Source: a virus | Reading direction: 5' to 3' (one strand) | Virus record (IMG/VR): IMGVR_UViG_3300046804_004458 | Coordinates: 1 to 64,000 of that record | DNA: 64,000 bases | Part shown: piece after piece, positions 1 through 64,000 of the stretch | How the letters are laid out: each line of letters starts with the position of its first letter | How positions within the stretch are numbered: position 1 is the first letter of the stretch | Made by a program: the position numbers and the translations under genes | Notes under the pieces: model-generated | Told to the model about the DNA's origin: nothing | The model's input: only the letters and a program-made list of their open reading frames with translations | The model's database searches: none

Positions 1-891
1 GCATTTGTTGCACCTGATGGTTTTGCACTACTTAATGCTGACTATAGTTCACAGGAATCCAGGGTACTGGCAGAAGTATCAGGTGATGAGGCTATGATTA
101 ATTTCTTTAATAATGGTCATCCTATACATGGTAGTGACTACCATTGTTTTACAGCTACTAAGATGTTCTCACTAATGAGGAATGATCCTAATCTTATAAT
201 TACCAAAAAGACACATCCTGATGAGAGAAATGCTGCTAAAAGTATATCCTTTAAAATAGCTTATGGTGGCAGTGCACATACTCTTAAAGATGATTTTGGT
301 GTAGAGGAAGATGTTGCTCAGGAGTTTATAGATAGTTACATGAAAGCTTTTCCGGCACTTGACAACTACTTTAAAGCAGGTAGAGAGAAAGCTGTTAAAT
401 GGGGATATGTAGACATTGTACCTGATAGAAGATACTGGGAACCAGACCACAAAAGAATGGAGGAAGTAAGGAAGCAATGCACCAAATACTACCCAAGAGA
501 TTACAAGGATCTACCTGAGGAAGAGAAAGTAAAATTCCGTAAGAAACTTACAGAAGATAATCCTGAACTAAAAGGTATGTGGAGTGAGTACTACCAGCTT
601 AAAGGCAGCATAGAGAGATGTTCACAAAACTATCCTATCCAGGGCTTGGCTGGTTCACAAACTAAGATGGCAGGTGTGCTGTTCAGAAGGTATCAAATAG
701 AGAATAACCTGAGGGACAAACTTTATCTGACTTCCCTGGTACATGATGAGTGTCTGTCTGAAGTAGTCAAAGAAATGGCAGAAGAAGGACTTAAAGTATT
801 AGAAGAAAAAATGATAGAAGGTGCCAACTTATTCTGCAAAAAAGTGAAGATGGGAGCAACGGGAAACATCTGTGAGTACTGGAGTCACTAA
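1..891 (+). CDS. polA: Family A DNA polymerase, C-terminal part (5' end outside window)
   Basis: Frame is open from base 1 (AFVAPDGFALLNADYSSQESRVLAEVSGD = motif A). Motif B RNAAKSISFKIAYG, NYPIQG and motif C VHDE are present. Confidence 0.95.
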   Translation, partial: AFVAPDGFALLNADYSSQESRVLAEVSGDEAMINFFNNGHPIHGSDYHCFTATKMFSLMRNDPNLIITKKTHPDERNAAKSISFKIAYGGSAHTLKDDFGVEEDVAQEFIDSYMKAFPALDNYFKAGREKAVKWGYVDIVPDRRYWEPDHKRMEEVRKQCTKYYPRDYKDLPEEEKVKFRKKLTEDNPELKGMWSEYYQLKGSIERCSQNYPIQGLAGSQTKMAGVLFRRYQIENNLRDKLYLTSLVHDECLSEVVKEMAEEGLKVLEEKMIEGANLFCKKVKMGATGNICEYWSH

Positions 892-926
892 GCCTCACAT
901 TGATTAAGAAATATGTATCAAAAAGC

Positions 927-957
927 TTGTAAAATCAAGGGTTTCAGTGTATATTGT
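927..957 (+). promoter_or_regulatory. Putative Bacteroidota-type promoter (TTG-N20-TATATTGT)
   Basis: Same TTG-N20-TA spacing as the sites at 17814, 20504, 26766(-) and 52760(-). Lies upstream of the ATG at 981. Confidence 0.55.
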
Positions 958-980
958 GTACCCTTTCAAAAATTAATAAC

Positions 981-1484
981 ATGCCAGTTACACTGCAGCA
1001 ATACAACAATATCAAAGCATTTCTGAAAGGGAATCCTGAAGGTAGTTACGAAAACTGGTTTAATCAATACAAACCTAAGAAAGAAAAAGTTAACAAAGAA
1101 TATTCAGAAGAGTTTGAGGCTTGGTGGTCTATATATCCAACAACAGCAACATTTGATTTTAATGGTGTAAAGTTTAGAGCTACCAGAATATTAAGAGAAG
1201 ATAAGGCAACTACTTACAGGTGTTATGAAGAAGCTAAGAAAAAACACAATGTAACTGATAGCCAGTTATTACATGCACTAAAGGTAGAAGTACAGCAGAG
1301 GAAAGATGCTACTTGGAAAAGATACCAAAAAACCCACAGCCTTGATTATAGTGACTTTCAGTACATGAAAGCTTCTGCAGCTTATCTTAATTCAGGTAGA
1401 TTTAACTATTACATAGATGAGAAACTTGAAGAGAATACACAAGACACCACACCTGTACAAGCTTTTAATTCCATAGATATATGA
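981..1484 (+). CDS. Putative replication initiator / helicase-loader-like protein
   Basis: EEFEAWWSIYP...ASAAYLN resembles phage replisome-organiser C-terminal domains. Overlaps the helicase start. ATG 981 preferred over TTG 954. Confidence 0.5.
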   Translation: MPVTLQQYNNIKAFLKGNPEGSYENWFNQYKPKKEKVNKEYSEEFEAWWSIYPTTATFDFNGVKFRATRILREDKATTYRCYEEAKKKHNVTDSQLLHALKVEVQQRKDATWKRYQKTHSLDYSDFQYMKASAAYLNSGRFNYYIDEKLEENTQDTTPVQAFNSIDI

Positions 1485-2554
1485 GTACAGAGTTTAGCCA
1501 GATTTTACAGGAGATTGAAGCAGGTAAGGAGGGTAGGAATCATAGTATTTCTATGGGATTTACCAAGCTTAACAAGTACATGGGTATAAGAAAAAAGATC
1601 ATGACATTGGTTTTTGGTTCTACTGGCTCAGGTAAGTCAAGTCTTGTGCATGATGCATGGATACTTAATCCATTTGATTGGTATATGGCTAATAAGCACA
1701 GTACTAATCTAAAAATGAAGGTTATCCTGTTTTCATATGAGAGAAGTAAGATCTATACTAAAACCAAGTGGCTATCCAGGAAAATCTTTAAAGACCATGG
1801 TATACTAATACCTATAGGAAAAATGTTAGGTTGGTGGGCTAATAATAAGCTAAATCTTGATGAGCATGATTTGATAATGATGTATGAAGACTACATCAAT
1901 GAGCTATGTGAGTTTGTGATTATCAAGGAAGGAGCTGATAATCCTACGGGCTCTTATAAGTTTATGAAGAAGTTTGCTGAGGAGAGGGGTAAAATAGAGC
2001 AGGTGTCTGAGTACAATAAGGTGTATATCCCCAACAATCCTTATGAGCTGGTAATACCTATAGTGGATCACATTGGCCTAGTGAGAATGGAAAGAGGGTA
2101 TACTACCAAAAAAGAAGCTATTGACAAGCTCACAGAATATGCCCAGGAATGGAGGGACTTCTTTGGCTATACACCTGTGTTTGTAGCACAGATAACCAGA
2201 GAATTGGGCAGTGTACAGTACCAGAAAATGGATTCTTTTGAGCCTACAGTAGACCAGATAAAAGAATCAGGTGCACCGGGTGAAGCAGCAGATGTTATCC
2301 TTAGTCTTTTTGACCCACTAAGATACAATACTACTGTACCTGGGTATGATGCAAACAAATTTGTAAACAAAGATACAGGTGCTAAGCATTTTAGGAGTGT
2401 AAAAATCCTGAAGAATACCTATGGAGAAGATTCTATAAGAGTAGGTTGTGCTTTTCAGGGAGCTACAGGTATGTTTAAGGAGCTGCCTCACAAAGACAAA
2501 ATAACAGAAGATGTATATAATTCAGTATTAAGTGGAGCTTATTTTCTACAGTAA
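1481..2554 (+). CDS. dnaB: DnaB-like replicative helicase
   Basis: Walker A GSTGSGKS, FSYE, Walker B IVDHI, VAQITR, IKESG..GEAAD, ILKN. Confidence 0.88.
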   Translation: MSTEFSQILQEIEAGKEGRNHSISMGFTKLNKYMGIRKKIMTLVFGSTGSGKSSLVHDAWILNPFDWYMANKHSTNLKMKVILFSYERSKIYTKTKWLSRKIFKDHGILIPIGKMLGWWANNKLNLDEHDLIMMYEDYINELCEFVIIKEGADNPTGSYKFMKKFAEERGKIEQVSEYNKVYIPNNPYELVIPIVDHIGLVRMERGYTTKKEAIDKLTEYAQEWRDFFGYTPVFVAQITRELGSVQYQKMDSFEPTVDQIKESGAPGEAADVILSLFDPLRYNTTVPGYDANKFVNKDTGAKHFRSVKILKNTYGEDSIRVGCAFQGATGMFKELPHKDKITEDVYNSVLSGAYFLQ

Positions 2555-2569
2555 AAAACAACACAACAT

Positions 2570-3370
2570 ATGAGTGAAACAAAAAGTGGTGCAGAGAAGA
2601 AAGGTATAATTCTCCCCACAACAGTACAGAAAGCAAAAACAGTAAATCCAAAAACTCTTGTCTTGTATGGCAAGCCTAAGACAGGTAAGACAACTGCTCT
2701 ATCAAAATTAAACAACTGTTTAATTATTGATGTAGAAAATGGTAGTGCATTTATTGATGGTATGATTATGCAGCCACCTGAGAATGCAGGCCCTGTGTCA
2801 AGATTTAAATGGTTAAAGGAGCTTGCAGCTACTATTAAAGAAGCAGGTAAGCCCTATGATTATGTAGCCATTGACACATTATCACAGCTTGATATGGATG
2901 CTGAGTGGGTTGGTACTTGGAATTATATGAACTCTATTACAGGTAAGAAATTTAACAGGGATGAGAATGGGCAAATAATAAAACCTTCTGATCCTAATTA
3001 TCAAAGTGTATTAACTCTTGGAAATGGTTATGGTTACAGGTATACCAGAGAAGCTATTATGGATATATATGAAAGTCTTAAAGATTTGGGTAGAGTATGT
3101 ACCATATTTGTTTGCCATGTAGCAGATAAAATGGTAGCAAGTAAGAATGGTGAAGAAGTAATGGTAAAGGATTTAGCATTAGTTGGTAAGACAAGAGATA
3201 TTATACCAAGGTTATGTGATGCAATAGCCAATGTATGGAATGAAGAAGGGGAACTGATGATTTCTTTTATAGGTGATAACCAAAAGATAGGTGGTGTAAG
3301 GGCTAGACACCTGTTAGGGTTTAGTGGTAAATTAAACTGGGACAGTATATTTATTAAAACAGAAGATTAA
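2570..3370 (+). CDS. AAA_24 / Sak4-like P-loop ATPase
   Basis: LYGKPKTGKTT, IIDVENGS, VAIDTLS, FVCH. Confidence 0.8.
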   Translation: MSETKSGAEKKGIILPTTVQKAKTVNPKTLVLYGKPKTGKTTALSKLNNCLIIDVENGSAFIDGMIMQPPENAGPVSRFKWLKELAATIKEAGKPYDYVAIDTLSQLDMDAEWVGTWNYMNSITGKKFNRDENGQIIKPSDPNYQSVLTLGNGYGYRYTREAIMDIYESLKDLGRVCTIFVCHVADKMVASKNGEEVMVKDLALVGKTRDIIPRLCDAIANVWNEEGELMISFIGDNQKIGGVRARHLLGFSGKLNWDSIFIKTED

Positions 3371-3406
3371 AATAACAAAAACTAGTAACAACTAAAAAAT
3401 AATTGT

Positions 3407-4351
3407 ATGATCTTAACTAAAAGTGAAGTAAAAAGCAGCAATAATTCTAAAATTGGCTTCTTTAAAGGCAAACCATTATGTGTTAATCCTACCAGACAAC
3501 AGCTATCTGAAATCTTAGGTTTTGAAAACAATGAAGAAAAAGGAGAGTTCTCTTATTCAGGTACAACAAAAACAGGAGATGATTATGTAAAGATTAAGTT
3601 CTGGCTTGAAGCTGACACAAAAGACAAGTTTCCTGTAGAGTTTATGCTTATCAACAAGCCTGCAGCAAATAAAGGTGGTGATAAAGTACAATATGTAAAT
3701 CAAACAGGTATAAACCAATATGCTGAGTCTGAAGATAAACTGTGGGAAAGTTTTAAGTTTTATACGGAGAAAGACAAAGATGATAAGACCAAATGGGTAA
3801 ATATAGCACCATGTGCATTTAGGCCAGCTATTCAGGGTGAGGCTTCTTTGTATACTTTCATGAGGGCTATGTTTGGATGTGAAGGTAATGACTGGAAACA
3901 ATCCAAAGTAAACTTTTACTATGACAAAAAGAAGAATGCAGATGAGCAGAATAGTATCTTTTTAGATATAAAAAAGCTGTTTGCAAACCCTGATAAGTAT
4001 ATAAATGACAATATTGGATCTTTAATTAGGGCCTCTAAAGAAGAGAGTATTATAGGTGATGTTGTATGTCTTGCTACTGTGAAAATGGATGATGACAATA
4101 AGAACTACCAGAAAATTTATGGTGGATTTATGTCCGGCTATATGATGAAGCAGGTAAACATAGGCATTACAACTGGTGCTTTTACAGGTAATACTTTCTT
4201 AAAGAAGTGGAAAGAAAGCTTTGATAAGTGGAATTACAAAGAAGCAACTGTTCTTGGTGCTCTTCAACCATTTGATCCAGATACATACAAGCCAGCAATT
4301 AATGAGCTTATACAAGTAGAAGATACACCTGTAGATGATACAGACTTTTAA
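3407..4351 (+). CDS. Putative single-stranded DNA-binding protein
   Basis: Follows the Sak4-like gene and has an acidic tail ending DDTDF. CVNPT motif as recalled from crAss-like SSB candidates. Confidence 0.5.
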   Translation: MILTKSEVKSSNNSKIGFFKGKPLCVNPTRQQLSEILGFENNEEKGEFSYSGTTKTGDDYVKIKFWLEADTKDKFPVEFMLINKPAANKGGDKVQYVNQTGINQYAESEDKLWESFKFYTEKDKDDKTKWVNIAPCAFRPAIQGEASLYTFMRAMFGCEGNDWKQSKVNFYYDKKKNADEQNSIFLDIKKLFANPDKYINDNIGSLIRASKEESIIGDVVCLATVKMDDDNKNYQKIYGGFMSGYMMKQVNIGITTGAFTGNTFLKKWKESFDKWNYKEATVLGALQPFDPDTYKPAINELIQVEDTPVDDTDF

Positions 4352-4369
4352 TTTTTTATTCACAACCTA

Positions 4370-4400
4370 GGGAGAGGTGTAACAGCCTCTCCCATTTTTA
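4370..4400 (+). terminator. Intrinsic terminator
   Basis: GGGAGAGG-loop-CCTCTCCC followed by ATTTTT. Confidence 0.8.
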
Positions 4401-4420
4401 ATTTTTAAATTTAAAAAACA

Positions 4421-4699
4421 ATGATAACAAAAGCTAATTTGGTAGCAGTAGAAAATGAAGGATTAATCATTTTGTTAAATGAGGAAGTTCTTATCATGTG
4501 TTTTAATTATTTCTATGCTGGAATATTGGTAGGGGTAAATGACAAATACATAAAATTAAAAAACTGCCATATTGTATATGAAACTGGTGAATGGTCGGCA
4601 AAGAACTATAAAGATGCTCAAAAGGTATCAGAAGAGCACTATATTCAACTCTCATCAATAGAAAGCTACACTAAAACATCAAAATTAAAATTAAAATAG
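4421..4699 (+). CDS. Small beta-rich, putative Sm-like phage protein
   Basis: NYFYAGILVGVNDKYIKLKNCHIVYETG...IQLSSIES has Sm1/Sm2-like spacing. Directly precedes the (Ser-X)n ORF. Confidence 0.55.
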   Translation: MITKANLVAVENEGLIILLNEEVLIMCFNYFYAGILVGVNDKYIKLKNCHIVYETGEWSAKNYKDAQKVSEEHYIQLSSIESYTKTSKLKLK

Positions 4700-4700
4700 T

Positions 4701-4865
4701 ATGGTAAATCAACCACATAGCAGACTGGAAAGAGGGTCTGTGTCATGTTCAGGGTCAGGGTCGGTGTCATGTTCATGGTCAAAGTCATGGTCAGGGTCGG
4801 TGTCATGTTCATGGTCAAAGTCATGGTCAGGGTCAATGTCATGGTCATGGTCAATAGCACTATAA
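4701..4865 (+). CDS. 54-aa (Ser-X)n repeat micro-protein (missing from ORF track)
   Basis: MVNQPHSRLERGSVSCSGSGSVSCSWSKSWSGSVSCSWSKSWSGSMSWSWSIAL*. ATG is 1 nt after the upstream stop. Confidence 0.7.
   Translation: MVNQPHSRLERGSVSCSGSGSVSCSWSKSWSGSVSCSWSKSWSGSMSWSWSIAL
4737..4853. repeat. Hexamer-period TCN-NNN array with a 36-bp duplication
   Basis: tca/tcg codon every 6 nt. The unit GGTCAGGGTCGGTGTCATGTTCATGGTCAAAGTCAT occurs twice in tandem. Confidence 0.9.
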
Positions 4866-4899
4866 TATTATTTTTTAATCTTTAAACAAACAAAATAGA

Positions 4900-5244
4900 A
4901 TGAATACAGAATCAGTATTTCCAGCAAGTTTAGACACAGTTTCACCAGAAGAATTAGCAACCACAATAGCTAGTGTAATTATGGGTACAGAGAATGCACC
5001 TATTGAGAAGAAAACAAGGCAACGTAGGATGACAGATGGTAAGGCACCAGTAAAGCTTCAGAGCACTGAAGACTTTATTAAAAACATGCAGGAGAAGATA
5101 GACATGATCCGGATATTGGATGGTGTAACTATGGGGGAAATACCAAATAATATGAGCAAAGCAAACCGGGATATTATAGTAGAGTTCCAAAGGGAGCATG
5201 ATGCACTGGTAAAGAAGTTCATGGAACGTATCCAAAAAGCATAG
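4900..5244 (+). CDS. Hypothetical protein
   Basis: ORF with A-rich leader. Confidence 0.7.
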   Translation: MNTESVFPASLDTVSPEELATTIASVIMGTENAPIEKKTRQRRMTDGKAPVKLQSTEDFIKNMQEKIDMIRILDGVTMGEIPNNMSKANRDIIVEFQREHDALVKKFMERIQKA

Positions 5245-5245
5245 T

Positions 5246-5425
5246 ATGACCAACCGATTAAGTAAGGAAGAATATGATCAGATGGCATCAGAGATTTCTG
5301 GTGCCTCTGTTTCTGTATGGGATGAAGGGTTGGAATGTACTGAAGATGGTATTATACTAGAAACTCTATGGCCAATATTGGATAAGTATTTAAAACCAAA
5401 AGAAAATGGCAAAATATCTGATTGA
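5246..5425 (+). CDS. Small hypothetical protein, 59 aa
   Basis: MTNRLSKEEYDQ...ISD*. Fills the gap between neighbours with coupled start/stop. Confidence 0.6.
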   Translation: MTNRLSKEEYDQMASEISGASVSVWDEGLECTEDGIILETLWPILDKYLKPKENGKISD

Positions 5426-5873
5426 AGTAGAAGTAAATGAAGATAAACTACGTAGATACAATGATATAGATGTAGGTGAAGAAAATGAGTATGAACAGAG
5501 TGTAGATTCTCTTATAATGCAAGAAATGGGTTGGACAGAAGAATCTGGTATTTACGTAACCTCTGTAAAAGAAGTAGAATCAGATGTTACTGGTAAATAC
5601 CAAGTACCAAAAGATGTATGGGAATTTGTGTCACAATACTATCCTGATTATTATCACTCTAATGAAATAGCACAGGAAGGTGATTTACATAAACTTGTAG
5701 AGAAAGACTACGAAGAAGGTGATTGTGCTGATAAATTGTTGAAGGATGAATATGGTGGAGATATTGATAATCCTCAAATATTTACTGATTGGGAAGCAGC
5801 TAATCGTGATATACTGGAAAAAGCAATTGAGGGATATATTGAATCACTAAAAGGAAAAAGTGAAAATGGTTAG
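5406..5873 (+). CDS. Acidic hypothetical protein
   Basis: ORF in a tightly packed operon. Confidence 0.7.
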   Translation: MAKYLIEVEVNEDKLRRYNDIDVGEENEYEQSVDSLIMQEMGWTEESGIYVTSVKEVESDVTGKYQVPKDVWEFVSQYYPDYYHSNEIAQEGDLHKLVEKDYEEGDCADKLLKDEYGGDIDNPQIFTDWEAANRDILEKAIEGYIESLKGKSENG

Positions 5874-6126
5874 TAGCAAGACAGAGTATAAGACAATAGA
5901 TGTTGAAGGCCTTGCAACAGCTTTAGCTGAGGAAGCCTGGAAAGAAGATACAAAAAATGTTCATGTGTCAGATCTTTATGATATTGAAAGTTATGTGGAT
6001 ACAGATGGACAAATAAGGGTAAAAAAAGAAGTAAAACCGTACTGGGCAAATAACTTTTTTGACATAAAAGAGAATTATTTTATGTTAATTTGTCAATTCA
6101 TTAAGAAAGAAGAAAAGGAAAAGTAA
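5860..6126 (+). CDS. Hypothetical protein
   Basis: Overlapping operon ORF. True start may be ATG 5866. Confidence 0.6.
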   Translation: MKMVSSKTEYKTIDVEGLATALAEEAWKEDTKNVHVSDLYDIESYVDTDGQIRVKKEVKPYWANNFFDIKENYFMLICQFIKKEEKEK

Positions 6127-6136
6127 AAACCATCAT

Positions 6137-7123
6137 ATGCAACTGGAAAAAAGAAAGCCAGTAATACAAATTGAGGACATCTTTGCTAAAACAGATGACT
6201 ACTCCATATACAGGTATTACCTGGGAGAGTTTAAGGTCAATGGGAACATAAGTAGTCCATTTAGGAAAGATAATAATCCTTCTTTTGGTATTTACATGAA
6301 AGATGGCCGGTTATTTCATAATGATATGGGGGATGCTGCTTACCATGGTGATTGCATAGCATTAGTACAGCAGTTATTTAATATTAGTTACCTCGAAGCT
6401 ATCCAAAAAATAGCCAAAGACTTTGGTATTAGTAATACAGGTGTAGATTGCTGTAGTAGGATTGTAAAGTATACAAAACCTGTATTAGAACAAAAAAGAT
6501 ATACAGTTATCAGATGTACTGTCAAAAGTAAGTTTACAAAAGCAGAGATTGAGTATTGGGCTTCTTTTGGTATTACACCTGAAGAGTGTAAAAAAGAAGA
6601 TATCTATGCTATAAAAGAATGGACACTTAATGGGTATAAACAAGAGATTAAAAAGGGGGAACTATGCTTTGGTTATCTGTTTCCAGGTATAGGATGGAAG
6701 ATTTATAAGCCATTAGCAAGTAAAGAAGATAAGTGGAAAAGTAATATTGACATGACTCTGGTGGAGAATAAATGCTCTATACCTGGTGCCAGTAAAGTAT
6801 TAGTTACTAAAGCAAGGAAAGACAGAGTTATACTCAGTAAACTCTTACCTGAATGGGCAGTAGTTAATGTGCAGAATGAGTCAGAACTTTGTTATACTAA
6901 AGAGTTTGTAGAGATGTTGCAAGGCAAAGAGGTAGTGGTAAATTATGACTGTGACCCAGCAGGTAAGAAAGCAAGTTTATTAGTAACAAAAAAGTATGGA
7001 TTTAGGCACATTAATGTACCTGATAAATATTTAGAAGAAGGAATAAAGGATTTGGCAGATCTTTATAAAAAATATGGCCCAGATCCAATAATAACACATT
7101 TCAAAAACAAACAGTTAATATAA
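6137..7123 (+). CDS. dnaG: DNA primase (degenerate Zn-finger-like N-domain plus TOPRIM)
   Basis: SSPFRKDNNPSF, GDCIALVQQL, TKARKD, QNE, NYDCDPAG, KDLAD. Confidence 0.85.
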   Translation: MQLEKRKPVIQIEDIFAKTDDYSIYRYYLGEFKVNGNISSPFRKDNNPSFGIYMKDGRLFHNDMGDAAYHGDCIALVQQLFNISYLEAIQKIAKDFGISNTGVDCCSRIVKYTKPVLEQKRYTVIRCTVKSKFTKAEIEYWASFGITPEECKKEDIYAIKEWTLNGYKQEIKKGELCFGYLFPGIGWKIYKPLASKEDKWKSNIDMTLVENKCSIPGASKVLVTKARKDRVILSKLLPEWAVVNVQNESELCYTKEFVEMLQGKEVVVNYDCDPAGKKASLLVTKKYGFRHINVPDKYLEEGIKDLADLYKKYGPDPIITHFKNKQLI

Positions 7124-7125
7124 CA

Positions 7126-7308
7126 ATGGAAAAGAAAACTTACTACTTAGGTTACAACAGGTACAGCAATCAGGTTATTGTCTACAGCTTACCAGAACAT
7201 GCAGAGAGGTCTAATAGCTACTGGAAAACAATACAATCACATAGTTTAGAAGAGGCAAAAAAGCAGTTTTTAGAAGAGTATTTAGAAGCTAATACAGAAC
7301 ATGAGTAA
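7126..7308 (+). CDS. Hypothetical protein
   Basis: Operon-packed ORF. Confidence 0.55.
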   Translation: MEKKTYYLGYNRYSNQVIVYSLPEHAERSNSYWKTIQSHSLEEAKKQFLEEYLEANTEHE

Positions 7309-7310
7309 CT

Positions 7311-7544
7311 ATGGCAACATATGATATAGTTTGGACTATTACAGAAGAAGTTGATGATGAAGATTTTTCTACTGAAGAACAGAAAATGATAGCAGCAGTA
7401 GAAAGTGCATTTAATAGATTACAAGCACATGGTAATGACTGGGTATGGAATGTAGTGAATAAGCAGACAAACAAGGTCTATGAAATAGACTATGAGTTTG
7501 CAAGTGAAGAGGAAGAACCGGTAATAAAAGAAATAGCATCCTGA
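7311..7544 (+). CDS. Hypothetical protein
   Basis: Operon-packed ORF. Confidence 0.6.
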   Translation: MATYDIVWTITEEVDDEDFSTEEQKMIAAVESAFNRLQAHGNDWVWNVVNKQTNKVYEIDYEFASEEEEPVIKEIAS

Positions 7545-7795
7545 TGAAAAAGTTTTTACCAATAACAGTAACCGTTAATGATGAGACGGAAGAAGATGTT
7601 AAAATACAAAACCAAAATGGAAATGTCTGGATAAGAGTGGGGAGTAAAGAAACAGGTGTGGATATCCAGATAAGACAATCTGAAGATGGTGTAGGTCTAA
7701 TTATTGATGTATGGGATGCTGCTACTTGTGAACAACATTTAGGAACATTACCTGTGTGGTTTGATGACATAAAAACTGAGCAAAATGTACAGTGA
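7544..7795 (+). CDS. Hypothetical protein
   Basis: TGATG stop/start coupling. Confidence 0.6.
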   Translation: MKKFLPITVTVNDETEEDVKIQNQNGNVWIRVGSKETGVDIQIRQSEDGVGLIIDVWDAATCEQHLGTLPVWFDDIKTEQNVQ

Positions 7796-8120
7796 TTTGA
7801 ATGAAAGGATAGAACAGATTTACATAAGGTTCACAGAGGAGCTACCTGATCCAACTTCAGTATGTCTTTTTATGAAAGAGATACAGCCCATCATAGATGA
7901 GTATGAGGAAAAGTTTAAAGGGTGTATTTGCTGGAGTAAGGAAGACTTTTTAGACAGGGCTTTAGAAGCACATGGATATGATCTATACACAGAAGATGAA
8001 GCACAGGAAGACCTTGAAGAAATGATTAACAGCCATGACTGCAATAATGGTATTACCTGGGACACCCTTGATTATTACATTTTACAAAGAATACCAAAAA
8101 ATAAAAGCAGTGAAAAATGA
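7785..8120 (+). CDS. Hypothetical protein
   Basis: Overlapping operon ORF. Confidence 0.65.
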   Translation: MYSDLNERIEQIYIRFTEELPDPTSVCLFMKEIQPIIDEYEEKFKGCICWSKEDFLDRALEAHGYDLYTEDEAQEDLEEMINSHDCNNGITWDTLDYYILQRIPKNKSSEK

Positions 8121-8593
8121 TTTATGATATCCTGTACCGGGATGCTGGAAACTATAAAAAGTTTTTCAGAGCAGAATTTCCGGATAACAAAGATCCAAGA
8201 GAAGAATCTGAATTAACAATGGAAGAATCAGGACTTACAGTAGGTGAGTTCTTTTCTTATATGGGTTGGTCTTATGATCCAGATTATGACCACAACATAC
8301 TTGAAGTGACAGGTGTGAGTGAAGATCAAATAGAAGAGCCACAAATAAGATTCACAGGTGAGCCACAACTACCTAAGTGGAATAAAGACAAAAAAGAAGG
8401 AGAGACAATTAAGCCAGATGAATATCTTCATTTTGCTGTAGATATTCCTAGCATTAACCACATACGACAGGGCAATGCTGAGGAATGGGTAAATGTGGAT
8501 TATTTTGCCACAAAAGAAGAGGCAATTAAATGGGCACAAGATAATCTTGGTGCTGATGAAGAAGGTCGTATATCAGTAATTAGTCAGTTTTAA
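8117..8593 (+). CDS. Hypothetical protein (YRDAGNYK motif)
   Basis: ATGA coupling with the upstream gene. Confidence 0.65.
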   Translation: MIYDILYRDAGNYKKFFRAEFPDNKDPREESELTMEESGLTVGEFFSYMGWSYDPDYDHNILEVTGVSEDQIEEPQIRFTGEPQLPKWNKDKKEGETIKPDEYLHFAVDIPSINHIRQGNAEEWVNVDYFATKEEAIKWAQDNLGADEEGRISVISQF

Positions 8594-8604
8594 ATTAATG
8601 TATT

Positions 8605-8763
8605 ATGCAACTACTATCAAAAATAAAAATATTTTATTTTAGAAATAAAAAAATTGTAGATCTTATAATAGCTCTACTGTGGATTTTTTTGATAGTAGTT
8701 GTAGTTGTAAAAGACTTAAAAGCAAAAACAAATTATGGAAACAATAGAGCAGAAAATATTTGA
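8605..8763 (+). CDS. 52-aa single-pass membrane peptide (missing from ORF track)
   Basis: MQLLSKIKIFYFRNKKIVDLIIALLWIFLIVVVVVKDLKAK...: basic N-terminus plus a hydrophobic stretch. Confidence 0.5.
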   Translation: MQLLSKIKIFYFRNKKIVDLIIALLWIFLIVVVVVKDLKAKTNYGNNRAENI

Positions 8764-9622
8764 CCTTCTTTATTCTGGTCAACTTTGTTGGACAGTTAAC
8801 AAAGAGCAATTGTATACACAAGATGGTAATATAGCAACAGGTGGGTTTGCTACAAGAAGAAGTGATAATGGGAATATTCTTGGCATTGTTGGCAGCAGGT
8901 ATGCACCATTACAAAATCAACAACTTGCCAAAGAATTTCTGGAATCTACAGAGCAGTTTGACTTTAAGAAGATAGAAGCTACACAAGTAAATGGTGGTAA
9001 GAAGGTAGTAATCAAAGCCTATATAGGTGATATACAAATAGGCAAAGATACAGTACACAGGTATATCACAGTATCTAATACCCATGATGGTAGTGCACCT
9101 ATAATGCTTGGTATTTTTAATAAGGTACTGGTGTGCTCCAATGGAATGATGAGGGAAGTAAACCATAAAGAACTTGCAAGGGTTAAACATACAACCAATG
9201 CAGGTGAGAAGATGAATTGGTATATCCGTAATATTCCTTTAATTCTTGCTGAGGAAGAGAAAATGATAAAGACATATCAATCCCTGGCACAGGTAAAAGT
9301 AACAGAGGAGCATATAAAAAGGCTCATCAAAACAGTCTACAAAGTAGATATGGATACACCTGAGGAAGAATTAGCAACAAGAACTGTAAACAGGGTAAAA
9401 GAGTTTGATGATGCACTTACAAAGAATGGCCTTAATGTACATGGCAGGACTTTATGGGGTGTCTTACAAAGTATGACATATTTAAACTCACATGATAAGA
9501 AGGGAACTGTTACTGATGATTATATGTCAGGTGCTAAATATGAGATGTCCAACATGACATATGATCTTTTAGTTAGGATGATGCATGAAGAAACATTGGA
9601 AACAGCAGAAATAGATTATTAG
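8735..9622 (+). CDS. DUF932 / TIGR03299-like phage protein
   Basis: ILGIVGSRYAPLQN, NGGK, NTHDGS, VLVCSNG, RVKHT, TLWG. Confidence 0.8.
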   Translation: METIEQKIFDLLYSGQLCWTVNKEQLYTQDGNIATGGFATRRSDNGNILGIVGSRYAPLQNQQLAKEFLESTEQFDFKKIEATQVNGGKKVVIKAYIGDIQIGKDTVHRYITVSNTHDGSAPIMLGIFNKVLVCSNGMMREVNHKELARVKHTTNAGEKMNWYIRNIPLILAEEEKMIKTYQSLAQVKVTEEHIKRLIKTVYKVDMDTPEEELATRTVNRVKEFDDALTKNGLNVHGRTLWGVLQSMTYLNSHDKKGTVTDDYMSGAKYEMSNMTYDLLVRMMHEETLETAEIDY

Positions 9623-9653
9623 TTTACAATTTGTAAATCATAAATACAATAAT

Positions 9654-10196
9654 ATGTCAAGAGTAACTATAGCAGGTGCAGAAGAAGCTGCAAATCAAAT
9701 ATGTAAAAAGTTGGATGCCCAAATAAAGAAGATAGAAGATGAAATAAAAGAAATGCTTATTCATTTACATGAAAAGAGCATACCACAAGCAGTAAAAGAT
9801 GTATACAAAAAATACCCTGAATACTTCAAAACTATTACAAGACTACATGCATCTGGAGTAGGTATAAGTGGCAAAAATAGAATAAGTGCAGATCTAACAG
9901 AGAGTTGTAGTTATAGCCATTACCTTGAACTTAAAGACAAAGATTTAGATAGGTATACAAAACTGATTAATAAAAGAGAGACACTGCAGGAAAAGAGAGA
10001 TAAAACTTTCTTAGAGATAAAAAACACTCTTCTTGGACTTGGTACTTATAAAAGAGTACAGGCAAGTTTTCCTGAAGCATTAAAGTATCTTCCACAGATA
10101 TCAGGTGGAGTAACACTTATGCATGTACCTGAGAAAATAAGGGAGACAGTAAGTTGCCTAATAAGCACAGATGAAAAATGCCTACAGGCTATTTAA
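9654..10196 (+). CDS. Nmad5-like helical protein (putative)
   Basis: Coiled-coil body and C-terminal LGTYKRVQASFPEA resembling Nmad5. Confidence 0.5.
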   Translation: MSRVTIAGAEEAANQICKKLDAQIKKIEDEIKEMLIHLHEKSIPQAVKDVYKKYPEYFKTITRLHASGVGISGKNRISADLTESCSYSHYLELKDKDLDRYTKLINKRETLQEKRDKTFLEIKNTLLGLGTYKRVQASFPEALKYLPQISGGVTLMHVPEKIRETVSCLISTDEKCLQAI

Positions 10197-10206
10197 TAAA
10201 TCAGAG

Positions 10207-10240
10207 AACAGGGGAACTAACAATTCCCCTGTTTTTATTT
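10207..10240 (+). terminator. Intrinsic terminator
   Basis: AACAGGGGAA-loop-TTCCCCTGTT followed by a T-run. Confidence 0.8.
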
Positions 10241-10251
10241 AAAAATAAACT

Positions 10252-10449
10252 ATGGAACATATATACACAATACCAATTAAGTATATTATAGAAGTAGAAG
10301 TAACTGTAAAAAGTACAGAGAGTGTACAAAAGGTCTATGAAGATGTTAAAGAAATAACTGCTACTGTTACTGATGCTACTTCTTTGAGTAATTGTGTAGT
10401 AGTAAGAAAAAAAAGATTTATAGCAAGATCCAAAATATTAAAATCGTAG
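10252..10449 (+). CDS. Hypothetical protein
   Basis: ORF with A-rich leader. Confidence 0.55.
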   Translation: MEHIYTIPIKYIIEVEVTVKSTESVQKVYEDVKEITATVTDATSLSNCVVVRKKRFIARSKILKS

Positions 10450-10450
10450 T

Positions 10451-11248
10451 ATGCAAATAACAGAAAAATTAAGTCAGCAGTTTGGCACCTGGCTGGAGCT
10501 GTTTAGGCCATTTATAGAATCAGAAGCATTTGATAAAATATTTGGTGTGCTTAAAGCTTCTACTAAAGCAGGTAAGGAGATATATCCTAAGTCTGCAGAA
10601 GTGTTTAAATCGTTTGAATTATGTGACAGACATAAGATGAAGGCTTTGATACTATTGCAGTCTCCTTATCCTACAAAAAGAAATGGAGTAGTTGTAGCTA
10701 ATGGTATTCCTATGGATTGTAGTAACATAGCACCATACCAACAGCCAACAATGTGGCAGTGGTATCAGGCTATGGAAGAACAATATGGGTTTGACCCATT
10801 TAATGACCTCAGGTGTGATCTATCATACCTGTTACAAGAAGAGCATGTAATGTTACTGAATAGTTCACTTACAATAGAGGCAGGTAAACCAGACAGTCAT
10901 GCACAGTTATGGGAGCCATTTATGAAGTATTTCTTTGAGGAGATAATAGACAAATACTACAAAGGACTTCCTATTGTACTTATTGGTAAACCAGCCCAGG
11001 TATATGAGAAGTATATTATGCCCATATCTCATTATATCAAAAAAGTTGAACACCCGGCAGCAGCATCCTATCAGAACAGAGCCTGGAAGCATGAGCAGCT
11101 TTTTACTTGGATAAATGATATACTAAAAAAGAACAATGGTGCTGAATACAAAGTAGAGTGGTTTAGAAAAAAAGGTGTAGAAGTAAATTTAGTAAAAGAT
11201 AAATCGTATTTTATAACACTTCTTTTATTGGCACCTCTTACTGTATAA
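10451..11248 (+). CDS. ung: Uracil-DNA glycosylase family-1-like protein, divergent active site
   Basis: IYP..VFKSF, LQSPYP (canonical GQDPY), VMLLNSSLT, SHAQLWEPF, VEHPAAA. Confidence 0.85.
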   Translation: MQITEKLSQQFGTWLELFRPFIESEAFDKIFGVLKASTKAGKEIYPKSAEVFKSFELCDRHKMKALILLQSPYPTKRNGVVVANGIPMDCSNIAPYQQPTMWQWYQAMEEQYGFDPFNDLRCDLSYLLQEEHVMLLNSSLTIEAGKPDSHAQLWEPFMKYFFEEIIDKYYKGLPIVLIGKPAQVYEKYIMPISHYIKKVEHPAAASYQNRAWKHEQLFTWINDILKKNNGAEYKVEWFRKKGVEVNLVKDKSYFITLLLLAPLTV

Positions 11249-11313
11249 TTTTGATTCCTAAGTAAACAACCCTGCACCTGATTTAATAACAAATTCAGAC
11301 TGCCCATTTTAGT

Positions 11314-11490
11314 ATGCATACAGACAAAAAAATAAAGCATTTACCACAAAAACAAATAGACAAACTTATAAAAGAAGAGCCGGATATTACTATTAAAGAA
11401 TATCTGGCACTTCTTGATGAGTTATCTACAATTAAAAAAACAACTATTAAAAATGATAAAAACACAGGTAGAAGTTACAATAAAAGTTGA
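11314..11490 (+). CDS. Small hypothetical protein, 58 aa
   Basis: MHTDKKIKHLPQKQIDKLIKEEPDITIKEYL... open to TGA 11488. Confidence 0.5.
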   Translation: MHTDKKIKHLPQKQIDKLIKEEPDITIKEYLALLDELSTIKKTTIKNDKNTGRSYNKS

Positions 11491-11695
11491 TCTTGAAATA
11501 AACAAGAAAAAGTTCATAGAAGAAAACAGTGATTACTTTGAGAATGCTGTACCTGATGAAAATGAACAGTATAAAGATGAAGATATTATAGCTGAAGCAC
11601 AACAACTTTTTGTGCAAGAATTGAGTTATGAAATGAATTCTACAGTAGAAGGAGTAAATGTTAAAAGAACAGAAATAATTGAATACAATGAATAA
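11453..11695 (+). CDS. Hypothetical protein
   Basis: ATG 11453 with A-rich leader. Confidence 0.6.
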   Translation: MIKTQVEVTIKVDLEINKKKFIEENSDYFENAVPDENEQYKDEDIIAEAQQLFVQELSYEMNSTVEGVNVKRTEIIEYNE

Positions 11696-12158
11696 CAACA
11701 AACAGCTAACAATAGATGATTTTGAACAAAAATATCATCCTGTTAAAAATCCCTTTAGAGATACCTGGACATTTGATGGTTGTCAGTTTGAAACATATGG
11801 AGAGGATATTGAGTATGTAAGAAGTTTTGAAGATAAACAGAAAATCTGGACTGTTATTGACAACAATGATGGTTGGTTTGGTGTAGTAGCTGGTTATCAC
11901 TACATAAACAGGATTGGCTATTTAATAACTGAAGAGAAATGGGAAAGTGAATTTGAGGAGTATACAATATGTGATGAGGGACCAGTGAATGATTGGTTCT
12001 GGAGCCTTAGTGTTGAAGAAAAGAAAAGTTTGTTTCCTTCTTTAGAGTTGAAACCTAATTTACATGAAGAGGATCAACTTGAAGATGAGTGGCATGACAA
12101 CTGTGTAGATGAGAAGGAAGAAATCATGATGAACTTTAAAAACAAGAACAATGAGTAG
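11688..12158 (+). CDS. Hypothetical phage protein (FETYG / GYHYINRIGY motifs)
   Basis: Operon-packed ORF. Confidence 0.7.
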   Translation: MNNNKQLTIDDFEQKYHPVKNPFRDTWTFDGCQFETYGEDIEYVRSFEDKQKIWTVIDNNDGWFGVVAGYHYINRIGYLITEEKWESEFEEYTICDEGPVNDWFWSLSVEEKKSLFPSLELKPNLHEEDQLEDEWHDNCVDEKEEIMMNFKNKNNE

Positions 12159-12870
12159 TGTAATAAAGAATAGAGGCAAGGAGATAATAAATCTTTCTTT
12201 TTACAATCAAGTTAATAAAGCAATTTGTATTACAGATAAGCTATTAAAATTACATCCACCTGCTGAGAAGCAGTATGTCTTACGCATTTTAATACGTGAT
12301 AATGTAGATCAATCTTTTATGTTGCCGGAGGAATTGATGTGGGTATTGCCAATGTTAATGTTAGCCGATGAATATCAGAATAATGTTTTGGGAATAAAGC
12401 ACTCATTTGTTTACATAACTGTTAGACATGGTTTTGTAGAATCAACTACTGATGACGAGTGGCACGTAGATGGGTTCTCTACTAAGGTTAGTCATATACC
12501 AGAGCAAAACTACATATGGTGTAATAATTATCCAACAGAAGTGCTTATTAATCCCATGAAGATACCATCAACTTTTGATCCGAGTAAGCACAATCTACAA
12601 TATTACATACAAGACAATGCACATGAGGGTAATATAATTACTACTGCTGCTGAAAATGTTTATTGTATTGATCCTTATGTAATTCATCGTAGACCAACTG
12701 TACCAATTGGAGCTAAGAGAACATTTGTTCGTATATCGTATGTACCAATAGCAATACGAGATAAAAATAATACTCCTAATAGCTTATTGCCTACAATAAA
12801 TTATTTAGAAGATGGTGTTGCAAAAAGAAATACATTATTACGATACCAAAATTAAAAACAAGAACAATGA
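12136..12870 (+). mobile_element. Single-gene cassette bounded by 19-bp direct repeats
   Basis: TTAAAAACAAGAACAATGA at 12136-12154 and 12852-12870. The interior is CpG-rich relative to the genome. Confidence 0.7.
12151..12855 (+). CDS. Putative 2OG-Fe(II) oxygenase (DSBH fold)
   Basis: WHVDG (HxD), distal VIHR (His), RTFVRIS (2OG-binding Arg strand). Confidence 0.65.
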   Translation: MSSVIKNRGKEIINLSFYNQVNKAICITDKLLKLHPPAEKQYVLRILIRDNVDQSFMLPEELMWVLPMLMLADEYQNNVLGIKHSFVYITVRHGFVESTTDDEWHVDGFSTKVSHIPEQNYIWCNNYPTEVLINPMKIPSTFDPSKHNLQYYIQDNAHEGNIITTAAENVYCIDPYVIHRRPTVPIGAKRTFVRISYVPIAIRDKNNTPNSLLPTINYLEDGVAKRNTLLRYQN

Positions 12871-13028
12871 AACAACAAATAGAAAAGAAGCTTGATTACT
12901 ACAAGAAGCAGGTAGATGTGTTCACAGACAGACATCTGGAAACATGCAAGAGAACAGATAGAGATGCATTGATCAGGTGTAAGGAAAGGGTAAAAGTTTA
13001 TCAAGAGGTATTAAAACTGATACAATGA
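12867..13028 (+). CDS. Small hypothetical protein, 53 aa
   Basis: MKQQIEKKLDYYKKQ...LIQ*. ATGA-coupled to the next gene. Confidence 0.6.
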   Translation: MKQQIEKKLDYYKKQVDVFTDRHLETCKRTDRDALIRCKERVKVYQEVLKLIQ

Positions 13029-13726
13029 ACTACGATACAGAAGAATACAAAGGATACAGAATTATTATAGATTATTATCAAGACCCAATGAACCCACGTA
13101 CAGAATGGGATAATGCAGCTACTATGGTTTGTTGGCATAGAAACTATGATCTGGGAGATAGTGAAAGTTGGAAAGGAATAGATGGAAAAAGAAAAAGCCA
13201 AAACCTCAGTAAGAACTATAATGAACCTATTGATTTGCTATATGAGTTAGCAGGTATAGATAGGGATGACCTTGAGGAAGATATGAAGTATGATGATTTA
13301 ATTGAAGAAATAACAAAGAAAGGGCACCTGATAAGTGCTCTTTATCTTTATGACCATAGTGGGATTACTATTTCAATGAGCTCCTTTGGGTGCAGATGGG
13401 ATTCTGGTCAGGTAGGTTGGATATACATAAAGAAAGAAAAGATTGTTGAAGAATGGGGAGAAGGAGAAGATGCTTACGAAAAAGCAAAAAAGTGCATGGG
13501 AGGTGAAGTACAGGTATATGATAACTATCTTACTGGTGAAGTATATGGTTTTACAATAGAAGACCCAGATGGAGAGCATATTGACTCATGTTGGGGTTAC
13601 TATGGAGATGATGGTAAAGAAGATATGCTTTCAGAGTGTAAAAGTACGATAGACCGGCATATAAAGAATAAAGAAAAAAGAGCATTACTATTAGGAATTC
13701 AACTAAAACTAGAGTATGGCAACTAA
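13025..13726 (+). CDS. Hypothetical phage protein (YDHSG / WDSGQVG motifs)
   Basis: Long ORF with motif-like conserved blocks. Confidence 0.75.
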   Translation: MNYDTEEYKGYRIIIDYYQDPMNPRTEWDNAATMVCWHRNYDLGDSESWKGIDGKRKSQNLSKNYNEPIDLLYELAGIDRDDLEEDMKYDDLIEEITKKGHLISALYLYDHSGITISMSSFGCRWDSGQVGWIYIKKEKIVEEWGEGEDAYEKAKKCMGGEVQVYDNYLTGEVYGFTIEDPDGEHIDSCWGYYGDDGKEDMLSECKSTIDRHIKNKEKRALLLGIQLKLEYGN

Positions 13727-14033
13727 AAGAATTAACAAAACACCCAGAGTTTTACATAAATTCTGGGTGTTTTATGATCAATACAGTTTAATATGTTACA
13801 CTATAATATTCCCAAATGGTGATTTATGGGGATGTAGTAGAAAAATAAAAGAACCAGCTGGCTATGGTGGCAATGTTTTAGAAGTAGAAGGGTGGAAAAG
13901 TATTTATGAGTATATAAAAGACAAAAGAAGCCACAGTAGAAAGATAGGTATAGAGTTAAGAAAAGACAGTATACCTGAAGATGTAACAAAATGGATTGAG
14001 CAATTAATAAAAATACATGGTTATGGAAAGTAA
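13716..14033 (+). CDS. Hypothetical protein
   Basis: Operon-packed ORF. Confidence 0.6.
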   Translation: MATKRINKTPRVLHKFWVFYDQYSLICYTIIFPNGDLWGCSRKIKEPAGYGGNVLEVEGWKSIYEYIKDKRSHSRKIGIELRKDSIPEDVTKWIEQLIKIHGYGK

Positions 14034-15000
14034 TACAACAACAAAAAGACAAAAAAAGGTGTTTAGTTCAATGTCAGACATTGCACACATCTTTTCTAAT
14101 GAACCAGGTAGAGAAGCAAGGTTTCGTAATGGATTTATAGAAGGTGATGTTATATATAGTTATGGCAGACACTTTCCTATAGCAAGAAGACATGTAGATG
14201 GTGCAAAAACTACTATGTTTGTTACATTAAGAAGTTACAGTAACACTACCAGAAAACATATAGATGATGTAAAATATGCTATACGTCAGCATACTAGACT
14301 ATATATGTATTTTCTTCCTGCTTATGGTGAACCTAATCATACTGCAAACATAGATTATTGGACAAAAGAAATAGAAAATTTTATTAGTAAGTTTAAAAAA
14401 GCAAAGACTAATAAATATTATATTTTAACTAGAATACGTGATAATTCACATCGATTAAAAATGTACTTACAATTTTTCAAGATAAAGCCTGCAAAAGAAG
14501 TAGAGCAAATTCTTGAAGAAGTAGCAAGTGATAAATGGGAAAAAGAAATTGATGAGCATAACAAAAAAAGAAAAGAGAGGCTTCTTGATCCTAAACTTGA
14601 AGAAAAAAGAGAGAAAGCAAGGTTAGCAAGAGAAAGAGCAGAGATAAAAAAGAATGAGGAGCAGATACAGAAGTGGAGAAACTTTGAACCATATGTGTAT
14701 AGGCCCTACTCTTATAAACACTCACACAACTTACCTGACCTTCTCAGGTATAATGTAGAGAAGCAGAGGATACAAACCTCCCAGAAGGTAGAAATACCTG
14801 TAGAGGTAGCTCATAAGTTTTACCGGTATATCCAGGTAATGCTGAAGAAAGGTGGATGTACCAGTGAAGCATGTTGTGACTATAATCTTTTAGATAAGTA
14901 CCGGGTAAGAGAGATTACTAATGTGCATATTGTCGTAGGCTGCCACAGGATAAAACAGGAAGAGATAAACAATATGGCTAAACAGTTAAAATGGATATGA
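14017..15000 (+). CDS. Hypothetical protein (IYSYGRHFPIA...GCH)
   Basis: Long basic ORF. Confidence 0.75.
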   Translation: MVMESNTTTKRQKKVFSSMSDIAHIFSNEPGREARFRNGFIEGDVIYSYGRHFPIARRHVDGAKTTMFVTLRSYSNTTRKHIDDVKYAIRQHTRLYMYFLPAYGEPNHTANIDYWTKEIENFISKFKKAKTNKYYILTRIRDNSHRLKMYLQFFKIKPAKEVEQILEEVASDKWEKEIDEHNKKRKERLLDPKLEEKREKARLARERAEIKKNEEQIQKWRNFEPYVYRPYSYKHSHNLPDLLRYNVEKQRIQTSQKVEIPVEVAHKFYRYIQVMLKKGGCTSEACCDYNLLDKYRVREITNVHIVVGCHRIKQEEINNMAKQLKWI

Positions 15001-15266
15001 GCAACATAGCAAATACTAAAAAGAAACTTGCACTCTTAGAACTCCCTGGCATACAGGGGGTTCTATTTGATGCATTAGTAACCTACATAGGTGAAGCAAG
15101 AGGAGAAGAAGTAGATGTTAAACATCTCACAGAAATGTCTGAGGCTATTGCATTTTCACTAAAAAGGCAGTACCTTGGAGAACTTCCTAAGAAAGAGCCT
15201 AAAGTAGTGCAGACAGATCTTGAAGATCTTATAAAAGAGATTAAAAATGGTCAAGGTAAAAACTAA
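14991..15266 (+). CDS. Hypothetical protein
   Basis: Operon-packed ORF. Confidence 0.6.
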   Translation: MDMSNIANTKKKLALLELPGIQGVLFDALVTYIGEARGEEVDVKHLTEMSEAIAFSLKRQYLGELPKKEPKVVQTDLEDLIKEIKNGQGKN

Positions 15267-15474
15267 CTTCTACTCCCTGATTATAACCATAGATGGATCT
15301 ACTCACCTAAAGGTAAAGATGAAAGACATCTATGGTTATCAATCATGGAGTGACCGAGAAGACAATAACACAATACAATACTACTGCAGGAGTGGTAACA
15401 TTACTTGTGAGTATGAAGACAAAGAGTTGTGGAAAGAGATACTAAAACAATTGGAACCAATAGAATTTAACTAA
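15247..15474 (+). CDS. Hypothetical protein
   Basis: Operon-packed ORF. Confidence 0.6.
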   Translation: MVKVKTNFYSLIITIDGSTHLKVKMKDIYGYQSWSDREDNNTIQYYCRSGNITCEYEDKELWKEILKQLEPIEFN

Positions 15475-15475
15475 G

Positions 15476-15736
15476 ATGGAACAACAGAGTAAAGGTATTT
15501 GGAACCAGTTACAACCAGGAATAGATGGAGAACAGTTTCAAATAGAACTTAATAAAGGTGAGTTTAGTACTGAACTTTTTAGAAAAGAAATGTTTGGATT
15601 CTTTTATAATAGAGCACCTGTTAAAAAGAGAATAGTACATATAATAACAGACCCTGCTGGTTATAAAAAAATCAGACAGATGATTAAGAATTTACAAATG
15701 ATAAAACGACTTCAGAAATATGGAACAACAGAGTAA
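15476..15736 (+). CDS. Hypothetical protein
   Basis: Operon-packed ORF starting MEQQSK. Confidence 0.6.
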   Translation: MEQQSKGIWNQLQPGIDGEQFQIELNKGEFSTELFRKEMFGFFYNRAPVKKRIVHIITDPAGYKKIRQMIKNLQMIKRLQKYGTTE

Positions 15737-16145
15737 ATATTATACCCCAGACATTTCAGAGCTACATATTGGATATGAATGTGAACATACTACCTGTAAA
15801 GGTGCATTTGATATAAACCTTGAAGATGATATAGTAAAAGATAAACTAACTGTAGATGATCTTAGAAAGTATCTTAGGTATTGTGGTATACATGGTGATA
15901 ATGTAGGAGACTACATAAGAACTCGCTACCTTGATCAAAGTGATATAGAATCATTAGGTTGGAAGTTTGATGCTTATAAAGCAGATGATTATAAATATTA
16001 TTTAAATTCCTATGCATTATATTTTCCATATGCTGATGAAGAACCATTACTTATTACACATAATAAAAGTGCAATCTTTTTCGGAGAATGTAAATCTATT
16101 AATGAGCTAAAAATAGTCATGAAACTTATTGGAATAACAGTATAA
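15720..16145 (+). CDS. Hypothetical protein (YYTPDISELHIGYE)
   Basis: Operon-packed ORF, also starting MEQQSK. Confidence 0.7.
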   Translation: MEQQSKYYTPDISELHIGYECEHTTCKGAFDINLEDDIVKDKLTVDDLRKYLRYCGIHGDNVGDYIRTRYLDQSDIESLGWKFDAYKADDYKYYLNSYALYFPYADEEPLLITHNKSAIFFGECKSINELKIVMKLIGITV

Positions 16146-16161
16146 TGTCGTAATATTGTAC

Positions 16162-16268
16162 TGCAACAGTACCTGATAAACTCCAACAACTAGCCAACCA
16201 ATATAAAAAACACCAGACACAGGAAGTCCTCTCTCATCAGAGTACTGTTGCAACCTGTGTTCTGGTGT
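16162..16268. ncRNA. Candidate structured RNA/DNA element with two interleaved helices
   Basis: 16162-16177 pairs with 16236-16252, and 16210-16223 pairs with 16254-16268. Each helix has one bulge. Confidence 0.45.
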
Positions 16269-16281
16269 AACTATATATGTT

Positions 16282-16956
16282 ATGAAATCAGGAATTTATA
16301 CAATAACAAATATTCTAAACGGAAAGATTTATGTAGGACTATCAAAAAATATTGAACAAAGGTGGGCAGTTCATAAAAGTCATTTAGATAAAAAGAAGCA
16401 TAGTTGTAAATATCTCCAGCATGCATGGGATGCACATGGAAAAGAGTCTTTTCTATTTGAAATATTAGAAGAATGTGAGGAACAGTATTTATGTAGTCAG
16501 GAGAATTGGTGGTGCAATATGTTAGATAGCCATAATCCAAATAGAGGATATAATGATAAACCTACATCTCCTAACTGTAAGTGTAAACAGTCAGATGCCA
16601 CAAAATATAAATTATCAGAGATAGGAAAAAGATATACTGGAAAAAATCATCCGTTTTATGGTAAAAAATTATCAAAAGAACATGTAGCAAAAAGAGTAAA
16701 AAAAGTAGAAAAACTTGTATATAAATACTCAATAGAAGGAGAATTACTTAACACGTATAAAAGTGTAAAAACTGCAGCAGAAGAAAATGGTGTATCAATT
16801 AATAATATATCCGCATGTTGTTCAGGAAAACAAAATACTAGTAAAGGATGTGTATTTTTATTTACAGAAATATTTGAAATAAGAAAAGATAAAAGAAATA
16901 GAAATCCAATAAGTGGAAAATATGAGAAAAACTCCGGAAGATCATGGAGTGGTTAA
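16282..16956 (+). CDS. GIY-YIG homing endonuclease with NUMOD3/NUMOD1-like DNA-binding modules
   Basis: SGIYTITNILNGKIYVG, R-W-H, LQHAW, GYN, HPFYGKKLS, YKSVKTAAEENG..NISACC. Confidence 0.9.
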   Translation: MKSGIYTITNILNGKIYVGLSKNIEQRWAVHKSHLDKKKHSCKYLQHAWDAHGKESFLFEILEECEEQYLCSQENWWCNMLDSHNPNRGYNDKPTSPNCKCKQSDATKYKLSEIGKRYTGKNHPFYGKKLSKEHVAKRVKKVEKLVYKYSIEGELLNTYKSVKTAAEENGVSINNISACCSGKQNTSKGCVFLFTEIFEIRKDKRNRNPISGKYEKNSGRSWSG

Positions 16957-16968
16957 ACATAAAATAAA

Positions 16969-17346
16969 ATGACAGTAGAGCAGTATAAAGAAAAGGTACC
17001 TGAACACAAAGATCTTGAAGGAGATGCTCTTTGGAATGCAATGGAAAACTATATGTTGCTGCATGGAGAAACTCATAATTATACAGATAGTGAGGGTAGA
17101 GAAAGAATAAGATTTCCTTGGACACCTGAAGATGGTGATGGAACTCCTATAGGAATATGGGATGTAGTAAAGAATGAAGCAGTAGACAGTAAACAGGAAT
17201 GGAAACCTCCTACTAAACAGTCTGCAATATTTATAGTATTTGACGTTTCAGGAAAAGAACCTATGAAGATTATAGGTGAGCCTATTCCTATTATAGAAAC
17301 AACAGAAGGTTTAAAAATTTATAAAGATGGAACAGAACAAAAATGA
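16969..17346 (+). CDS. Hypothetical protein
   Basis: ORF with A-rich leader. Confidence 0.65.
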   Translation: MTVEQYKEKVPEHKDLEGDALWNAMENYMLLHGETHNYTDSEGRERIRFPWTPEDGDGTPIGIWDVVKNEAVDSKQEWKPPTKQSAIFIVFDVSGKEPMKIIGEPIPIIETTEGLKIYKDGTEQK

Positions 17347-17740
17347 CATGTTTGAGGACATGAGAGCAGCCGGAAGTCAGCTACCTGATATAGTAGAAAC
17401 TCTCAAAAAAAGAGGCTGGAAAACTTATGAGCACCACGATAACTGGATACATCCTAATGTCTTAGGTCAATTCACTACACATCAGGCATATGAATACAAA
17501 GGAATGATAAATGTACCTGCATCAGAAGCAGTGAGGTTTCTTAGCAAGGCTTTGATAGAAGATCGAGCATATTGGGATGGATGGGTTGCAAATATTGCAA
17601 TGTCAATATACGATGAGTATATGGAGAAGCTCCCAAACACCAATACTGTAGTAAAAGGTGCATTGCTTGAGATATTTAATAATGGTGCAGACAGGTTTCT
17701 GAAACTTTTGACAGCAGAAAAAACAACAGACAATGAGTAA
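17327..17740 (+). CDS. Hypothetical protein
   Basis: Operon-packed ORF. Confidence 0.65.
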   Translation: MEQNKNDMFEDMRAAGSQLPDIVETLKKRGWKTYEHHDNWIHPNVLGQFTTHQAYEYKGMINVPASEAVRFLSKALIEDRAYWDGWVANIAMSIYDEYMEKLPNTNTVVKGALLEIFNNGADRFLKLLTAEKTTDNE

Positions 17741-17813
17741 AGAGAAAAAAGAACAGAAGTATTATAACGGCATTGCTGTTGATAGCCAGGAGGAGGTAAT
17801 GACAAAAAAATAG
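17733..17813 (+). pseudogene. Orphaned 5' fragment of the 18589 nuclease gene
   Basis: MSKEKKEQKYYNGIAVDSQEEVMTKK* versus MSKEKNEKKYYNGIQIDSIEEQMT at 18589. Confidence 0.85.
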
Positions 17814-17844
17814 TTGTTAAATTAAATCAACTGTTCTATTTTTG
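17814..17844 (+). promoter_or_regulatory. Bacteroidota sigma-A promoter TTG-N20-TATTTTTG for the HNH gene
   Basis: Matches the -33/-7 TAnnTTTG consensus. Confidence 0.65.
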
Positions 17845-17858
17845 TATAAAATAATATT

Positions 17859-18623
17859 ATGCAAAAAATAGATAAAACAGGATTGAGATTTGGTAAATTA
17901 TTAGTTATTTCAAAGGAAAATAATGATACCTATTTATGTAAATGTGATTGTGGTGTAGAAAGACTATTTAGAGATAAAAATTTATGTAAAACAGGATCTA
18001 AAAGTTGTGGTTGCAATATGGGAAAATGGGGCAGAGGTATAAATTTTCTTGGAATGACCAGAAAACTACTTACCTGTACTGCTAAATTACCAGATGATAA
18101 ATGGGAGTGGACATGCAAATGTGGTAATAAAATTATTCTTAGTGGATGGAGAAAATATAATATTAAATGTTGTAGTTTATCTTGCCCTGAATTAAATAAA
18201 GAAAGAGGTGCTTCTCATAGAAAACCAAAAAATAGAACTATAAATGAGCAGTACAATAGTCATAGATATAATGCAAAAATTAGAAATCTAAATTCTTTAC
18301 AAAAAGAAGATTGGTTAAAAATTGTTTTTTTGCCCTGTTATTATTGTGGTGAAACTGACACAAGAAATTATGCCAAATATCCAGCTTATAGAAAAAAACT
18401 GAAGAATACTTTAACAGAAGATATTATTGCAGAGTTTGAGGTAAAAATGAACGGAGTTGATAGATTAGATTCAACTAAAGGTTATGATATAGAAAATTGT
18501 GTTCCTTGTTGCGGTACTTGTAATTTTATAAAAAGTGATTGTACAGAAGAAAAATTTATTATTCATATAACTAAAATATATAAACATTATGTCAAAGGAG
18601 AAAAACGAGAAAAAATATTATAA
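17859..18623 (+). CDS. HNH homing endonuclease
   Basis: GLRFGKL..CKCDCG..KSCGC N-terminal repeats, PCYYCG, NGVDRLDSTKGY..NCVPCCGTCNFIK. Confidence 0.9.
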   Translation: MQKIDKTGLRFGKLLVISKENNDTYLCKCDCGVERLFRDKNLCKTGSKSCGCNMGKWGRGINFLGMTRKLLTCTAKLPDDKWEWTCKCGNKIILSGWRKYNIKCCSLSCPELNKERGASHRKPKNRTINEQYNSHRYNAKIRNLNSLQKEDWLKIVFLPCYYCGETDTRNYAKYPAYRKKLKNTLTEDIIAEFEVKMNGVDRLDSTKGYDIENCVPCCGTCNFIKSDCTEEKFIIHITKIYKHYVKGEKREKIL

Positions 18624-19176
18624 CGGAATACAAATTGATAGTATTGAGGAACAAATGACTGTTATGTACTTTGAGGAACTTATAGAGGCCGGGTATGTAG
18701 AAAAACTTGAAAGAGCTCCTACCTATACTCTTTCTGAAAGGTTAGAGCATAGATATACCCAAGTAGTAGAAATGAAAACAAAGACAAAAGAAGTTGAAAA
18801 GAATCAGGTACTTCTTGAATCTCATGTTTACACTCCTGAGTTTCTTGTAAACTGGACACATGCAGGAGCTGCATTATTTGTAGACAGGATGAATAAAAAG
18901 AGCAAAATAGATGCACATTTTATCGGTGCTTATCGTACTCTTATTGAAGTAAAACCAAACTTTGATCAGAACAATATGACCCGGCTTTTTAAGATCAACC
19001 AGAAGTGGATGTGGGAAAAACATAAGCTATTTGTAAATCTTATACAACCTCATAAGTTGTTTGAGCAAACATTCACTCCAACTGCTTATTTAAAAACTGC
19101 AACAGGAAAGCAAAAAGTGATTCATTGGAAAGTACGTTCAATGGAAAATTATATTACATCCTTAAATAACAACTAA
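18589..19176 (+). CDS. PD-(D/E)xK endonuclease (DUF1064-like)
   Basis: YNGI..DS.EE, YTPEF, IEVKP, FKINQKW. Confidence 0.65.
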   Translation: MSKEKNEKKYYNGIQIDSIEEQMTVMYFEELIEAGYVEKLERAPTYTLSERLEHRYTQVVEMKTKTKEVEKNQVLLESHVYTPEFLVNWTHAGAALFVDRMNKKSKIDAHFIGAYRTLIEVKPNFDQNNMTRLFKINQKWMWEKHKLFVNLIQPHKLFEQTFTPTAYLKTATGKQKVIHWKVRSMENYITSLNNN

Positions 19177-19181
19177 TAATC

Positions 19182-19391
19182 ATGGCAAAGACAAAAAAAG
19201 CAACACCGGATACACCTGAAGTAAAAGTATTAAAAGAAATAAAAGATACTATCCTTAAACAATGGAAAGAAGCTAATGGGGCTATGGACCAAACACACAG
19301 GTTGGGCAATAATATATACAATACTGCCATAGCTGATTGTATTAGTGCAATAAATACAAAAATATTTAGGATAGAAAATAAAAAGAAATAA
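19182..19391 (+). CDS. Hypothetical protein
   Basis: Operon-packed ORF. Confidence 0.6.
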   Translation: MAKTKKATPDTPEVKVLKEIKDTILKQWKEANGAMDQTHRLGNNIYNTAIADCISAINTKIFRIENKKK

Positions 19392-19392
19392 T

Positions 19393-20478
19393 ATGAATAT
19401 TACAAAGAAAGTAGAACAATCACGTATATCAGAGCAAACCTATAGAGGTTTAAAAGACAGGCTTTCATACAGCTCCATCAAAAAGTTTGATTCAGACAGA
19501 CAAGCTTTTTACAAAGAAATGGTTCTTGGTGAAGTAAAAGAAGATAAGATATCCATCCCCATCATTATGGGACACCTGGTACATACTTTATTATCAGGTA
19601 TGGACTTTGATGAGAAGTTTCACATAGCTGTAGCTAATGAGCCTAAAGGACAAATGGCTGATCTTGTAAATAACCTGTATAACAGAACTTTAAAAAGCAT
19701 AGACAAGGAAACAGGTATACAAACAGATAGTTTTGAGACAATCTTTATGGATGCAGTCACAACTACTAAGTATGACTTTAATATGCAGGAAGTAGCATTT
19801 AAAGGGAAAGATGCAACTAAGATCTTAAGTATGTTTACAGGTGATGCTGAAATATATTACAAAGAAAAGATGGCATCAGTAGGAAAAATAATTGTATCTG
19901 TACCAACAATACAACAAGCAGAAAGACTGGTAGAGAAAATAAAAGCACACAATTATACTCAGTATTATGCTACAGTACAAACAGGTGATGGAATAGAAGT
20001 GTTTAATGAGCTACCTATTTTGTTTGAAATAAATGAGGTACCATATAAAGCAATGGTTGATAAGGTAATAGTAGACCATGAGCATAAAACAATAACACCG
20101 GTAGATTGGAAAACAAGTTGGGATAATGAGAATCCTCAGCAAGCCTATACAAAGTTTGGCTATTACCTACAAGCAGCTATGTATGACTATGCATTACATG
20201 AGTGGGCCAAGGAGCACAAAATGGAAGATTATACTATCTTACCAATGAAGTTCATCTTTATAGATACTGCAGGGTTTGCTGATCCAGTTATTTTAGAACT
20301 AAAAAAGGATGACCTGGACAAGGCTGTAAGTGGATTTACCCTAAGAGGTTTTAAATACAAAGGTATCTCTGATCTGCACCATGAAATAGCATGGCATGTA
20401 GAGACAGGTATATGGTCTTCTGCTATGGATATTTCCAAGAATAATGGCAGGGTTATACTTGATTTAAAGTATGAATAA
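19393..20478 (+). CDS. PD-(D/E)xK exonuclease (RecE/Cas4-like)
   Basis: LSYSSIK, MGHLVH, NELPI, KAMVDK, DWKTS, YYLQAAMY. Confidence 0.8.
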   Translation: MNITKKVEQSRISEQTYRGLKDRLSYSSIKKFDSDRQAFYKEMVLGEVKEDKISIPIIMGHLVHTLLSGMDFDEKFHIAVANEPKGQMADLVNNLYNRTLKSIDKETGIQTDSFETIFMDAVTTTKYDFNMQEVAFKGKDATKILSMFTGDAEIYYKEKMASVGKIIVSVPTIQQAERLVEKIKAHNYTQYYATVQTGDGIEVFNELPILFEINEVPYKAMVDKVIVDHEHKTITPVDWKTSWDNENPQQAYTKFGYYLQAAMYDYALHEWAKEHKMEDYTILPMKFIFIDTAGFADPVILELKKDDLDKAVSGFTLRGFKYKGISDLHHEIAWHVETGIWSSAMDISKNNGRVILDLKYE

Positions 20479-20503
20479 CAGTAAGAAATAGGTGTTAAAA
20501 TGC

Positions 20504-20545
20504 TTGCAAAAGGGCTGTAAATATTGTATATTTATAGCCCTTTTC
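20504..20545 (+). promoter_or_regulatory. Promoter (TTG-N20-TATATTTA) embedded in a terminator-like hairpin upstream of recA
   Basis: AAAAGGGCTGTAAATA...TATTTATAGCCCTTTT inverted repeat overlaps the promoter boxes. Confidence 0.6.
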
Positions 20546-20570
20546 TATTTTAAAAAATCAAACAAAACAT

Positions 20571-21563
20571 ATGGCAAAAGCAGCAACAACTGAGCAAGAA
20601 AAAGATATTCTTGCTGAAAAACTTAAGGCACTGGAAAAGAAATTTGGTGCAGGTACAATTATAATGGGTAGAGATACCAAAGAAGAGTTAGAAGTAGTAG
20701 ATAGTGGCTCATTGACACTTAATCTTGCTACTAACATTGGTGGTTTACCTGTAGGTAAATTAATAGAGCTATTGGGTATGGAATCCTCAGGTAAATCTAC
20801 TCTTACTCTGCATGCAATATCCAATTTTCAAAAGCTGGAAGGCAAATGTGTATTGGTAGACTATGAGCAATCATTTGACAGAACCTATGCAACTGCTCTG
20901 GGAGTAGACATGGATAAGCTAATTATCATTCAACCAGAGTGTATGGAAGATGGTTACAACATGACAGAGGAGTTAATTAAGACAGGTGATATAAGACTTG
21001 TAGTACATGACTCTCATACAGCAGCTATGCCAAGAAAAGTAGTAGATGGTGAAGTTGGTGATGTAACTATTGGCCTACAAGCAAGGTTAAACAGCCAAGG
21101 TCTTGGCAAAATTAAGCCACTTTTAAGGGATAATAGGTGCACTTTAATGGGCATATCCCAGATAAGACAGAATGTAGGTGGTTATGGTGACCCTAATCAG
21201 AGCACTGGTGGTCTGGCTTGGAAGTTCTACTCAGATATGAGGATGAAGGTAAACAAATCTGTTGATAAGGAGAATGAAGGTAATAAGACAACTGTAGAGA
21301 TAATCAAGAATAAATGTTCAGCACCATTTGGCAAAGCTGAGTTTGTCATTGATTGGGGAAAAGGCATAAGCCGGATGATGGAAATTATTAGCCTGGCACA
21401 GGATTTGAAATTCATAACAAGATCCGGGGCCTGGTATACTTTACCTAATGTAGAGAAGTCTGTACAGGGTGAGCAGGGGGTACTTCAGTTTTTATCTGAT
21501 AATCCTGAGTATGCCACGGAAATTGAAAGACAAGTATTGGAGAAGTTGAAAGAGTTGAAGTAA
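20571..21563 (+). CDS. recA: RecA recombinase
   Basis: GGLPVGKLIELLGMESSGKST, DYEQ, LQARL, ISQIR, TGGLAWKFYSDMR, KNK, GAWY. Confidence 0.95.
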   Translation: MAKAATTEQEKDILAEKLKALEKKFGAGTIIMGRDTKEELEVVDSGSLTLNLATNIGGLPVGKLIELLGMESSGKSTLTLHAISNFQKLEGKCVLVDYEQSFDRTYATALGVDMDKLIIIQPECMEDGYNMTEELIKTGDIRLVVHDSHTAAMPRKVVDGEVGDVTIGLQARLNSQGLGKIKPLLRDNRCTLMGISQIRQNVGGYGDPNQSTGGLAWKFYSDMRMKVNKSVDKENEGNKTTVEIIKNKCSAPFGKAEFVIDWGKGISRMMEIISLAQDLKFITRSGAWYTLPNVEKSVQGEQGVLQFLSDNPEYATEIERQVLEKLKELK

Positions 21564-21964
21564 TGAAAGAGCAGAATAAAGAGAGAAAGGAGAGTAAGCT
21601 ATCCAGCTTGTATGCACAGAGGGGCAAGTTGCAGAGTAAGATAGAGCAGGTGAAAAAAGAAGAGAAGAGGCTGAAGAAAGAGCTGGAAGTATTACAAGAA
21701 AGATTGGCTGGTGTACAAAAAGGCATACAATACCTAGAGACAAGAGAGATTCTTATTACAACACACTGTATAGAAAGATTCCGGGAAAGAATAGGGCCAT
21801 TAGATGCAGATGAAGATACTGTAAGAAAAGTGCTTATAACCCCACAGGTAAAAGAAATGATAAGAGTTCTTGGATCTGGTACTTACCCGGTATATGGTAC
21901 TATACAAATAGCTGTTGAGGATAACAAGATAATAACAGTTATAGACACAAACAAACCAAAATAA
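21563..21964 (+). CDS. Coiled-coil protein with C-terminal THCIERFRER domain
   Basis: TAATG coupling. The C-domain (H..ER...IITV) resembles RelE/DUF4258-like folds. Confidence 0.55.
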   Translation: MKEQNKERKESKLSSLYAQRGKLQSKIEQVKKEEKRLKKELEVLQERLAGVQKGIQYLETREILITTHCIERFRERIGPLDADEDTVRKVLITPQVKEMIRVLGSGTYPVYGTIQIAVEDNKIITVIDTNKPK

Positions 21965-21965
21965 T

Positions 21966-22202
21966 ATGCAAAAAGAACAACACAATTTTCATGGTGCTGA
22001 GTATGTTGAAGAGCATGAAAATAAAGACAAGCACACACTTGTACCTGCAGATATATATAGTTCTCTTGAGGAGATATTAGCAGATATTAATAACTCAAAA
22101 ATGTTTCCGTATAATTTGCTAAGAACTGTACCAGGTATAAAAGAAAAATTACAAAATACAATAAAATCTGGTGCCTATTTGCAAAAAGACGGTAAGAAAT
22201 AA
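21966..22202 (+). CDS. Hypothetical protein
   Basis: Operon-packed ORF. Confidence 0.55.
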   Translation: MQKEQHNFHGAEYVEEHENKDKHTLVPADIYSSLEEILADINNSKMFPYNLLRTVPGIKEKLQNTIKSGAYLQKDGKK

Positions 22203-22589
22203 TTGCTGACAATGAAAAGAGGAGTATTAAAAAGAAATAACAGTTCTCTAAAAAGAGGTGGGCCTATTAAAAAACGGCCCATCTCTCAAGAGAAAACAGA
22301 GCAAAAAAAGCAGACAAGAGAGAAAGATATTGCTTTCTACACTGGCATATGGAACAAGAGGCCACATATCTGTGGTAACTGTGGAAAGCATCTGGGGAAA
22401 GAAATGAAGAGCTTTCACTTTGATCATCTGATTGAAAAGAGTACACATCCTCAGTTTAGATATGAGGAAGATAATATCTTATTAGTTTGCTTTGACTGTC
22501 ATGGTAACAAAACAAATGGATTTCCTGGTGTTGTACATAAAAAGTGTATAGATAAAGTATTTCAGAAGTTTTTTGAAAAAAAGAGCTAA
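22203..22589 (+). CDS. Small HNH nuclease (NinG-like)
   Basis: CGNCG, HFDHLIEK, NILLVCFDCH. Confidence 0.75.
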   Translation: MLTMKRGVLKRNNSSLKRGGPIKKRPISQEKTEQKKQTREKDIAFYTGIWNKRPHICGNCGKHLGKEMKSFHFDHLIEKSTHPQFRYEEDNILLVCFDCHGNKTNGFPGVVHKKCIDKVFQKFFEKKS

Positions 22590-22643
22590 GAGTGGATTTA
22601 ATTACCTAAAAAGCATACACATTTAAAGTGTAAAAAACTAACT

Positions 22644-22928
22644 TTGGTTATATACTTTTTGTGTATGTTGTATAATTGTAATTGTGATCAGAGGGTAATA
22701 GATATTCCTGCCAAACTTTATTTTATAATCTCTGATGTAGAGCTTGAAAGGATGTGCATAGAGGGGTTTGGCTGCCAGATAAACAATGTATGGTATGCTT
22801 CATATGCAGAAACACATGGCATAGTCCTTACACCTGAGGAAGTTGAAGAATCAGAAGAAAAAGAATATGAGGAGGGGGATAGTCCTATTCAGGTTGATCT
22901 GAATTTGGAAGAGGACTATTGGGATTAA
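22644..22928 (+). CDS. Hypothetical acidic-tail protein (start uncertain)
   Basis: ORF. ATG near 22665 is more likely than TTG 22644. Confidence 0.55.
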   Translation: MVIYFLCMLYNCNCDQRVIDIPAKLYFIISDVELERMCIEGFGCQINNVWYASYAETHGIVLTPEEVEESEEKEYEEGDSPIQVDLNLEEDYWD

Positions 22929-23223
22929 TCTCAGCCATAAGACTATCTGTTAAAGACCGATATTCTACTTGATCATTTTCCTTAGCTACTCTTAATATTT
23001 CTTGTAATAACATTGTTGTAGCTACTACAGCATTTTCCCAAGGAGAAAGTATTTCTTCTGTGCCTGCCTTTTTTTCAAGGGCTAATACCTCTTCATTATG
23101 CCCATCAACAAGATATTGCAGCATTACTTGTAACCTCTTAATAAATGCAGTGCCTATTTTTACTTCCACAATTGCATCTTGTTTGATGTGAGGCAGCATT
23201 AAATCTTGTTGATTTTCTGACAT
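22885..23223 (-). CDS. Hypothetical protein
   Basis: Minus-strand ORF with its own promoter. Confidence 0.7.
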   Translation of the reverse strand: MSENQQDLMLPHIKQDAIVEVKIGTAFIKRLQVMLQYLVDGHNEEVLALEKKAGTEEILSPWENAVVATTMLLQEILRVAKENDQVEYRSLTDSLMAEINPNSPLPNSDQPE

Positions 23224-23246
23224 ATAGTAGGTAATTTTGTTGAAAA

Positions 23247-23276
23247 CAAAGGTAGTAAAAAAGTATAAGGATGCAA
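23247..23276 (-). promoter_or_regulatory. Bacteroidota promoter TTG-N19-TACCTTTG
   Basis: Exact TAnnTTTG box 24 nt upstream of the 23223 start. Confidence 0.65.
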
Positions 23277-23930
23277 GAGATTGTAAAAAAAATAAATGAA
23301 AAATTAAAAGAAAGTGGCTGGTATGATCAGTTAAGAATATTTTTAGAGTCTTTTGATTTTTTAAATATTATAAAAGAACTTAAAAGAAAAGTAGATGAAG
23401 ATAATCAAAGATTTTGTCCTGGTTTATCTAATGCCTTTGAATTTTTAGAAGCTGTTCCAGTTAGTAAGGTAAAAGCAGTAATGTTTACTGATTATCTGTG
23501 TAATAAGCTTGAGTATGTTACAGGAGTGCCTTTTTTATTGAATATGCCTGGAAACCCAGAGCTTAATGAACCGGGTGCCCTGTGTAAATCTGTAGACAAA
23601 AAAAGAAAGGGGGGCACTTACATTGTTAAGTCATGGTTAGATCAGGGAGTGCTTATAATCCCATTAGCCCTAACTACAAGAATAGATGGTAAGGCACATA
23701 GCAAATTGTGGGAACCTTTTATTATGAGAGTCATAGAGGTGATCAATAAAAAATACCCGGACATTCCATGGCTATTTGTAGGTGCCGGCACATGGAAGTA
23801 TGAAGAAGATATTGCATCTCCCCACGTAAGGAAGATGCAACTCAGGACAGTTTCTATTAGTGATACACAATGGTCACAATGGGCCAATGATGTTTTAGCA
23901 GCACAGGGCAAGCCAATTATAAATTGGTAA
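23271..23930 (+). CDS. Second UDG-fold protein, probably catalytically inactive
   Basis: SGWYDQL, FCP..AF, VKAV, SWLDQGVL, HSKLWEPF align to UDG, but GQDPY, the LLN Asn and the HP motif are missing. Confidence 0.7.
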   Translation: MQEIVKKINEKLKESGWYDQLRIFLESFDFLNIIKELKRKVDEDNQRFCPGLSNAFEFLEAVPVSKVKAVMFTDYLCNKLEYVTGVPFLLNMPGNPELNEPGALCKSVDKKRKGGTYIVKSWLDQGVLIIPLALTTRIDGKAHSKLWEPFIMRVIEVINKKYPDIPWLFVGAGTWKYEEDIASPHVRKMQLRTVSISDTQWSQWANDVLAAQGKPIINW

Positions 23931-24365
23931 CTACTTTATGGCCCTGTTAGTAACCCAACCAAAAAAGAACTTTTTATTGGTTGGTCTTTTCTCACATATT
24001 TTTACATAGTACTTTACAGTATTTAACTGTTTGTTTGCCATGTAAGTCTTATGTTTTATTGTTTTTATTTCTTCTTTATAATAGGAACAACTATCAGGTT
24101 GATCATATGATAGCTGTACTGTACCTGCTACAGGTGTGTTAAGAATAGAGGTAATGGTTTCAAAAAAGACTTTCTTTTCAGCAGGTTTCTTTTTGCATAA
24201 AGCCACACAAGCTTTTATATTTTTTAGTGGGATTTCTGCTTTGTATAGTTTTTCCATTGCTTTAGCCAATTCCATCTTGTAAACAAGACAACTATCCATT
24301 GGGCTTTGGGCCTGACTATTAATTGAGCACCCTATTATAAACAGGAACAGTACTATCTTTTTCAT
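23931..24365 (-). CDS. Secreted protein with two Cys-containing helical repeats
   Basis: Signal peptide MKKIVLFLFIIG..AQ. The repeat DSC..YK....C.K.P..KK.FF occurs twice. Confidence 0.65.
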   Translation of the reverse strand: MKKIVLFLFIIGCSINSQAQSPMDSCLVYKMELAKAMEKLYKAEIPLKNIKACVALCKKKPAEKKVFFETITSILNTPVAGTVQLSYDQPDSCSYYKEEIKTIKHKTYMANKQLNTVKYYVKICEKRPTNKKFFFGWVTNRAIK

Positions 24366-24797
24366 TTATGCCTCATTATTTTGGTTAAGAATATTTAAAG
24401 TACTGGTATCCATCTTACCTGTCTCAGGTATATCCAAAGACCTTTGGCATAAAACTACTGCCTGATGTACACCCATATTTACAGCAGAGTCAAAAAGATC
24501 TGCAGCCACTTCCTGGTTATGTATTTCATCTCCTTTTACTTTGTCCCAAAAGTGATGTTTATAAAAAGCATGACAGTCTGATTCCAAACCAGGTATCTCT
24601 GCTTCTGTAAAGATGTGCCCTGTTTTTGGTTGTCCATGTGCTGCTACCCAAGTTGCAATTTTTTCCCAACCAACCCATGTAGGAAAGTTCTTTTTAGTAA
24701 TTCCCCTATAAGTATATCCACCTGCATCAGCTGGATCATTTACAAAACCACCTTCTGCTTTAAGTGTATGCCCTATTGCTTTTTTAAAATCAGCCAT
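24366..24797 (-). CDS. Endolysin, glycoside hydrolase family 108
   Basis: EGGFVNDPADAGGYTYRGIT, FYK..FW, FDSAVNMG. Confidence 0.9.
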   Translation of the reverse strand: MADFKKAIGHTLKAEGGFVNDPADAGGYTYRGITKKNFPTWVGWEKIATWVAAHGQPKTGHIFTEAEIPGLESDCHAFYKHHFWDKVKGDEIHNQEVAADLFDSAVNMGVHQAVVLCQRSLDIPETGKMDTSTLNILNQNNEA

Positions 24798-24811
24798 TAT
24801 TTATTGTTTTT

Positions 24812-25507
24812 TTATTTTTTAAAATAATAAGTATGTACCATATCAGCAGCTATTCCTAATACAGCTACTATAAGACCACCCTCTATAAAAGACCTTGTTG
24901 AAACATATTTAGTTCTTCTCTCTTCTCTGTCTAATTTATATTTATAGTCCTCTACTCTCATTTCCATAGTAGTTTTGTATAAATCAAATTTACCCTGAGT
25001 TTCTGCTTTTGTAAGATCAACTTTAATTCTTTCAAAGTTAAGCCGATCATTCATAGCTTTTATAGTATCTTCTAAACTTTTACTTTTTAAAATAAGTTTT
25101 TCACTTTTTTCAGAAAGTAGTTTTAAGCTGCCTTCATAATCTTTATTTTTTATGTAAATAGCATTGCTGTAATCTGTCAAAAAGGAATTAGCTTCCGTAA
25201 GAGTATCTATTTTTTTATTTGCAGCCTTTATGTCTTCTTTAAACATTAAAAACTTCTTGTTCATGTCCTTTCCCTGTTGCACAGTCATTACAACTACTGT
25301 ATCCCCATCCAATACTTTAACCAAAGGATATTGAGATGGAGGTGGTGGAGGAACAGGTACAAGCTGTTGATTAGTTACCTGTGGGCTTACAGCTACATTA
25401 TTCGTCTGAGGTACCTGGTTTACTGTTGTCTGACTGACTGACTGGCAATAAGTTAAATGGCTTATTAACACGAACAACAGTGTCCCCAAGCTTGGCTTTA
25501 AGTTCAT
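24812..25507 (-). CDS. Exported coiled-coil protein, spanin-like
   Basis: Signal peptide, poly-Pro, coiled coil and C-terminal hydrophobic segment. Overlaps the lipoprotein gene. Confidence 0.5.
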   Translation of the reverse strand: MNLKPSLGTLLFVLISHLTYCQSVSQTTVNQVPQTNNVAVSPQVTNQQLVPVPPPPPSQYPLVKVLDGDTVVVMTVQQGKDMNKKFLMFKEDIKAANKKIDTLTEANSFLTDYSNAIYIKNKDYEGSLKLLSEKSEKLILKSKSLEDTIKAMNDRLNFERIKVDLTKAETQGKFDLYKTTMEMRVEDYKYKLDREERRTKYVSTRSFIEGGLIVAVLGIAADMVHTYYFKK

Positions 25508-25766
25508 TATTTTCTTTTTTAAGTACTACTACCTCATTATGTAACACTTCAATCTTTTTAACAGTCTTTTCTACTTTTTTTGAAATTGCCGAATCACTTT
25601 GCTGATTTGCTTTTCCAATTGAAGTAACACTGTTTTTACTTTTAAAAAGAACTGAGTCAAGTTTTTCATATTTATCTTTTATTGATGATGAAGAAAAATC
25701 ACTTGGATTATTACAAGCAATCATAACTATTGTTGAGATGTATACTATTGTTTTTATTATTTTCAT
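25398..25766 (-). CDS. Lipoprotein, spanin-like
   Basis: Lipobox MIAC plus coiled coil, in the lysis cassette. Confidence 0.55.
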   Translation of the reverse strand: MKIIKTIVYISTIVMIACNNPSDFSSSSIKDKYEKLDSVLFKSKNSVTSIGKANQQSDSAISKKVEKTVKKIEVLHNEVVVLKKENNELKAKLGDTVVRVNKPFNLLPVSQSDNSKPGTSDE

Positions 25767-25767
25767 A

Positions 25768-26106
25768 CTAGTTAATCTTGCCTAGTTGTTGTAATAATGC
25801 TATTTTAGACTCCGCAGCTGCAAGAGTACTATCAGACACTCTTAACTGGTTTACTACTCTGTCTACCTTATCTTCAAGAACTTGTATCTTTTTTCCTTGA
25901 TCTTCAATCTGTTTGGTGTAGTTCATTTTACCATCTACATATAAATAACCAATAGCCATAAGAACTATAAAAAGTAAACCTTTTACCGGATCTTTACTAA
26001 AATCTTTAAAACTTATGGGCATAACAGATGGAGCTTTGACTGCCACTGATTTACCAGTAGCAGCCTTCCCTCCTTGTTTAACCCCTGTGCTTTTAGCTGT
26101 TGCCAT
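25768..26106 (-). CDS. Single-TM coiled-coil lysis protein (holin/antiholin-like)
   Basis: GLLFIVLMAIGYLYV followed by a coiled coil. Confidence 0.55.
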   Translation of the reverse strand: MATAKSTGVKQGGKAATGKSVAVKAPSVMPISFKDFSKDPVKGLLFIVLMAIGYLYVDGKMNYTKQIEDQGKKIQVLEDKVDRVVNQLRVSDSTLAAAESKIALLQQLGKIN

Positions 26107-26366
26107 TAAGCTTCAGATTTAGTTTCTTTATTTGCAGATGGCTTTTTTGTAAATTTATCTATAGTATCTGCTCCCATACCAACTACAGTTATAACCATAA
26201 CTGCATTTACCAGCTCATTTGATGGCTTAATATCTCCATGTGAGTAACTATTAGCTAACATAGTTCCACTTAAAAATAAAGCACCTAGCAATGCTACAAC
26301 TGGTTTAATAGAGGTAACACCTCTTTCATCTTTAAAAAGGTCAATTAACCATGCTTTAAAGTTCAT
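26106..26366 (-). CDS. Putative holin (2 TM)
   Basis: 86 aa, two hydrophobic helices, charged tail. Confidence 0.6.
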   Translation of the reverse strand: MNFKAWLIDLFKDERGVTSIKPVVALLGALFLSGTMLANSYSHGDIKPSNELVNAVMVITVVGMGADTIDKFTKKPSANKETKSEA

Positions 26367-26376
26367 ATATATAATT

Positions 26377-26709
26377 TTAAGATTCTTTAAAAATTTTATA
26401 TTCTATGTATTGACAAGGCCGGCCTCCAGTCTGCTTAGGAACTCCTTTTACGGCCACCAAAGAGTTTGGAAGTATGTTACCCTTACTATCCAGCTGATAC
26501 CAGTATCTAAGGCCATTGGAAGGGAAGCATTGTACATACCCAGCAGGTGCCTCCATGACTGTACCTGTGAGCCTAGCCTCCCGGCACTTATATCCCTGAT
26601 CAATTTTATTGTTATTTGCTTTAGCATACATTGTACCAGGTATAGGATGTTGTGCTTCATCCAAGTGTACAAAATAATAAAGGCATGTTCTACTTGTTGT
26701 AGTACTCAT
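26377..26709 (-). CDS. Hypothetical protein with two internal repeats
   Basis: YYFVHLDEAQHPIPGTM and YWYQLDSKGNILPNSL. Confidence 0.7.
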   Translation of the reverse strand: MSTTTSRTCLYYFVHLDEAQHPIPGTMYAKANNNKIDQGYKCREARLTGTVMEAPAGYVQCFPSNGLRYWYQLDSKGNILPNSLVAVKGVPKQTGGRPCQYIEYKIFKES

Positions 26710-26730
26710 AATTAATAGTTTTTATCTCTC

Positions 26731-26766
26731 ACTATTAATATACAAAAAAACCGGCAGGAAGCCAAA
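26731..26766 (-). promoter_or_regulatory. Putative late promoter TTTG-N20-TATATTAATAGT
   Basis: Spacing identical to the other sites. Heads the lysis operon. Confidence 0.6.
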
Positions 26767-26795
26767 TTAAAATTAAATAAATGAATCAAAAAGAG

Positions 26796-26812
26796 TAAAC
26801 ATTTTATGTTTA
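26796..26812. promoter_or_regulatory. Palindromic operator-like site TAAACAT-TTT-ATGTTTA
   Basis: Perfect 7-bp arms. Near-copies at 52773 and 52798. Confidence 0.5.
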
Positions 26813-26845
26813 TGTTGTAAATTTGTAACTCTCCAAAGAAATATT

Positions 26846-27268
26846 ATGGTTATAAATAAAAAAATAACAAGAGGGGTTGTTCACGTTGTTCCTCATAAAT
26901 ACAACAGTGTATACAATGTATTAGAAAATGGGGATTTATGTATTAATATAGAACAAGTTGAAATACATAGACTAAAAGAAAAAATTGGAATGACTACAGT
27001 TAAAAAAACAGCTTCTATATCAGGTGAGTTTGAGTTTATGTTTAATATGGAATATAAAAGTAATCAAGGCCTACCTGGAAATATACATATAATAGAACAA
27101 TTAACACCTGTAGTAGAGGACTCTCCTGAGGAATATTTGTACTGGGATGAAAATAAAACTATGGTTCACCGTGACAACAGTGGTAATGTTATTTACAGAT
27201 ACCAACTATATTGCCCAAATGAACCATATAATACATCCGGTCAAATAGATACACTTTTAGTTATTTGA
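26846..27268 (+). CDS. Hypothetical protein, opposite strand within the late block
   Basis: ORF preceded by a TAAATTTG -7 box at 26818-26825. Confidence 0.6.
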   Translation: MVINKKITRGVVHVVPHKYNSVYNVLENGDLCINIEQVEIHRLKEKIGMTTVKKTASISGEFEFMFNMEYKSNQGLPGNIHIIEQLTPVVEDSPEEYLYWDENKTMVHRDNSGNVIYRYQLYCPNEPYNTSGQIDTLLVI

Positions 27269-30200
27269 CATAAAAGCTATTAGTTGTTATAAGAGATTGT
27301 ATTCTGTTATATTCTTTTAGTATAGGAAATACATCTCTTGCCTGTTTTGTCAGGTGTGATTGTCCCTCATATGGCCCTCTCTGATAGTATCTATGCTCGT
27401 CATCAAGGAATGGGTATTGGTAACTTGCCTGTAAAAGTTCTGCAAATTCTTTTATACTACCTGCACCTGCTATGGGGTTTTTAAACAGTTTATATGCCTC
27501 TACTACACCTATAGGAGGCACAAATAAACCAAACTCTGCAATAGACCTATCATTTTGTGTTTGAAGCCAGTGTATCCATCTTTTAAGGTTGGGGTCATCT
27601 GCCGGTATTCCATCTGCAAGAGACTTTATAATATGAGCAGTTACAAATAATGTTGCTAAAATTATTGCATCTCCCAAGTCTTTTTTCATGTTATTCTTTT
27701 GATGTGGGGTAAGTCTACTCCAAGCATCTCCAGATGTAAGATCTGCAAGACTATGCATTTTGGTTATAAAGCCCCACAAAGTTCTATACCTGCCTTCTAT
27801 GTCCATTCCTCCACCAAGATTTTCATCATACTTACCTGCTTGGAATCTTTGTTTAAAGTTAGGCCATACCCATTTATGGAACTGCATTATTAACTGGCCC
27901 CACCATTCCCTTTCAAACATTGTTTTGTTAATAGGACTGTAGTTACCATGTATACGGTCTATAGTTTCTCTAATACGATTTGTGATAGCATGTTTTTCTT
28001 TATCGGTTAACTCAAATCCATCTTTAAGTTTTCCATGCCCTGTTTTCTCATCAAATTCATAGGCATCATAAAGCATTACTTCTTCACCTGTTTTTGAGTT
28101 TTTTACAGGTATAGATGCAAGGATAGCATTTGCTACTTTTGATTGCATCATGTACTCACCTGCTTCCATACCTGAGTAGCCACCAGCTTTTGCTAACCAG
28201 TTAACCTGCCCTCTTACAGCAGCTTCATAATGTTCTATGGCATGAAAATGGTCACAAAGCCACTCGTACTTAGAACCTGCTTTTTTGTGCTCATAAGTAG
28301 ATCCTTTTACTTTATGTTCCATCGTTGCCCTCATATATCCTGTCATGGCTTTTGGAAACTCTACAGCAGTCATTCTTCTCATAGCAGAGGCCTGGAAGAA
28401 ATCACTACCTAAACTATCCAAGAAGTTATTTACAGAACCTGTAATAGCATTATTTACCCACCCAAATACGTTAAAGGATACTCCAAGTGCAGATGTTGCT
28501 CCCATTAATTTTTTAACTACAGCATCTGCAGTACTTCTGTTCATAAGAGGATCATGATAAAAGCACATATCTAGCCAAGCATTAAACCTTTTATAGGCAT
28601 TTGATTTTATACCAGCAACTTTTTCCCTTCCTACTACTACACCAAACTTTCTTACCTCTTGGTCAAACTCCATATTTAATAACTGGCTATTTACTGCTTG
28701 TAGATCATCTTCTATATCAGATTTAGCTTGAAACTGAGTAGCTGCTTTAAGCATCTCAGTAAGACCTATAGAAAGATCAGGATGAAGGTCAGTAGCTTTC
28801 ATCTTATTTTTTTCCTTTTTAAGAAGGTTATTTAATCTATCTTTTTCTACGGCATAGTCATGTTCTGATATAGAAGACTTTTTCTTTTCAAGTTCTTCCA
28901 GTGCACTATTTATTTTGTTTATCTGCAGTTGTGACTGTAGTGGGGTTACATACAACAATGGAATAGTTTGTTTTACAGATCCTGCATTTGCAGAAACATC
29001 TTTATCCATTGCTACAGGTGTCTCAAACTGAGCCTTTACAGCATTTGCTATAAGTACTCCTAAGTTTATGTTTCCATCTGCTAATTTTTGCACCCAGTTT
29101 GCACCAAGTGTAGGAATAGCACCTCTTTTAAATATCTCAGCAGCATTGGTAGGTAACATATCTTGAATCTTACCCATTGTATCCACATACATCATGTAAA
29201 ACTCTTTTTGAGCTCTACCTAATTCTGTAGTAGGATTCATTAATTTATAATAGTTTTCATCTGCTATTACTTCACCTGTAGACTTAACAGTGTTTCTTAC
29301 TTCTACATATTCTCTTTTAGGGAACCATGCACTATATTTTTCTGTTACTTTACCTGTAGGTTTACCATCCTTACCTACTTCAGCACTCATATAGTGAGGC
29401 ACCTCTCTAAAATACTTTCTTTTAAAAGCTATAATTTCAGCTTCCTCCTCAGGTGTAGCTCCTCTGTAAAACTCCCATCTGTATGATGCCCCAACTTTTT
29501 TCCAGGTCTTATTTACTCTTTTAAGAGCACCACCATACTCTTCTTTATACATGTACTTTTCACGTTTAGCTAAAAACTCATCTGAGTATTTGTGATATTC
29601 ACCAGAAGAAACATTTCCTTCTTCATCAAACTCTTCAGCACTTTCAAACTTTCTTTGTGCTTCTTTTTTATAATAAAGCATAATATTATGCTCTATATCT
29701 TCCTTACTTGCTGTTTTTACATCAGGTACCTCTTTGTATGTAAGAACATTGCCTTGAAGATCTGTTAATTCACTATACACTTTATCCTGCATCTCCCTAT
29801 ATGTTCTTCCTATTTGAGAAATGATCTGGCCCATTTTTTTACCATTTCTATCCTTTCTCATCATAAAGTCATACATGTTTGCAGTAATCTTACCACCATT
29901 AGCAGCTCTTAACTTTTCTGCTACAGGTAGTACTAACTCATTTATCATTTGTTCAGCAAGTTCTTTTGCTGCCAGGTATCTTGCCTTTACTCTTTTGTCT
30001 GCATTCTCAAGAATAACAACACCACTATTACCAAGTGTACCAAAGTTCAGCTCATTATTACTTATGTCTTTATCTTCTTTTACCCAGTTAGTGAGCATAT
30101 CAAGAGTTACATTTTTTCTGCTTGTAGTCTCTTTAATACCTTGTATATTGTATTGTTCAACAGCATATGCAACATCTTGGCTAACATCATTAAGCTTTTG

Positions 30201-33116
30201 AACTACTTTTGAAAGTGTTATTGCTTGTTTGGCATCACCAAAAACATTAAGGTTCATTATACCCTCAAATGTTTTTATAAACTTTTGTGCAAGTAATGCA
30301 GTTTTCAGATAATCTATTCTTCCTATGTTTTTAGGAAATTCTGCACCTTTATCTTTATCTGTTAAATATTTACTGATATTGGTTAATTGTTCATCCATAA
30401 ATTTTAAAAACTCACCATATGCAGCAGTTCTTGAGCCATGACTTATACTGGTAGAAAGTATTTGATATAACTTATCTACTCTGTCAACAGTTTCATCCCT
30501 TACTTTAAACTGGGCTACCTGTGTCAGTTTACCTGCAACATCTTTAACCCATCTTGTACCAGAAATATGTCTAAGGTCTTCAAGTATGTTAGAGAACTTA
30601 TCTATACCTTCATTTATCTCAGCAAGTTTATGGTCTAATAATTCTTCTATATTAGGAGGTACTATATTTTCTGCAGGTTTTTGTAACTCAGCATCTTTTA
30701 TAGGATTGCCTACTTTAAACTCATCATTTATTTCTTTTAACCGGTCTTTGTTACTAAGTGGTGTAGGTACAAGTGCTTCTATAAGAGTATAATTATCAGA
30801 TGGTCTACGTGTATGCTCCCCATCATCTTCTGCTCCAATGATTTCTGTTACCTTATTACCCTGTGCATCTGTAATAGTTTTACGTTTAAGATAAACATGT
30901 TTAGTAGCAAGTCCGTCATTTGGGTCTACAAACCACCCTTGCAATTTAAGCATCTTGGCATAAGACCCTATTTGTGCACCATGCTGTTGTGTTTTAGTTA
31001 TTGCAGTTATGGGTTTTTGGGAATTAACAGTATTTTGTAATATTCTACTTGTAGCCTTAAGACCATATGGTGCCCTGTATGATGCAATTCCTCTTTTATT
31101 CCAAGAAGATTTAATGTCTACTACTTTCATGTTACCATAAGGATCTATAACAAGAAGGTCTATTGCACCTGCTACCAATGACTGGTCATCTGCTACAATT
31201 ACCTGTGGTAATACTATTGAACCATCTGCAGTAAGTGCACCGTAATATTGAAGTAAGATTGAGTATACATCTGCTTTTACATCTTCAGATAGTGTTTTAG
31301 TTTCTATATCTTTATACTTTTTGCCCAGACAAATATCTTGCATTATCTGGTCTACATCATTGCCCCAGTCCCTGTTTGCTTCAAACTCGTCCTTAAGATC
31401 CTCTGGAAAATCAACACCTATAGCAGTTGTTAGTGATGTATATGTTGTTTTACCATCACTACTTTTATAAACGTGAGTTTTTTTATCAAGAGTATATCTT
31501 TTATGTGGTTTAAAATATACTTCTTCAATTATCTTAGCTTGCATAGGAGTTGCTTTTTTAAAAGCATTCCTTGCTATTTCTTCCTCATCTTCATCTAACT
31601 GATAGTAAATACCTTTACCACCTAAAGAAGGTTGTAATTTGCTTATATTAGCATCTAGTATTGATTTAGCTATTTCCTGGTAGGGAGTAAGTTCTTCTTT
31701 ACCTTTAAACAACTGTTTAATAAAATCCCATAACCTTTGCCATAGAGACTTTGCCTTTTTATCTTCAAACATTCCAACTACAGCATCTGCTACAAGTTTA
31801 CCTGCAGCTTCTCTTGCTATTTTATCTTCATCAATAGAACCATCTTCTTTTTTATACTCATCAAGTTTGCCATATTGTTTCATGGTCTCCTGATAAACAT
31901 CTCTTTCTTTTACATCTTTGAGTAGGTCTCTAAGCAAAGTAGAGTTAGCCGGTAGCATATCTATAAACAGGTGTGCAGCTTCTTCTGATAATGTTTCTAT
32001 GCCTGCTTTGCCGTTGGCAACCCTGATAATTTTATTAAGGGTATCTGTCATTGCAGCAGCACTAATACCTTTAGAAGTCATTATTTCCTGTACTTTTTCT
32101 ACAGATATACCTAGTTTATTTAAGAAGTTTGTAACCTGTTCATCCAACTTTGTATCTACCTCCCTACCGGAAGATGTAAGTTGATATAGAAAAGAGCCTA
32201 GTTCTGTATCTTTCTTCCATCTCCAGGTAGTCTCACTCATCTTTTGTACAGTATACCCCTGAGATTCTTTTTCTCTCATAGCTTTACTCATTTCTGCTCT
32301 TCTTGCCATGAAGTCCTTTGCAGTAACTGTTTCTTCATTCCATCCCTTTTCCATACCATACCTCTGCCCACCTGCAGTTTCTCTGGCACCACTCCAAGTA
32401 GCTCTGTCTACAGTTATTTTTGGTTGTTGCTGCAGTATAAGCTTTGTGGTATGTACAGCCCTTGGTAAAGGGGATACAAATACTTGAGATATTGTAGTAC
32501 CTTTTAGTTGATTGCCTACTTTGTTTGCTTGTGCAGTACCTTTATCAGTAAGCATGGTATCATCTGTCCGGAGGTTACCATCTGCATTGTCATCTGTCTC
32601 TCCATGTCTGATGAAGAAGATGTCTCCATTGGCTCCTTTTACTTTCTCCATTTCACCTGGTTTTGTACTTACATCCAGGTACATCTCAGGTGTGAGTTTT
32701 GATAGGTCCTCTGGTCTACCCATTTTATCCCATAGAAGCAAGAATTTGAGGACAGTAGAGTGAGTTACTACTGCACTGTTCCCAGGTGCAGAGTCCAGTA
32801 TCCTTTTGCCTTCTTCTATGGTCCTGGTCTTTACATCATTGAATGACTCCCCACCACCGACTTTGGCATTAGGATCAGACAATATCAACTTATCTATCAC
32901 CGGTTCAAACTGTTTTTGGTTTTTACCTGAGAAAGTACCAGTATTCCAAGCTCTAAGACTGTCAGATATCTCAACCTTACCTGGATACCACATAGACAAA
33001 GCTTTGCCAAAATCAGGTGTCTTTTCATTATTCTGTTGCCAAATAGATAATGCTTTACCTACACCAAATATGTCTTCAAGTTGTATATACTCTTTAGTTT
33101 TTACCGGACAACCCAT
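27261..33116 (-). CDS. Large polyvalent virion/ejection protein: permuted His-phosphatase, zincin-like, PD-(D/E)xK and helical C-terminal region
   Basis: Likely start MGCP at 33116. Motifs RHG, SEEAAHLF and AGAIDLL..VVDIKS. Located directly downstream of the virion RNAP, as in crAss-like phages. Confidence 0.8.
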   Translation of the reverse strand: MGCPVKTKEYIQLEDIFGVGKALSIWQQNNEKTPDFGKALSMWYPGKVEISDSLRAWNTGTFSGKNQKQFEPVIDKLILSDPNAKVGGGESFNDVKTRTIEEGKRILDSAPGNSAVVTHSTVLKFLLLWDKMGRPEDLSKLTPEMYLDVSTKPGEMEKVKGANGDIFFIRHGETDDNADGNLRTDDTMLTDKGTAQANKVGNQLKGTTISQVFVSPLPRAVHTTKLILQQQPKITVDRATWSGARETAGGQRYGMEKGWNEETVTAKDFMARRAEMSKAMREKESQGYTVQKMSETTWRWKKDTELGSFLYQLTSSGREVDTKLDEQVTNFLNKLGISVEKVQEIMTSKGISAAAMTDTLNKIIRVANGKAGIETLSEEAAHLFIDMLPANSTLLRDLLKDVKERDVYQETMKQYGKLDEYKKEDGSIDEDKIAREAAGKLVADAVVGMFEDKKAKSLWQRLWDFIKQLFKGKEELTPYQEIAKSILDANISKLQPSLGGKGIYYQLDEDEEEIARNAFKKATPMQAKIIEEVYFKPHKRYTLDKKTHVYKSSDGKTTYTSLTTAIGVDFPEDLKDEFEANRDWGNDVDQIMQDICLGKKYKDIETKTLSEDVKADVYSILLQYYGALTADGSIVLPQVIVADDQSLVAGAIDLLVIDPYGNMKVVDIKSSWNKRGIASYRAPYGLKATSRILQNTVNSQKPITAITKTQQHGAQIGSYAKMLKLQGWFVDPNDGLATKHVYLKRKTITDAQGNKVTEIIGAEDDGEHTRRPSDNYTLIEALVPTPLSNKDRLKEINDEFKVGNPIKDAELQKPAENIVPPNIEELLDHKLAEINEGIDKFSNILEDLRHISGTRWVKDVAGKLTQVAQFKVRDETVDRVDKLYQILSTSISHGSRTAAYGEFLKFMDEQLTNISKYLTDKDKGAEFPKNIGRIDYLKTALLAQKFIKTFEGIMNLNVFGDAKQAITLSKVVQKLNDVSQDVAYAVEQYNIQGIKETTSRKNVTLDMLTNWVKEDKDISNNELNFGTLGNSGVVILENADKRVKARYLAAKELAEQMINELVLPVAEKLRAANGGKITANMYDFMMRKDRNGKKMGQIISQIGRTYREMQDKVYSELTDLQGNVLTYKEVPDVKTASKEDIEHNIMLYYKKEAQRKFESAEEFDEEGNVSSGEYHKYSDEFLAKREKYMYKEEYGGALKRVNKTWKKVGASYRWEFYRGATPEEEAEIIAFKRKYFREVPHYMSAEVGKDGKPTGKVTEKYSAWFPKREYVEVRNTVKSTGEVIADENYYKLMNPTTELGRAQKEFYMMYVDTMGKIQDMLPTNAAEIFKRGAIPTLGANWVQKLADGNINLGVLIANAVKAQFETPVAMDKDVSANAGSVKQTIPLLYVTPLQSQLQINKINSALEELEKKKSSISEHDYAVEKDRLNNLLKKEKNKMKATDLHPDLSIGLTEMLKAATQFQAKSDIEDDLQAVNSQLLNMEFDQEVRKFGVVVGREKVAGIKSNAYKRFNAWLDMCFYHDPLMNRSTADAVVKKLMGATSALGVSFNVFGWVNNAITGSVNNFLDSLGSDFFQASAMRRMTAVEFPKAMTGYMRATMEHKVKGSTYEHKKAGSKYEWLCDHFHAIEHYEAAVRGQVNWLAKAGGYSGMEAGEYMMQSKVANAILASIPVKNSKTGEEVMLYDAYEFDEKTGHGKLKDGFELTDKEKHAITNRIRETIDRIHGNYSPINKTMFEREWWGQLIMQFHKWVWPNFKQRFQAGKYDENLGGGMDIEGRYRTLWGFITKMHSLADLTSGDAWSRLTPHQKNNMKKDLGDAIILATLFVTAHIIKSLADGIPADDPNLKRWIHWLQTQNDRSIAEFGLFVPPIGVVEAYKLFKNPIAGAGSIKEFAELLQASYQYPFLDDEHRYYQRGPYEGQSHLTKQARDVFPILKEYNRIQSLITTNSFYVK

Positions 33117-33133
33117 TGTAAAATTTTTTATTT

Positions 33134-36100
33134 TTATAAACACTTAATATTGTTTGTAATCTCTTCTATCTCTTTAGGAGTTTTTACATCATTATACCAA
33201 GGTGCACTGGTATAATCAATTACAGCTTGTTTAAACTCTGCTGAAGTTAATGCTTTATCTTTTTTAAGACTTTTATGTTCAAGATAGAAATTATTTAATT
33301 CATTAGCTGTAAATGCACCACCTATTAGTTCCTCTTTTCCTTGTAAAGATACAACTACTGGTTCTGTAGGTTTTACTACAGCTTTTTCTTCTATAGTCTG
33401 TACTGACTTACTAATTAATCCTGTTTTAGTAGCATTAAGCTCTGTAACTAACCCAAAATTATCCAACAATGATTTTTGTAACCATTCTGCAAACCTTTTT
33501 GGCATTGTTGCTTTATCTGTAGCAAAGCCTTGAGGAAATACAATTTTTGACTTACCTGAGTTTTTAAGATCTTGTATAAGTTTTGTATTTATTTCTACAA
33601 ACTCTTTAAAGTTTTCAGGGGTGTCAGTATAATCTACATTTTCTTTAGTATTGTAGTCGTATTTCTTTTTAGTTACAACTGCAAAAGCATTAGGTTCTGG
33701 TCTGATAATAGCAGAACCACCACCTTGTTTGTTGGGGAACGCTGTTATACTATGTGTATTTTCTGTAAATACATATGCACTATTAGGATTATTTTGAACT
33801 TCTTGTCTTGTATAGTTACCTTTAGTAATTTCTACACTGGTTTTTGTAGGTACAGGTTTTTGTATGCTAGGTATTGTAACAGGTGCTTGAGCAGGTGTAG
33901 TTTGTTGTTTAACAAGGGCTTCTAACATTTGTTGAGGAGTTACTCCTTCACGTGTAAAAGTTTGCCCTTTCTCATTTGTTATACCATACTTGCCTTTAGT
34001 TCCTATCATAAAGACAGTTAAACCAAACTGATCACGTAAGGTATCAATAGCATCTTTATCATTCATGCTATCTATATCAAGCTCAGGACCTTTAGAAGTA
34101 GAGACAAGCTTGAACTCCATTTGCTGATAGTTTGCACCTGGTTTTTTTAAGAGCTTAGTATAAAGAGATGGTGCCCAACCTTCAAGCTCACTCCATGTAT
34201 CCTTATCTATTTCCTTAATACTGTACCATGGACTTACTACCTGTACCAGTGCTTTTCTACCTGACTTATCTGCAAACTCTACATAATTACCTTCTTTAAG
34301 AGGTACATTATTGTATTTTTCAGTCATGTCTCTTGATGTAGCAGTTCTATCCCCTGAAAGAATAAGATCCATAGTAGACTTACCTTTGAACTCAGGCCTC
34401 ATTTCTCTACCACCATCACCATCCTTAAGGTTCATAGCTATTGTATAGGGGTTCCTTTTTGACCCTAATGGTGTAGTAGAATCATAACCTTCTTCTTTAC
34501 CTGTATCAACAACAGTTTCTGTTTTTGTTTTTACTTCTTTACCACCAGGTGCATCAGATGAATATGGTGGGTTAGTAATGTTTTGTTTAGGTTGCTCAAC
34601 TATTTCACCTCTAATAGGCATTTTACCAAACACACCTGAACCTCCCCATCCTTCTGAACTACCTCTAAGTTGACCCTTTACATATTGTGCTCTTTCTCCC
34701 TGTGCCATAGAATCTCCTACCTGTATAAGAGAAGATGGATTTTGCTCTCCGGCACTTTTCTCTCTGTCTACAGATTTCAATATGTAGAACTGTCCATTAA
34801 TAATCATGGAGTAAGGAAAGTTCATCTTAAACCTAGATACCTTCTTACCTTTCTTATCTGTAGTTTCTACCCATTCACCCTCAAAACCATTTAGGGCCAT
34901 GTAGAAAAGCCTGTCTTTTCTTTTCTCAGAAATAGCTTCTTCTTCCTCCTCAGTATATTCTTTACCTTTTTCTTTAAAAGGAAGTCCCTTTTTATAGTCT
35001 ACATATACTGTACCAGTTTCTTTATCTCTGTATATAGGAGAGTTTTGATTATTAATATCTGCACTGATAGAGCACTCTTTCAGGAATTTCTTATTACCTA
35101 TAAAGGTAGCATATGACTTTAAGAAACCATCTAATAGCTCTTCAGAAGTAGCACCAAATACTTTTCTATACTCCTCTTCATTCTTCTTACCTGTAGAAAG
35201 CAAGTCATTTACCTTACCTGCCTGATCAAGTAGATTTTTAAAGATACCATTGTGTATATACCTTACAAAGCTACCTGATTTGAATTGTCCACCATCTTTT
35301 ACAAGCAGGTAATGGAACAGCCCTACAGCATCTAAGTGTGTTTCCTTATTGCTATACAATGATATAAACCCATCCATAACTTTCTCCTGTTGGTATTCAG
35401 AAAGTTTTGCCCATGTATTAGCTTCTACTTTATTAAGACCTGCAGAATTCTTATCAGCATCTACACAATTAAGGAAGTAGTTAATAAAGTAGTTAGGTGT
35501 ATTTTCTTTGTCAAACTTAGCCTTCAGATTTTGTACAATATAAATAGCATCTTCATAATCTGTCTTAGCAGCAAGTGCCTCAGGGTAGATCATTGCATGG
35601 TCAAGAGAAGTAAGATATGTAGTAAGTCCTTCTTCTTTAAGATATTGCTTATATGCCATAATAGTCATATAAGACAATAGATCATTTTTTATGGTCTTAT
35701 TAAAGTTATTCTTTTCTGCAAGAGGCACATTGAAGTTACCAACAGTAACATCCATCAGTCTGTTAAACTCATCAGTTCTTTCTACAAATATTGATTTAGA
35801 TAAGTTGTCTATGTCTTTAAACACCTGTATGTACTGAGCCATAAATTTATGGTCATTGTTCATCATGTGCTTTACATCAATAGTAAGATCTTTTTCTTCT
35901 GTAGCAGAATCAAGTATACCAAACTTATCCATAGCTTTTTTGATATCATCAAACTCTTCCCATGATGTAGGCAAACCTTGTGTTATCTTTAGTATCTTAG
36001 AGAAGTCCATAAGATCAATAGACTGCTTGTCTATAACCTTTAGTATATCTAACATTTCAGACGACATAATATTATTTTTGATATTATGAAGCATCCGTTC

Positions 36101-39100
36101 TCTTGATGTTGCAGCACCTAGTAACTCTTCTGTACCTTCAGCTTTTTTAAGTCTTTTAGTTGTTTGAATATCTATATCAGCCTCAAGTTCTGCTAAAATC
36201 TTTGCTTTAGTAAGATCCTCTTCTTGTTCAGTTTTAATACTTGACTTAATATTAGCTACTCTTTTGAAATACTCTTGTACAGTTGGCTGTACAATAAATA
36301 ACATAGCTGTTTCAAAAGGTATACCCTGGGAAACCATATTAGAAAGATAACCTACTGCACCTATGCTAAGGCCATACTTACCTGAGTAAGAGTACTTAGC
36401 ATTATCAGTCATGGCATTTTCAATAGCAGAAAGTGCAGCAAATACCCTTTCTCCATTAAATTCCTTACCATCCCATGCTTTAAGGTTACCATAGTTATTA
36501 TACTGTTTACCATCAATAATTATGTGGTTTCCTTTTATAGGTACCTTAAATGTACTATTAACAGAGTAGTTGATAACAGCATTTGCAGCAGCACCAATAT
36601 TCTCTCTACCCTGAGCATTGGTATCACGTGATATCTCCTTGCCCAACATAGAGTTGGTATCTTCTTTTGTATCTTCAATCCTATCCAAGAAATCTTTAGC
36701 ATATTGACTCTCAGCATCAATAAGTTCTCTCTTTAACATCTTGCCAAAGTTATCAAGCATATCTACACTTGTTGGCTGATTTAAGATAGGATTTTCCCCA
36801 CCTGCAATTGCCTCAGAGCTTAATAAAGATTGGCTAGACTGAAGTACTTTATTGTTTATTACACCATTATTTACATTTTCACTACCTGCAGCAATAAACT
36901 CTTTTAGTGTAACAGGTAAGCCAAATTTTTTAAGACCTTCTTTTATATAAAAAGCTTTAGCTTCCAAAAGTTCTTTTTCTATAAAAATTTGAAGTTCTTC
37001 TGCTTTTTTGGCCCCTTCTGTAAATTGTTTAAGAAGATCCTTTCTACGTTGATATAATAAACCTATATCTGTAGAAATTTTCTTTTCTTCACCTTCTTTG
37101 GTTGTAAGCAGATAACTATCAAACTTCTTATTCTGAGCATCAAATAAAGCAGCTACGTTACCTGTTATTCTTTCTATTAAATGTGATTGTTGTTCTTCTG
37201 TAAATTTAAGTTCTGCAATAGTATCCTGTACTGCATCAGATAACATTTCCTTCTTTACATAAGCCTTAAGACTTTTGTTATTTTCAAGTTGCCATGCAAC
37301 ATATTCCTTAAATTTATCTTCATCTGTAATAGCAGTTCCATATGCAACTCTTTTATCACCTATTACATAAGTATCAGGTATAGAGACATATACTTTATCA
37401 AGGTCAAAGTCAGTACCACTCTTTTCCATTATTTCTTGTGGGAACATGCCTGTAGACCCCATCCATATAGGGAAGGTATCTACTCTTCTTGAGTTCGTAT
37501 AAGAGTGCTTATCATCAGAAGGTATACGTACACTAAAGCTTGATTCTACAGCACTATCATCTGCTTGCTCATAATGAGAAGCTGTAATGTACTCACTATA
37601 TGTTTCAACACGTTCACCTTTTTCATTATATACACCAACATTATCTCTAAGATCATCCAAATAGTATACAGGCTTACCTGTGGCTAATTTATCTGCAAGA
37701 CCTGTAAACTTCCTTTTAAGAATTGTACCATCTTCATCAGGTGTGTACCTAATAAGAGACTTTGTGTACTTTTCAGGGTCAGCATCAAACATTTCTGTTG
37801 TTATAACTTCCCATTCTTTAGGCTGACCTTCTTCATCTACAGATATAAGTCTTTTAACAACTTTATGGTGTGCATTTGAAGTAAGGGTCAGTGTAAGCCC
37901 TGGTATCTTTGCAGATAATGCACCATTACTAAAGTATGCAAGAAACAGTTGTGTATATTTTTGAAGGGTAGCCGGAAAGTTAAGGTTATACTGTATTTCA
38001 TCATCCTTTGTACGGAAAAACTCCAATGTCTGGCTGTCTGCACCTGTAGCAAGCAAGTTGTCATAGCAAAGATCATAGAACTCTGTTAGCTTAGGTGTTA
38101 TCTGACCTTTTTCATAAGACTTACCTATTTCATTAAATGCATCTTTTAAGTCAAAGATTGCATTTCTTTTCATCTTATAGCTGTTGGCTAATCTCTTAGC
38201 TATCAAGTCAAGATAATTATTTACAGCTTCTTTACCTGAAATTTCTTTACCATTAAGAAATACTTTACTATCAGCAGGTATCTCAGCAAATATCTGTTGA
38301 AGCTTTTGAGTAGGATCTGTCATACTGGTCTTACCTGATGGGTTCTCCAGTTGCTGCCTCATGTATCTTGCAGGTAGAGCATTAAAGTGTCTATCTTCAA
38401 TATTTTCTATTGCACTTTTACCGTTACCTTCCTTAACTACATTTTTCTGCATACCCTTTGACACACTCTGAGGATGTGCAAAAGTTATGGTTTGATTAGC
38501 TTTTTCAAACTTTTCTAGTTTGTTTCTCAAAAGATGAAGTTTTTCCTTACCAGGTCTTGCTTGCCAGTTACCATCTTTATCTTTATATGATGTATACTCT
38601 TTAGCAAGTACATGAACAGAACATTTCAGGTAGGTATTGCCATCAAAGTATACCATCTTCATAGGATTGAAAGCAGCTTTCATATCCTGTATACCACCTG
38701 CCTTAAAGAACTCTTCTTTAGTAACTTTATCTCCATTCTTAATTTTATTAAGAATATCAACCTGTACCTGTTTAAGAGTACCCATGCCAAAAAGCATATA
38801 CCTTAAACCTTTCTCAGTGCAGTACATTTGACCGTCATCTTGGTCACCTGTCTTACCTGTTCTTTTACGGAAAAGTGTATCTTGATAGGTAATATGGTGT
38901 ATTGTTTGAAGTTTATGTTCAATACCCCATTCTGGTTTAGTAACACTACTCTCTATAGAAGGACCTGCAGCATTGGCACCTGCAGCTCTTTTAACCTGGT
39001 CAACAAACAATTTAAAGCTTCTTGCCTCATCTCCATGTAACAACCTGTTTACAGCAGATGTATTCAAAAAGTCATTCATAAACACTTGAGCAATGTTGTG

Positions 39101-42100
39101 TTTAAAATTGCCTGGTATCAGATACATCTTCTCATTTTTTTCTTTTACCCCCCTACCTGTAAAACCTTTAAACAGGTAAGCAGGTGCAAGTGCTCTTTTA
39201 TTATCTCCTGTAACAAGTTTTTCCTGTTTCATCATATCAATGAAACGGTCAACTTGCCCCATCCAGTAGTCATTAATTTGCTCCTTAATTGCTTTCTCAT
39301 CAAGTTTATACTCAGAATCTATTGCATTCTTTTCTATTTCTGCAGCAAGATCACCAAGCATCTTTTTTGTTTCATATAACTTAAGACCACGTAATTGGTC
39401 TACTTTATTAGGATCACCTGTATGATAGCCTTCTAAGATAGCTACAGGTTTACCATTTTCATCTTTGCCTGTTTCTATCTCTTTATTTACTTTAGCTATT
39501 CTATTTACTTCATCCAGTACTCTTTGATAAAGAATATTAAGAGCCTCCTCAGAGAGAGATGTTTTACCTTCTTTAGTTGAAACTGCCTGTACTACAGGTA
39601 GGTCTATAACATATCCTGCTTTTTTGGCCTCTACTGTTCTAATAAGATGTCCTACTTTATAAAAGAACTCATTAGGATCTGCCCCCATTACAACCTTAGC
39701 ATCTCTTCTTCTACTTATATCATACATTGCAAGCATGTATACAAGATTCTCTCTCCTAATAAAATCACCATAAACTACACCTTTTTCCTTCTTATCTCCG
39801 GTTACAGCCTTTTTAATACCTTCTACCATGTTAAGCTTAACACTCTTGTTCTTAACAAGGTGCATAAACTCATCACTGTCTAATAGATGTACAGTATTCT
39901 TTTCAACGTCATCCTGTATCTGAGCTATAACTTTAGGATCATTTAACTCTGTAACTGCTACATGATAAAAATTAGGATGTGTATGTGCGTATCTCAGTTC
40001 ACCATCTGAAGTAGTAAATGATATAGAGCCAATAGTTTCATCAAATATGCTATTGTTATCTGCAAGTTGTTTCAATAGGTTATATGCAGTATTATCTACA
40101 ACTTCTTCTTCCTGACCTTCTTCTACTATTTGTCCTTTCTCAAAAGGTGAAACACCATTAGAAAGAGGATTTTCAATAGATACACTAAGTATCTTTTCAT
40201 CAATTGGTACTATATCTCCAAATACAGCAATGAAGTTCTTCTGTTCTTTTGTAAGAGCATCTTCATTCTTTGCTTTGAGTATAGAGTATTTAATATAGTT
40301 AGGATGAAGATTTACACCAAAATTTTCTTTAAAAGCAGCACTTATGTTATTTGCTATACCACTAATTACCTTATTGTTTTGCTTCTTAGCAATTGCAGTT
40401 GTATTAGTTGCATTTCTAAATAAAGTAATTGCTTTGTTTTTTTGAACATACAGTTTATTAAATCCATCTTTTGTGCTTTCTCTTCTCATAAGATCTTCAT
40501 ATACTCTTGAGAAAGCATTTGACCAGTTTTGCACCTGTACAACAGAGCTATCTTTTGTATTTGCAAAAGTAGTTATTGCATTACCTGTAGCAGGATTAAG
40601 TTGTGTAAACAGGTAATTAGCAGCATATGAACTAAACCCTTTTAAGAACAGGTTTACTAACTCTTGGTTTTGAGTAAACTCTTTTGTTTCAGTATTATAA
40701 CCTGTAAGTTGTAGAAATCTGTTTATAACAGCTACTGAATGTTTGTTACCAGTTATCTTTTCTTCACCTGTTTTATCATCTACATCAGTATTCATGTCTT
40801 TGAACTGAAGTAGTTTCTCAACCTGTGCATCTGTACTACTGGTATTAGCAAGAAGCTTTAATACCCCATTATAAACATCAGCAGCATTTACTGCCTCTTT
40901 TATAGGTGTACCATCTGCATAATGTGTATTACCAAACTCATCTACTGCTACAGTAGTTGTACCAGCAATAAATCTACGTAGTTCCTGTGCTTTACCTTCA
41001 GGACCTGCTGATGCACCTGGGTCTTTTTTATCAAATTTATCAGAAGACCTTGGTCCATATGTATCTGTTAACTTATCATCTTGAATAGTATCAAGAGTTA
41101 CCTGGTATCCAAGTATTTTTAATGAAGAAGCAACTGCATCTTTAATAGCATTTCTTGTTTCTGTTTTAGAAAAAATGTTATGCATATTAAACACCCTTCT
41201 TATATAATCTTTTGCTTCTGCAGGATTATTTATCTTAGATTGAACTTCAAAATACCTTGGTCTACGTGGGTTATAAGTGTCCTTGTATTTATCAAGAATA
41301 CCATTTAGTATAGCTTTACTGTTGTACTCTTTAAGATCCTTATTCCTTATTTCTTGGTCAAACAGTGCTGTAATAGTAGAAACTAATCTATCTGCTTCTT
41401 TTTGTGGCAGGTGCCTATCAACTTCTATTGTTTTACCATTAGGAAGTACAACCTCATCTGTGCCTATTTTAATTACTTTACAGGCAGGTATAGTAAAACC
41501 AAGAGGATTATTTCTTACATCTTCTGTATAGCTATTACTTTGAACAGTACTATTTTTATACTTGCCTTCATCTATATCTCTAAAAAGAGTTTGAAGATCA
41601 GAAGGAGTAAACTTCTTAAAGAAGTTTTTAACAAACCTGATAAGGGTTTCAAAGAAACCTTTAATACCAGGAGAAACAGGAGCATTTTTATTCATCATAT
41701 AGGTATCAAACCTATCTGCCATTTTTTCTTCCAGGTAAAGTTCTTCAAGTTGTTTTCTTGACAACTCCATATTTTCAGGAGTAAGAGAACGTAATTCCTT
41801 AAGTGCTTTTTCTGTTATAGGGAACATTGTTCTTGCCTCTGCAAGAAGTGCATCTATCTGAGTTTGTGTAAGCAATAAACGGAATACACTATGGAAAGCT
41901 TCATGGTATTTAAAAGGACTTTCTTTTGCAACTCTTATAACACCTTCTATTTGACGAAGTTTATTAAGCTTTGCAATAAACTCACCTACTGTAACTTTAT
42001 TCTCCTGTAAATTGGTTACAAGAGTATTCATTTCCTCTGTAGTTATAATATCCTGAGGAAGTTTTTCCTTAACCCATTTAACAAATGTGTCTATATTTTC

Positions 42101-45100
42101 TACAGACTTTGCACTGAATACAGGTGAGCCTTTAATTATTTTATATGCTTTTTTACCAGTTTCATCTTGTTTTTCTAATTCATCTAAAAATGCATTGTAA
42201 CCTTCTAGTGTATTTGTATTAATATCTTCTAACTTTGTAGTTACAGGTTCAGCATTAGGGTTAACAACTTGCTGAGATGTAGGTGTATTTGGCTCAACTA
42301 CAGATCCTGCCCCTTTAGTAGTTTTATTTTGTTTAACATTTCTTTTTATGGTATTGGCTTGATCATCAACACCGGGCATCTCATTGACAATATTGATACC
42401 CAACTGCACATTACTTACCACCTGTGGTATCTTGATATCGGTTGTCATTGCCATTAATGCAGGAAGCAACTTAGGATCATTTGGGGCTAAAGGCACCTGC
42501 TCCTTCATATTTTTCTGCTCAATATGAGGTATTTCAGGCATTGTCTTTTTTGCATTGATAGTGTCCAATGCAACATTTACTCTAGATATAAAATCCTGTA
42601 TGTTTTCAAAATGAACAGCTTTACCATCAGGTTGCCTAATTTCTGCAAACTCTACTTTCTTACCTGTAGTTTGATGCACTACTGTAATACCAAGTTTTTT
42701 ACCGGCAGGTATTCCTTGTGCAGGGTTACCTGGGTCCAAAGTAAGATATACCTTTAAACCTTTCTTATCTGCATTTTCTTCAAACACATTGTATGCAGGA
42801 AATATCTCACGTAGTTTAGCATTTACGGCTTTAATATCATCCTTAGTAGCCTTATCACTATAAGCTTTAGCAGCTTGTTCATTTATAAGATTAAGTGTAT
42901 TTGCTACCTCTGCATCACTTAATGTTCTATGGTTAAGCTGTATCCAATAAGAATGCCCACTAGGGAATTTGATAAGTGCACTATATGCCCCTTCATAAGA
43001 ACTTTTTGATAAAGCATTTGCAGGTACATCTTCTTCACTACCAAATACAAATGAGGAACCTGTATCAGTATTTCTTTTAATAATAGGTGTACCACCTTCA
43101 CCTTCTCTGTTATAAAGAAGTTCACTAAGTGCTATACCTTTAGGGTAAACATTATTAACTGGTTCTACAAATGCAAGTTCACCTGCACCAACTGTAAACT
43201 TCATTAAACTTTCAAGATCTGTACCTGTAAGCTTAATGCTAGTTTTACCACTTCTTTGTAGTCTACCATTAAGAGCAGTAATTAATCTGTTTGTTTCAGG
43301 TGAGTATGCAGGGCTTTTTACATCACTAGTAATAAATCCTACTTTAACACCATCTATGTAAAAATATATGTTGTATGGATTTTTAGGTTTACCTGTAGGG
43401 GTAAACTCTAATGTAATCTTATCATAAACATTTTCAGGAGTAAGTGTAACATACAACTTGGTTCTTTCTTGTTTTGCTTTTTCTTCATAGACATCTTTTA
43501 TTTGTTTAGGAAGATAAGATCTACCATCTTTAGGATTAGTGTTTGCATCCTGTCTTTGTTTTGGTGTTTTTCCACCATCATTCCAAATAGCATCATCTGC
43601 CCAAGCAGCATCAAAATCAATAAATGGAACAAGAGTAAGTTGAGTTGAAGAGTAAGTACGTGGAGTAGGTACAACTTCATCTATATCAGAATCCTCTGGC
43701 TCAAACTCTTCTTCTTTTTCCTCTTCTTCTGTTTGTTCAGGAGAAAGATATTTATCATATTCCCCTTTCAGATACTTTTCTGCTACTCTATCTTCACTAC
43801 CCTGGTCTTTACCTGTTCTGCTTAAGACATAACCTTTACCATCTTCAGGTAATTCAAGGCCTATCATGGTGGATAAACTATCTGTTATTTTCTTAGCAAG
43901 TTCAGAAACCTGTTTTACATCTACTTTTGGTGTAACAGGAGCAGTACCCATTACATAAGGAATAAGAGCCTTCTCTTGTTCTGAAAGTATCAGACCTATC
44001 TTTTCAAGTCTTTCTACTATCTCAGGTGTAACTTCAAAAGTTACCCCTTCTTCTGTACCTGTAGTTACTTCTTCTGGTTCTGCACCTTCTTCTATATGTT
44101 CAGAAATATCAGCACCTTCTATTTTAGCTAATTCTTTATTAATATAGTCATTAACAAGTTGTTCTGCTTGTTCTTTAGTATCTGTTATTAAATGCCTTGT
44201 GCTACGCATTATAACAAATTTGTTACCAAGAATAGAAGTACGTTTTGTTACAGGATTATAAAACTCTTTTTGTGGAAAATATTTTATACTTTTAAATAAC
44301 CTATCCTGTTCCATTTTAATAAGCTGCTCTGCTCTTTCTTCAGGTGTAAGAGTTTTAAGGTCTAAAAGCTTTTCGTCATGTGCTTTATCAATTTTATTAA
44401 GACCTTCTACATGGGCAGCAAGTGCCTTTTTGTACTCTTCTTCGGTAATGAGTTCTTTCCAATTGGTAAGAAATTTATTTTCATTTTCATTTGTAACACG
44501 TTCCCCCTGTTTATTGACATAGTAACTAAGATGATTAGGTATTTTATTATACTTTGTAGCAAATATACTTCTTACAAAATGCTCATAAGTAGATGTATTA
44601 TCTAAGACATAAGCAAAGTCATCATTTGACAGTTGGGAAAGATCAGGATTTGCAAAAAATTGCTTTAAGCCAAAAGTTTTATTAAACTTTTTAATAGCTT
44701 CCTGTCTTGCTACAAATATTCTTCTCTCTGCAGGTGTCATCTCCTTAGTACCTGGATAGTTTTTTTCTACCCATGCTCTAAGTGCAGCATTTGCTTCTTC
44801 TACTGTTTTGTAAGGATAGTATTTATCAATTACATCTATTCTGAAGTCACTATCTGATAGTTTACTTACATGAGGATTATTAGGAAGATTAGGAAATGAA
44901 ACCATCTCATCTATTGTTACTGCCCTTGGTTTAGGTTTTATTTCAGCAACAACAGTTCCCATTTCATCTGCTGCTTCTTCCGGGGTCATAGTTTCAGCCT
45001 CTAAATCTGACCTTAAGCTTTCTAACTTCTCCTTTACCTCAGGATGTGCATTGAGATACTCCTGTGCTTCAGGACTAAGAGATGTAGGAGCAGGTGCAGT

Positions 45101-48100
45101 AGTAATGGTAGAACTAGGAGCTGTAGGTTCTGTAGTTGTAGTACCAGTAGTAGATAAGGATATTCCTTCATCTTCAGCATACCCTTCTATTTCTTCTATT
45201 ATCTGTTCTTTTGAGCCTCTTATATCCAAAGGATTATAGGAAGTAAGTGCACCTGTAGCAAGTACCTCATCCATCATTTTTTGAAGGTCAACAGGTTTTC
45301 CATTAATTCTAACCACTATTGATTTACCTGCTACAGGTGCAGCGGTACTTTGTGGTAAAGGTTCTGTAGGCACAGGCTTACCTGTTGCACTATAGAAGGC
45401 AAGTATTTCACTCTTTATCTTATCTTCGTCAGCAGGTGTACCAACACTTTCCTCCTCTTCAGGACTACGTGATCCTGCTTCAGGAGTTTGGTGTTTTTCT
45501 TCTTCTTCAAGACCACTTTCTTCAAGTGCTCTTAGTGCTGTTTGTAAATACTTAATGTGTTCTTTTAGCTTTGATATATTCTCTTCCTGCTGTTTACGTA
45601 TATCTCCTGTAAACAGTCCTCTTGCAAACTTGTCTCTTTGTTCAGTAAGGTCTTTAATAGCTAAATTAGTATCACCTATTTTTTTCTCAAGCCTTTCAAG
45701 TTCTGCCTTATAATTATCTTGAAGTTCTTCCGGTAATTCTGCCCCTTCAGTAAACTGATATATAAATACATTTAACTCATCAATCAGCCTTTGAGTAGAA
45801 GCTACTATACCATAATGGTATTTAAGATTTTCATCTATAGCTTTAAGTTGTTCTTGTCCATAGGCTATTTGTGCATCTAAATTAGAAATACTTAAATCAG
45901 GACGTAAAATGTCACCAACTAACCCCTTGAGCAATTTCTTTTTTTCCTTGCTTATCTCTTCAAATGAAGCAGTAGATTGTTCAAGTTCAGTTATAGCAGC
46001 ACCATATGCAGCTTTGAGATACTCAAGCCTTTTCAGTGACTTCTTAATAGCTGTTTTTTCTTTTTCAAGAGACTTGATATTTTGTTTAATAGACTTTACT
46101 TCCTGTGTAAGGTTTCTTACAAGTTCCTGTGCAGCTTTTCTTGTTTCTTTTTGACTTTTATCAGTAGTAGCTAGTATCTCTTTATGCCTAACCAACTCTT
46201 CCTGTATCTTAATAATACTATCTTTTGCAGAAGTAAGTTCTGCTTCATTAGCAGTTACCCTGTCCAAAAGGTCAGTTATCTCCTGTTCTGTTTTACCAAG
46301 AAGATTACGAAGTGTTTTTTGTTGTTTGAGGTTACCTGTCCTTTCTCTTTCTTTCTGCTCCTCAGCAGTAAGGATATCTTCAACAGGTACACCTGTTACT
46401 GCAGATATTCTGTTTTTAATTTCTTTCATATGCTTATCATGCAAATCTGCACTTGTAGCATACATGGCATCTTTTGCTTTATTGTAGAGAAGATTAAAAC
46501 CTCTAGGATCAGAAATAACATTCAGAGCACTTACATAGTTACCATGATCCCTATTAAGTTTATCATAGTCCATAAGAAGGTCAAATGCTTTTCTCATTTC
46601 CCTCTTATCTGCTATAGGTGCACCTTTAGTAAACTGTGCATTGATAGCTTGCATATAACCATTATGTGCATCCATCATTTTCTGCATAGCATTATACATA
46701 CCGGTATCACCTTGTATAAAAGGTGTGGTCTTTCTAAATGCTTCTTCTGCCCCTCTGGCTTTGTAATCCTGAAGTATCTTATAATTACGTACCCACTGCT
46801 CAAGGTGTTTTATCTGCTCTTGTGTACTGGTAATTTGAGCTGATACATCTTTATCTTTTTCAAGGCCTTTATAGTTCTCAAGCTGCTCTTGAAGTTGACC
46901 CAACTCATATTCAGCATTTGCAATATTTCCTAGTATCTCAAATGTCTTATTTGCAGAAGAACCTAAAGAAGGTAATGCTGCTGCCTGAGATCTTAACTCT
47001 ACAGCTCTTTCTATAGTCTTATCTGCATGATAAGAAGTAGTAGCAAGTAACTGTATTGCCTCATCAAGTGACCTTTTAGCCATTCTTGCTTTTACATACT
47101 CTTTAGGATCATGTGCATATAGTTCTGATTGTACAAGATGTCCAAACTCATCCATTAATCTTTCATGAGTATCATGGTATTTTTCTATCTCTCTTACAAT
47201 TGATTCAGTATATGCCTTTGCAGATATTTTATTTTCCCCGGTAGCTTTTAAACCAAAAGCTTGTTCAAACTGTTCATCTGTAAGTCTTTCACCAAATTCT
47301 TTAATACTATCCCTAAAAGATTCATAGTTGCCTGTTTTAATAGCAACTGCTACTGCATTAGTAAATGCATCATCTTTTGCATTATTAAATTCATACTTAT
47401 CACCATCAGTTAAAGCACTTGCTATATTCTGATCAGCTTTACCCTGTACCTTTATACCTGCAATATGTTCAGATAATGATTTTTTAGGGTCATTGTACCA
47501 GGTATTAAGAATGTTTTGACTATCCTGAAGCATCTTTTTATGGGCATCTACTTCTCCTTTATATTGAGAGTTAATACCGGCATTTGCTTTTCTGAAACTT
47601 TGCATAACCCCGGCCTGCATAGGATTTATAAACAACCCAGTAGCAGCTCCCATAAGGAATGTCTGCCAGCCTTCCATGCTTAATTGAGATTGTAAACCTT
47701 TACCCCAATCAGCAGCAGTAATATCTTTTAATAAATTACCACCTTGTATGTCTTTGCCCCCATCATAAAGATTTTTATAGTAGTCCCTAAATGTGTTGTC
47801 GGAAGTATTTTGAAGGATTTCCTGCAGACCTTCCATTACCTCTAATTTACCAGACCTTTTTCCTACCTGCCACAAAGCAGTACCAAGGCCAAAATCTTTT
47901 CTTATCTGGTTAAAATTAGAAAGAGCACCAAAGGTACCTTTTACATAAGCCTGTGTTGCTTTTTGCCCTTCTTTTAAACCACCACCTTCAACTGCACCTG
48001 TAATGTCTCTTCTTAACTTGCCTGTAATACTATATACTTCCCCCTCACCTTTTTCAAGTGCTTCTCTCATAAGTCTGGAAGAGGAACCAAACTTATTCAT

Positions 48101-49312
48101 GATATTACCAAACTCTAACTGGTTGAATGCCATTAACAAACCAGTATTGGCACCAAAGTTATCAGTAGCTGCTGCATATGAGGTCTTTCTAATTCTTTCT
48201 AAATCCTTACCAGCAGGTAATTCACCATTATGTTTTTCCTGCCAATCATTTATAAAATCTCCATACATCTGCCCGTAAGTATTGGCAGCTTCAAACCTTG
48301 CTTCAGTTGTAGCAGTATTAAGTGCAGCAAGAGTTCTTGTTACCCCACCTACCCCCATAGCAGCTAACTGGTAGGCAGATGCACCTGCCTCTTTTGCTTG
48401 TAAAAGCCCTTTTAATCCTGTAACATCTTTAAATTGGTCTGCACTCCACGATGCAGCATCTTTTGTATAATCCCATAAGTTTTTAGACAGCCCCTTTATT
48501 GAAGTGGGATCAGTCATTTTTCTCATAGCATTTATCTTTTCTCCGGTAGTAGCTATTTGGTTACTTTTTTCAGCAACGGACATCATGTTTTTTACATCTT
48601 CTGCACCTTCTACCCCCTTAGCTAACCATCCTGCACCTTTAGCAACAGCACCAAGTCCTTCTCCTATACCCCAGGTAAGTGCCATCTCACTAAGAAACTG
48701 GGCACCTGCTCCAACAGAAAAACCTGCTTGTTGGATCATGTCACCTATAAATTCTCTATTAAATATACCAAATCCAGTTTCTTTTTCAGGTCCTTTAAAA
48801 ATAGCATATTTATTGGATATTGCTTTTTGTTCTTCATCTTTTTGCATTAACTCTTCAGGTGAACCTGCAAGTCTTTGCATAAAAGATTGGTCACTTGTCC
48901 AGTTAAATAAAGCATTACCTATGTTAGCCCATCCTTTCCATCCTTCTACAAAAGTACTTTTAGCAAGACCAAATCCACCACCAACAGCCCTATCTAATAC
49001 ATCTCCCCAGGTTTGTACCCTTTCATATTTTAGCTCATTGTCTGCATATGGGTCAAATCCTTCAGTTACAAAGTGTCTACTTTGTGTGTATCTGTCTGCC
49101 TGGGTTTTCTCCCAATCAAAAGGTATAGGAGCCATTTTTGTTTCTAGTGATTCTCCTTGACCTAAGTAGTCATCAAACCCACTGCTATTTACATCTCTGG
49201 ATTGACTTTCCATTGATGGGTATGGAATATTAGGAGTATTAGGAACAACATTAGTGTTGTCAATATTAGACTCATTAGATGGTAATGAGAGATAATCTGC
49301 GAAACCTGACAT
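33134..49312 (-). CDS. Giant (5392 aa) virion-packaged RNA polymerase polyprotein
   Basis: GTDFDLDK catalytic loop (37397-37411), VRIP, TDNAK, zincin HEAFH (41891-41905), hydrophobic N-terminal segments, C-terminal ASCH-like and macro-like modules. Confidence 0.9.
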   Translation of the reverse strand: MSGFADYLSLPSNESNIDNTNVVPNTPNIPYPSMESQSRDVNSSGFDDYLGQGESLETKMAPIPFDWEKTQADRYTQSRHFVTEGFDPYADNELKYERVQTWGDVLDRAVGGGFGLAKSTFVEGWKGWANIGNALFNWTSDQSFMQRLAGSPEELMQKDEEQKAISNKYAIFKGPEKETGFGIFNREFIGDMIQQAGFSVGAGAQFLSEMALTWGIGEGLGAVAKGAGWLAKGVEGAEDVKNMMSVAEKSNQIATTGEKINAMRKMTDPTSIKGLSKNLWDYTKDAASWSADQFKDVTGLKGLLQAKEAGASAYQLAAMGVGGVTRTLAALNTATTEARFEAANTYGQMYGDFINDWQEKHNGELPAGKDLERIRKTSYAAATDNFGANTGLLMAFNQLEFGNIMNKFGSSSRLMREALEKGEGEVYSITGKLRRDITGAVEGGGLKEGQKATQAYVKGTFGALSNFNQIRKDFGLGTALWQVGKRSGKLEVMEGLQEILQNTSDNTFRDYYKNLYDGGKDIQGGNLLKDITAADWGKGLQSQLSMEGWQTFLMGAATGLFINPMQAGVMQSFRKANAGINSQYKGEVDAHKKMLQDSQNILNTWYNDPKKSLSEHIAGIKVQGKADQNIASALTDGDKYEFNNAKDDAFTNAVAVAIKTGNYESFRDSIKEFGERLTDEQFEQAFGLKATGENKISAKAYTESIVREIEKYHDTHERLMDEFGHLVQSELYAHDPKEYVKARMAKRSLDEAIQLLATTSYHADKTIERAVELRSQAAALPSLGSSANKTFEILGNIANAEYELGQLQEQLENYKGLEKDKDVSAQITSTQEQIKHLEQWVRNYKILQDYKARGAEEAFRKTTPFIQGDTGMYNAMQKMMDAHNGYMQAINAQFTKGAPIADKREMRKAFDLLMDYDKLNRDHGNYVSALNVISDPRGFNLLYNKAKDAMYATSADLHDKHMKEIKNRISAVTGVPVEDILTAEEQKERERTGNLKQQKTLRNLLGKTEQEITDLLDRVTANEAELTSAKDSIIKIQEELVRHKEILATTDKSQKETRKAAQELVRNLTQEVKSIKQNIKSLEKEKTAIKKSLKRLEYLKAAYGAAITELEQSTASFEEISKEKKKLLKGLVGDILRPDLSISNLDAQIAYGQEQLKAIDENLKYHYGIVASTQRLIDELNVFIYQFTEGAELPEELQDNYKAELERLEKKIGDTNLAIKDLTEQRDKFARGLFTGDIRKQQEENISKLKEHIKYLQTALRALEESGLEEEEKHQTPEAGSRSPEEEESVGTPADEDKIKSEILAFYSATGKPVPTEPLPQSTAAPVAGKSIVVRINGKPVDLQKMMDEVLATGALTSYNPLDIRGSKEQIIEEIEGYAEDEGISLSTTGTTTTEPTAPSSTITTAPAPTSLSPEAQEYLNAHPEVKEKLESLRSDLEAETMTPEEAADEMGTVVAEIKPKPRAVTIDEMVSFPNLPNNPHVSKLSDSDFRIDVIDKYYPYKTVEEANAALRAWVEKNYPGTKEMTPAERRIFVARQEAIKKFNKTFGLKQFFANPDLSQLSNDDFAYVLDNTSTYEHFVRSIFATKYNKIPNHLSYYVNKQGERVTNENENKFLTNWKELITEEEYKKALAAHVEGLNKIDKAHDEKLLDLKTLTPEERAEQLIKMEQDRLFKSIKYFPQKEFYNPVTKRTSILGNKFVIMRSTRHLITDTKEQAEQLVNDYINKELAKIEGADISEHIEEGAEPEEVTTGTEEGVTFEVTPEIVERLEKIGLILSEQEKALIPYVMGTAPVTPKVDVKQVSELAKKITDSLSTMIGLELPEDGKGYVLSRTGKDQGSEDRVAEKYLKGEYDKYLSPEQTEEEEKEEEFEPEDSDIDEVVPTPRTYSSTQLTLVPFIDFDAAWADDAIWNDGGKTPKQRQDANTNPKDGRSYLPKQIKDVYEEKAKQERTKLYVTLTPENVYDKITLEFTPTGKPKNPYNIYFYIDGVKVGFITSDVKSPAYSPETNRLITALNGRLQRSGKTSIKLTGTDLESLMKFTVGAGELAFVEPVNNVYPKGIALSELLYNREGEGGTPIIKRNTDTGSSFVFGSEEDVPANALSKSSYEGAYSALIKFPSGHSYWIQLNHRTLSDAEVANTLNLINEQAAKAYSDKATKDDIKAVNAKLREIFPAYNVFEENADKKGLKVYLTLDPGNPAQGIPAGKKLGITVVHQTTGKKVEFAEIRQPDGKAVHFENIQDFISRVNVALDTINAKKTMPEIPHIEQKNMKEQVPLAPNDPKLLPALMAMTTDIKIPQVVSNVQLGINIVNEMPGVDDQANTIKRNVKQNKTTKGAGSVVEPNTPTSQQVVNPNAEPVTTKLEDINTNTLEGYNAFLDELEKQDETGKKAYKIIKGSPVFSAKSVENIDTFVKWVKEKLPQDIITTEEMNTLVTNLQENKVTVGEFIAKLNKLRQIEGVIRVAKESPFKYHEAFHSVFRLLLTQTQIDALLAEARTMFPITEKALKELRSLTPENMELSRKQLEELYLEEKMADRFDTYMMNKNAPVSPGIKGFFETLIRFVKNFFKKFTPSDLQTLFRDIDEGKYKNSTVQSNSYTEDVRNNPLGFTIPACKVIKIGTDEVVLPNGKTIEVDRHLPQKEADRLVSTITALFDQEIRNKDLKEYNSKAILNGILDKYKDTYNPRRPRYFEVQSKINNPAEAKDYIRRVFNMHNIFSKTETRNAIKDAVASSLKILGYQVTLDTIQDDKLTDTYGPRSSDKFDKKDPGASAGPEGKAQELRRFIAGTTTVAVDEFGNTHYADGTPIKEAVNAADVYNGVLKLLANTSSTDAQVEKLLQFKDMNTDVDDKTGEEKITGNKHSVAVINRFLQLTGYNTETKEFTQNQELVNLFLKGFSSYAANYLFTQLNPATGNAITTFANTKDSSVVQVQNWSNAFSRVYEDLMRRESTKDGFNKLYVQKNKAITLFRNATNTTAIAKKQNNKVISGIANNISAAFKENFGVNLHPNYIKYSILKAKNEDALTKEQKNFIAVFGDIVPIDEKILSVSIENPLSNGVSPFEKGQIVEEGQEEEVVDNTAYNLLKQLADNNSIFDETIGSISFTTSDGELRYAHTHPNFYHVAVTELNDPKVIAQIQDDVEKNTVHLLDSDEFMHLVKNKSVKLNMVEGIKKAVTGDKKEKGVVYGDFIRRENLVYMLAMYDISRRRDAKVVMGADPNEFFYKVGHLIRTVEAKKAGYVIDLPVVQAVSTKEGKTSLSEEALNILYQRVLDEVNRIAKVNKEIETGKDENGKPVAILEGYHTGDPNKVDQLRGLKLYETKKMLGDLAAEIEKNAIDSEYKLDEKAIKEQINDYWMGQVDRFIDMMKQEKLVTGDNKRALAPAYLFKGFTGRGVKEKNEKMYLIPGNFKHNIAQVFMNDFLNTSAVNRLLHGDEARSFKLFVDQVKRAAGANAAGPSIESSVTKPEWGIEHKLQTIHHITYQDTLFRKRTGKTGDQDDGQMYCTEKGLRYMLFGMGTLKQVQVDILNKIKNGDKVTKEEFFKAGGIQDMKAAFNPMKMVYFDGNTYLKCSVHVLAKEYTSYKDKDGNWQARPGKEKLHLLRNKLEKFEKANQTITFAHPQSVSKGMQKNVVKEGNGKSAIENIEDRHFNALPARYMRQQLENPSGKTSMTDPTQKLQQIFAEIPADSKVFLNGKEISGKEAVNNYLDLIAKRLANSYKMKRNAIFDLKDAFNEIGKSYEKGQITPKLTEFYDLCYDNLLATGADSQTLEFFRTKDDEIQYNLNFPATLQKYTQLFLAYFSNGALSAKIPGLTLTLTSNAHHKVVKRLISVDEEGQPKEWEVITTEMFDADPEKYTKSLIRYTPDEDGTILKRKFTGLADKLATGKPVYYLDDLRDNVGVYNEKGERVETYSEYITASHYEQADDSAVESSFSVRIPSDDKHSYTNSRRVDTFPIWMGSTGMFPQEIMEKSGTDFDLDKVYVSIPDTYVIGDKRVAYGTAITDEDKFKEYVAWQLENNKSLKAYVKKEMLSDAVQDTIAELKFTEEQQSHLIERITGNVAALFDAQNKKFDSYLLTTKEGEEKKISTDIGLLYQRRKDLLKQFTEGAKKAEELQIFIEKELLEAKAFYIKEGLKKFGLPVTLKEFIAAGSENVNNGVINNKVLQSSQSLLSSEAIAGGENPILNQPTSVDMLDNFGKMLKRELIDAESQYAKDFLDRIEDTKEDTNSMLGKEISRDTNAQGRENIGAAANAVINYSVNSTFKVPIKGNHIIIDGKQYNNYGNLKAWDGKEFNGERVFAALSAIENAMTDNAKYSYSGKYGLSIGAVGYLSNMVSQGIPFETAMLFIVQPTVQEYFKRVANIKSSIKTEQEEDLTKAKILAELEADIDIQTTKRLKKAEGTEELLGAATSRERMLHNIKNNIMSSEMLDILKVIDKQSIDLMDFSKILKITQGLPTSWEEFDDIKKAMDKFGILDSATEEKDLTIDVKHMMNNDHKFMAQYIQVFKDIDNLSKSIFVERTDEFNRLMDVTVGNFNVPLAEKNNFNKTIKNDLLSYMTIMAYKQYLKEEGLTTYLTSLDHAMIYPEALAAKTDYEDAIYIVQNLKAKFDKENTPNYFINYFLNCVDADKNSAGLNKVEANTWAKLSEYQQEKVMDGFISLYSNKETHLDAVGLFHYLLVKDGGQFKSGSFVRYIHNGIFKNLLDQAGKVNDLLSTGKKNEEEYRKVFGATSEELLDGFLKSYATFIGNKKFLKECSISADINNQNSPIYRDKETGTVYVDYKKGLPFKEKGKEYTEEEEEAISEKRKDRLFYMALNGFEGEWVETTDKKGKKVSRFKMNFPYSMIINGQFYILKSVDREKSAGEQNPSSLIQVGDSMAQGERAQYVKGQLRGSSEGWGGSGVFGKMPIRGEIVEQPKQNITNPPYSSDAPGGKEVKTKTETVVDTGKEEGYDSTTPLGSKRNPYTIAMNLKDGDGGREMRPEFKGKSTMDLILSGDRTATSRDMTEKYNNVPLKEGNYVEFADKSGRKALVQVVSPWYSIKEIDKDTWSELEGWAPSLYTKLLKKPGANYQQMEFKLVSTSKGPELDIDSMNDKDAIDTLRDQFGLTVFMIGTKGKYGITNEKGQTFTREGVTPQQMLEALVKQQTTPAQAPVTIPSIQKPVPTKTSVEITKGNYTRQEVQNNPNSAYVFTENTHSITAFPNKQGGGSAIIRPEPNAFAVVTKKKYDYNTKENVDYTDTPENFKEFVEINTKLIQDLKNSGKSKIVFPQGFATDKATMPKRFAEWLQKSLLDNFGLVTELNATKTGLISKSVQTIEEKAVVKPTEPVVVSLQGKEELIGGAFTANELNNFYLEHKSLKKDKALTSAEFKQAVIDYTSAPWYNDVKTPKEIEEITNNIKCL

Positions 49313-49321
49313 GTGTATTAT

Positions 49322-52300
49322 TTATTTGAATTGTTTTTCAATATCTGCTACTGTCCTTCCACCTGCTACAGATGGTTTACTTTGATGATTTTTTTGAAGA
49401 ATTGCTCTTTTAGTAATTTCTCCATTAATCCAATTATCTTTTACTTGATAAACCTCATCTGGATTTTTAGGTCTATCACCTACCATAAGATTAATAGGTG
49501 TAACTGTCCAGTTTTTTTCAAACTTAGGTGCACCATTTTCCATTTTAATGCTACCATCATCATTTAATTCCCACTGCATGGTATACATATTCATTCTTGT
49601 AAATCTACCTGTAACAGGATCTTTACTTGACTGATCTGGTAACATTTTATATAGAAATCCTGCATTCTTTTCAAAATCACTTTGCTCTAAACCATTAGGG
49701 TCATAAAGTAGTTGACCATACCTATAACTTGTCTGAGCTTGTGGAAGTTGTGTAATATATGAACCTTTAGCTGTAGAGCTAATATCTAACCATACTTTTT
49801 TAAGGTCTTTAATACTTGCATAAGACATTCCACCTACTTTCTTTTTATCATCTCCACTTTCTTCGTCTTGAAAAACAAGTTCCACAGCCGGTTTACCGTT
49901 AGGACCATATTGGTGAAAAGATGTACCTTTAATAAGTTTAGTTATTGTGCCAGTAAATGCATTGTCTTCTAATGCTTTTTTTACTTCTGTAGAGACTACA
50001 TCTTCCATTTTATTGTCATCATCTACAGTATACACTTTATCATGGTTAACAGGTATAAGTGCTTCCTTTGTAAGGACAATACCAGTTGCTTTTTGTATAG
50101 GATTAATATCTTTACCTGTATCTGACATATCATATGTAATAGCTGAACCTGATACCCCTGTTTTATAATCAGACATTTGTCCAACTACTTTTGAACTTGC
50201 ATTTTCTATCATTTTTTGAAAATCACCAGATTTGCCAAATCTATTTGACATTCTATCAATAAACATGTTAAGTTGATGATCTAATAATTCTTTAGGTTCA
50301 AAACCTAAAAATTTATTGGCATTTTTGGCAAAAGGTTGATTTGCATATTTATTGTAATCAACATCATTTAAACTAATTTTTTTATCATTTACTGTAATAC
50401 TTTTCAAATTATAATCAGTAAGTGCACTAATAGAATAATCAAATTGACCTCTACTATATGCATCTACAAGATCTTTAAGACTTATTATATCTCCATTTTT
50501 TAATGGTATGTTATCAAGAGATTTTGAAGCAACAGTTAATAAATCATTTGATTTAACTATATCAGTTTTGTTATCATTAAGTACTTTTTTATAAGCTTCT
50601 TTATTTTGTACAGTTAAAAAGTCTTTTAGCTTTTCTTTATATTCAGTGTTTCTTTTAGTATAATTAGCCATCTCTTGTTCCATAGCTTGATTTTGCTGTG
50701 CTATTTTGGCAATCATAGCAGTCTTTTCAGGATCAACTGTTTGAAAAAAAGAAGATGTACTGTCTTGATGAATAAGAGCAGATAATCCTTGTCTTAGTGT
50801 ATTAGGACCTGTTTGTGCCCCATCTGTAGTATACTGTTCTAGCCCATTATCATTAAGTATTTTAACAACCTGCTCTCTCCTTTTAATTGCTTCAGGTGAC
50901 ATATCATATTTACCTGTAGTAAGAGAGTTTTGTAGATCCTGGCTTAATAACTGCAAATCAGGTGCAGACAACCCTCCTACAACTACATTGTCACCAACCA
51001 TTTGCAATATTCCATTTATGCCAAAAGCTGTTTTATTTACAGTATACATAGACATAGCTTGAGTAGCCCTATGCATATCTAATGTAGGAATTTTTACAAC
51101 ATCCGTACCAGGTATAGTGACTGTGCCTGATGTAATTGAAGGCATAATAGGGCCTTTTACTCCCCCTACTCCAGTACCATCACCTGTACCACCAAAACCA
51201 GTAGTAGGACTAAACATACCTGCACCAATACCTTCTTCAGAAAAATCAGAAATGTATTGATCCAGTAATTCTTTAGTTATTGTTACACCTGCTTTTCTAA
51301 GTGTTTCTATTGCTTTTAGACCATAACCAGCTTCTTTTTGTTGTGCCCCTAGCTGAAGCTGTACTATTTTAAGTTGTTGTTCAAACTGTTTATTAGCTTG
51401 TTCATTAAAAGCCTTTGCAATAGGATTTTCTTTAAACTCAACACTTGATATAGATGCCCTGCCTACTGCCCATCTATCTGCATCATGAGCAGTAGAAATA
51501 TTTTTAACATAGTCCCTTGGATTAGCAATTATATCCTCTACTTTCTTTTTATAGTCAGGTGAATTAACATCTATAAGCTTTAAAAAATCAGATGTGTTTG
51601 AGGAGTATCTAATATTATCTCCTATAGTAACACCATAGGATTTTTCAAAGTCATCTTGTGTTTGTCTTGCAAGATTAGCATACTCTTTTGCTCTTTTAAG
51701 ATTATATTCATATTCCTGTTCTTTTTCAGGAGACAGTTTAATATTAGCAGGATTTATTGCCCAGCCATTAGGATCAAGTGGTACAAGAGAATTGTTTTTT
51801 TGTCTCCACTCTAAAGCAGTTTTATTATAGTCAGCTATTGTGCCGGCATAATATTTAGTAACATCTTCTACTACATTTTCACCAAACATTCTTGTTGCCT
51901 GCTCTTCTGTTACACCCGGATTTTTATCCTTTATATCTTTTATTGATTGCCCCATTTGAGCAATTGCTATTGCCCTTTGTTGAGGAGCATACTTTTCTCT
52001 TGAGGCAACAGATTTATAAAAAGCTTTATAAGCATTTACAGATCTAGGTCCATTTGTAAAAATGGTCATCAAATTACCATTTGTATCAACAGTAGTTATT
52101 CCCCCACCTTTTCCTTGAGTCTCAGACCATTCTTTAGCAGCATCTGTATCTATGTTATAGACAGGCATTGCTTCTCTTCTTTCTAATTTGCTATAAGCAT
52201 CCTTAGTCATTGGAGCTACAGCAAGCTGCTCTAAACCTTGATTAAGATATATACTCATCCAAGAATTATAAAGTTCTCTTTCTTTTTCATCTTTACTAGT

Positions 52301-52681
52301 CCTCATTGATTCCAGTTTTTGAAACTGAGTATTATAATGAGAAGTAAGTGCCTGGTTCTGCAATAGCAACTGATCCTCATGAAAAGGAGCCATTATGTTC
52401 TCAGCAGCTAGCACATTTTTTGGATCAGAAAGATCAGTAGCAGCAATAGACTTCATCTGCTCCAATGCACTATTTTTGTAATCCTGTTGTCTTTTCTTTG
52501 CCTCTTCTCCAGTAACTGGCTGATTAAAAATAGTATCGTATTTGCCTTTTACTTCTTTAAAACCTTTCTCATACTGCTGGTTAGCCTTCATCTGCATTGA
52601 AGCAAGAAAACTAAAATCAGGCTGATATACAGGAATTGGGGTTACGGATGAGGGGACATTTTCAAGCCAATTATAATCCAT
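49322..52681 (-). CDS. Virion cargo/ejection protein
   Basis: N-terminal YQPDFSFL...QQYEKG as recalled from crAss-like cargo proteins. Immediately upstream of the RNAP. Confidence 0.65.
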   Translation of the reverse strand: MDYNWLENVPSSVTPIPVYQPDFSFLASMQMKANQQYEKGFKEVKGKYDTIFNQPVTGEEAKKRQQDYKNSALEQMKSIAATDLSDPKNVLAAENIMAPFHEDQLLLQNQALTSHYNTQFQKLESMRTSKDEKERELYNSWMSIYLNQGLEQLAVAPMTKDAYSKLERREAMPVYNIDTDAAKEWSETQGKGGGITTVDTNGNLMTIFTNGPRSVNAYKAFYKSVASREKYAPQQRAIAIAQMGQSIKDIKDKNPGVTEEQATRMFGENVVEDVTKYYAGTIADYNKTALEWRQKNNSLVPLDPNGWAINPANIKLSPEKEQEYEYNLKRAKEYANLARQTQDDFEKSYGVTIGDNIRYSSNTSDFLKLIDVNSPDYKKKVEDIIANPRDYVKNISTAHDADRWAVGRASISSVEFKENPIAKAFNEQANKQFEQQLKIVQLQLGAQQKEAGYGLKAIETLRKAGVTITKELLDQYISDFSEEGIGAGMFSPTTGFGGTGDGTGVGGVKGPIMPSITSGTVTIPGTDVVKIPTLDMHRATQAMSMYTVNKTAFGINGILQMVGDNVVVGGLSAPDLQLLSQDLQNSLTTGKYDMSPEAIKRREQVVKILNDNGLEQYTTDGAQTGPNTLRQGLSALIHQDSTSSFFQTVDPEKTAMIAKIAQQNQAMEQEMANYTKRNTEYKEKLKDFLTVQNKEAYKKVLNDNKTDIVKSNDLLTVASKSLDNIPLKNGDIISLKDLVDAYSRGQFDYSISALTDYNLKSITVNDKKISLNDVDYNKYANQPFAKNANKFLGFEPKELLDHQLNMFIDRMSNRFGKSGDFQKMIENASSKVVGQMSDYKTGVSGSAITYDMSDTGKDINPIQKATGIVLTKEALIPVNHDKVYTVDDDNKMEDVVSTEVKKALEDNAFTGTITKLIKGTSFHQYGPNGKPAVELVFQDEESGDDKKKVGGMSYASIKDLKKVWLDISSTAKGSYITQLPQAQTSYRYGQLLYDPNGLEQSDFEKNAGFLYKMLPDQSSKDPVTGRFTRMNMYTMQWELNDDGSIKMENGAPKFEKNWTVTPINLMVGDRPKNPDEVYQVKDNWINGEITKRAILQKNHQSKPSVAGGRTVADIEKQFK

Positions 52682-52719
52682 TTTTATAATATTTTGTAAG
52701 TAACTAATTAAATACTGCT

Positions 52720-52760
52720 ACTACAATATAAATATACGTAGTAAACAAATAAGGTGCAAA
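52720..52760 (-). promoter_or_regulatory. Putative late promoter TTTG-N20-TATATTTATATTGTAG
   Basis: Same architecture as the 26766 site. Confidence 0.6.
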
Positions 52761-52818
52761 TTAATGTCCGGAAAAACATTTAATGTGCACCCCTTGCAAA
52801 CCTTTTATGTTTATTGTA

Positions 52819-55800
52819 CTATTTCATAAATTTTTGTAATGCTTTACCACCATATTTAAACACTCCTCTTTGCTCAAGCAGCCTATACATATCACCTGAT
52901 TCATGTTTAAATTGTCTTTTGGCCAGCTCTCTTCTTTCTGCCTTAGTTAGCTGTCCAAGAGTTTTGTTTTTTATTTCAGGATATATTTCACTACCATATC
53001 CTTCATTGCTCCATTTTTTAAGAGCTTTATCTACTGGTGTGTCTGCCTTATAATAACGGGATGGCATAATACCATCTGTGTCACCAAACAGTTGGGTTTG
53101 GTATGCTTTTATACCTGTATCAAGATCGGGAAAAGCTGCAAAAGTACCACCATCTTTTTTCTTTATACCAGAGTCTACTGCACCAAATAGTTTACTAAAT
53201 AGTGGTATATATTGTATATTACCTGGGTTATTTGTTGCAGTAGCTATATCTGTTTTAGACATTCTCTTTGTTTCTACTCCGGATAATGGCTTCTTCTTTG
53301 AAAAACTCATTTCTTCTTGAGTGTACTGGGAAGATAGGGGTTGTTGGTAATATGTGTTATCAACAGCAGGTAATTGTACATCTGGCATAGAAGGGAGTCC
53401 TATAAACTCACCTCCTATTTGGTAATGGGGTAGTCTCTCTGCATTATGTTGATAAGCAGGTGCCATGCTTGGTAGGGCCATATGAGAGCCACCATACCTC
53501 ATTACATTACCACCATACATACTTGTTGTAGCCTCGTCACTTGCCTTAGGTGAAATGCCTTTTGCTAAATTAATAAGATCTCCAAGTTTTGCATCAGGAA
53601 ATTCTTTTTTATATTCTTTTACTCTAGCTAATAGAGTTGGATCTTGTTTTTGTAAATCGGCAAAATATTTACTTTCCATACCTGTCTTAAACCTAGGAAA
53701 ACCATATGGGTCTATATCAAAGTAAGGAGATGTCTTATTAAGCCATGCTGTTTTAACTGCTGTATCATGATGTTTTTGCATCCTGTCAACATACTCAGCT
53801 TGTAACCTACCCATCTCTCTTTGGTAATCTCTGTCTGATAAGAAATTAGCTTTGTTTAGTTCAGCAAGCCTATTGGCCTGTTTAGCCATAAGTTCATTAG
53901 TTATCTGGGCAGCCTGTGCATTAGCTGCATTAGCTATAGCAACATTTTGAGCATTATATTGTGCTATTACATCAGCAGCTTGTTTTCCGGCCTCTCCTTG
54001 TATACCTAATGCAGTTGCTCTTGCTGCTCTTTGGTTTCCCTGAGCAGCCATTTCCATAGCTGTTCTAGCTGATTCCTGCTGTGCAGCAATAGCTCTTGTA
54101 GGATCAGCAAATACTACCTGAGGTATTACTGCTTGTGGTACTGGTTCATATGGCTCAAATTTTTTAACTTGTCCCATTTGCATAAGATTAAAGATATCTC
54201 CTAATACATTTGGGTCTACTTGAAAATTACCAAAATTCCAGTTTCTTTTTTTCCTGTCCCCCTTTTTATCTTTACTAATAGTAGAAGTAACCAAATCTGT
54301 AGAAACAGAAGAAGGTGTAATAGTACCCGGAGAAGCAGGCATTAAATTAGGGCCAGAAGTTGGTAAAGGCTGTACCTGCTTATCAACAGCAAGATCCTGT
54401 TCCATTCCCATTTTAATGTTTCTATAACCAGGTCCCCATAAATCTGCCCTGCCTTGACCAGGTAAACCAGCCCCTACTCTACCTTGTCCATATAATTGAG
54501 CATATTTAAGGGGGTCATGTAAAGCAGCTCTAGTAAAAAAGGCCACATCTTCTTGAGAAAGAGGTTCTCCTGTTTTATGTTCTTCCGCAGATTTGTACAT
54601 ACCATAAGGAGGAGGCACTGTTTGAGCAACTTGCATGTTTGCTTGTTGATTGTCTTGTTCTTGTGTATCTCCTACAAACCAGTCTCTTACACCATGTATA
54701 TTACCAGTACGTATACCATATTGAGCTTCTGGTAACTGCCCACCATACTCCGCTTCTTTAGGAGCATTAGGATCATGGTGGTCCATACCCATATGTTTTT
54801 TTATTCCTTCTTGTACCTGAGCTAGTTTATCTAACTTGGCCAGGTAGTTGTCAGTCATAAGTTGGGCTGTGGTCTTAGAACCTTGGTCAGCATTGGGATC
54901 ACTCAGTACTTTTTTAAATTTGTTGAGGTCATACTTCTTAGCTATTTCAGCAGGTGTATAGCCTCCTCTTTTTGGTTTCATACCAAACATAGCAAGTACC
55001 TTGGCATCTTTTATTTTAAGAGCTTTAGTATCAGAGTATACAAATGAATTAGAAGGAACATTGATATCTTTACCACCTTGAGTGTGTGGCTTTCCATTAA
55101 CATTCATTAATTCCATTGAACCATCCTGATCAAAGTCTCCAAGTACTTGTTCTTGTTTTTCAGCATTTATATCACCACCTTCTTTTGCTTCAGGTAGTGT
55201 TTTACCTGTAGTGTGATAAGGACTAACTTTTGCAGTACCACCCGGATATCCGGTAGGAGAAGACCAAAACCTGTCCAAAGCATACCCTTGGCCAACTTGT
55301 TGGTTACCATAACCATGTGATGGGCCCTTAGATGCATATCCACCTGCCCACATCATAGGTGTTTCTCCTTCACCAGCACCCATACGGATATTGTCAACTA
55401 GTGTATTGGTAGGCATACTTTTTATACGTATTTTCTTTTTCATTCCTCCATATTTATAAGTTTCTTCACCTGTACTACGTATTTTACCTATAGGATCACC
55501 AGTTTGTTTTCTGGTTCCTGCAAAATAGTTAGATGGTAGTTCTTGTCCAGATGCTTTTCTTTCTTTGTATTTGCCAATAGCCTCTTCTCTTGTTGGAAAT
55601 CCTGTAGCAGCAAGACCTGTTAAAACAGGAGTTGTTTGTGTTGTTGTAGCAGGTACAGTAGTAGGGGTAGATGTTGTAGCTGTAGGATAAGCAGTTTTCC
55701 AATGTTCTTCCATCTGCTGTTGTGTCAAAGGTTCAGTACCAGTAGACATAAATCCTGCTGTACCAGGGTATCTTTTACCAGAAGGATCAAGATGTTCATA

Positions 55801-56172
55801 TTGGTAAGTCCTATATGCTTTTTGCTTTTCTCTTGTTCCTACCCAACTTGGTATACCACCCCATGGATCTTTACCAGTTATACCTGATACAGAGCTGGGC
55901 ATTGATTGTGACCTAGCCATCATATCTGCCTGTATAGCAGCAGCTCTGTTATAATCAAAACCAGTCTGTTGTGCAACTTGTCTTTGTACATCTTGATTTC
56001 TGTTCCAATCCCTCACATACTGACCAGGTACCTGAGATAAAGCAGCTTGGTATTTATTCCAACTTTCTCTTTCTGCAGGTGTAACTGGAGCATAGGGCAT
56101 AAATGTAGTTGGGGGATTAGAGTATCCCCCTCCCTGCATTTTTGGCACTGCTTTTATTTTTATCTTGGCCAT
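52819..56172 (-). CDS. Modular virion cargo protein with GG linkers and a C-terminal NNPGNI putative muralytic domain
   Basis: GKPHTQGG..FVYSD domain, Ala/Gln coiled coil, NNPGNI..FAAFPDLDTG, about 8 xxxGG motifs. Confidence 0.7.
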   Translation of the reverse strand: MAKIKIKAVPKMQGGGYSNPPTTFMPYAPVTPAERESWNKYQAALSQVPGQYVRDWNRNQDVQRQVAQQTGFDYNRAAAIQADMMARSQSMPSSVSGITGKDPWGGIPSWVGTREKQKAYRTYQYEHLDPSGKRYPGTAGFMSTGTEPLTQQQMEEHWKTAYPTATTSTPTTVPATTTQTTPVLTGLAATGFPTREEAIGKYKERKASGQELPSNYFAGTRKQTGDPIGKIRSTGEETYKYGGMKKKIRIKSMPTNTLVDNIRMGAGEGETPMMWAGGYASKGPSHGYGNQQVGQGYALDRFWSSPTGYPGGTAKVSPYHTTGKTLPEAKEGGDINAEKQEQVLGDFDQDGSMELMNVNGKPHTQGGKDINVPSNSFVYSDTKALKIKDAKVLAMFGMKPKRGGYTPAEIAKKYDLNKFKKVLSDPNADQGSKTTAQLMTDNYLAKLDKLAQVQEGIKKHMGMDHHDPNAPKEAEYGGQLPEAQYGIRTGNIHGVRDWFVGDTQEQDNQQANMQVAQTVPPPYGMYKSAEEHKTGEPLSQEDVAFFTRAALHDPLKYAQLYGQGRVGAGLPGQGRADLWGPGYRNIKMGMEQDLAVDKQVQPLPTSGPNLMPASPGTITPSSVSTDLVTSTISKDKKGDRKKRNWNFGNFQVDPNVLGDIFNLMQMGQVKKFEPYEPVPQAVIPQVVFADPTRAIAAQQESARTAMEMAAQGNQRAARATALGIQGEAGKQAADVIAQYNAQNVAIANAANAQAAQITNELMAKQANRLAELNKANFLSDRDYQREMGRLQAEYVDRMQKHHDTAVKTAWLNKTSPYFDIDPYGFPRFKTGMESKYFADLQKQDPTLLARVKEYKKEFPDAKLGDLINLAKGISPKASDEATTSMYGGNVMRYGGSHMALPSMAPAYQHNAERLPHYQIGGEFIGLPSMPDVQLPAVDNTYYQQPLSSQYTQEEMSFSKKKPLSGVETKRMSKTDIATATNNPGNIQYIPLFSKLFGAVDSGIKKKDGGTFAAFPDLDTGIKAYQTQLFGDTDGIMPSRYYKADTPVDKALKKWSNEGYGSEIYPEIKNKTLGQLTKAERRELAKRQFKHESGDMYRLLEQRGVFKYGGKALQKFMK

Positions 56173-56195
56173 TGTACTGGTTTGTCACTATTAAA

Positions 56196-58397
56196 TTACA
56201 TCATTTCTACCTCATATCCTAACTTTCGTAATCTTGCTATTTCAGCATCATCTACTTCATGCACACTACCAGGTACATACCCACCTGCAGCATAAGCAGT
56301 ATCCCTCATAGGCATACCACCCATCATAAAAGTGCCACCATATTTACCCATAGTAGAAGGAAAATAACCTGGTTTTGCAAAGCCATAACTATCTGGCCGA
56401 AATACACCTTGTTGTGTATAATCACCATGCCCACCCGGCTGATTAACTTTAGCAAATACATTTTCAGAAAGTCCTCTTTGTGTAGCTGCCTTTCTGTCTC
56501 TTTCTGCATCCTTAAAACTTTGTAAATAAGAAGCAGTACCTAAAGCACCCATACCTGCACCAAGTATAGCTTGTCCCCAGTTAAGCCCTTTTTGGAATCT
56601 ACCTTGTTTTTTAGCAAGTTCCTTTTGTCTCTCTACCTCATCATAGTGTGCCTGAGTAGTATCACCTGTAGTAGGATCATAAGCTTGAACAGACCCTTTT
56701 CCAAACTTAATATTTTCCTGAGCTTGTTTATCTGTCATTCCTTTTCTCCAGTCAACAACAGGCACATCTGGAGTGTCTAATACACCAGTTACATCTGTTT
56801 GTGGATTAGGAGTAAGATCATTGGGATCTTCTACAGGTGCAGTAACAGGGGCACTAACTGGAGTAGTAGGCATTATTGTAGGATCTTCTTCATAATCACC
56901 GGGACCAAACTTACCACCAGGTAAGTAGTAACCTCCATAAGCCATAAACTTAGCCAAAGGATGGTAAGGATTTACATATCCACCATATGCTTCAAAACTA
57001 GGAAATTGTCCTCCCTGCATCATATGTTGTTGTACCTCTGGGTTATGTTGTAAATAGTTCTCAACACTGTTAAGGTAATCATTAGCCAGAGTCATCTTAC
57101 TAGCTACCCATGGTTCTACATATGTATCTTGGCCTAATACCTTACTAAGCTCACCTATCTTATGCTGCATCTGATTCATCTGCCCAATAGCCATATTAGC
57201 ATATTCATTAGTCTGACCACCATCCTGCATCATAGCTGTACCACCATATTCCCTGTTCTTTGCCATAGCCCTAAAAGTCTTAGCAAGATTGTATCTCCTA
57301 GAACCGGGAGGGCATGATGAGCTACCAAATTTAGAACCTGTACAAACACCTTCTGTACCTCTTCTTTTTATAGAAGCAGTTACACTTTGGATCCATTTAC
57401 CACCTTTTTTCATTTCAGGTGTGTATTCCTCTGAATCAAAATCACCACCCTGCTCATACATTCCACCTGGCATATAGGTGTATCTATCAGGAGTTACCAT
57501 ACCACCTGTTTGCATGTTGCTCATTATCTTCTGCTGTACTGATGCAGGTAAAGCTCTAAAGCCTGGGTTGTCTGGCATAGCAGGTCCACCAAACTCATGC
57601 TTCCACTTAGCAGCATTCCTAGCAAAGTTAGCTTTCTTCACCATAGCAGGTGAGTAGTTCTCTTTGTGTGCAAGAACCTGGGAAGCAAATGCTTGGACAC
57701 TTTTACCGTGTTTTGAAGCTGCAGCAGTAAAGGTTCCTCTTTTTGAGGGCTTAATGTAGATGCCCCCTTTTTTCATTTCAACAGGTAAATCTTGTAACAT
57801 TCCACCCCCTGTGCCTGGGCCAGGATTCATTGCAAATGGATGCACAAGTTCTGCTCCAGGTATCTGGCCACCAAATTTTAAATGGGTAGGCAAGTCCTGA
57901 AGCATTCCTCCCCCCTTACCTGTACCTGGGTACATAGCAAAAGGATCAACTATCTCTGCACCTGGAGTTATACCACCAAATGCCATATGTGTAGGAAGAT
58001 CCTGAAGATAACCACTACCTCTACCTGTTCCAGGTGCCATAGCAAAGGGAGTAGGGTATTCATTGTTAGTCACATTAAAAGATGATGAAGGGTACCCTCC
58101 TCCTTTAAAAATAGGAGCAGAGCCACCTGGCATAAAAGTAGGGCCACCCATCTTGGAGTAGCTACCACCGTTAGCAAAATAAACACCATTAGCATAAGTA
58201 CCTGAGTCACCGGCAGTAGATACCCATTTTTCTCCATTCCAGTAAGAACCAGAATGACCAGAAGCAGCTCCTCCCATTTTCATTGTTTGATTACCTTTCA
58301 TATGAGGATACGCTGCAAAGAAATCCTTCTCAGAGGGGTACTTTTGGTAAAACTCCTCTTCGGTATTACAGCCGGCCATTTTCATGAACTTATGCAT
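56196..58397 (-). CDS. Modular low-complexity virion protein with about 22 GG linkers
   Basis: Mini-domains between M/Y/F-x-x-GG motifs, plus a hydrophobic GAGMGALG segment. Confidence 0.7.
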   Translation of the reverse strand: MHKFMKMAGCNTEEEFYQKYPSEKDFFAAYPHMKGNQTMKMGGAASGHSGSYWNGEKWVSTAGDSGTYANGVYFANGGSYSKMGGPTFMPGGSAPIFKGGGYPSSSFNVTNNEYPTPFAMAPGTGRGSGYLQDLPTHMAFGGITPGAEIVDPFAMYPGTGKGGGMLQDLPTHLKFGGQIPGAELVHPFAMNPGPGTGGGMLQDLPVEMKKGGIYIKPSKRGTFTAAASKHGKSVQAFASQVLAHKENYSPAMVKKANFARNAAKWKHEFGGPAMPDNPGFRALPASVQQKIMSNMQTGGMVTPDRYTYMPGGMYEQGGDFDSEEYTPEMKKGGKWIQSVTASIKRRGTEGVCTGSKFGSSSCPPGSRRYNLAKTFRAMAKNREYGGTAMMQDGGQTNEYANMAIGQMNQMQHKIGELSKVLGQDTYVEPWVASKMTLANDYLNSVENYLQHNPEVQQHMMQGGQFPSFEAYGGYVNPYHPLAKFMAYGGYYLPGGKFGPGDYEEDPTIMPTTPVSAPVTAPVEDPNDLTPNPQTDVTGVLDTPDVPVVDWRKGMTDKQAQENIKFGKGSVQAYDPTTGDTTQAHYDEVERQKELAKKQGRFQKGLNWGQAILGAGMGALGTASYLQSFKDAERDRKAATQRGLSENVFAKVNQPGGHGDYTQQGVFRPDSYGFAKPGYFPSTMGKYGGTFMMGGMPMRDTAYAAGGYVPGSVHEVDDAEIARLRKLGYEVEMM
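57763..58052 (-). repeat. Three 105-bp (35-aa) tandem units PFAMxPGxGxGxGxLQDLPxxMxxGG
   Basis: Pro codons at 58049, 57944 and 57839 (period 105). Confidence 0.85.
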
Positions 58398-58453
58398 TGT
58401 GTATTGTTTTAGTATTATCTATAATAAATTTACTCAATTTCCGTGACTTTTCC

Positions 58454-61400
58454 TTATTTATATTTGGACAACCAACCACCGTACTTTTTACTCTCTTTTT
58501 GAGATTTTGCAATTGCTGTAACAGTTGCACCTATTCCTATTTTGTTTAAAGATTTTAATAAATCTGACATGTTGTAATCATCAACTTTGGTACCACGAAG
58601 ATAATCATGTCCTCCATTTTGATATTGTTGTATTGATCCTCCGTATTTGTTCTCATTTAATGATGCTGCTCCTGCTGCTATTCCAACAGGTGTATACATC
58701 TTATTCATTACCTCTACCAACTTCTTCTTATCTACATTCTTTATTAGTTGTAGCATTGTGGGGTCTTCTCCGTTCATAAACTTGTTAGTGCCTAACATAC
58801 TTTGCAATTTATCTATATCAGTTTCTGATACTTTTGCATATGGATTCTTAGGGTTTAAAACAGACCTCATCTCATCTATTCGTGCCATCACCTCTGTAGG
58901 AGTTTTTATGTAGTTAGAGGCATTATTATTATCCTTGAACACAGAGCTTAGTAACTGCCTTTCTTTCTCCGTAAATGACCCTGCAGCATAGGTTTTACCA
59001 TGCCCCATTGCTTCATGGACTGTTACATTGTATAAGTCCCCGTAATTAGGCGCACCTACTGATATACTTTCCCCTGTTCCAGTTTCCATATTAGGTCCAT
59101 AATACATTCCCCGTTTACTATCTGCATTATAGTCTATACTGGCATCTTTTCTAAGATGTTGTACAGATGTTCTTTCAGGTACAGGGTTTATTCTATTAAC
59201 GAATGGTTTAAATTTATTAGATTGCCAATGAGGTACATCTGAGACATTATATTGATATATATCTTGAAAAGTATTCATTAATTGATTATCATCCATTGCC
59301 AATATTTCTTTCTGTGACCAGTCAGCAGGAACAATTCCTTTTTCTACATCACTTCTTATTTTCTTAGCAATATCTAATTTATCTGCTTCTATAGAAGGAG
59401 TCATACTTTTCATAGCAGCATACCTTTTCTTATATTCAGGAGAAGATAAAGCCCTATCTGCAAATTGAAATGCATCATCTACAGTTCTATCTGTTAGAAA
59501 TTTATGCCTGCTATCCTTATTCATGAATAACATCTTCACTTTCTCTTTATTGGTAACAGGCGGTTTATATCCAAAATTGATAGCTGCCCCCATTTCTGGA
59601 GTAGATTGGTACCCAGTTCTAGGATTAACACCAAAGCTCTGTAGTATCTGTTGCTCCTTATTCAGTTGTGGCACCTCTGTTATAGTAGGCATTGGTGTGT
59701 TACCTGGAGTATTGCCTATTATCCCCATTGGGAATCCTCCTCCTGAGCCACCGGGCACATCTACTTGCTGATAACCCTTTAGCCAATGAGGTTGACCTTT
59801 ATATACATTAACAGCTTCTATAGGTATTTCATTTATTACTTGTCCTTGTTCATTTATAGGTCTATGGGCAAAATGCCTACCTCTTTTTACTACTTTACCT
59901 GTTACAGGGTTTATCTCTCCCGGCCCCACCATAGGATGTTGACTCTCATATATATACCCATTACCTTCTTTAGGTAGATAGTCTTTATGAACTTTCCCTT
60001 TAGCAAATGAGGGAAACGCTGTTGGTCTCCTTACTTCCTTACCATTCAGAAATATTCCTACAGATGCTCCTTCTGGATTAGACCTTATCACTCTATTTTG
60101 TATAGCATCCAGATAGGCATTCTCATCTACAGCCCTATAATATGCATTTGGATTATTCAGCTTATTAGCCCATGGGTTTATCTTGTATGCATTTTTAGCA
60201 AGAGGTTTCAATGCCTTACCTGCCATACCTGCACCACTCATCAGCATCTCTGCATTCATGAACTTCTCTGCCAGTTCACTACCAGGTGCCATCTTCTGTG
60301 CGAATTCCCTGTTAGCCCTTTCCTCTGCCTCTTGTTGATACATTTTACTCCTCAGGTACTCATGGTCTCTCTGTTGTTGTGGTGTACTATACCCCTGTGC
60401 TGGCCCTATATACTGTTGTGGGTGTTCCATAGCCCATTGTTCACCTATAGAGTATTGTGGTATAGGTTGAGGCATTTGAGTAGTAGTTCTGGTAGCTGGT
60501 TTATTAGCTCCTTTTGTGTATCCTATTCCTCCACCTTCCTTATACTGAGGTATATTCATACTAGTCTTAGTACGAAATCCTGCTGGTGTATATTGTCCAC
60601 CTTGTACATCAGGACTATACCAGTCTGTACTCTCTGTTATGTATGGGTTGGGTATATCTCTTGGTGTATATTGTGTTCCTGTTGGTAGTTCTTGTAAGGT
60701 ATATGGAAGTTGTTGTATTTGCTCCCCATAGATATACGGTTGTACTGGTTTTTTATAAACAGGACTCCAAGCCACACCATCATAATAGGACTCCATAGGC
60801 TTTATAGTTCTGTGCCATAAATCTGGGCTCGAGTGTTTCCCTATCCTATAGTCACTATTTATTGGTAGACTTTTATAATAATTTATTATCTTGTTATCAT
60901 TGATAACAGGATCTATAGGGTCATATGTTTTATCTAATTCTATATGTGAAAAGGCATTATTGTCATTCTTCTTATCTCTGTTCCCTATATTCTTTTTCCA
61001 AGTTTCATACAAACCACGACTTTTCAAGTACTCTATATCATCTGGATTTTTTATGGTATTACGCCTTTGATAATCATAGGCATTGTAGAGATTCAGACTA
61101 TCCTGATATGCTCTGACTTTACTTTTATCAGATGTATAGATAGGTTTCCTACCTGCTTTACCACCATCTTGATACTGCCCTAACCACCCACCATATTCTT
61201 TTTTCTCAGCAGCTCTGATCTTTTTTTCTTGTTGCAGCATCTCCTTGGTAGGCTCTTTACCTGAACCAGCATTAGCCCTGATGTTATCCCACAATCCTCT
61301 TTGGGAGTAAGAACCATCTGCTCTTTTTATCATGCCACCATGTTCCATTTCTACCGGCCCACCATATTCCCAGGTGCCAAATTTCTTATGCCAGTACAAG

Positions 61401-61972
61401 GGGCTAAATGGGTCAGTTGCTTTTGCTGAATCCCTACCACCCATTCTGCTCCAGAAGTTCTTTCTTCTTTGTTCAGAGTGGTGTTGTTTAAAATCCTGCA
61501 TACCTCTGTAACCACCTTGTACTACTTTGTAACTGTCACCTTTTTTGGCAAGTACTTTCCATTTGTGCTGGCCATCACCTTGTTTCTTTTGCCCTACATG
61601 GGTAAAGCCCATGTTCTTGTATCTTTGAGGTATACCACCATTTTTCATTTCTTCTACATAACCACCCTCCTCAAATAAAGGCATAGAAAAGTTAGAATGT
61701 TCAGCAGGTGAGTACTTAGCAATACCGGTATAATCTACAGTCACCTGCTTAGGTAAATTTTGCAATGGAAACTCCATAACAACAGATCCTGGGAAGGTAT
61801 ACTCTCCACCAGGTAGCATAAGCTTTTTGTTGCCATAGTTATCAATGCCAAGCAAAGGATGATCAACCTCATTCATGGTTATATTACCAGATGGAATGAT
61901 GTTAAAAGAATTAAACCTATCAGGTGAATCAGCTTTGTACCCCTGAGTACTGTATTTTTTAAGCCAGCTCAT
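58454..61972 (-). CDS. Modular virion protein with about 10 GG linkers, including a metallopeptidase-like module
   Basis: IIPSGNITM N-domain, RRKNFWSR module, GLWDNIRAN module, HEAMGH...PTEVMAR. Confidence 0.7.
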   Translation of the reverse strand: MSWLKKYSTQGYKADSPDRFNSFNIIPSGNITMNEVDHPLLGIDNYGNKKLMLPGGEYTFPGSVVMEFPLQNLPKQVTVDYTGIAKYSPAEHSNFSMPLFEEGGYVEEMKNGGIPQRYKNMGFTHVGQKKQGDGQHKWKVLAKKGDSYKVVQGGYRGMQDFKQHHSEQRRKNFWSRMGGRDSAKATDPFSPLYWHKKFGTWEYGGPVEMEHGGMIKRADGSYSQRGLWDNIRANAGSGKEPTKEMLQQEKKIRAAEKKEYGGWLGQYQDGGKAGRKPIYTSDKSKVRAYQDSLNLYNAYDYQRRNTIKNPDDIEYLKSRGLYETWKKNIGNRDKKNDNNAFSHIELDKTYDPIDPVINDNKIINYYKSLPINSDYRIGKHSSPDLWHRTIKPMESYYDGVAWSPVYKKPVQPYIYGEQIQQLPYTLQELPTGTQYTPRDIPNPYITESTDWYSPDVQGGQYTPAGFRTKTSMNIPQYKEGGGIGYTKGANKPATRTTTQMPQPIPQYSIGEQWAMEHPQQYIGPAQGYSTPQQQRDHEYLRSKMYQQEAEERANREFAQKMAPGSELAEKFMNAEMLMSGAGMAGKALKPLAKNAYKINPWANKLNNPNAYYRAVDENAYLDAIQNRVIRSNPEGASVGIFLNGKEVRRPTAFPSFAKGKVHKDYLPKEGNGYIYESQHPMVGPGEINPVTGKVVKRGRHFAHRPINEQGQVINEIPIEAVNVYKGQPHWLKGYQQVDVPGGSGGGFPMGIIGNTPGNTPMPTITEVPQLNKEQQILQSFGVNPRTGYQSTPEMGAAINFGYKPPVTNKEKVKMLFMNKDSRHKFLTDRTVDDAFQFADRALSSPEYKKRYAAMKSMTPSIEADKLDIAKKIRSDVEKGIVPADWSQKEILAMDDNQLMNTFQDIYQYNVSDVPHWQSNKFKPFVNRINPVPERTSVQHLRKDASIDYNADSKRGMYYGPNMETGTGESISVGAPNYGDLYNVTVHEAMGHGKTYAAGSFTEKERQLLSSVFKDNNNASNYIKTPTEVMARIDEMRSVLNPKNPYAKVSETDIDKLQSMLGTNKFMNGEDPTMLQLIKNVDKKKLVEVMNKMYTPVGIAAGAASLNENKYGGSIQQYQNGGHDYLRGTKVDDYNMSDLLKSLNKIGIGATVTAIAKSQKESKKYGGWLSKYK

Positions 61973-61978
61973 TACTCA

Positions 61979-62416
61979 CTATTTAAACGTATTAAAGTAT
62001 TTTGCTTTTGCAAATGAGCCTTGTAGTTCAGAAGCCAAATTAGTCAGCTGCTCAAGATGCCTCTGTTGTCCATAATCACAAAGAGCTACTGTAAACTGAA
62101 AACCTTCTTCAAGAAATTTAGCAACTGCTTCTTCACTAAATGGTTCCACTGTCTCACTGGTAAGTCCACTAAATCTTTTAGGAGCTTGTATACCCAGCAG
62201 GTACTCAGAGATAGCATCTTTACTATCTACAAGATCCTTGTACAAAGTATCCAGCATATTGTGCTGTGCAAAACTGGTAGTTTGCAAATGATAAAAATGA
62301 GCTTTGCTGTGCATGTTGAACAGCTTGCTTATTATACTGTCAGGAGTCATTCCTGATGTCATGCCCATGCTCATTGGTATTGTGGACATTGGAGAAATTG
62401 GTTTTTTTAAGTTCAT
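61979..62416 (-). CDS. Ferritin/Dps-like four-helix protein (DUF5856-like)
   Basis: HFYHLQTTSFAQH..LDTLY....D..SE...KY. Confidence 0.7.
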   Translation of the reverse strand: MNLKKPISPMSTIPMSMGMTSGMTPDSIISKLFNMHSKAHFYHLQTTSFAQHNMLDTLYKDLVDSKDAISEYLLGIQAPKRFSGLTSETVEPFSEEAVAKFLEEGFQFTVALCDYGQQRHLEQLTNLASELQGSFAKAKYFNTFK

Positions 62417-62541
62417 TTTGTATTTGTTTTATTTTTAGTTTTCTATTAGTTCTTCATCAGTTAATAATAAATTTGCCGTTATCAACACTACCTCCTCCAC
62501 AGTGATCATATCCGGCCTATATATATGCACACATATTTCTA

Positions 62542-63999
62542 TCATCTTGCTGAGTATTGATTTTTTGTGGAAGCATACCTGATTGTCAGGCTATTCTTAC
62601 CAAGTTTTGTCTTTCTCATAAAGATACGTGTTCCTGTATATCTTACTCTCTTTTGTTGGTTCCATGGTTTTAATAAATTAAAATAGGGGGTGTTTGTACT
62701 AAAAGTATAACCATTTGAATTAGTAGTCAACATCGGTGTATTGGCCAGTGAAAACTGCCCCCTATCTGCTGTATAGTCATAAAAGTCATTTACCCGGTAT
62801 TTATTCTCTACCTTCTGGTAAAGAATCTGTCTTGTTGGGCCTAACCAGTTAGGGTAGTTTAAAGCAGCATATGGATTATCCCATGGTTTAAGAAGCATAT
62901 TTTGCAAAGTGCTGTTTTGCTCTTTGTTATACACCATAAAATAATCAAAGGACTGATCATAGTTTAAAAACTTATCCACTCCATTAGGAGCATATTGATA
63001 ACTTTCTAACAACCATTCTATATTTTGTAGAATAGTTTCAGTTACTTGGGTATTAGTAAAATATTCTATCTCTACAGGGTAGTCTATTCCATAAAAATTA
63101 GCAAATGATTGTAAGCTTGTATTATGTCTCCACAACCTTCCAGACAAACCATTTGATGTAAAAAAGCCTAACTTTGATGGTACTACATGAGAAGGATGCC
63201 AATCATGCCAACTAATAAATCTTCTACTATTACAGTCATAAGAAAGAGTCCAACTTGCATTTTCAAAATAAGCCGGATCACCAATATTTAATTTTATAGA
63301 TACACCTGTTACTGTATCTCTATAAACAAATGTATTATTTACAAGAGTTACAAGAGATGGATTAATTACCTTATAATCTTTTTTACATATGTAAAGAATC
63401 TCATGAACAGGGTCATATACTAATTGGCAACCTACTCCTGCTACTGGATTATCTTTTAAAGAAAAAGATGGATATTGCTGAACCAGTTGTGATGGCAGGT
63501 AATTGATCAAGTGGTAGTTTATACCGCACTCTACACCAAGATCAGCTATTTGACCTCCTTTAAGATTAAATATTTTTCCAGTGTCTTGTGATACCCAAAA
63601 GGCACCATGTTTTGTATTTATTACCCCCTGCCTGCTTTGACAAGATGCATACTCATAAGCATCATCAATGTTATTGAGTGACTGCAAAGTTTGACTAAAC
63701 AACAATCCAGTTCCTACTGTATATTCTGTAGCACTTTTTGATGGTATAGTTTCTACCCCGGCAAACATTACTGGGGAGCTATTTTCCATAAGAAATAAAG
63801 CTCCTGTTTTATGCAGGTCCTTAATTACATAAACCCTGTCATTAAAATCCTTGTAGTTATTAGGTAAAAATATTCTCCAGTTATCCTGCATCTGCTCTTC
63901 TTCCTGTGGTAAAGAATATGCTACTCTACGTGGATAGTAAGAAAAACAGGTATATGCAAGAATAGGGTCATAGTCTCTTCTAAGACAACTGCCCCATGA
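62542..63999 (-). CDS. Tail stabilisation/muzzle-like protein, C-terminal part (5' end outside window)
   Basis: Frame is open to the window edge (YPRRVAYSLPQEEEQMQDNW). Motifs YDP, SWTLSY..FISWHDW, LWRHN, FYG, YNKEQNS match the crAss-like tail protein. Confidence 0.75.
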   Translation of the reverse strand, partial: SWGSCLRRDYDPILAYTCFSYYPRRVAYSLPQEEEQMQDNWRIFLPNNYKDFNDRVYVIKDLHKTGALFLMENSSPVMFAGVETIPSKSATEYTVGTGLLFSQTLQSLNNIDDAYEYASCQSRQGVINTKHGAFWVSQDTGKIFNLKGGQIADLGVECGINYHLINYLPSQLVQQYPSFSLKDNPVAGVGCQLVYDPVHEILYICKKDYKVINPSLVTLVNNTFVYRDTVTGVSIKLNIGDPAYFENASWTLSYDCNSRRFISWHDWHPSHVVPSKLGFFTSNGLSGRLWRHNTSLQSFANFYGIDYPVEIEYFTNTQVTETILQNIEWLLESYQYAPNGVDKFLNYDQSFDYFMVYNKEQNSTLQNMLLKPWDNPYAALNYPNWLGPTRQILYQKVENKYRVNDFYDYTADRGQFSLANTPMLTTNSNGYTFSTNTPYFNLLKPWNQQKRVRYTGTRIFMRKTKLGKNSLTIRYASTKNQYSAR

Positions 64000-64000
64000 A

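Follow-up and report, generated by a model that had tools for sequence, protein, structure and literature searches.

A putative two-gene phage module of an Sm/LSm-fold protein and a coupled serine-alternating micro-protein

Near the start of a viral DNA stretch (referred to here as the window, i.e. the 64,000 nucleotides from position 1 to position 64,000 of IMG/VR record IMGVR_UViG_3300046804_004458), a short gene (gene A) was followed by an even shorter open reading frame (the micro-ORF) that placed serine at every second position, and the question raised by this locus was whether such a simple-sequence frame is a gene at all and, if so, what it would do beside its partner. The source record was 79.6 kb in length with an estimated completeness of 62%. 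The features of the locus and of the surrounding replication module were as follows:

1-891: DNA polymerase, replication module
1481-2554: DnaB-like helicase, replication module
2570-3370: Sak4-like protein, replication module
4370-4402, plus strand: terminator-like hairpin (4370-4393) plus T run, closing the upstream gene for a 314-aa protein
4395-4409, plus strand: left copy of a 15-bp direct repeat, TTTTTAATNTTTAAA, bracketing the two-gene block
4403-4879, plus strand: 477-bp block (gene A plus micro-ORF), an indel cassette missing from the three closest relatives
4421-4699, plus strand: gene A, 92 aa, ATG at 4421 and TAG at 4697-4699; predicted Sm/LSm fold, virus-only family
4701-4865, plus strand: micro-ORF, 54 aa, ATG at 4701 and TAA at 4863-4865
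4733-4855, plus strand: hexamer array with the NGG-TCN unit of the family, the coding body of the micro-ORF
4872-4886, plus strand: second (right-hand) copy of the 15-bp direct repeat; the A-rich leader of the 114-aa gene comes next
4900-5244: next gene downstream, 114 aa, preceded by an A/T-rich leader
6137-7123: primase, replication module

A single nucleotide, T4700, was the sole spacer between the gene A stop and the micro-ORF ATG. The micro-ORF product opened with the 12-residue leader MVNQPHSRLERG, continued as (Ser-X)20-Ser, and closed with IAL; Ser occupied 21 alternate positions across residues 13-53 (nt 4737-4853), and X was W (six times), G (four), V (three), C (three), K (two), M (one), and I (one). 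The hexamer array was the only strong tandem repeat within the 64-kb window: Tandem Repeats Finder resolved 4749-4854 into 2.9 copies of a 36-bp period (a unit of six hexamers) at 94% matches, and a substructure of 18, 12, and 6 nt was discernible from 4733 on. The upstream hairpin at 4370-4393 had a 9-bp stem with six GC pairs and ran into ATTTTTAAT. The layout given by the original prediction was thus recovered, namely (i) a 54-aa Ser-alternating ORF, present with its 21 alternate Ser residues, (ii) a hexamer array with a 36-bp duplication, here amounting to 2.9 copies, and (iii) a unit placed between a terminator (the hairpin) and an AT-rich spacer (the leader of the 114-aa gene). A search of the protein database with the 54-aa peptide returned no match; being missing from that database, the micro-ORF had not been called as a gene.

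Gene A belonged to a large family: 370 relatives were found in a 90%-clustered protein collection, at least 500 representatives of 50%-identity clusters matched at E ≤ 1e-3 (325 at E ≤ 1e-10), and 298 relatives were found among IMG/VR contigs. The closest relatives (P0002-P0006) were 86-89% identical, and the Atlas clusters nearest to gene A were 96-100% viral. A pattern scan of cellular genomes, covering one genome per prokaryotic species, gave two false positives only, both KaiC/RecA-like ATPases that shared the string FCMNYIYAG and carried no array. Megablast of window positions 3400-6200 against GenBank phages returned nothing, as did single-protein scans of viral and metagenome contigs for a close relative, and no cultured phage carrying the module was found. 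Some family members were tandem two-domain chains (P0127, P0130, and P0212; 186-218 aa).

The original prediction had called gene A an Sm-like beta protein, and structural modelling agreed. Its AlphaFold2 model (pLDDT 88.6) contained a helical turn at residues 16-18 and five strands (22-27, 31-39, 43-52, 67-76, and 80-85), so that in its predicted form gene A has the Sm fold, i.e. a short N-terminal helix plus a strongly bent five-stranded antiparallel sheet. The best Foldseek matches to this model were all Sm/LSm proteins (TM-score up to 0.84, normalised by target length), and VIA-align superposed it on Sm, LSm, SmAP, and Hfq chains at Z 10.3 to 7.3 with near-full target coverage (65-74 residues of 68-76-residue chains); the best match was 6ppv_A (Z 10.3, rmsd 2.4, 67/69 residues), and the top 17 rows were Sm, LSm, or SmAP throughout. 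Sequence models gave a different picture: no Pfam family was matched by gene A at E ≤ 0.1 and no PHROG family, the LSM (PF01423), Hfq, and Phage_Hfq models found no match among 42 gene A homologues at E ≤ 1, the gene A profile had 0 matches to PDB sequences at E ≤ 10, and the Atlas offered LSM (0.83) and Phage_Hfq (0.81) as sub-threshold leads only. The term 'Sm-like' is thus right for the fold, with no family membership recovered by sequence.

In an alignment judged by eye, G34-x-L36-x-G38-V39-N40 was invariant and Sm1-like, and the turn between strands 4 and 5 read Y-[IV]-Q-x-x-x-I-E-S, where Arg-Gly was not seen; as read from this alignment, gene A appeared to lack the canonical Sm2 Arg-Gly as well as the Asn of the Sm uridine pocket, which counts against the preferred reading set out below. 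Conservation peaked elsewhere, in the long loop IVYETG...KDAQK that links strands 3 and 4. The tandem two-domain versions fit a side-by-side self-association of the gene A domain; with these chains hinting at oligomers, the gene A protein would probably be an oligomer and may form a hexameric or heptameric ring.

Of 80 viral loci, 77 had a hexamer array that started 20-45 nt past the stop of their gene A homologue, built from GGTCNN in most of them and from GGAGCN in eight. Two of the three array-less exceptions were cut by the contig end, and the third (L035) appeared to retain no more than a collapsed remnant, a leader and two units before a stop. The window-type layout (gene A, a start at its stop, and a Ser-X array) was present in 58 of 60 non-redundant loci and in the window itself, with TAG at 4697-4699, ATG at 4701, and Ser at 21 alternate positions. 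Apart from this pair, no gene family of the neighbourhood was common to more than 8 of 64 non-redundant loci. The pairing of gene A and array is therefore beyond chance, and the two genes behaved as an autonomous two-gene unit, which had no widely shared neighbour family and was gained or lost as one block in the window lineage (see below). The proposal to look downstream of gene A homologues for dipeptide-repeat ORFs was in this way answered by the 77 array-bearing loci, and the two-gene unit claimed for the window was upheld. Repeats of the SWSRS type, ascribed in the original prediction to other phages, turned up in many of them, and the GYGDG-type tails named along with them were seen in none of the 80 loci.

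Further variants of the pair were observed. In L085 (MW202825.1, a GenBank metagenomic phage), positions 3932-4547 held a gene A homologue that carried no annotation and, after it, a tandem pair of Ser-X ORFs. Both of these ORFs ended in SGGMK and an ATGA overlap linked them; only the second was annotated, as hypothetical. In L093 (13091-13420, minus strand), a barrel protein of 110 aa that is divergent but matches the gene A family at hhalign E 7e-5 was ATGA-coupled to a (Ser-Trp/Gly/Arg/Lys)n ORF, so the module reaches beyond the family detectable by sequence; a search of viral contigs for SWSKSW, as DNA, had a single match, which was this divergent module and not a close relative. Among longer proteins searched for a fusion of gene A to a Ser-X tail, only N-terminally extended or tandem-domain proteins were found.

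Whether the micro-ORF is translated could not be read from its openness: TCN and NGG cannot be stops, so an open Ser frame inside the array is uninformative, and two other frames of the window were open through the array as well. Frame-specific signals were found in the family comparison. Among 62 non-redundant loci, 50 had a Ser-frame ATG within -10 to +15 of the gene A stop, as against 1/62 and 0/62 in the other two frames; with GTG and TTG included, Ser-frame starts were found in 55 of 62 loci, and about 20 loci had an ATGA overlap at the gene A stop. Relative to gene A, the Ser frame could be any of the three frames, depending on the locus. Ser stood at 1509 of 1620 alternate positions in the family arrays, encoded by TCN only in 53 arrays and by AGY only in eight. 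Placed on the gene A tree, serine codon type needed 24 changes; the AGC label needed six, at least two of them forced by well-supported branches, as exemplified by L016 (AGC), sister to L045 (TCA) with support 99/87. Replacement of TCN by AGY is explained only by a requirement for serine.

Two additional signals concerned the leader and the array length. In the clade of the window, the leader P-[HQ]-S-[RK]-L was kept through codon changes of AGC/AGT/TCT, AGA/CGA, and CTG/TTA. Between loci with identical or near-identical gene A, arrays differed in length by -12, -27, 18, 84, -24, 27, 0, 51, and -30 nt; every one of these net differences was divisible by 3, though not every one by 6. Taken together, the start codons, the switches of serine codon, and the conserved leader argue that the micro-ORF is coding, and on this comparative evidence it is a real gene, translationally coupled to gene A and usually encoding (Ser-Gly/Arg/Trp)n. 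The original prediction of a coupled micro-protein gene with its Ser frame conserved in homologues was thereby supported, by the ATG counts (50/62 versus 1 and 0) and by Ser at 1509/1620 positions. Other candidate frames were set aside. A minus-strand 64-aa ORF (4666-4860) was rejected together with the Val/Met frame (4745-4885), since antisense frames were often open and their residue pairs differed by locus. The remaining plus-strand frames, among them one reading Gly-X (GGT CNN or GGA GCN), were without start codons.

The same data bear on the reading in which the array acts as nucleic acid and the ORF is incidental, with GGUC in RNA or GGTC in DNA serving as sites for the Sm-like protein, either in autoregulation or as a set of iterons resembling an origin. 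NGG and TC varied far less than amino-acid needs alone would demand, the TCN-type arrays folded more stably than shuffles (mean z -3.9), and the window copy sat within a replication module, all of which would suit this reading. TRAP, a small oligomeric beta protein with evenly spaced (G/U)AG repeat RNA, is an analogy for it and for no other reading considered here, but the evidence on the phage array points to a coding array, not a binding array. A nucleic-acid role would leave unexplained why only the Ser frame has a start codon placed at the gene A stop, why TCN was repeatedly replaced by AGY with Ser kept, why the leader was conserved synonymously, and why length changed in multiples of 3; moreover, antisense frames had no consistent peptide. 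The surplus of RNA structure can be ascribed to GGUC pairing with itself through G-U, but neither the AGY arrays nor the window showed it (z +0.5 in both), and RNA structure was accordingly rejected as a conserved feature. Since the start, serine, leader, and length signals were all frame-specific, the sequence comparison argues against a noncoding iteron or protein-binding array, and this reading was considered very improbable.

Serine codon usage also speaks to a micro-ORF that would sense particular tRNAs during its own translation, like an attenuator leader, and tune neighbouring genes. Each array used essentially one Ser codon plus NGG codons, and a nucleotidyltransferase gene adjoined the module in two loci (annotated as tRNA nucleotidyltransferase in L027), as a sensor might be expected to show; but the Ser codon itself varied between arrays (TCT, TCG, TCA, and AGC), the downstream genes were not conserved, and the constant Sm-like partner would have no explanation, so that this was held to be the least probable of the readings.

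The encoded peptide had a narrow composition across the family. Gly (580), Arg (428), and Trp (418) made up 89% of 1600 X residues, giving peptides of about 50% Ser, 18% Gly (36% of X), and 13% Arg (27% of X), with Ser-X lengths of 13-89 residues (median 65). X codons were almost only NGG (GGG 558 versus GGA 14 and GGT 6). The near-fixed third G can be attributed to homogenisation at the level of the unit together with the need for Trp, since TGA is a stop; its constancy exceeds synonymy alone and leaves room for an extra nucleotide-level constraint. Mean charge was -2.7 for gene A and +10.7 for the peptide, and the two charges did not co-vary (Spearman 0.007).

The window copy departed from this family pattern, in that its X residues were not restricted to Gly/Arg/Trp and it was not strongly basic. 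Its charge of +3 placed it among the three least basic of 62 peptides, its gene A had a charge of 0, and its only two Arg residues were both in the leader and none in the repeat. A charge-driven role is therefore doubtful for the window copy, which could be decaying. The odd X codons (GTG, TGT, AAG, and ATG) each differed from NGG by a single step, and these odd units were multiplied when the 36-bp unit was triplicated; the Arg-poor peptide may be either a recent adaptive variant or the outcome of drift.

Opposite charges and small size invite a comparison with type II toxin-antitoxin pairs, which fits in gene layout and in charge; no toxin or antitoxin family was returned by Pfam and PHROG searches. 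In such a reading, the peptide would be a cationic Trp/Arg-rich effector that hits the host membrane, nucleoid, or ribosome, and gene A would be its keeper, an acidic barrel made first to chaperone, dose, or neutralise it. Two short coupled genes with an acidic upstream product and a very basic downstream one are what this reading would call for; alternate Trp and Arg would share one face of an extended chain, as in the Arg/Trp-rich antimicrobial peptides indolicidin and synthetic (RW)n, and, as a moron would, the unit occurs by itself in varied contexts. The peptide, however, has no hydrophobic or signal segment, half of its residues are Ser and the commonest X is Gly, array length ranges from 13 to 89 residues beside an unchanged partner, and the window copy is barely basic. 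An effector with a keeper was thus judged unlikely.

The composition bears as well on the original suggestion that gene A templates or caps the peptide as a beta-solenoid or amyloid-like fibre. A strand with two faces would follow from the strict two-residue periodicity, and Val, Cys, and Trp are more frequent in the window variant than is usual, but the Arg/Gly/Ser composition of the family favours disorder and charge repulsion, and array length and order were not conserved. In a pseudo-fusion made by reading through the stop of L018 (TGA read as Gly) and folded by AlphaFold2, the tail had pLDDT <50, was unstructured, and contained no strand; the tail was not docked on gene A, which is a weak test made on a monomer only. 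The fibre suggestion consequently found no support in a disorder-like Ser/Gly/Arg/Trp composition and a strandless AlphaFold2 tail, a result that cannot exclude amyloid, and we gave it slight credence, below that of the array acting as nucleic acid.

The peptide had been predicted to be hypervariable, and it was so: identical gene A proteins adjoined arrays that differed in length and order. This observation also suits the peptide as an anti-defence decoy, a possibility raised in the original prediction. In the form considered here, Trp residues along a disordered chain rich in Gly and Ser would hook a host defence protein in an arms race; the nearest parallel is the 'Ago hook' of GW/WG repeats found in GW182 and in silencing suppressors of plant viruses. 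Trp was kept in every array, and its single codon TGG would explain the constant third G of X; the array was hypervariable beside an unchanged partner, presence or absence differed among close relatives, and the genes lay in an early or accessory region. Against this, the reading is pure analogy and slippage alone explains the hypervariability, and we regarded it as improbable, behind an effector with its keeper.

The cassette itself was delimited by comparison with the three closest relatives (L002, L003, and L004), in which the flanking 314-aa protein was 82-83% identical. They also had the terminator-like hairpin, after which the window block began directly, and ran CTCTCCCATTTTTAAT|CTTTAAACAAAC, the 114-aa gene homologue coming directly after this terminator. 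The surplus of the window over these relatives was 477 bases (4403-4879), exactly the two genes. The 15-bp repeat TTTTTAATNTTTAAA was present as one copy in L002-L004 and had five matches in the window with one mismatch allowed (0.47 expected), two of which flanked the block exactly; a further copy was located at 25238-25252. The 15-mer may serve as a promoter or leader element. The block may have arisen in the window lineage either by gain or, in the relatives, been removed by repeat-mediated loss.

The annotated neighbours of the module, in the window and in other phages, were all DNA/RNA-metabolism or modification genes and none was structural. A 237-aa ORF with a GIY-YIG-like N terminus (by eye) lay between the Sak4-like and 314-aa genes of L002 (4252-4965, plus strand) and was missing from the corresponding spot of the window (3370-3407); this L002-specific ORF suggests that the replication module collects small mobile insertions. 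In L005, whose gene A homologue was the closest among the loci examined, an HNH endonuclease gene (1723-2421, plus strand; phrog_99, E 5e-26) lay directly upstream of that homologue, and an HNH endonuclease could be a route of cassette mobility. Elsewhere in the window, the minus strand of 27261-61972 held giant ORFs of 5392, 1960, 1119, 1117, 733, and 1172 aa in a layout that looked crAss-like; a PHROG check of the 1119-, 1117-, 733-, and 1172-aa ORFs gave a match only for the 1172-aa one, a weak 'virion structural protein'.

The reading that we tentatively prefer, at a confidence somewhat short of even, is that gene A and the peptide make up a two-part nucleic-acid-handling complex, most likely acting on RNA early in infection. 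Fold, coupling geometry, coding, composition, linkage, hypervariability, and the indel form its computed basis; from these we infer that gene A would oligomerise and touch the peptide, that nucleic acid would be bound, and when the complex would act. Gene A would give a small Sm/LSm-fold protein that serves as a folded scaffold, probably as an oligomer. Ribosomes finishing gene A would restart at once on the micro-gene, and the two products would be made in step. The micro-gene would give a disordered peptide composed of a short basic leader plus (Ser-X)n, in effect a sticky Arg/Trp tail carried on a separate chain. Repeat slippage would reshuffle the array fast, and selection, in this proposal, would therefore keep its composition rather than its sequence. 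The peptide of the window cassette is a rare Arg-poor, Val/Cys/Lys/Met-containing variant that was recently amplified. The alternatives set out above were ordered as effector with keeper, decoy, nucleic-acid array, fibre, and tRNA sensor. A joint reading, to which we attach very little confidence as a whole, would have the Ser-X peptides as fast-evolving Trp hooks that, whether on or off an Sm-like ring, would block a host machine for defence or RNA decay, with the array as a slippage engine for variants, the Arg-poor Val/Cys/Lys form of the window as an escape form, and the module as a phage counterpart of the plant-virus GW/WG Ago-hook mimics.

The two-part complex that we prefer can be set beside several known systems. 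Among eukaryotic Sm/LSm proteins, SmD1, SmD3, and SmB (Arg-Gly repeats) and LSm4 (an RGG tail) carry basic low-complexity tails within one chain. An Sm-fold domain plus a basic, disordered dipeptide-repeat tail would be common to both, but (i) the phage tail is a separate, translationally coupled gene instead of a C-terminal extension, (ii) its repeat is Ser-X with Trp, not Gly-Arg, and (iii) gene A has no sequence match to LSM models and its host is a phage. Hfq and SmAP rings share with gene A the same small barrel (Z 6.8-9.9) and a short single-domain protein, whereas gene A has no Hfq/LSM profile match, appears from the alignment to lack the Sm2 Arg-Gly, and has the long conserved IVYETG...KDAQK loop.

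The LSm domains of Edc3 and LSm14/Scd6 were among the fold matches of gene A (2vc8_A at Z 8.6, 6y3z_C, 5lop_C, and 6f9w_A), and these domains bind short linear motifs of partner proteins rather than RNA; by analogy, the conserved peptide leader could be such a short linear motif for gene A, although the Edc3 and LSm14/Scd6 domains belong to larger eukaryotic proteins. The Arg/Ser (RS) domains and GW/WG 'Ago-hook' repeats known from eukaryotic and viral proteins are disordered, with Ser or Gly spacers carrying Arg or Trp. The phage repeat differs from them in its period of strictly two residues and its slippage-prone hexamer array, and the phage peptide is standalone, 13-89 residues in length, and almost without Arg in the window copy.

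A full-text literature search that included peptide strings found no published description of this widespread two-gene phage module, a pair that recurs across uncultured phages by the hundreds. New from the window are the 477-bp indel block with its 15-bp direct repeat and the Arg-poor peptide variant. The partner peptide was missed by gene callers and is missing from databases, so that a common phage function has been invisible in annotation. The locus offers a model for proving that a simple-sequence ORF is coding where open frames are uninformative, the usable signals being serine six-codon switches, start-codon placement, and synonymous leader changes, and the presence or absence of the cassette within one phage lineage provides natural isogenic-like pairs. 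If the two products cooperate, this would be the first phage Sm-fold protein with a separate, slippage-diversified low-complexity tail chain, of relevance to RNA chaperoning, condensate-like assemblies, or counter-defence in infection.

Follow-up and report, generated by a model that had tools for sequence, protein, structure and literature searches.

Three adjacent genes of a virus genome, here called A, B, and C, encode proteins rich in Gly-Gly pairs that follow hydrophobic residues, which raises the question of whether these pairs are sites where polyproteins are cut or seams that stay intact. The initial annotation took the former view and proposed that a phage maturation protease releases many small cargo proteins inside the capsid, with the Gly-Gly linkers also serving as joints for module shuffling. 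The window analyzed here is a stretch of 64,000 nucleotides, positions 1 to 64,000 of the 79.6-kb IMG/VR record IMGVR_UViG_3300046804_004458, which is 62% complete. All three genes were found on its minus strand and together encode 3022 aa (Table 1).

Table 1. Coordinates of the genes and modules discussed in the text (positions in the window)
Feature	Coordinates	Strand	Description
ORF A	58454..61972	(-)	1172 aa, mosaic cargo-type protein, 11 motif-type GG seams
ORF B	56196..58397	(-)	733 aa, 14% Gly, 21 motif-type GG seams
ORF C	52819..56172	(-)	1117 aa, 8 motif-type GG seams
Muzzle/stabilisation-type gene, 3' part	62542..63999	(-)	1585 aa; synteny marker before the cargo-type genes; extends to 67299 in the full record
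1119-aa gene	49322..52681	(-)	Downstream of the three ORFs; without seam motifs
5392-aa protein	33134..49312	(-)	gp47-like + gp50-like virion RNA-polymerase fusion; motif count at chance
63-aa module	57585..57773	(-)	B aa 209-271, GG-IYIKPSKRGTFT...KWKHEFGG
Tandem 35-aa units (three)	57762..58076	(-)	B aa 108-212; each closes with a hydrophobic-x-x-GG seam
DUF5754-like mini-domain	61442..61585	(-)	A aa 130-177
C-terminal domain of C	52855..53256	(-)	aa 973-1106, between the seams of aa 920 and aa 1108
Best-conserved domain of C	54781..55176	(-)	aa 333-464, strands then helices
N-terminal leader of C	56125..56172	(-)	MAKIKIKAVPKMQGGG, family-conserved

When the strict motif [MYFW]xxGG was counted, 8 copies were found in A, 16 in B, and 6 in C (30 per 3022 aa) versus 10 per 21,349 aa in the other ORFs of at least 100 aa in the 79.6-kb record. 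This comparison with the rest of the proteome, proposed in the initial annotation, thus revealed a 21-fold enrichment (Fisher p 1.3e-19). When the definition was widened to any GG with M/Y/F/W at −3 or Y/F at −1, exactly 40 motifs were counted, in agreement with the earlier estimate of about 40, and the value observed for each protein was reached in 0 of 2000 composition-preserving shuffles, from which 2.0 (A), 3.7 (B), and 1.9 (C) would be expected. The neighboring proteins were at or below chance, with 3 motifs in the 5392-aa protein and 0 to 1 in each of the 1960-aa and 1119-aa proteins; the rarity in the former two had been noted by eye before and was borne out. Since seam motifs were found neither in the 1119-aa protein nor in its homologues, this gene provides a negative control inside the block.

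The site profile reads M/Y/F at −3, K/E/Q at −2, Y at −1, the two glycines, and then Y/M/I at +1. At −3, the strongest enrichment is that of Met (6-fold), and Tyr and Phe match it in frequency in the wider family. In cleavage-site numbering, M/Y/F are enriched at P5 and Y at P3, with K/E/Q at P4, and the same was seen in 260 proteins. A motif at a fixed position before Gly-Gly also looks like a protease site, an observation that speaks against an uncut seam. Seam units often occur in tandem, spaced by 4 to 7 residues (402 observed versus 54 in shuffled sequences), as in the array FANGG-SYSKMGG-PTFMPGG-SAPIFKGGG of B. We regard the seam pattern as real, widespread, and apparently undescribed.

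The seams lie in linkers. In the AlphaFold2 model of C, confident domains cover aa 26-163, 333-464, 653-873, and 973-1106, and the low-confidence linkers between them hold the seams: all eight motif-type GGs are located in stretches of pLDDT <50 or at a domain edge, and the plain GGs (105, 366, 403, and 1008) are inside folded domains. Motifs buried in folds, which the initial annotation had named as evidence against its proposal, were not seen in this model. Over 37 orthologues of C, conservation is at least 90% for G243, G277-278, G477-478, and G920-921, and their flanks have no consensus. Within the linkers, no residues are better conserved than the Gly-Gly pairs, which are nearly invariant in the orthologues, and the motif is retained in families that have diverged past detectable sequence similarity. 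Conserved tail families follow the last GG, for example, SALQKFIR, WLSKYK, and YTFEIVND.

Crassviruses are the most abundant human-gut phages and carry a protein cargo of several megadaltons. A, B, and C come immediately after the muzzle/stabilisation gene and before the virion RNAP block, and this gene order was seen in the window, in 12 related loci, in 'Rudgehvirus jaberico', and in crAss001, where gp45 and gp46 directly follow the muzzle gene. From this synteny with crAss001, we infer that the three proteins of this crAss-like phage most likely reside in the virion and are injected. The closest system is the cargo protein C1/gp45 of Bacteroides phage crAss001 (Bayfield et al. 2023, PMC10172136; PDB 7QOG, 7QOI, 7QOJ, 7QOL, and 8CKB), for which the Pfam family is PF25725 (crAss_CARG1). 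In crAss001 virions, gp45 was detected and partly resolved, with two parts sitting on opposite sides of the portal, and the capsid has a low-density cargo zone that was not resolved (PMC10172136). The seam motif is not mentioned in that paper, and its text gave no hits for cleavage and protease terms.

The likeness to gp45 extends beyond the location of its gene immediately after the muzzle gene. Its basic N-terminal leader closes in GG, its seam motifs (FSAYGG, AFAEGGG, LKAFGG, NAFGG-WLNTQGG, and MFAYGG) are like those of A, B, and C, and it possesses a three-helix module, a glycine-zipper hydrophobic segment, and a long helical C-terminal region. Furthermore, B aa 165-271 matched gp45 aa 321-428 (E 2e-5, 31% identity) with both flanking GGs included. 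In contrast to gp45, a single protein of 842 aa, the system here is spread over three genes and has far more modules and seams. The earlier description of A, B, and C as virion genes thus gained support as to their cargo-type identity, to judge from muzzle-gene synteny and gp45 likeness, and they would constitute an expanded mosaic set of C1/gp45-kind crassvirus cargo (ejection) proteins. Two observations go against this kinship: a PF25725 profile search of the whole record gave no match at E up to 10, and neither BLASTP of C against gp45 nor a search of the PDB sequences with the 37-orthologue profile gave a significant match.

Seams and module boundaries coincide, as had been claimed, in A and B and weakly in C. 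A GG was present no more than 3 aa away for 47% of the BLAST HSP ends in A, 64% in B, and 15% in C, versus 9%, 23%, and 9% for random positions. When module order was compared among relatives, as suggested in the initial annotation, it was found to be permuted within and between genes. The 63-aa module of B, modeled as a small three-helix bundle (pLDDT >90) with GG at either end, is present in 2138 cluster representatives at any position in the protein, the best 150 sharing 79-98% identity, and also in crAss001 gp45 (aa 372-428); a two-module form of 106 aa is a separate gene on a 26-kb contig. The three 35-aa units of B share 51-69% mutual identity that is visible at the protein level only, and nothing was found by TRF at the DNA level. 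Further features of B are a hydrophobic stretch of the glycine-zipper type (aa 608-628) and a C-terminal tail, ...DDAEIARLRKLGYEVEMM, that is conserved. In A, the two halves of an internal doublet, YGGWLGQYQDGG, recur at the protein ends, as the N-terminus (MSWLKKY...) and the C-tail (...KKYGGWLSKYK), and the DUF5754-like match reached 29.7 bits (cut-off, 27.4) in a scan restricted to the N-terminal 500 aa.

The C-terminal domain of C matched the catalytic domain of the Enc34 endolysin (Foldseek prob 1.00, E 3e-3), and a structural comparison of the two gave a Z of 9.2 and an rmsd of 3.1 over 120 aa; on the strength of this modeled fold, the domain is probably a cell-wall hydrolase. Some homologues of C carry YkuD, SLT, or M23 cell-wall enzyme domains, which, along with the endolysin fold, fits an ejection protein. 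The best-conserved domain of C sits between two seams, with AKEGG (332-333) right before its start and EYGG (477-478) after its end, and no sequence link between this domain and gp45 was found. The leader of C recurs internally behind YGG242 as MKKKIRIKSMPT...WAGG and resembles the start of crAss001 gp45, MAKKKIKRRGKM...TGG.

What the seam does can be explained in several ways, and we give about an even chance to an uncut hinge or handle that joins cargo modules. Each protein would then be organized as beads on a string, with disordered linkers between tiny, independently folding modules, the beads being a three-helix bundle, a DUF5754-like unit, a glycine-zipper membrane segment, an endolysin-fold domain, and a long coiled coil. 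Every joint and protein end would bear the seam peptide, hydrophobic-x-x-G-G plus a hydrophobic residue, often doubled. Gly-Gly would be the hinge, and the chain could thread bead by bead via portal and tail. With the flanking Met/Tyr/Phe/Trp as a small handle, the linker could dock on internal surfaces of the virion, namely, the portal, the tail barrel, or the capsid, or on neighboring cargo, thereby loading many modules into the procapsid and keeping their order for ejection; this docking role is suggested by one structure, that of crAss001. Because the same seam would stand at both ends of every module, shuffling would be tolerated, such that modules may be inserted or lost, duplicated or permuted, or divided among separate genes with no loss of function. 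We favor an uncut seam because the gp45 model is continuous, because tails past the last GG are conserved, because six protease families were not found in the five genomes searched, and because cutting of tandem seams would give useless peptides of 5-9 residues.

If the seams are indeed uncut, they would represent a docking or hinge code of a new kind, one that serves to package proteins. The seam peptide at module boundaries and protein ends may in any event serve as a sequence handle for cargo proteins in any crass-like genome, usable even where homology searches fail, and the catalogue of very conserved mini-domains would list candidates for the first phage proteins acting in the host. The capsid targeting sequence of T4 internal proteins and the cargo-loading peptides of encapsulins are short Gly/hydrophobic terminal peptides that load HK97-fold shells. 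The families of A, B, and C likewise show conserved N-leaders and C-tails beside GG; unlike those peptides, the seam also occurs inside the chain, in up to ~20 copies, where it marks the boundaries of modules.

Adenain of adenovirus and pS273R of ASFV (acting on pp220/pp62) cut viral polyproteins and precursors at Gly-Gly. Their substrates lie inside the virion, as A, B, and C most likely do, and likewise carry hydrophobic...G-G sites repeatedly in linkers, and it is conceivable, if rather unlikely in our judgment, that the three are true polyproteins, the seams being cut after Gly-Gly so that many small proteins are freed in the capsid or in the host cell. The cutter could be an unrecognised phage protease, the zincin-like domain that accompanies the virion RNA polymerase in the particle, or, once injection has taken place, a protease of the host. 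Such processing agrees with a motif that is position-specific, conserved, and placed in exposed linkers, with modules that occur in any order and as separate genes, and with the basic N-leader closing in GG and the short C-tails past GG, which resemble removable targeting peptides. However, adenain and pS273R are CE-clan proteases, and none was found here. C48/Ulp (PF02902) and C5 adenain (PF00770) were absent at E up to 1 from five genomes, namely, this record and four relatives that are 91-100% complete, and the same five genomes lacked the prohead-protease types S77, S78, and ClpP (PF03420, PF04586, and PF00574), which would process internal head proteins in the manner of T4 gp21 or HK97, and the C39 peptidase (PF03412), the type that cuts double-glycine leader peptides. 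The search for Ulp/C48/C39 or prohead enzymes advised in the initial annotation was therefore negative for all six families. A C39 peptidase is present in the control genome of Bacteroides thetaiotaomicron, so host enzymes of this kind exist. The site itself also differs, since its hydrophobic position is P5 or P3 and not the P4 of adenain and C39 sites, the adenain-type consensus being (M/L/I)-x-G-G.

A canonical HExxH is present only in the adjacent 5392-aa virion protein (HEAFH at aa 2470 in the gp47-like part, with DFDxD at aa 3968 in the gp50-like part), and zincin-mediated processing has been proposed in the literature for crass RNAP fusions and for polyvalent proteins. Yet this giant fusion, expected to be cut according to that literature, has no GG at its gp47-like/gp50-like joint. 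No peptidase family match was found in A, B, or C, and HEAMGH in A, an HExxxH pattern, had no family match. The polyvalent proteins of phages and conjugative elements (Iyer, Burroughs, Anand, de Souza, and Aravind 2017, PMC5512222) are a comparable system in that they are multidomain, delivered with DNA, equipped with cell-wall hydrolase domains, and subject to module shuffling, and their processing by an associated zincin-like peptidase is predicted in the part of that work drawn on here (PMC5512222). They are defined there by large enzymatic effector domains, and that part names no common junction peptide (PMC5512222). A, B, and C, unlike them, consist mostly of 30-150-aa beads, have the seam as their defining feature, and contain no peptidase domain; as to enzymatic or effector domains, one endolysin-fold domain was seen in C and cell-wall enzyme domains in its homologues.

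Published crAss001 data bear directly on cutting. The gp45 model (residues 425-552) starts A425-F-G-G-W (PMC10172136) and runs unbroken through G428/W429 and G435/D436, two GG pairs of a seam doublet. Published MALDI data of crAss001 gel bands 1-10 were also reanalyzed by peptide-mass fingerprinting, which can miss proteins in mixtures, and intact 91-kDa gp45 was not found in any of these bands (~58 to >300 kDa). Matches to gp45 numbered 0-4 per band, equal to the shuffled-sequence expectation, versus 11-43 for the controls, and 11 peptides were assigned to the 12-copy, 93-kDa portal. Cutting would account for the missing intact band, although this result is absence of evidence, and likewise for the gp45 segments on either side of the portal. 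These two observations weigh against an uncut chain, the latter because fragments would be simpler than 12 threaded chains. Nevertheless, the proposed maturation protease acting at GG was not supported, given that no protease of the six families was found in the five genomes, the gp45 model is continuous, and tandem seams 4-7 residues apart are common. Were the seams cut after all, this would be a new phage maturation system, a counterpart of adenovirus/ASFV core maturation that frees dozens of mini-proteins per chain in the particle or just after injection, and the distribution of gp45 across the portal and its missing band would be explained.

It is also possible, albeit improbable, that the aromatic residues and Met beside Gly-Gly act as stickers between spacers, yielding weakly self-associating or elastic linkers with no defined docking site, as in FG-nucleoporins, FUS-type low-complexity regions, or Gly/Met-rich elastomers. 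In that case, the capsid would hold its cargo as a fluid, DNA-excluding condensate able to flow out through the tail. The many weak, repeated motifs per chain, the arrays in B and its composition (14% Gly, with P, Q, M, and Y also abundant), the strong 4-7-residue periodicity of GG pairs, and the unresolved low-density cargo zone of crAss001 (PMC10172136) would suit such a material. In contrast, the seam positions and the nearly invariant Gly-Gly in orthologues are more specific than is usual for composition-driven stickers, most seams are single or double rather than in long arrays, and one seam is ordered in the crAss001 map.

Very unlikely is the notion that the seams are evolutionary scars, functionless remnants of former gene ends, comprising the start Met with its leader and the C-terminal tails, after repeated fusion and fission of small genes, or, in a weaker variant, that Met at −3 is an internal translation start. 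An internal M-K-K-G-G-I does align with protein starts M-A-K-S-G-I of the same module, an internal YGG/MKKKIRIK repeats the N-terminus of C, and the Met enrichment at −3 and the A-type termini formed from doublet halves point the same way. However, functionless scars would decay, whereas the Gly-Gly pairs are the best-kept residues of the linkers and the motif persists beyond detectable similarity; moreover, Tyr and Phe equal Met at −3 in the wider family.

Least credible is a DNA-level recombination signal in which conserved seam nucleotides provide homology for cassette exchange, for although seams and module boundaries coincide and GGT encodes the first Gly at 75% of seams versus 52% elsewhere, junction 30-mers average 42% identity with at most 21 of 30 bases in common, and neither TRF nor other DNA-level repeats were found. 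As to the proposal that the Gly-Gly linkers are shuffling joints, module exchange does occur at the seams, but a joint at the DNA level is little supported. The common core of the junctions is only ~TAT-GGT-GG, and the DNA of the seam is not conserved, whereas Gly-Gly is conserved in the protein; judging from these alignments, selection acts on the seam at the protein level.

The two residues Gly-Gly, preceded by M, Y, F, or W in the strict form [MYFW]xxGG, occur 30 times in the 3,022 aa of three adjacent minus-strand genes (8 in ORF A, 16 in ORF B, and 6 in ORF C) versus 10 times in the 21,349 aa of all other ORFs of the viral record, a 21-fold enrichment (Fisher p 1.3e-19). With a wider definition (M/Y/F/W at −3 or Y/F at −1 of the pair), 11, 21, and 8 motifs were counted against composition expectations of 2.0, 3.7, and 1.9, and composition shuffles matched the observed counts in 0/2000 cases; the total of 40 agrees with the initial annotation, which had reported about 40 such motifs concentrated in these ORFs. 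Motif counts in the 1119-aa and 5392-aa neighbors were at chance. The site profile of these peptides, which we call seams, is M/Y/F at −3, K/E/Q at −2, and Y at −1, followed by G-G and then Y/M/I. Directly after the muzzle gene, 12 related IMG/VR loci always had one to three motif-rich genes (4 to 15 motifs each); 0 to 1 motifs were counted in the tail genes upstream and in homologues of the 1119-aa gene. Cargo protein C1 (gp45) of Bacteroides phage crAss001 contains FSAYGG, AFAEGGG, LKAFGG, NAFGG-WLNTQGG, and MFAYGG, and crAss001 gp46 has no such motif. Among 257 related proteins, 2971 GG pairs were found versus 1867 expected, 1419 of them of the motif type. Because pairs 4 to 7 residues apart are over-represented (402 versus 54 in shuffles, a 7-fold excess), the basic unit is a short peptide, frequently present in doublets or arrays. 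In the literature that we searched, neither this motif nor any processing of crassvirus cargo was described.

The record is 79.6 kb long and 62% complete (CheckV), and its minus strand carries a single long late block of 8 genes, from a muzzle-type gene to that of a 1960-aa protein (see the table). The order in crAss001 is muzzle gp44, cargo C1 gp45, cargo C2 gp46, and RNAP-associated proteins, and that in 'Rudgehvirus jaberico' is stabilisation protein, gene49, gene48, and RNAP. By this order, the block is the crassvirus virion block. The phage is crass-like but distant; its muzzle part reached 25 to 27% identity in the best GenBank matches, to a Leptolyngbya phage, a human-gut 'csAssE' phage, and Flavobacterium and Cellulophaga phages. 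When ORFs A, B, and C were searched whole and in pieces against Pfam and PHROGs, only DUF5754 was found (A aa 130-177), and PHROG matches were weak. By tblastn against GenBank phages, A and C had no match and B was matched through its 63-aa module only; PDB sequence searches with ORF C, A aa 760-1110, and a 37-sequence profile gave nothing meaningful. A HEAMGH stretch in A (aa 986-991, window 59000-59017, minus strand) was rejected as a metallopeptidase, since it reads HExxxH rather than the HExxH of zincins; no Pfam or PDB match was found for the 351 aa around it, which leaves a peptidase assignment unsupported.

Features of the late block and of its proteins (window coordinates)
Feature	Size or residues	Window position	Strand	Remarks
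Muzzle/stabilisation-type gene	1585 aa		-	First of late block
DUF5856 (Dps-like) gene	145 aa	61979-62416	-	PHROG 858 'starvation-inducible regulator'; between muzzle gene and first cargo gene
ORF A	1172 aa		-	Follows DUF5856 gene
ORF B	733 aa		-	Follows ORF A
63-aa three-helix module	B aa 209-271	57585-57773	-	Clearest module
ORF B C-terminal tail		56196-56290	-	Also in related proteins P0147 and P0049
ORF C	1117 aa		-	Follows ORF B
C-terminal domain of ORF C	C aa 973-1106	52855-53256	-	Enc34 endolysin catalytic domain fold; conserved TNNPGN motif
1119-aa gene	1119 aa		-	After ORF C
5392-aa protein	5392 aa	33134-49312	-	gp47-like part (to ~aa 2600-2700; HEAFH aa 2470) fused to gp50-like RNA-polymerase part (DFDxD aa 3968)
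1960-aa protein	1960 aa	27261-33143	-	gp49-like C-terminal two thirds; histidine-phosphatase (PF00300) near N-terminus, two matched stretches

The 63-aa module of ORF B was followed with a HMMER scan of 1.84 billion cluster representatives (50%-identity clusters), which yielded 2138 proteins at E values up to 1e-3 and 1247 at up to 1e-10. In the best 150 of the 2138, the module is mostly 79 to 98% identical and stands at any position in host proteins of 87 to 1791 aa; it is far more conserved than its host proteins, which are otherwise <50% identical. An aromatic/Met-x-x-G-G almost always lies ahead of it, and it closes with K-W-K-H-x-x-G-G. Proteins opening with the module begin M-A-K-S-G-I..., which places their start Met opposite the seam Met in the alignment. 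AlphaFold2 modeled a three-helix bundle (pLDDT >90) with floppy GG flanks, for which Foldseek returned no structural neighbor at E values up to 0.001. The module is basic and might, as a guess, bind nucleic acid. On a 26-kb contig, a separate gene encodes a 106-aa form with two modules, and the module also occurs in crAss001 gp45 (aa 372-428, E 2e-5). Cargo protein gp45 and the 'polyvalent protein' concept (PMC5512222) are the closest known counterparts of these ORFs: gp45 shares gene place, module, and motif with them but differs in that its family HMM (crAss_CARG1), like that of DUF5872, gave no match in a profile search of the record.

Pieces of A and B recur in relatives in changed orders and in other genes. 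In one related locus (L002), A aa 208-260 stands before A aa 8-207; in another (L005), a single protein interleaves A and B pieces, and C is split into halves that lie in two genes in reversed order. For A, 47% of BLAST HSP ends were no more than 3 aa away from a GG, and for B 64%, versus 9% and 23% for random positions; the effect is weak for C (15% versus 9%). ORF B also contains three tandem 35-aa units with a seam at the end of each. These data support the proposal of the initial annotation that the ORFs are a library of mini-domains shuffled at GG joints, and its placement of the motifs in linkers rather than inside folded domains was likewise upheld for ORF C. AlphaFold2 modeled C with a mean pLDDT of 57 and with confident domains spanning aa 26-163, 333-464, 653-873, and 973-1106; the motif-type GGs (8/8) are found where pLDDT is <50 or on the borders of domains, and four plain GGs are inside domains. 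Orthologue alignments keep the GG pairs where their flanks fail to align; among 37 C-type proteins, conservation is at least 90% at G243, G277-278, G477-478, and G920-921, all within stretches that have no consensus.

The protein ends are half-seams. The N terminus of C, MAKIKIKAVPKMQGGG, is conserved in the family, has a similar counterpart in gp45, and recurs internally after YGG242. A-type proteins start with MSWLKKYxQGG and end with ...YGGWLSKYK, each being one half of the internal doublet YGGWLGQYQDGG, and C-type proteins end with ...FKYGGSALQKFIR. Many of these proteins close with GG-Y-x-x-G-x-x-[HY]-[DE]-[VI]-D-x-x-E-[IL]-x-x-L-[KR]-x-x-G-Y-x-[VF]-E-[IVM], which makes the ORF B-type tail a second candidate end tag beside ...YGGSALQKFIR and ...YGGWLSKYK.

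We give about an even chance to the seam being a hinge or handle that remains uncut. Cleavage at the seams, as the initial annotation had proposed for a maturation protease, is possible but distinctly less probable. Arguments in its favor are the motif's shape and linker position, an N-terminal leader and C-terminal tails that look removable, and the puzzling finding of gp45 segments on either side of the portal in the crAss001 cryo-EM structure (PMC10172136). Against it, homologues of C48, C5, C39, S78, S77, and ClpP were found in 0/5 genomes (the record, 62% complete, and four relatives, 91 to 100%), and the hydrophobic position is unlike that of adenain or C39 sites. According to the crAss001 paper, residues 425-552 of gp45 form a single ordered domain at the portal; since the sequence of this stretch opens A-F-G-G-W-L-N-T-Q-G-G, the published domain runs uncut through two GG pairs. 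Furthermore, cutting tandem seams would yield fragments of 5 to 9 residues, the tails beyond the last GG are conserved, and the joint between the gp47-like and gp50-like parts of the 5392-aa protein, a giant RNAP fusion for which the literature expects cleavage, has no GG.

A single excised band and trypsin were used in the virion mass spectrometry of Bayfield et al. 2023 (PMC10172136), which is therefore uninformative on intact size. Shkoporov et al. 2018 deposited peak lists from MALDI of 13 gel bands (PMC6235969, supplementary file 14), and we matched bands 1-10 of these to crAss001 virion proteins by peptide-mass fingerprinting, with counts taken from a calibrated 0.08-Da rerun. Clear identities were obtained in size order: gp44 in the top two bands (>300 kDa), followed by gp50 with gp47 (32 and 26 peptides), gp49 with gp44 (43 and 17), portal gp20 (11), gp26 with gp22 (23 and 17), gp22 with gp25 (24 and 11), gp25 (13), and gp23 (12). 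A possible gp34 co-match in the two bands of >300 kDa appeared only in the first, looser 0.12-Da pass. For gp45 (90.8 kDa; at least 12 copies by cryo-EM, PMC10172136), bands 1-10 gave 0 to 4 matches each, as many as expected from shuffled sequences, and its strong arginine-ended peptides were all absent; gp46 was also undetectable in these bands. Intact gp45 is hence not visible from ~58 to >300 kDa, which is absence of evidence only, as the data cover bands 1-10 of 13, proteins in a mixture can be overlooked by fingerprinting, and gp45 may migrate anomalously. This null result in bands 1-10 keeps the cleavage reading alive.

That the seams are non-specific stickers is improbable, and the small remainder falls to evolutionary scars or a DNA-level signal; a recombination signal was set aside, as the junctions have a mean DNA identity of 42%, at most 21/30 bases in common, and no TRF or DNA repeats. 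Because seams share so little at the DNA level, the constraint acts on the peptide.

Besides its seams, ORF C carries a C-terminal domain whose fold Foldseek matched to the catalytic domain of the phage Enc34 endolysin (probability 1.00). A structural comparison with that domain gave a Z of 9.2, clearly ahead of the entries that followed, and an rmsd of 3.1 over 120 residues; there was no Pfam or PDB sequence match. Some C homologues (P0167, P0195, and P0204) have YkuD (L,D-transpeptidase), SLT (lytic transglycosylase), or M23 peptidase domains. The cell-wall tool is therefore an exchangeable bead, and the cargo proteins are probably ejection proteins with cell-wall tools.
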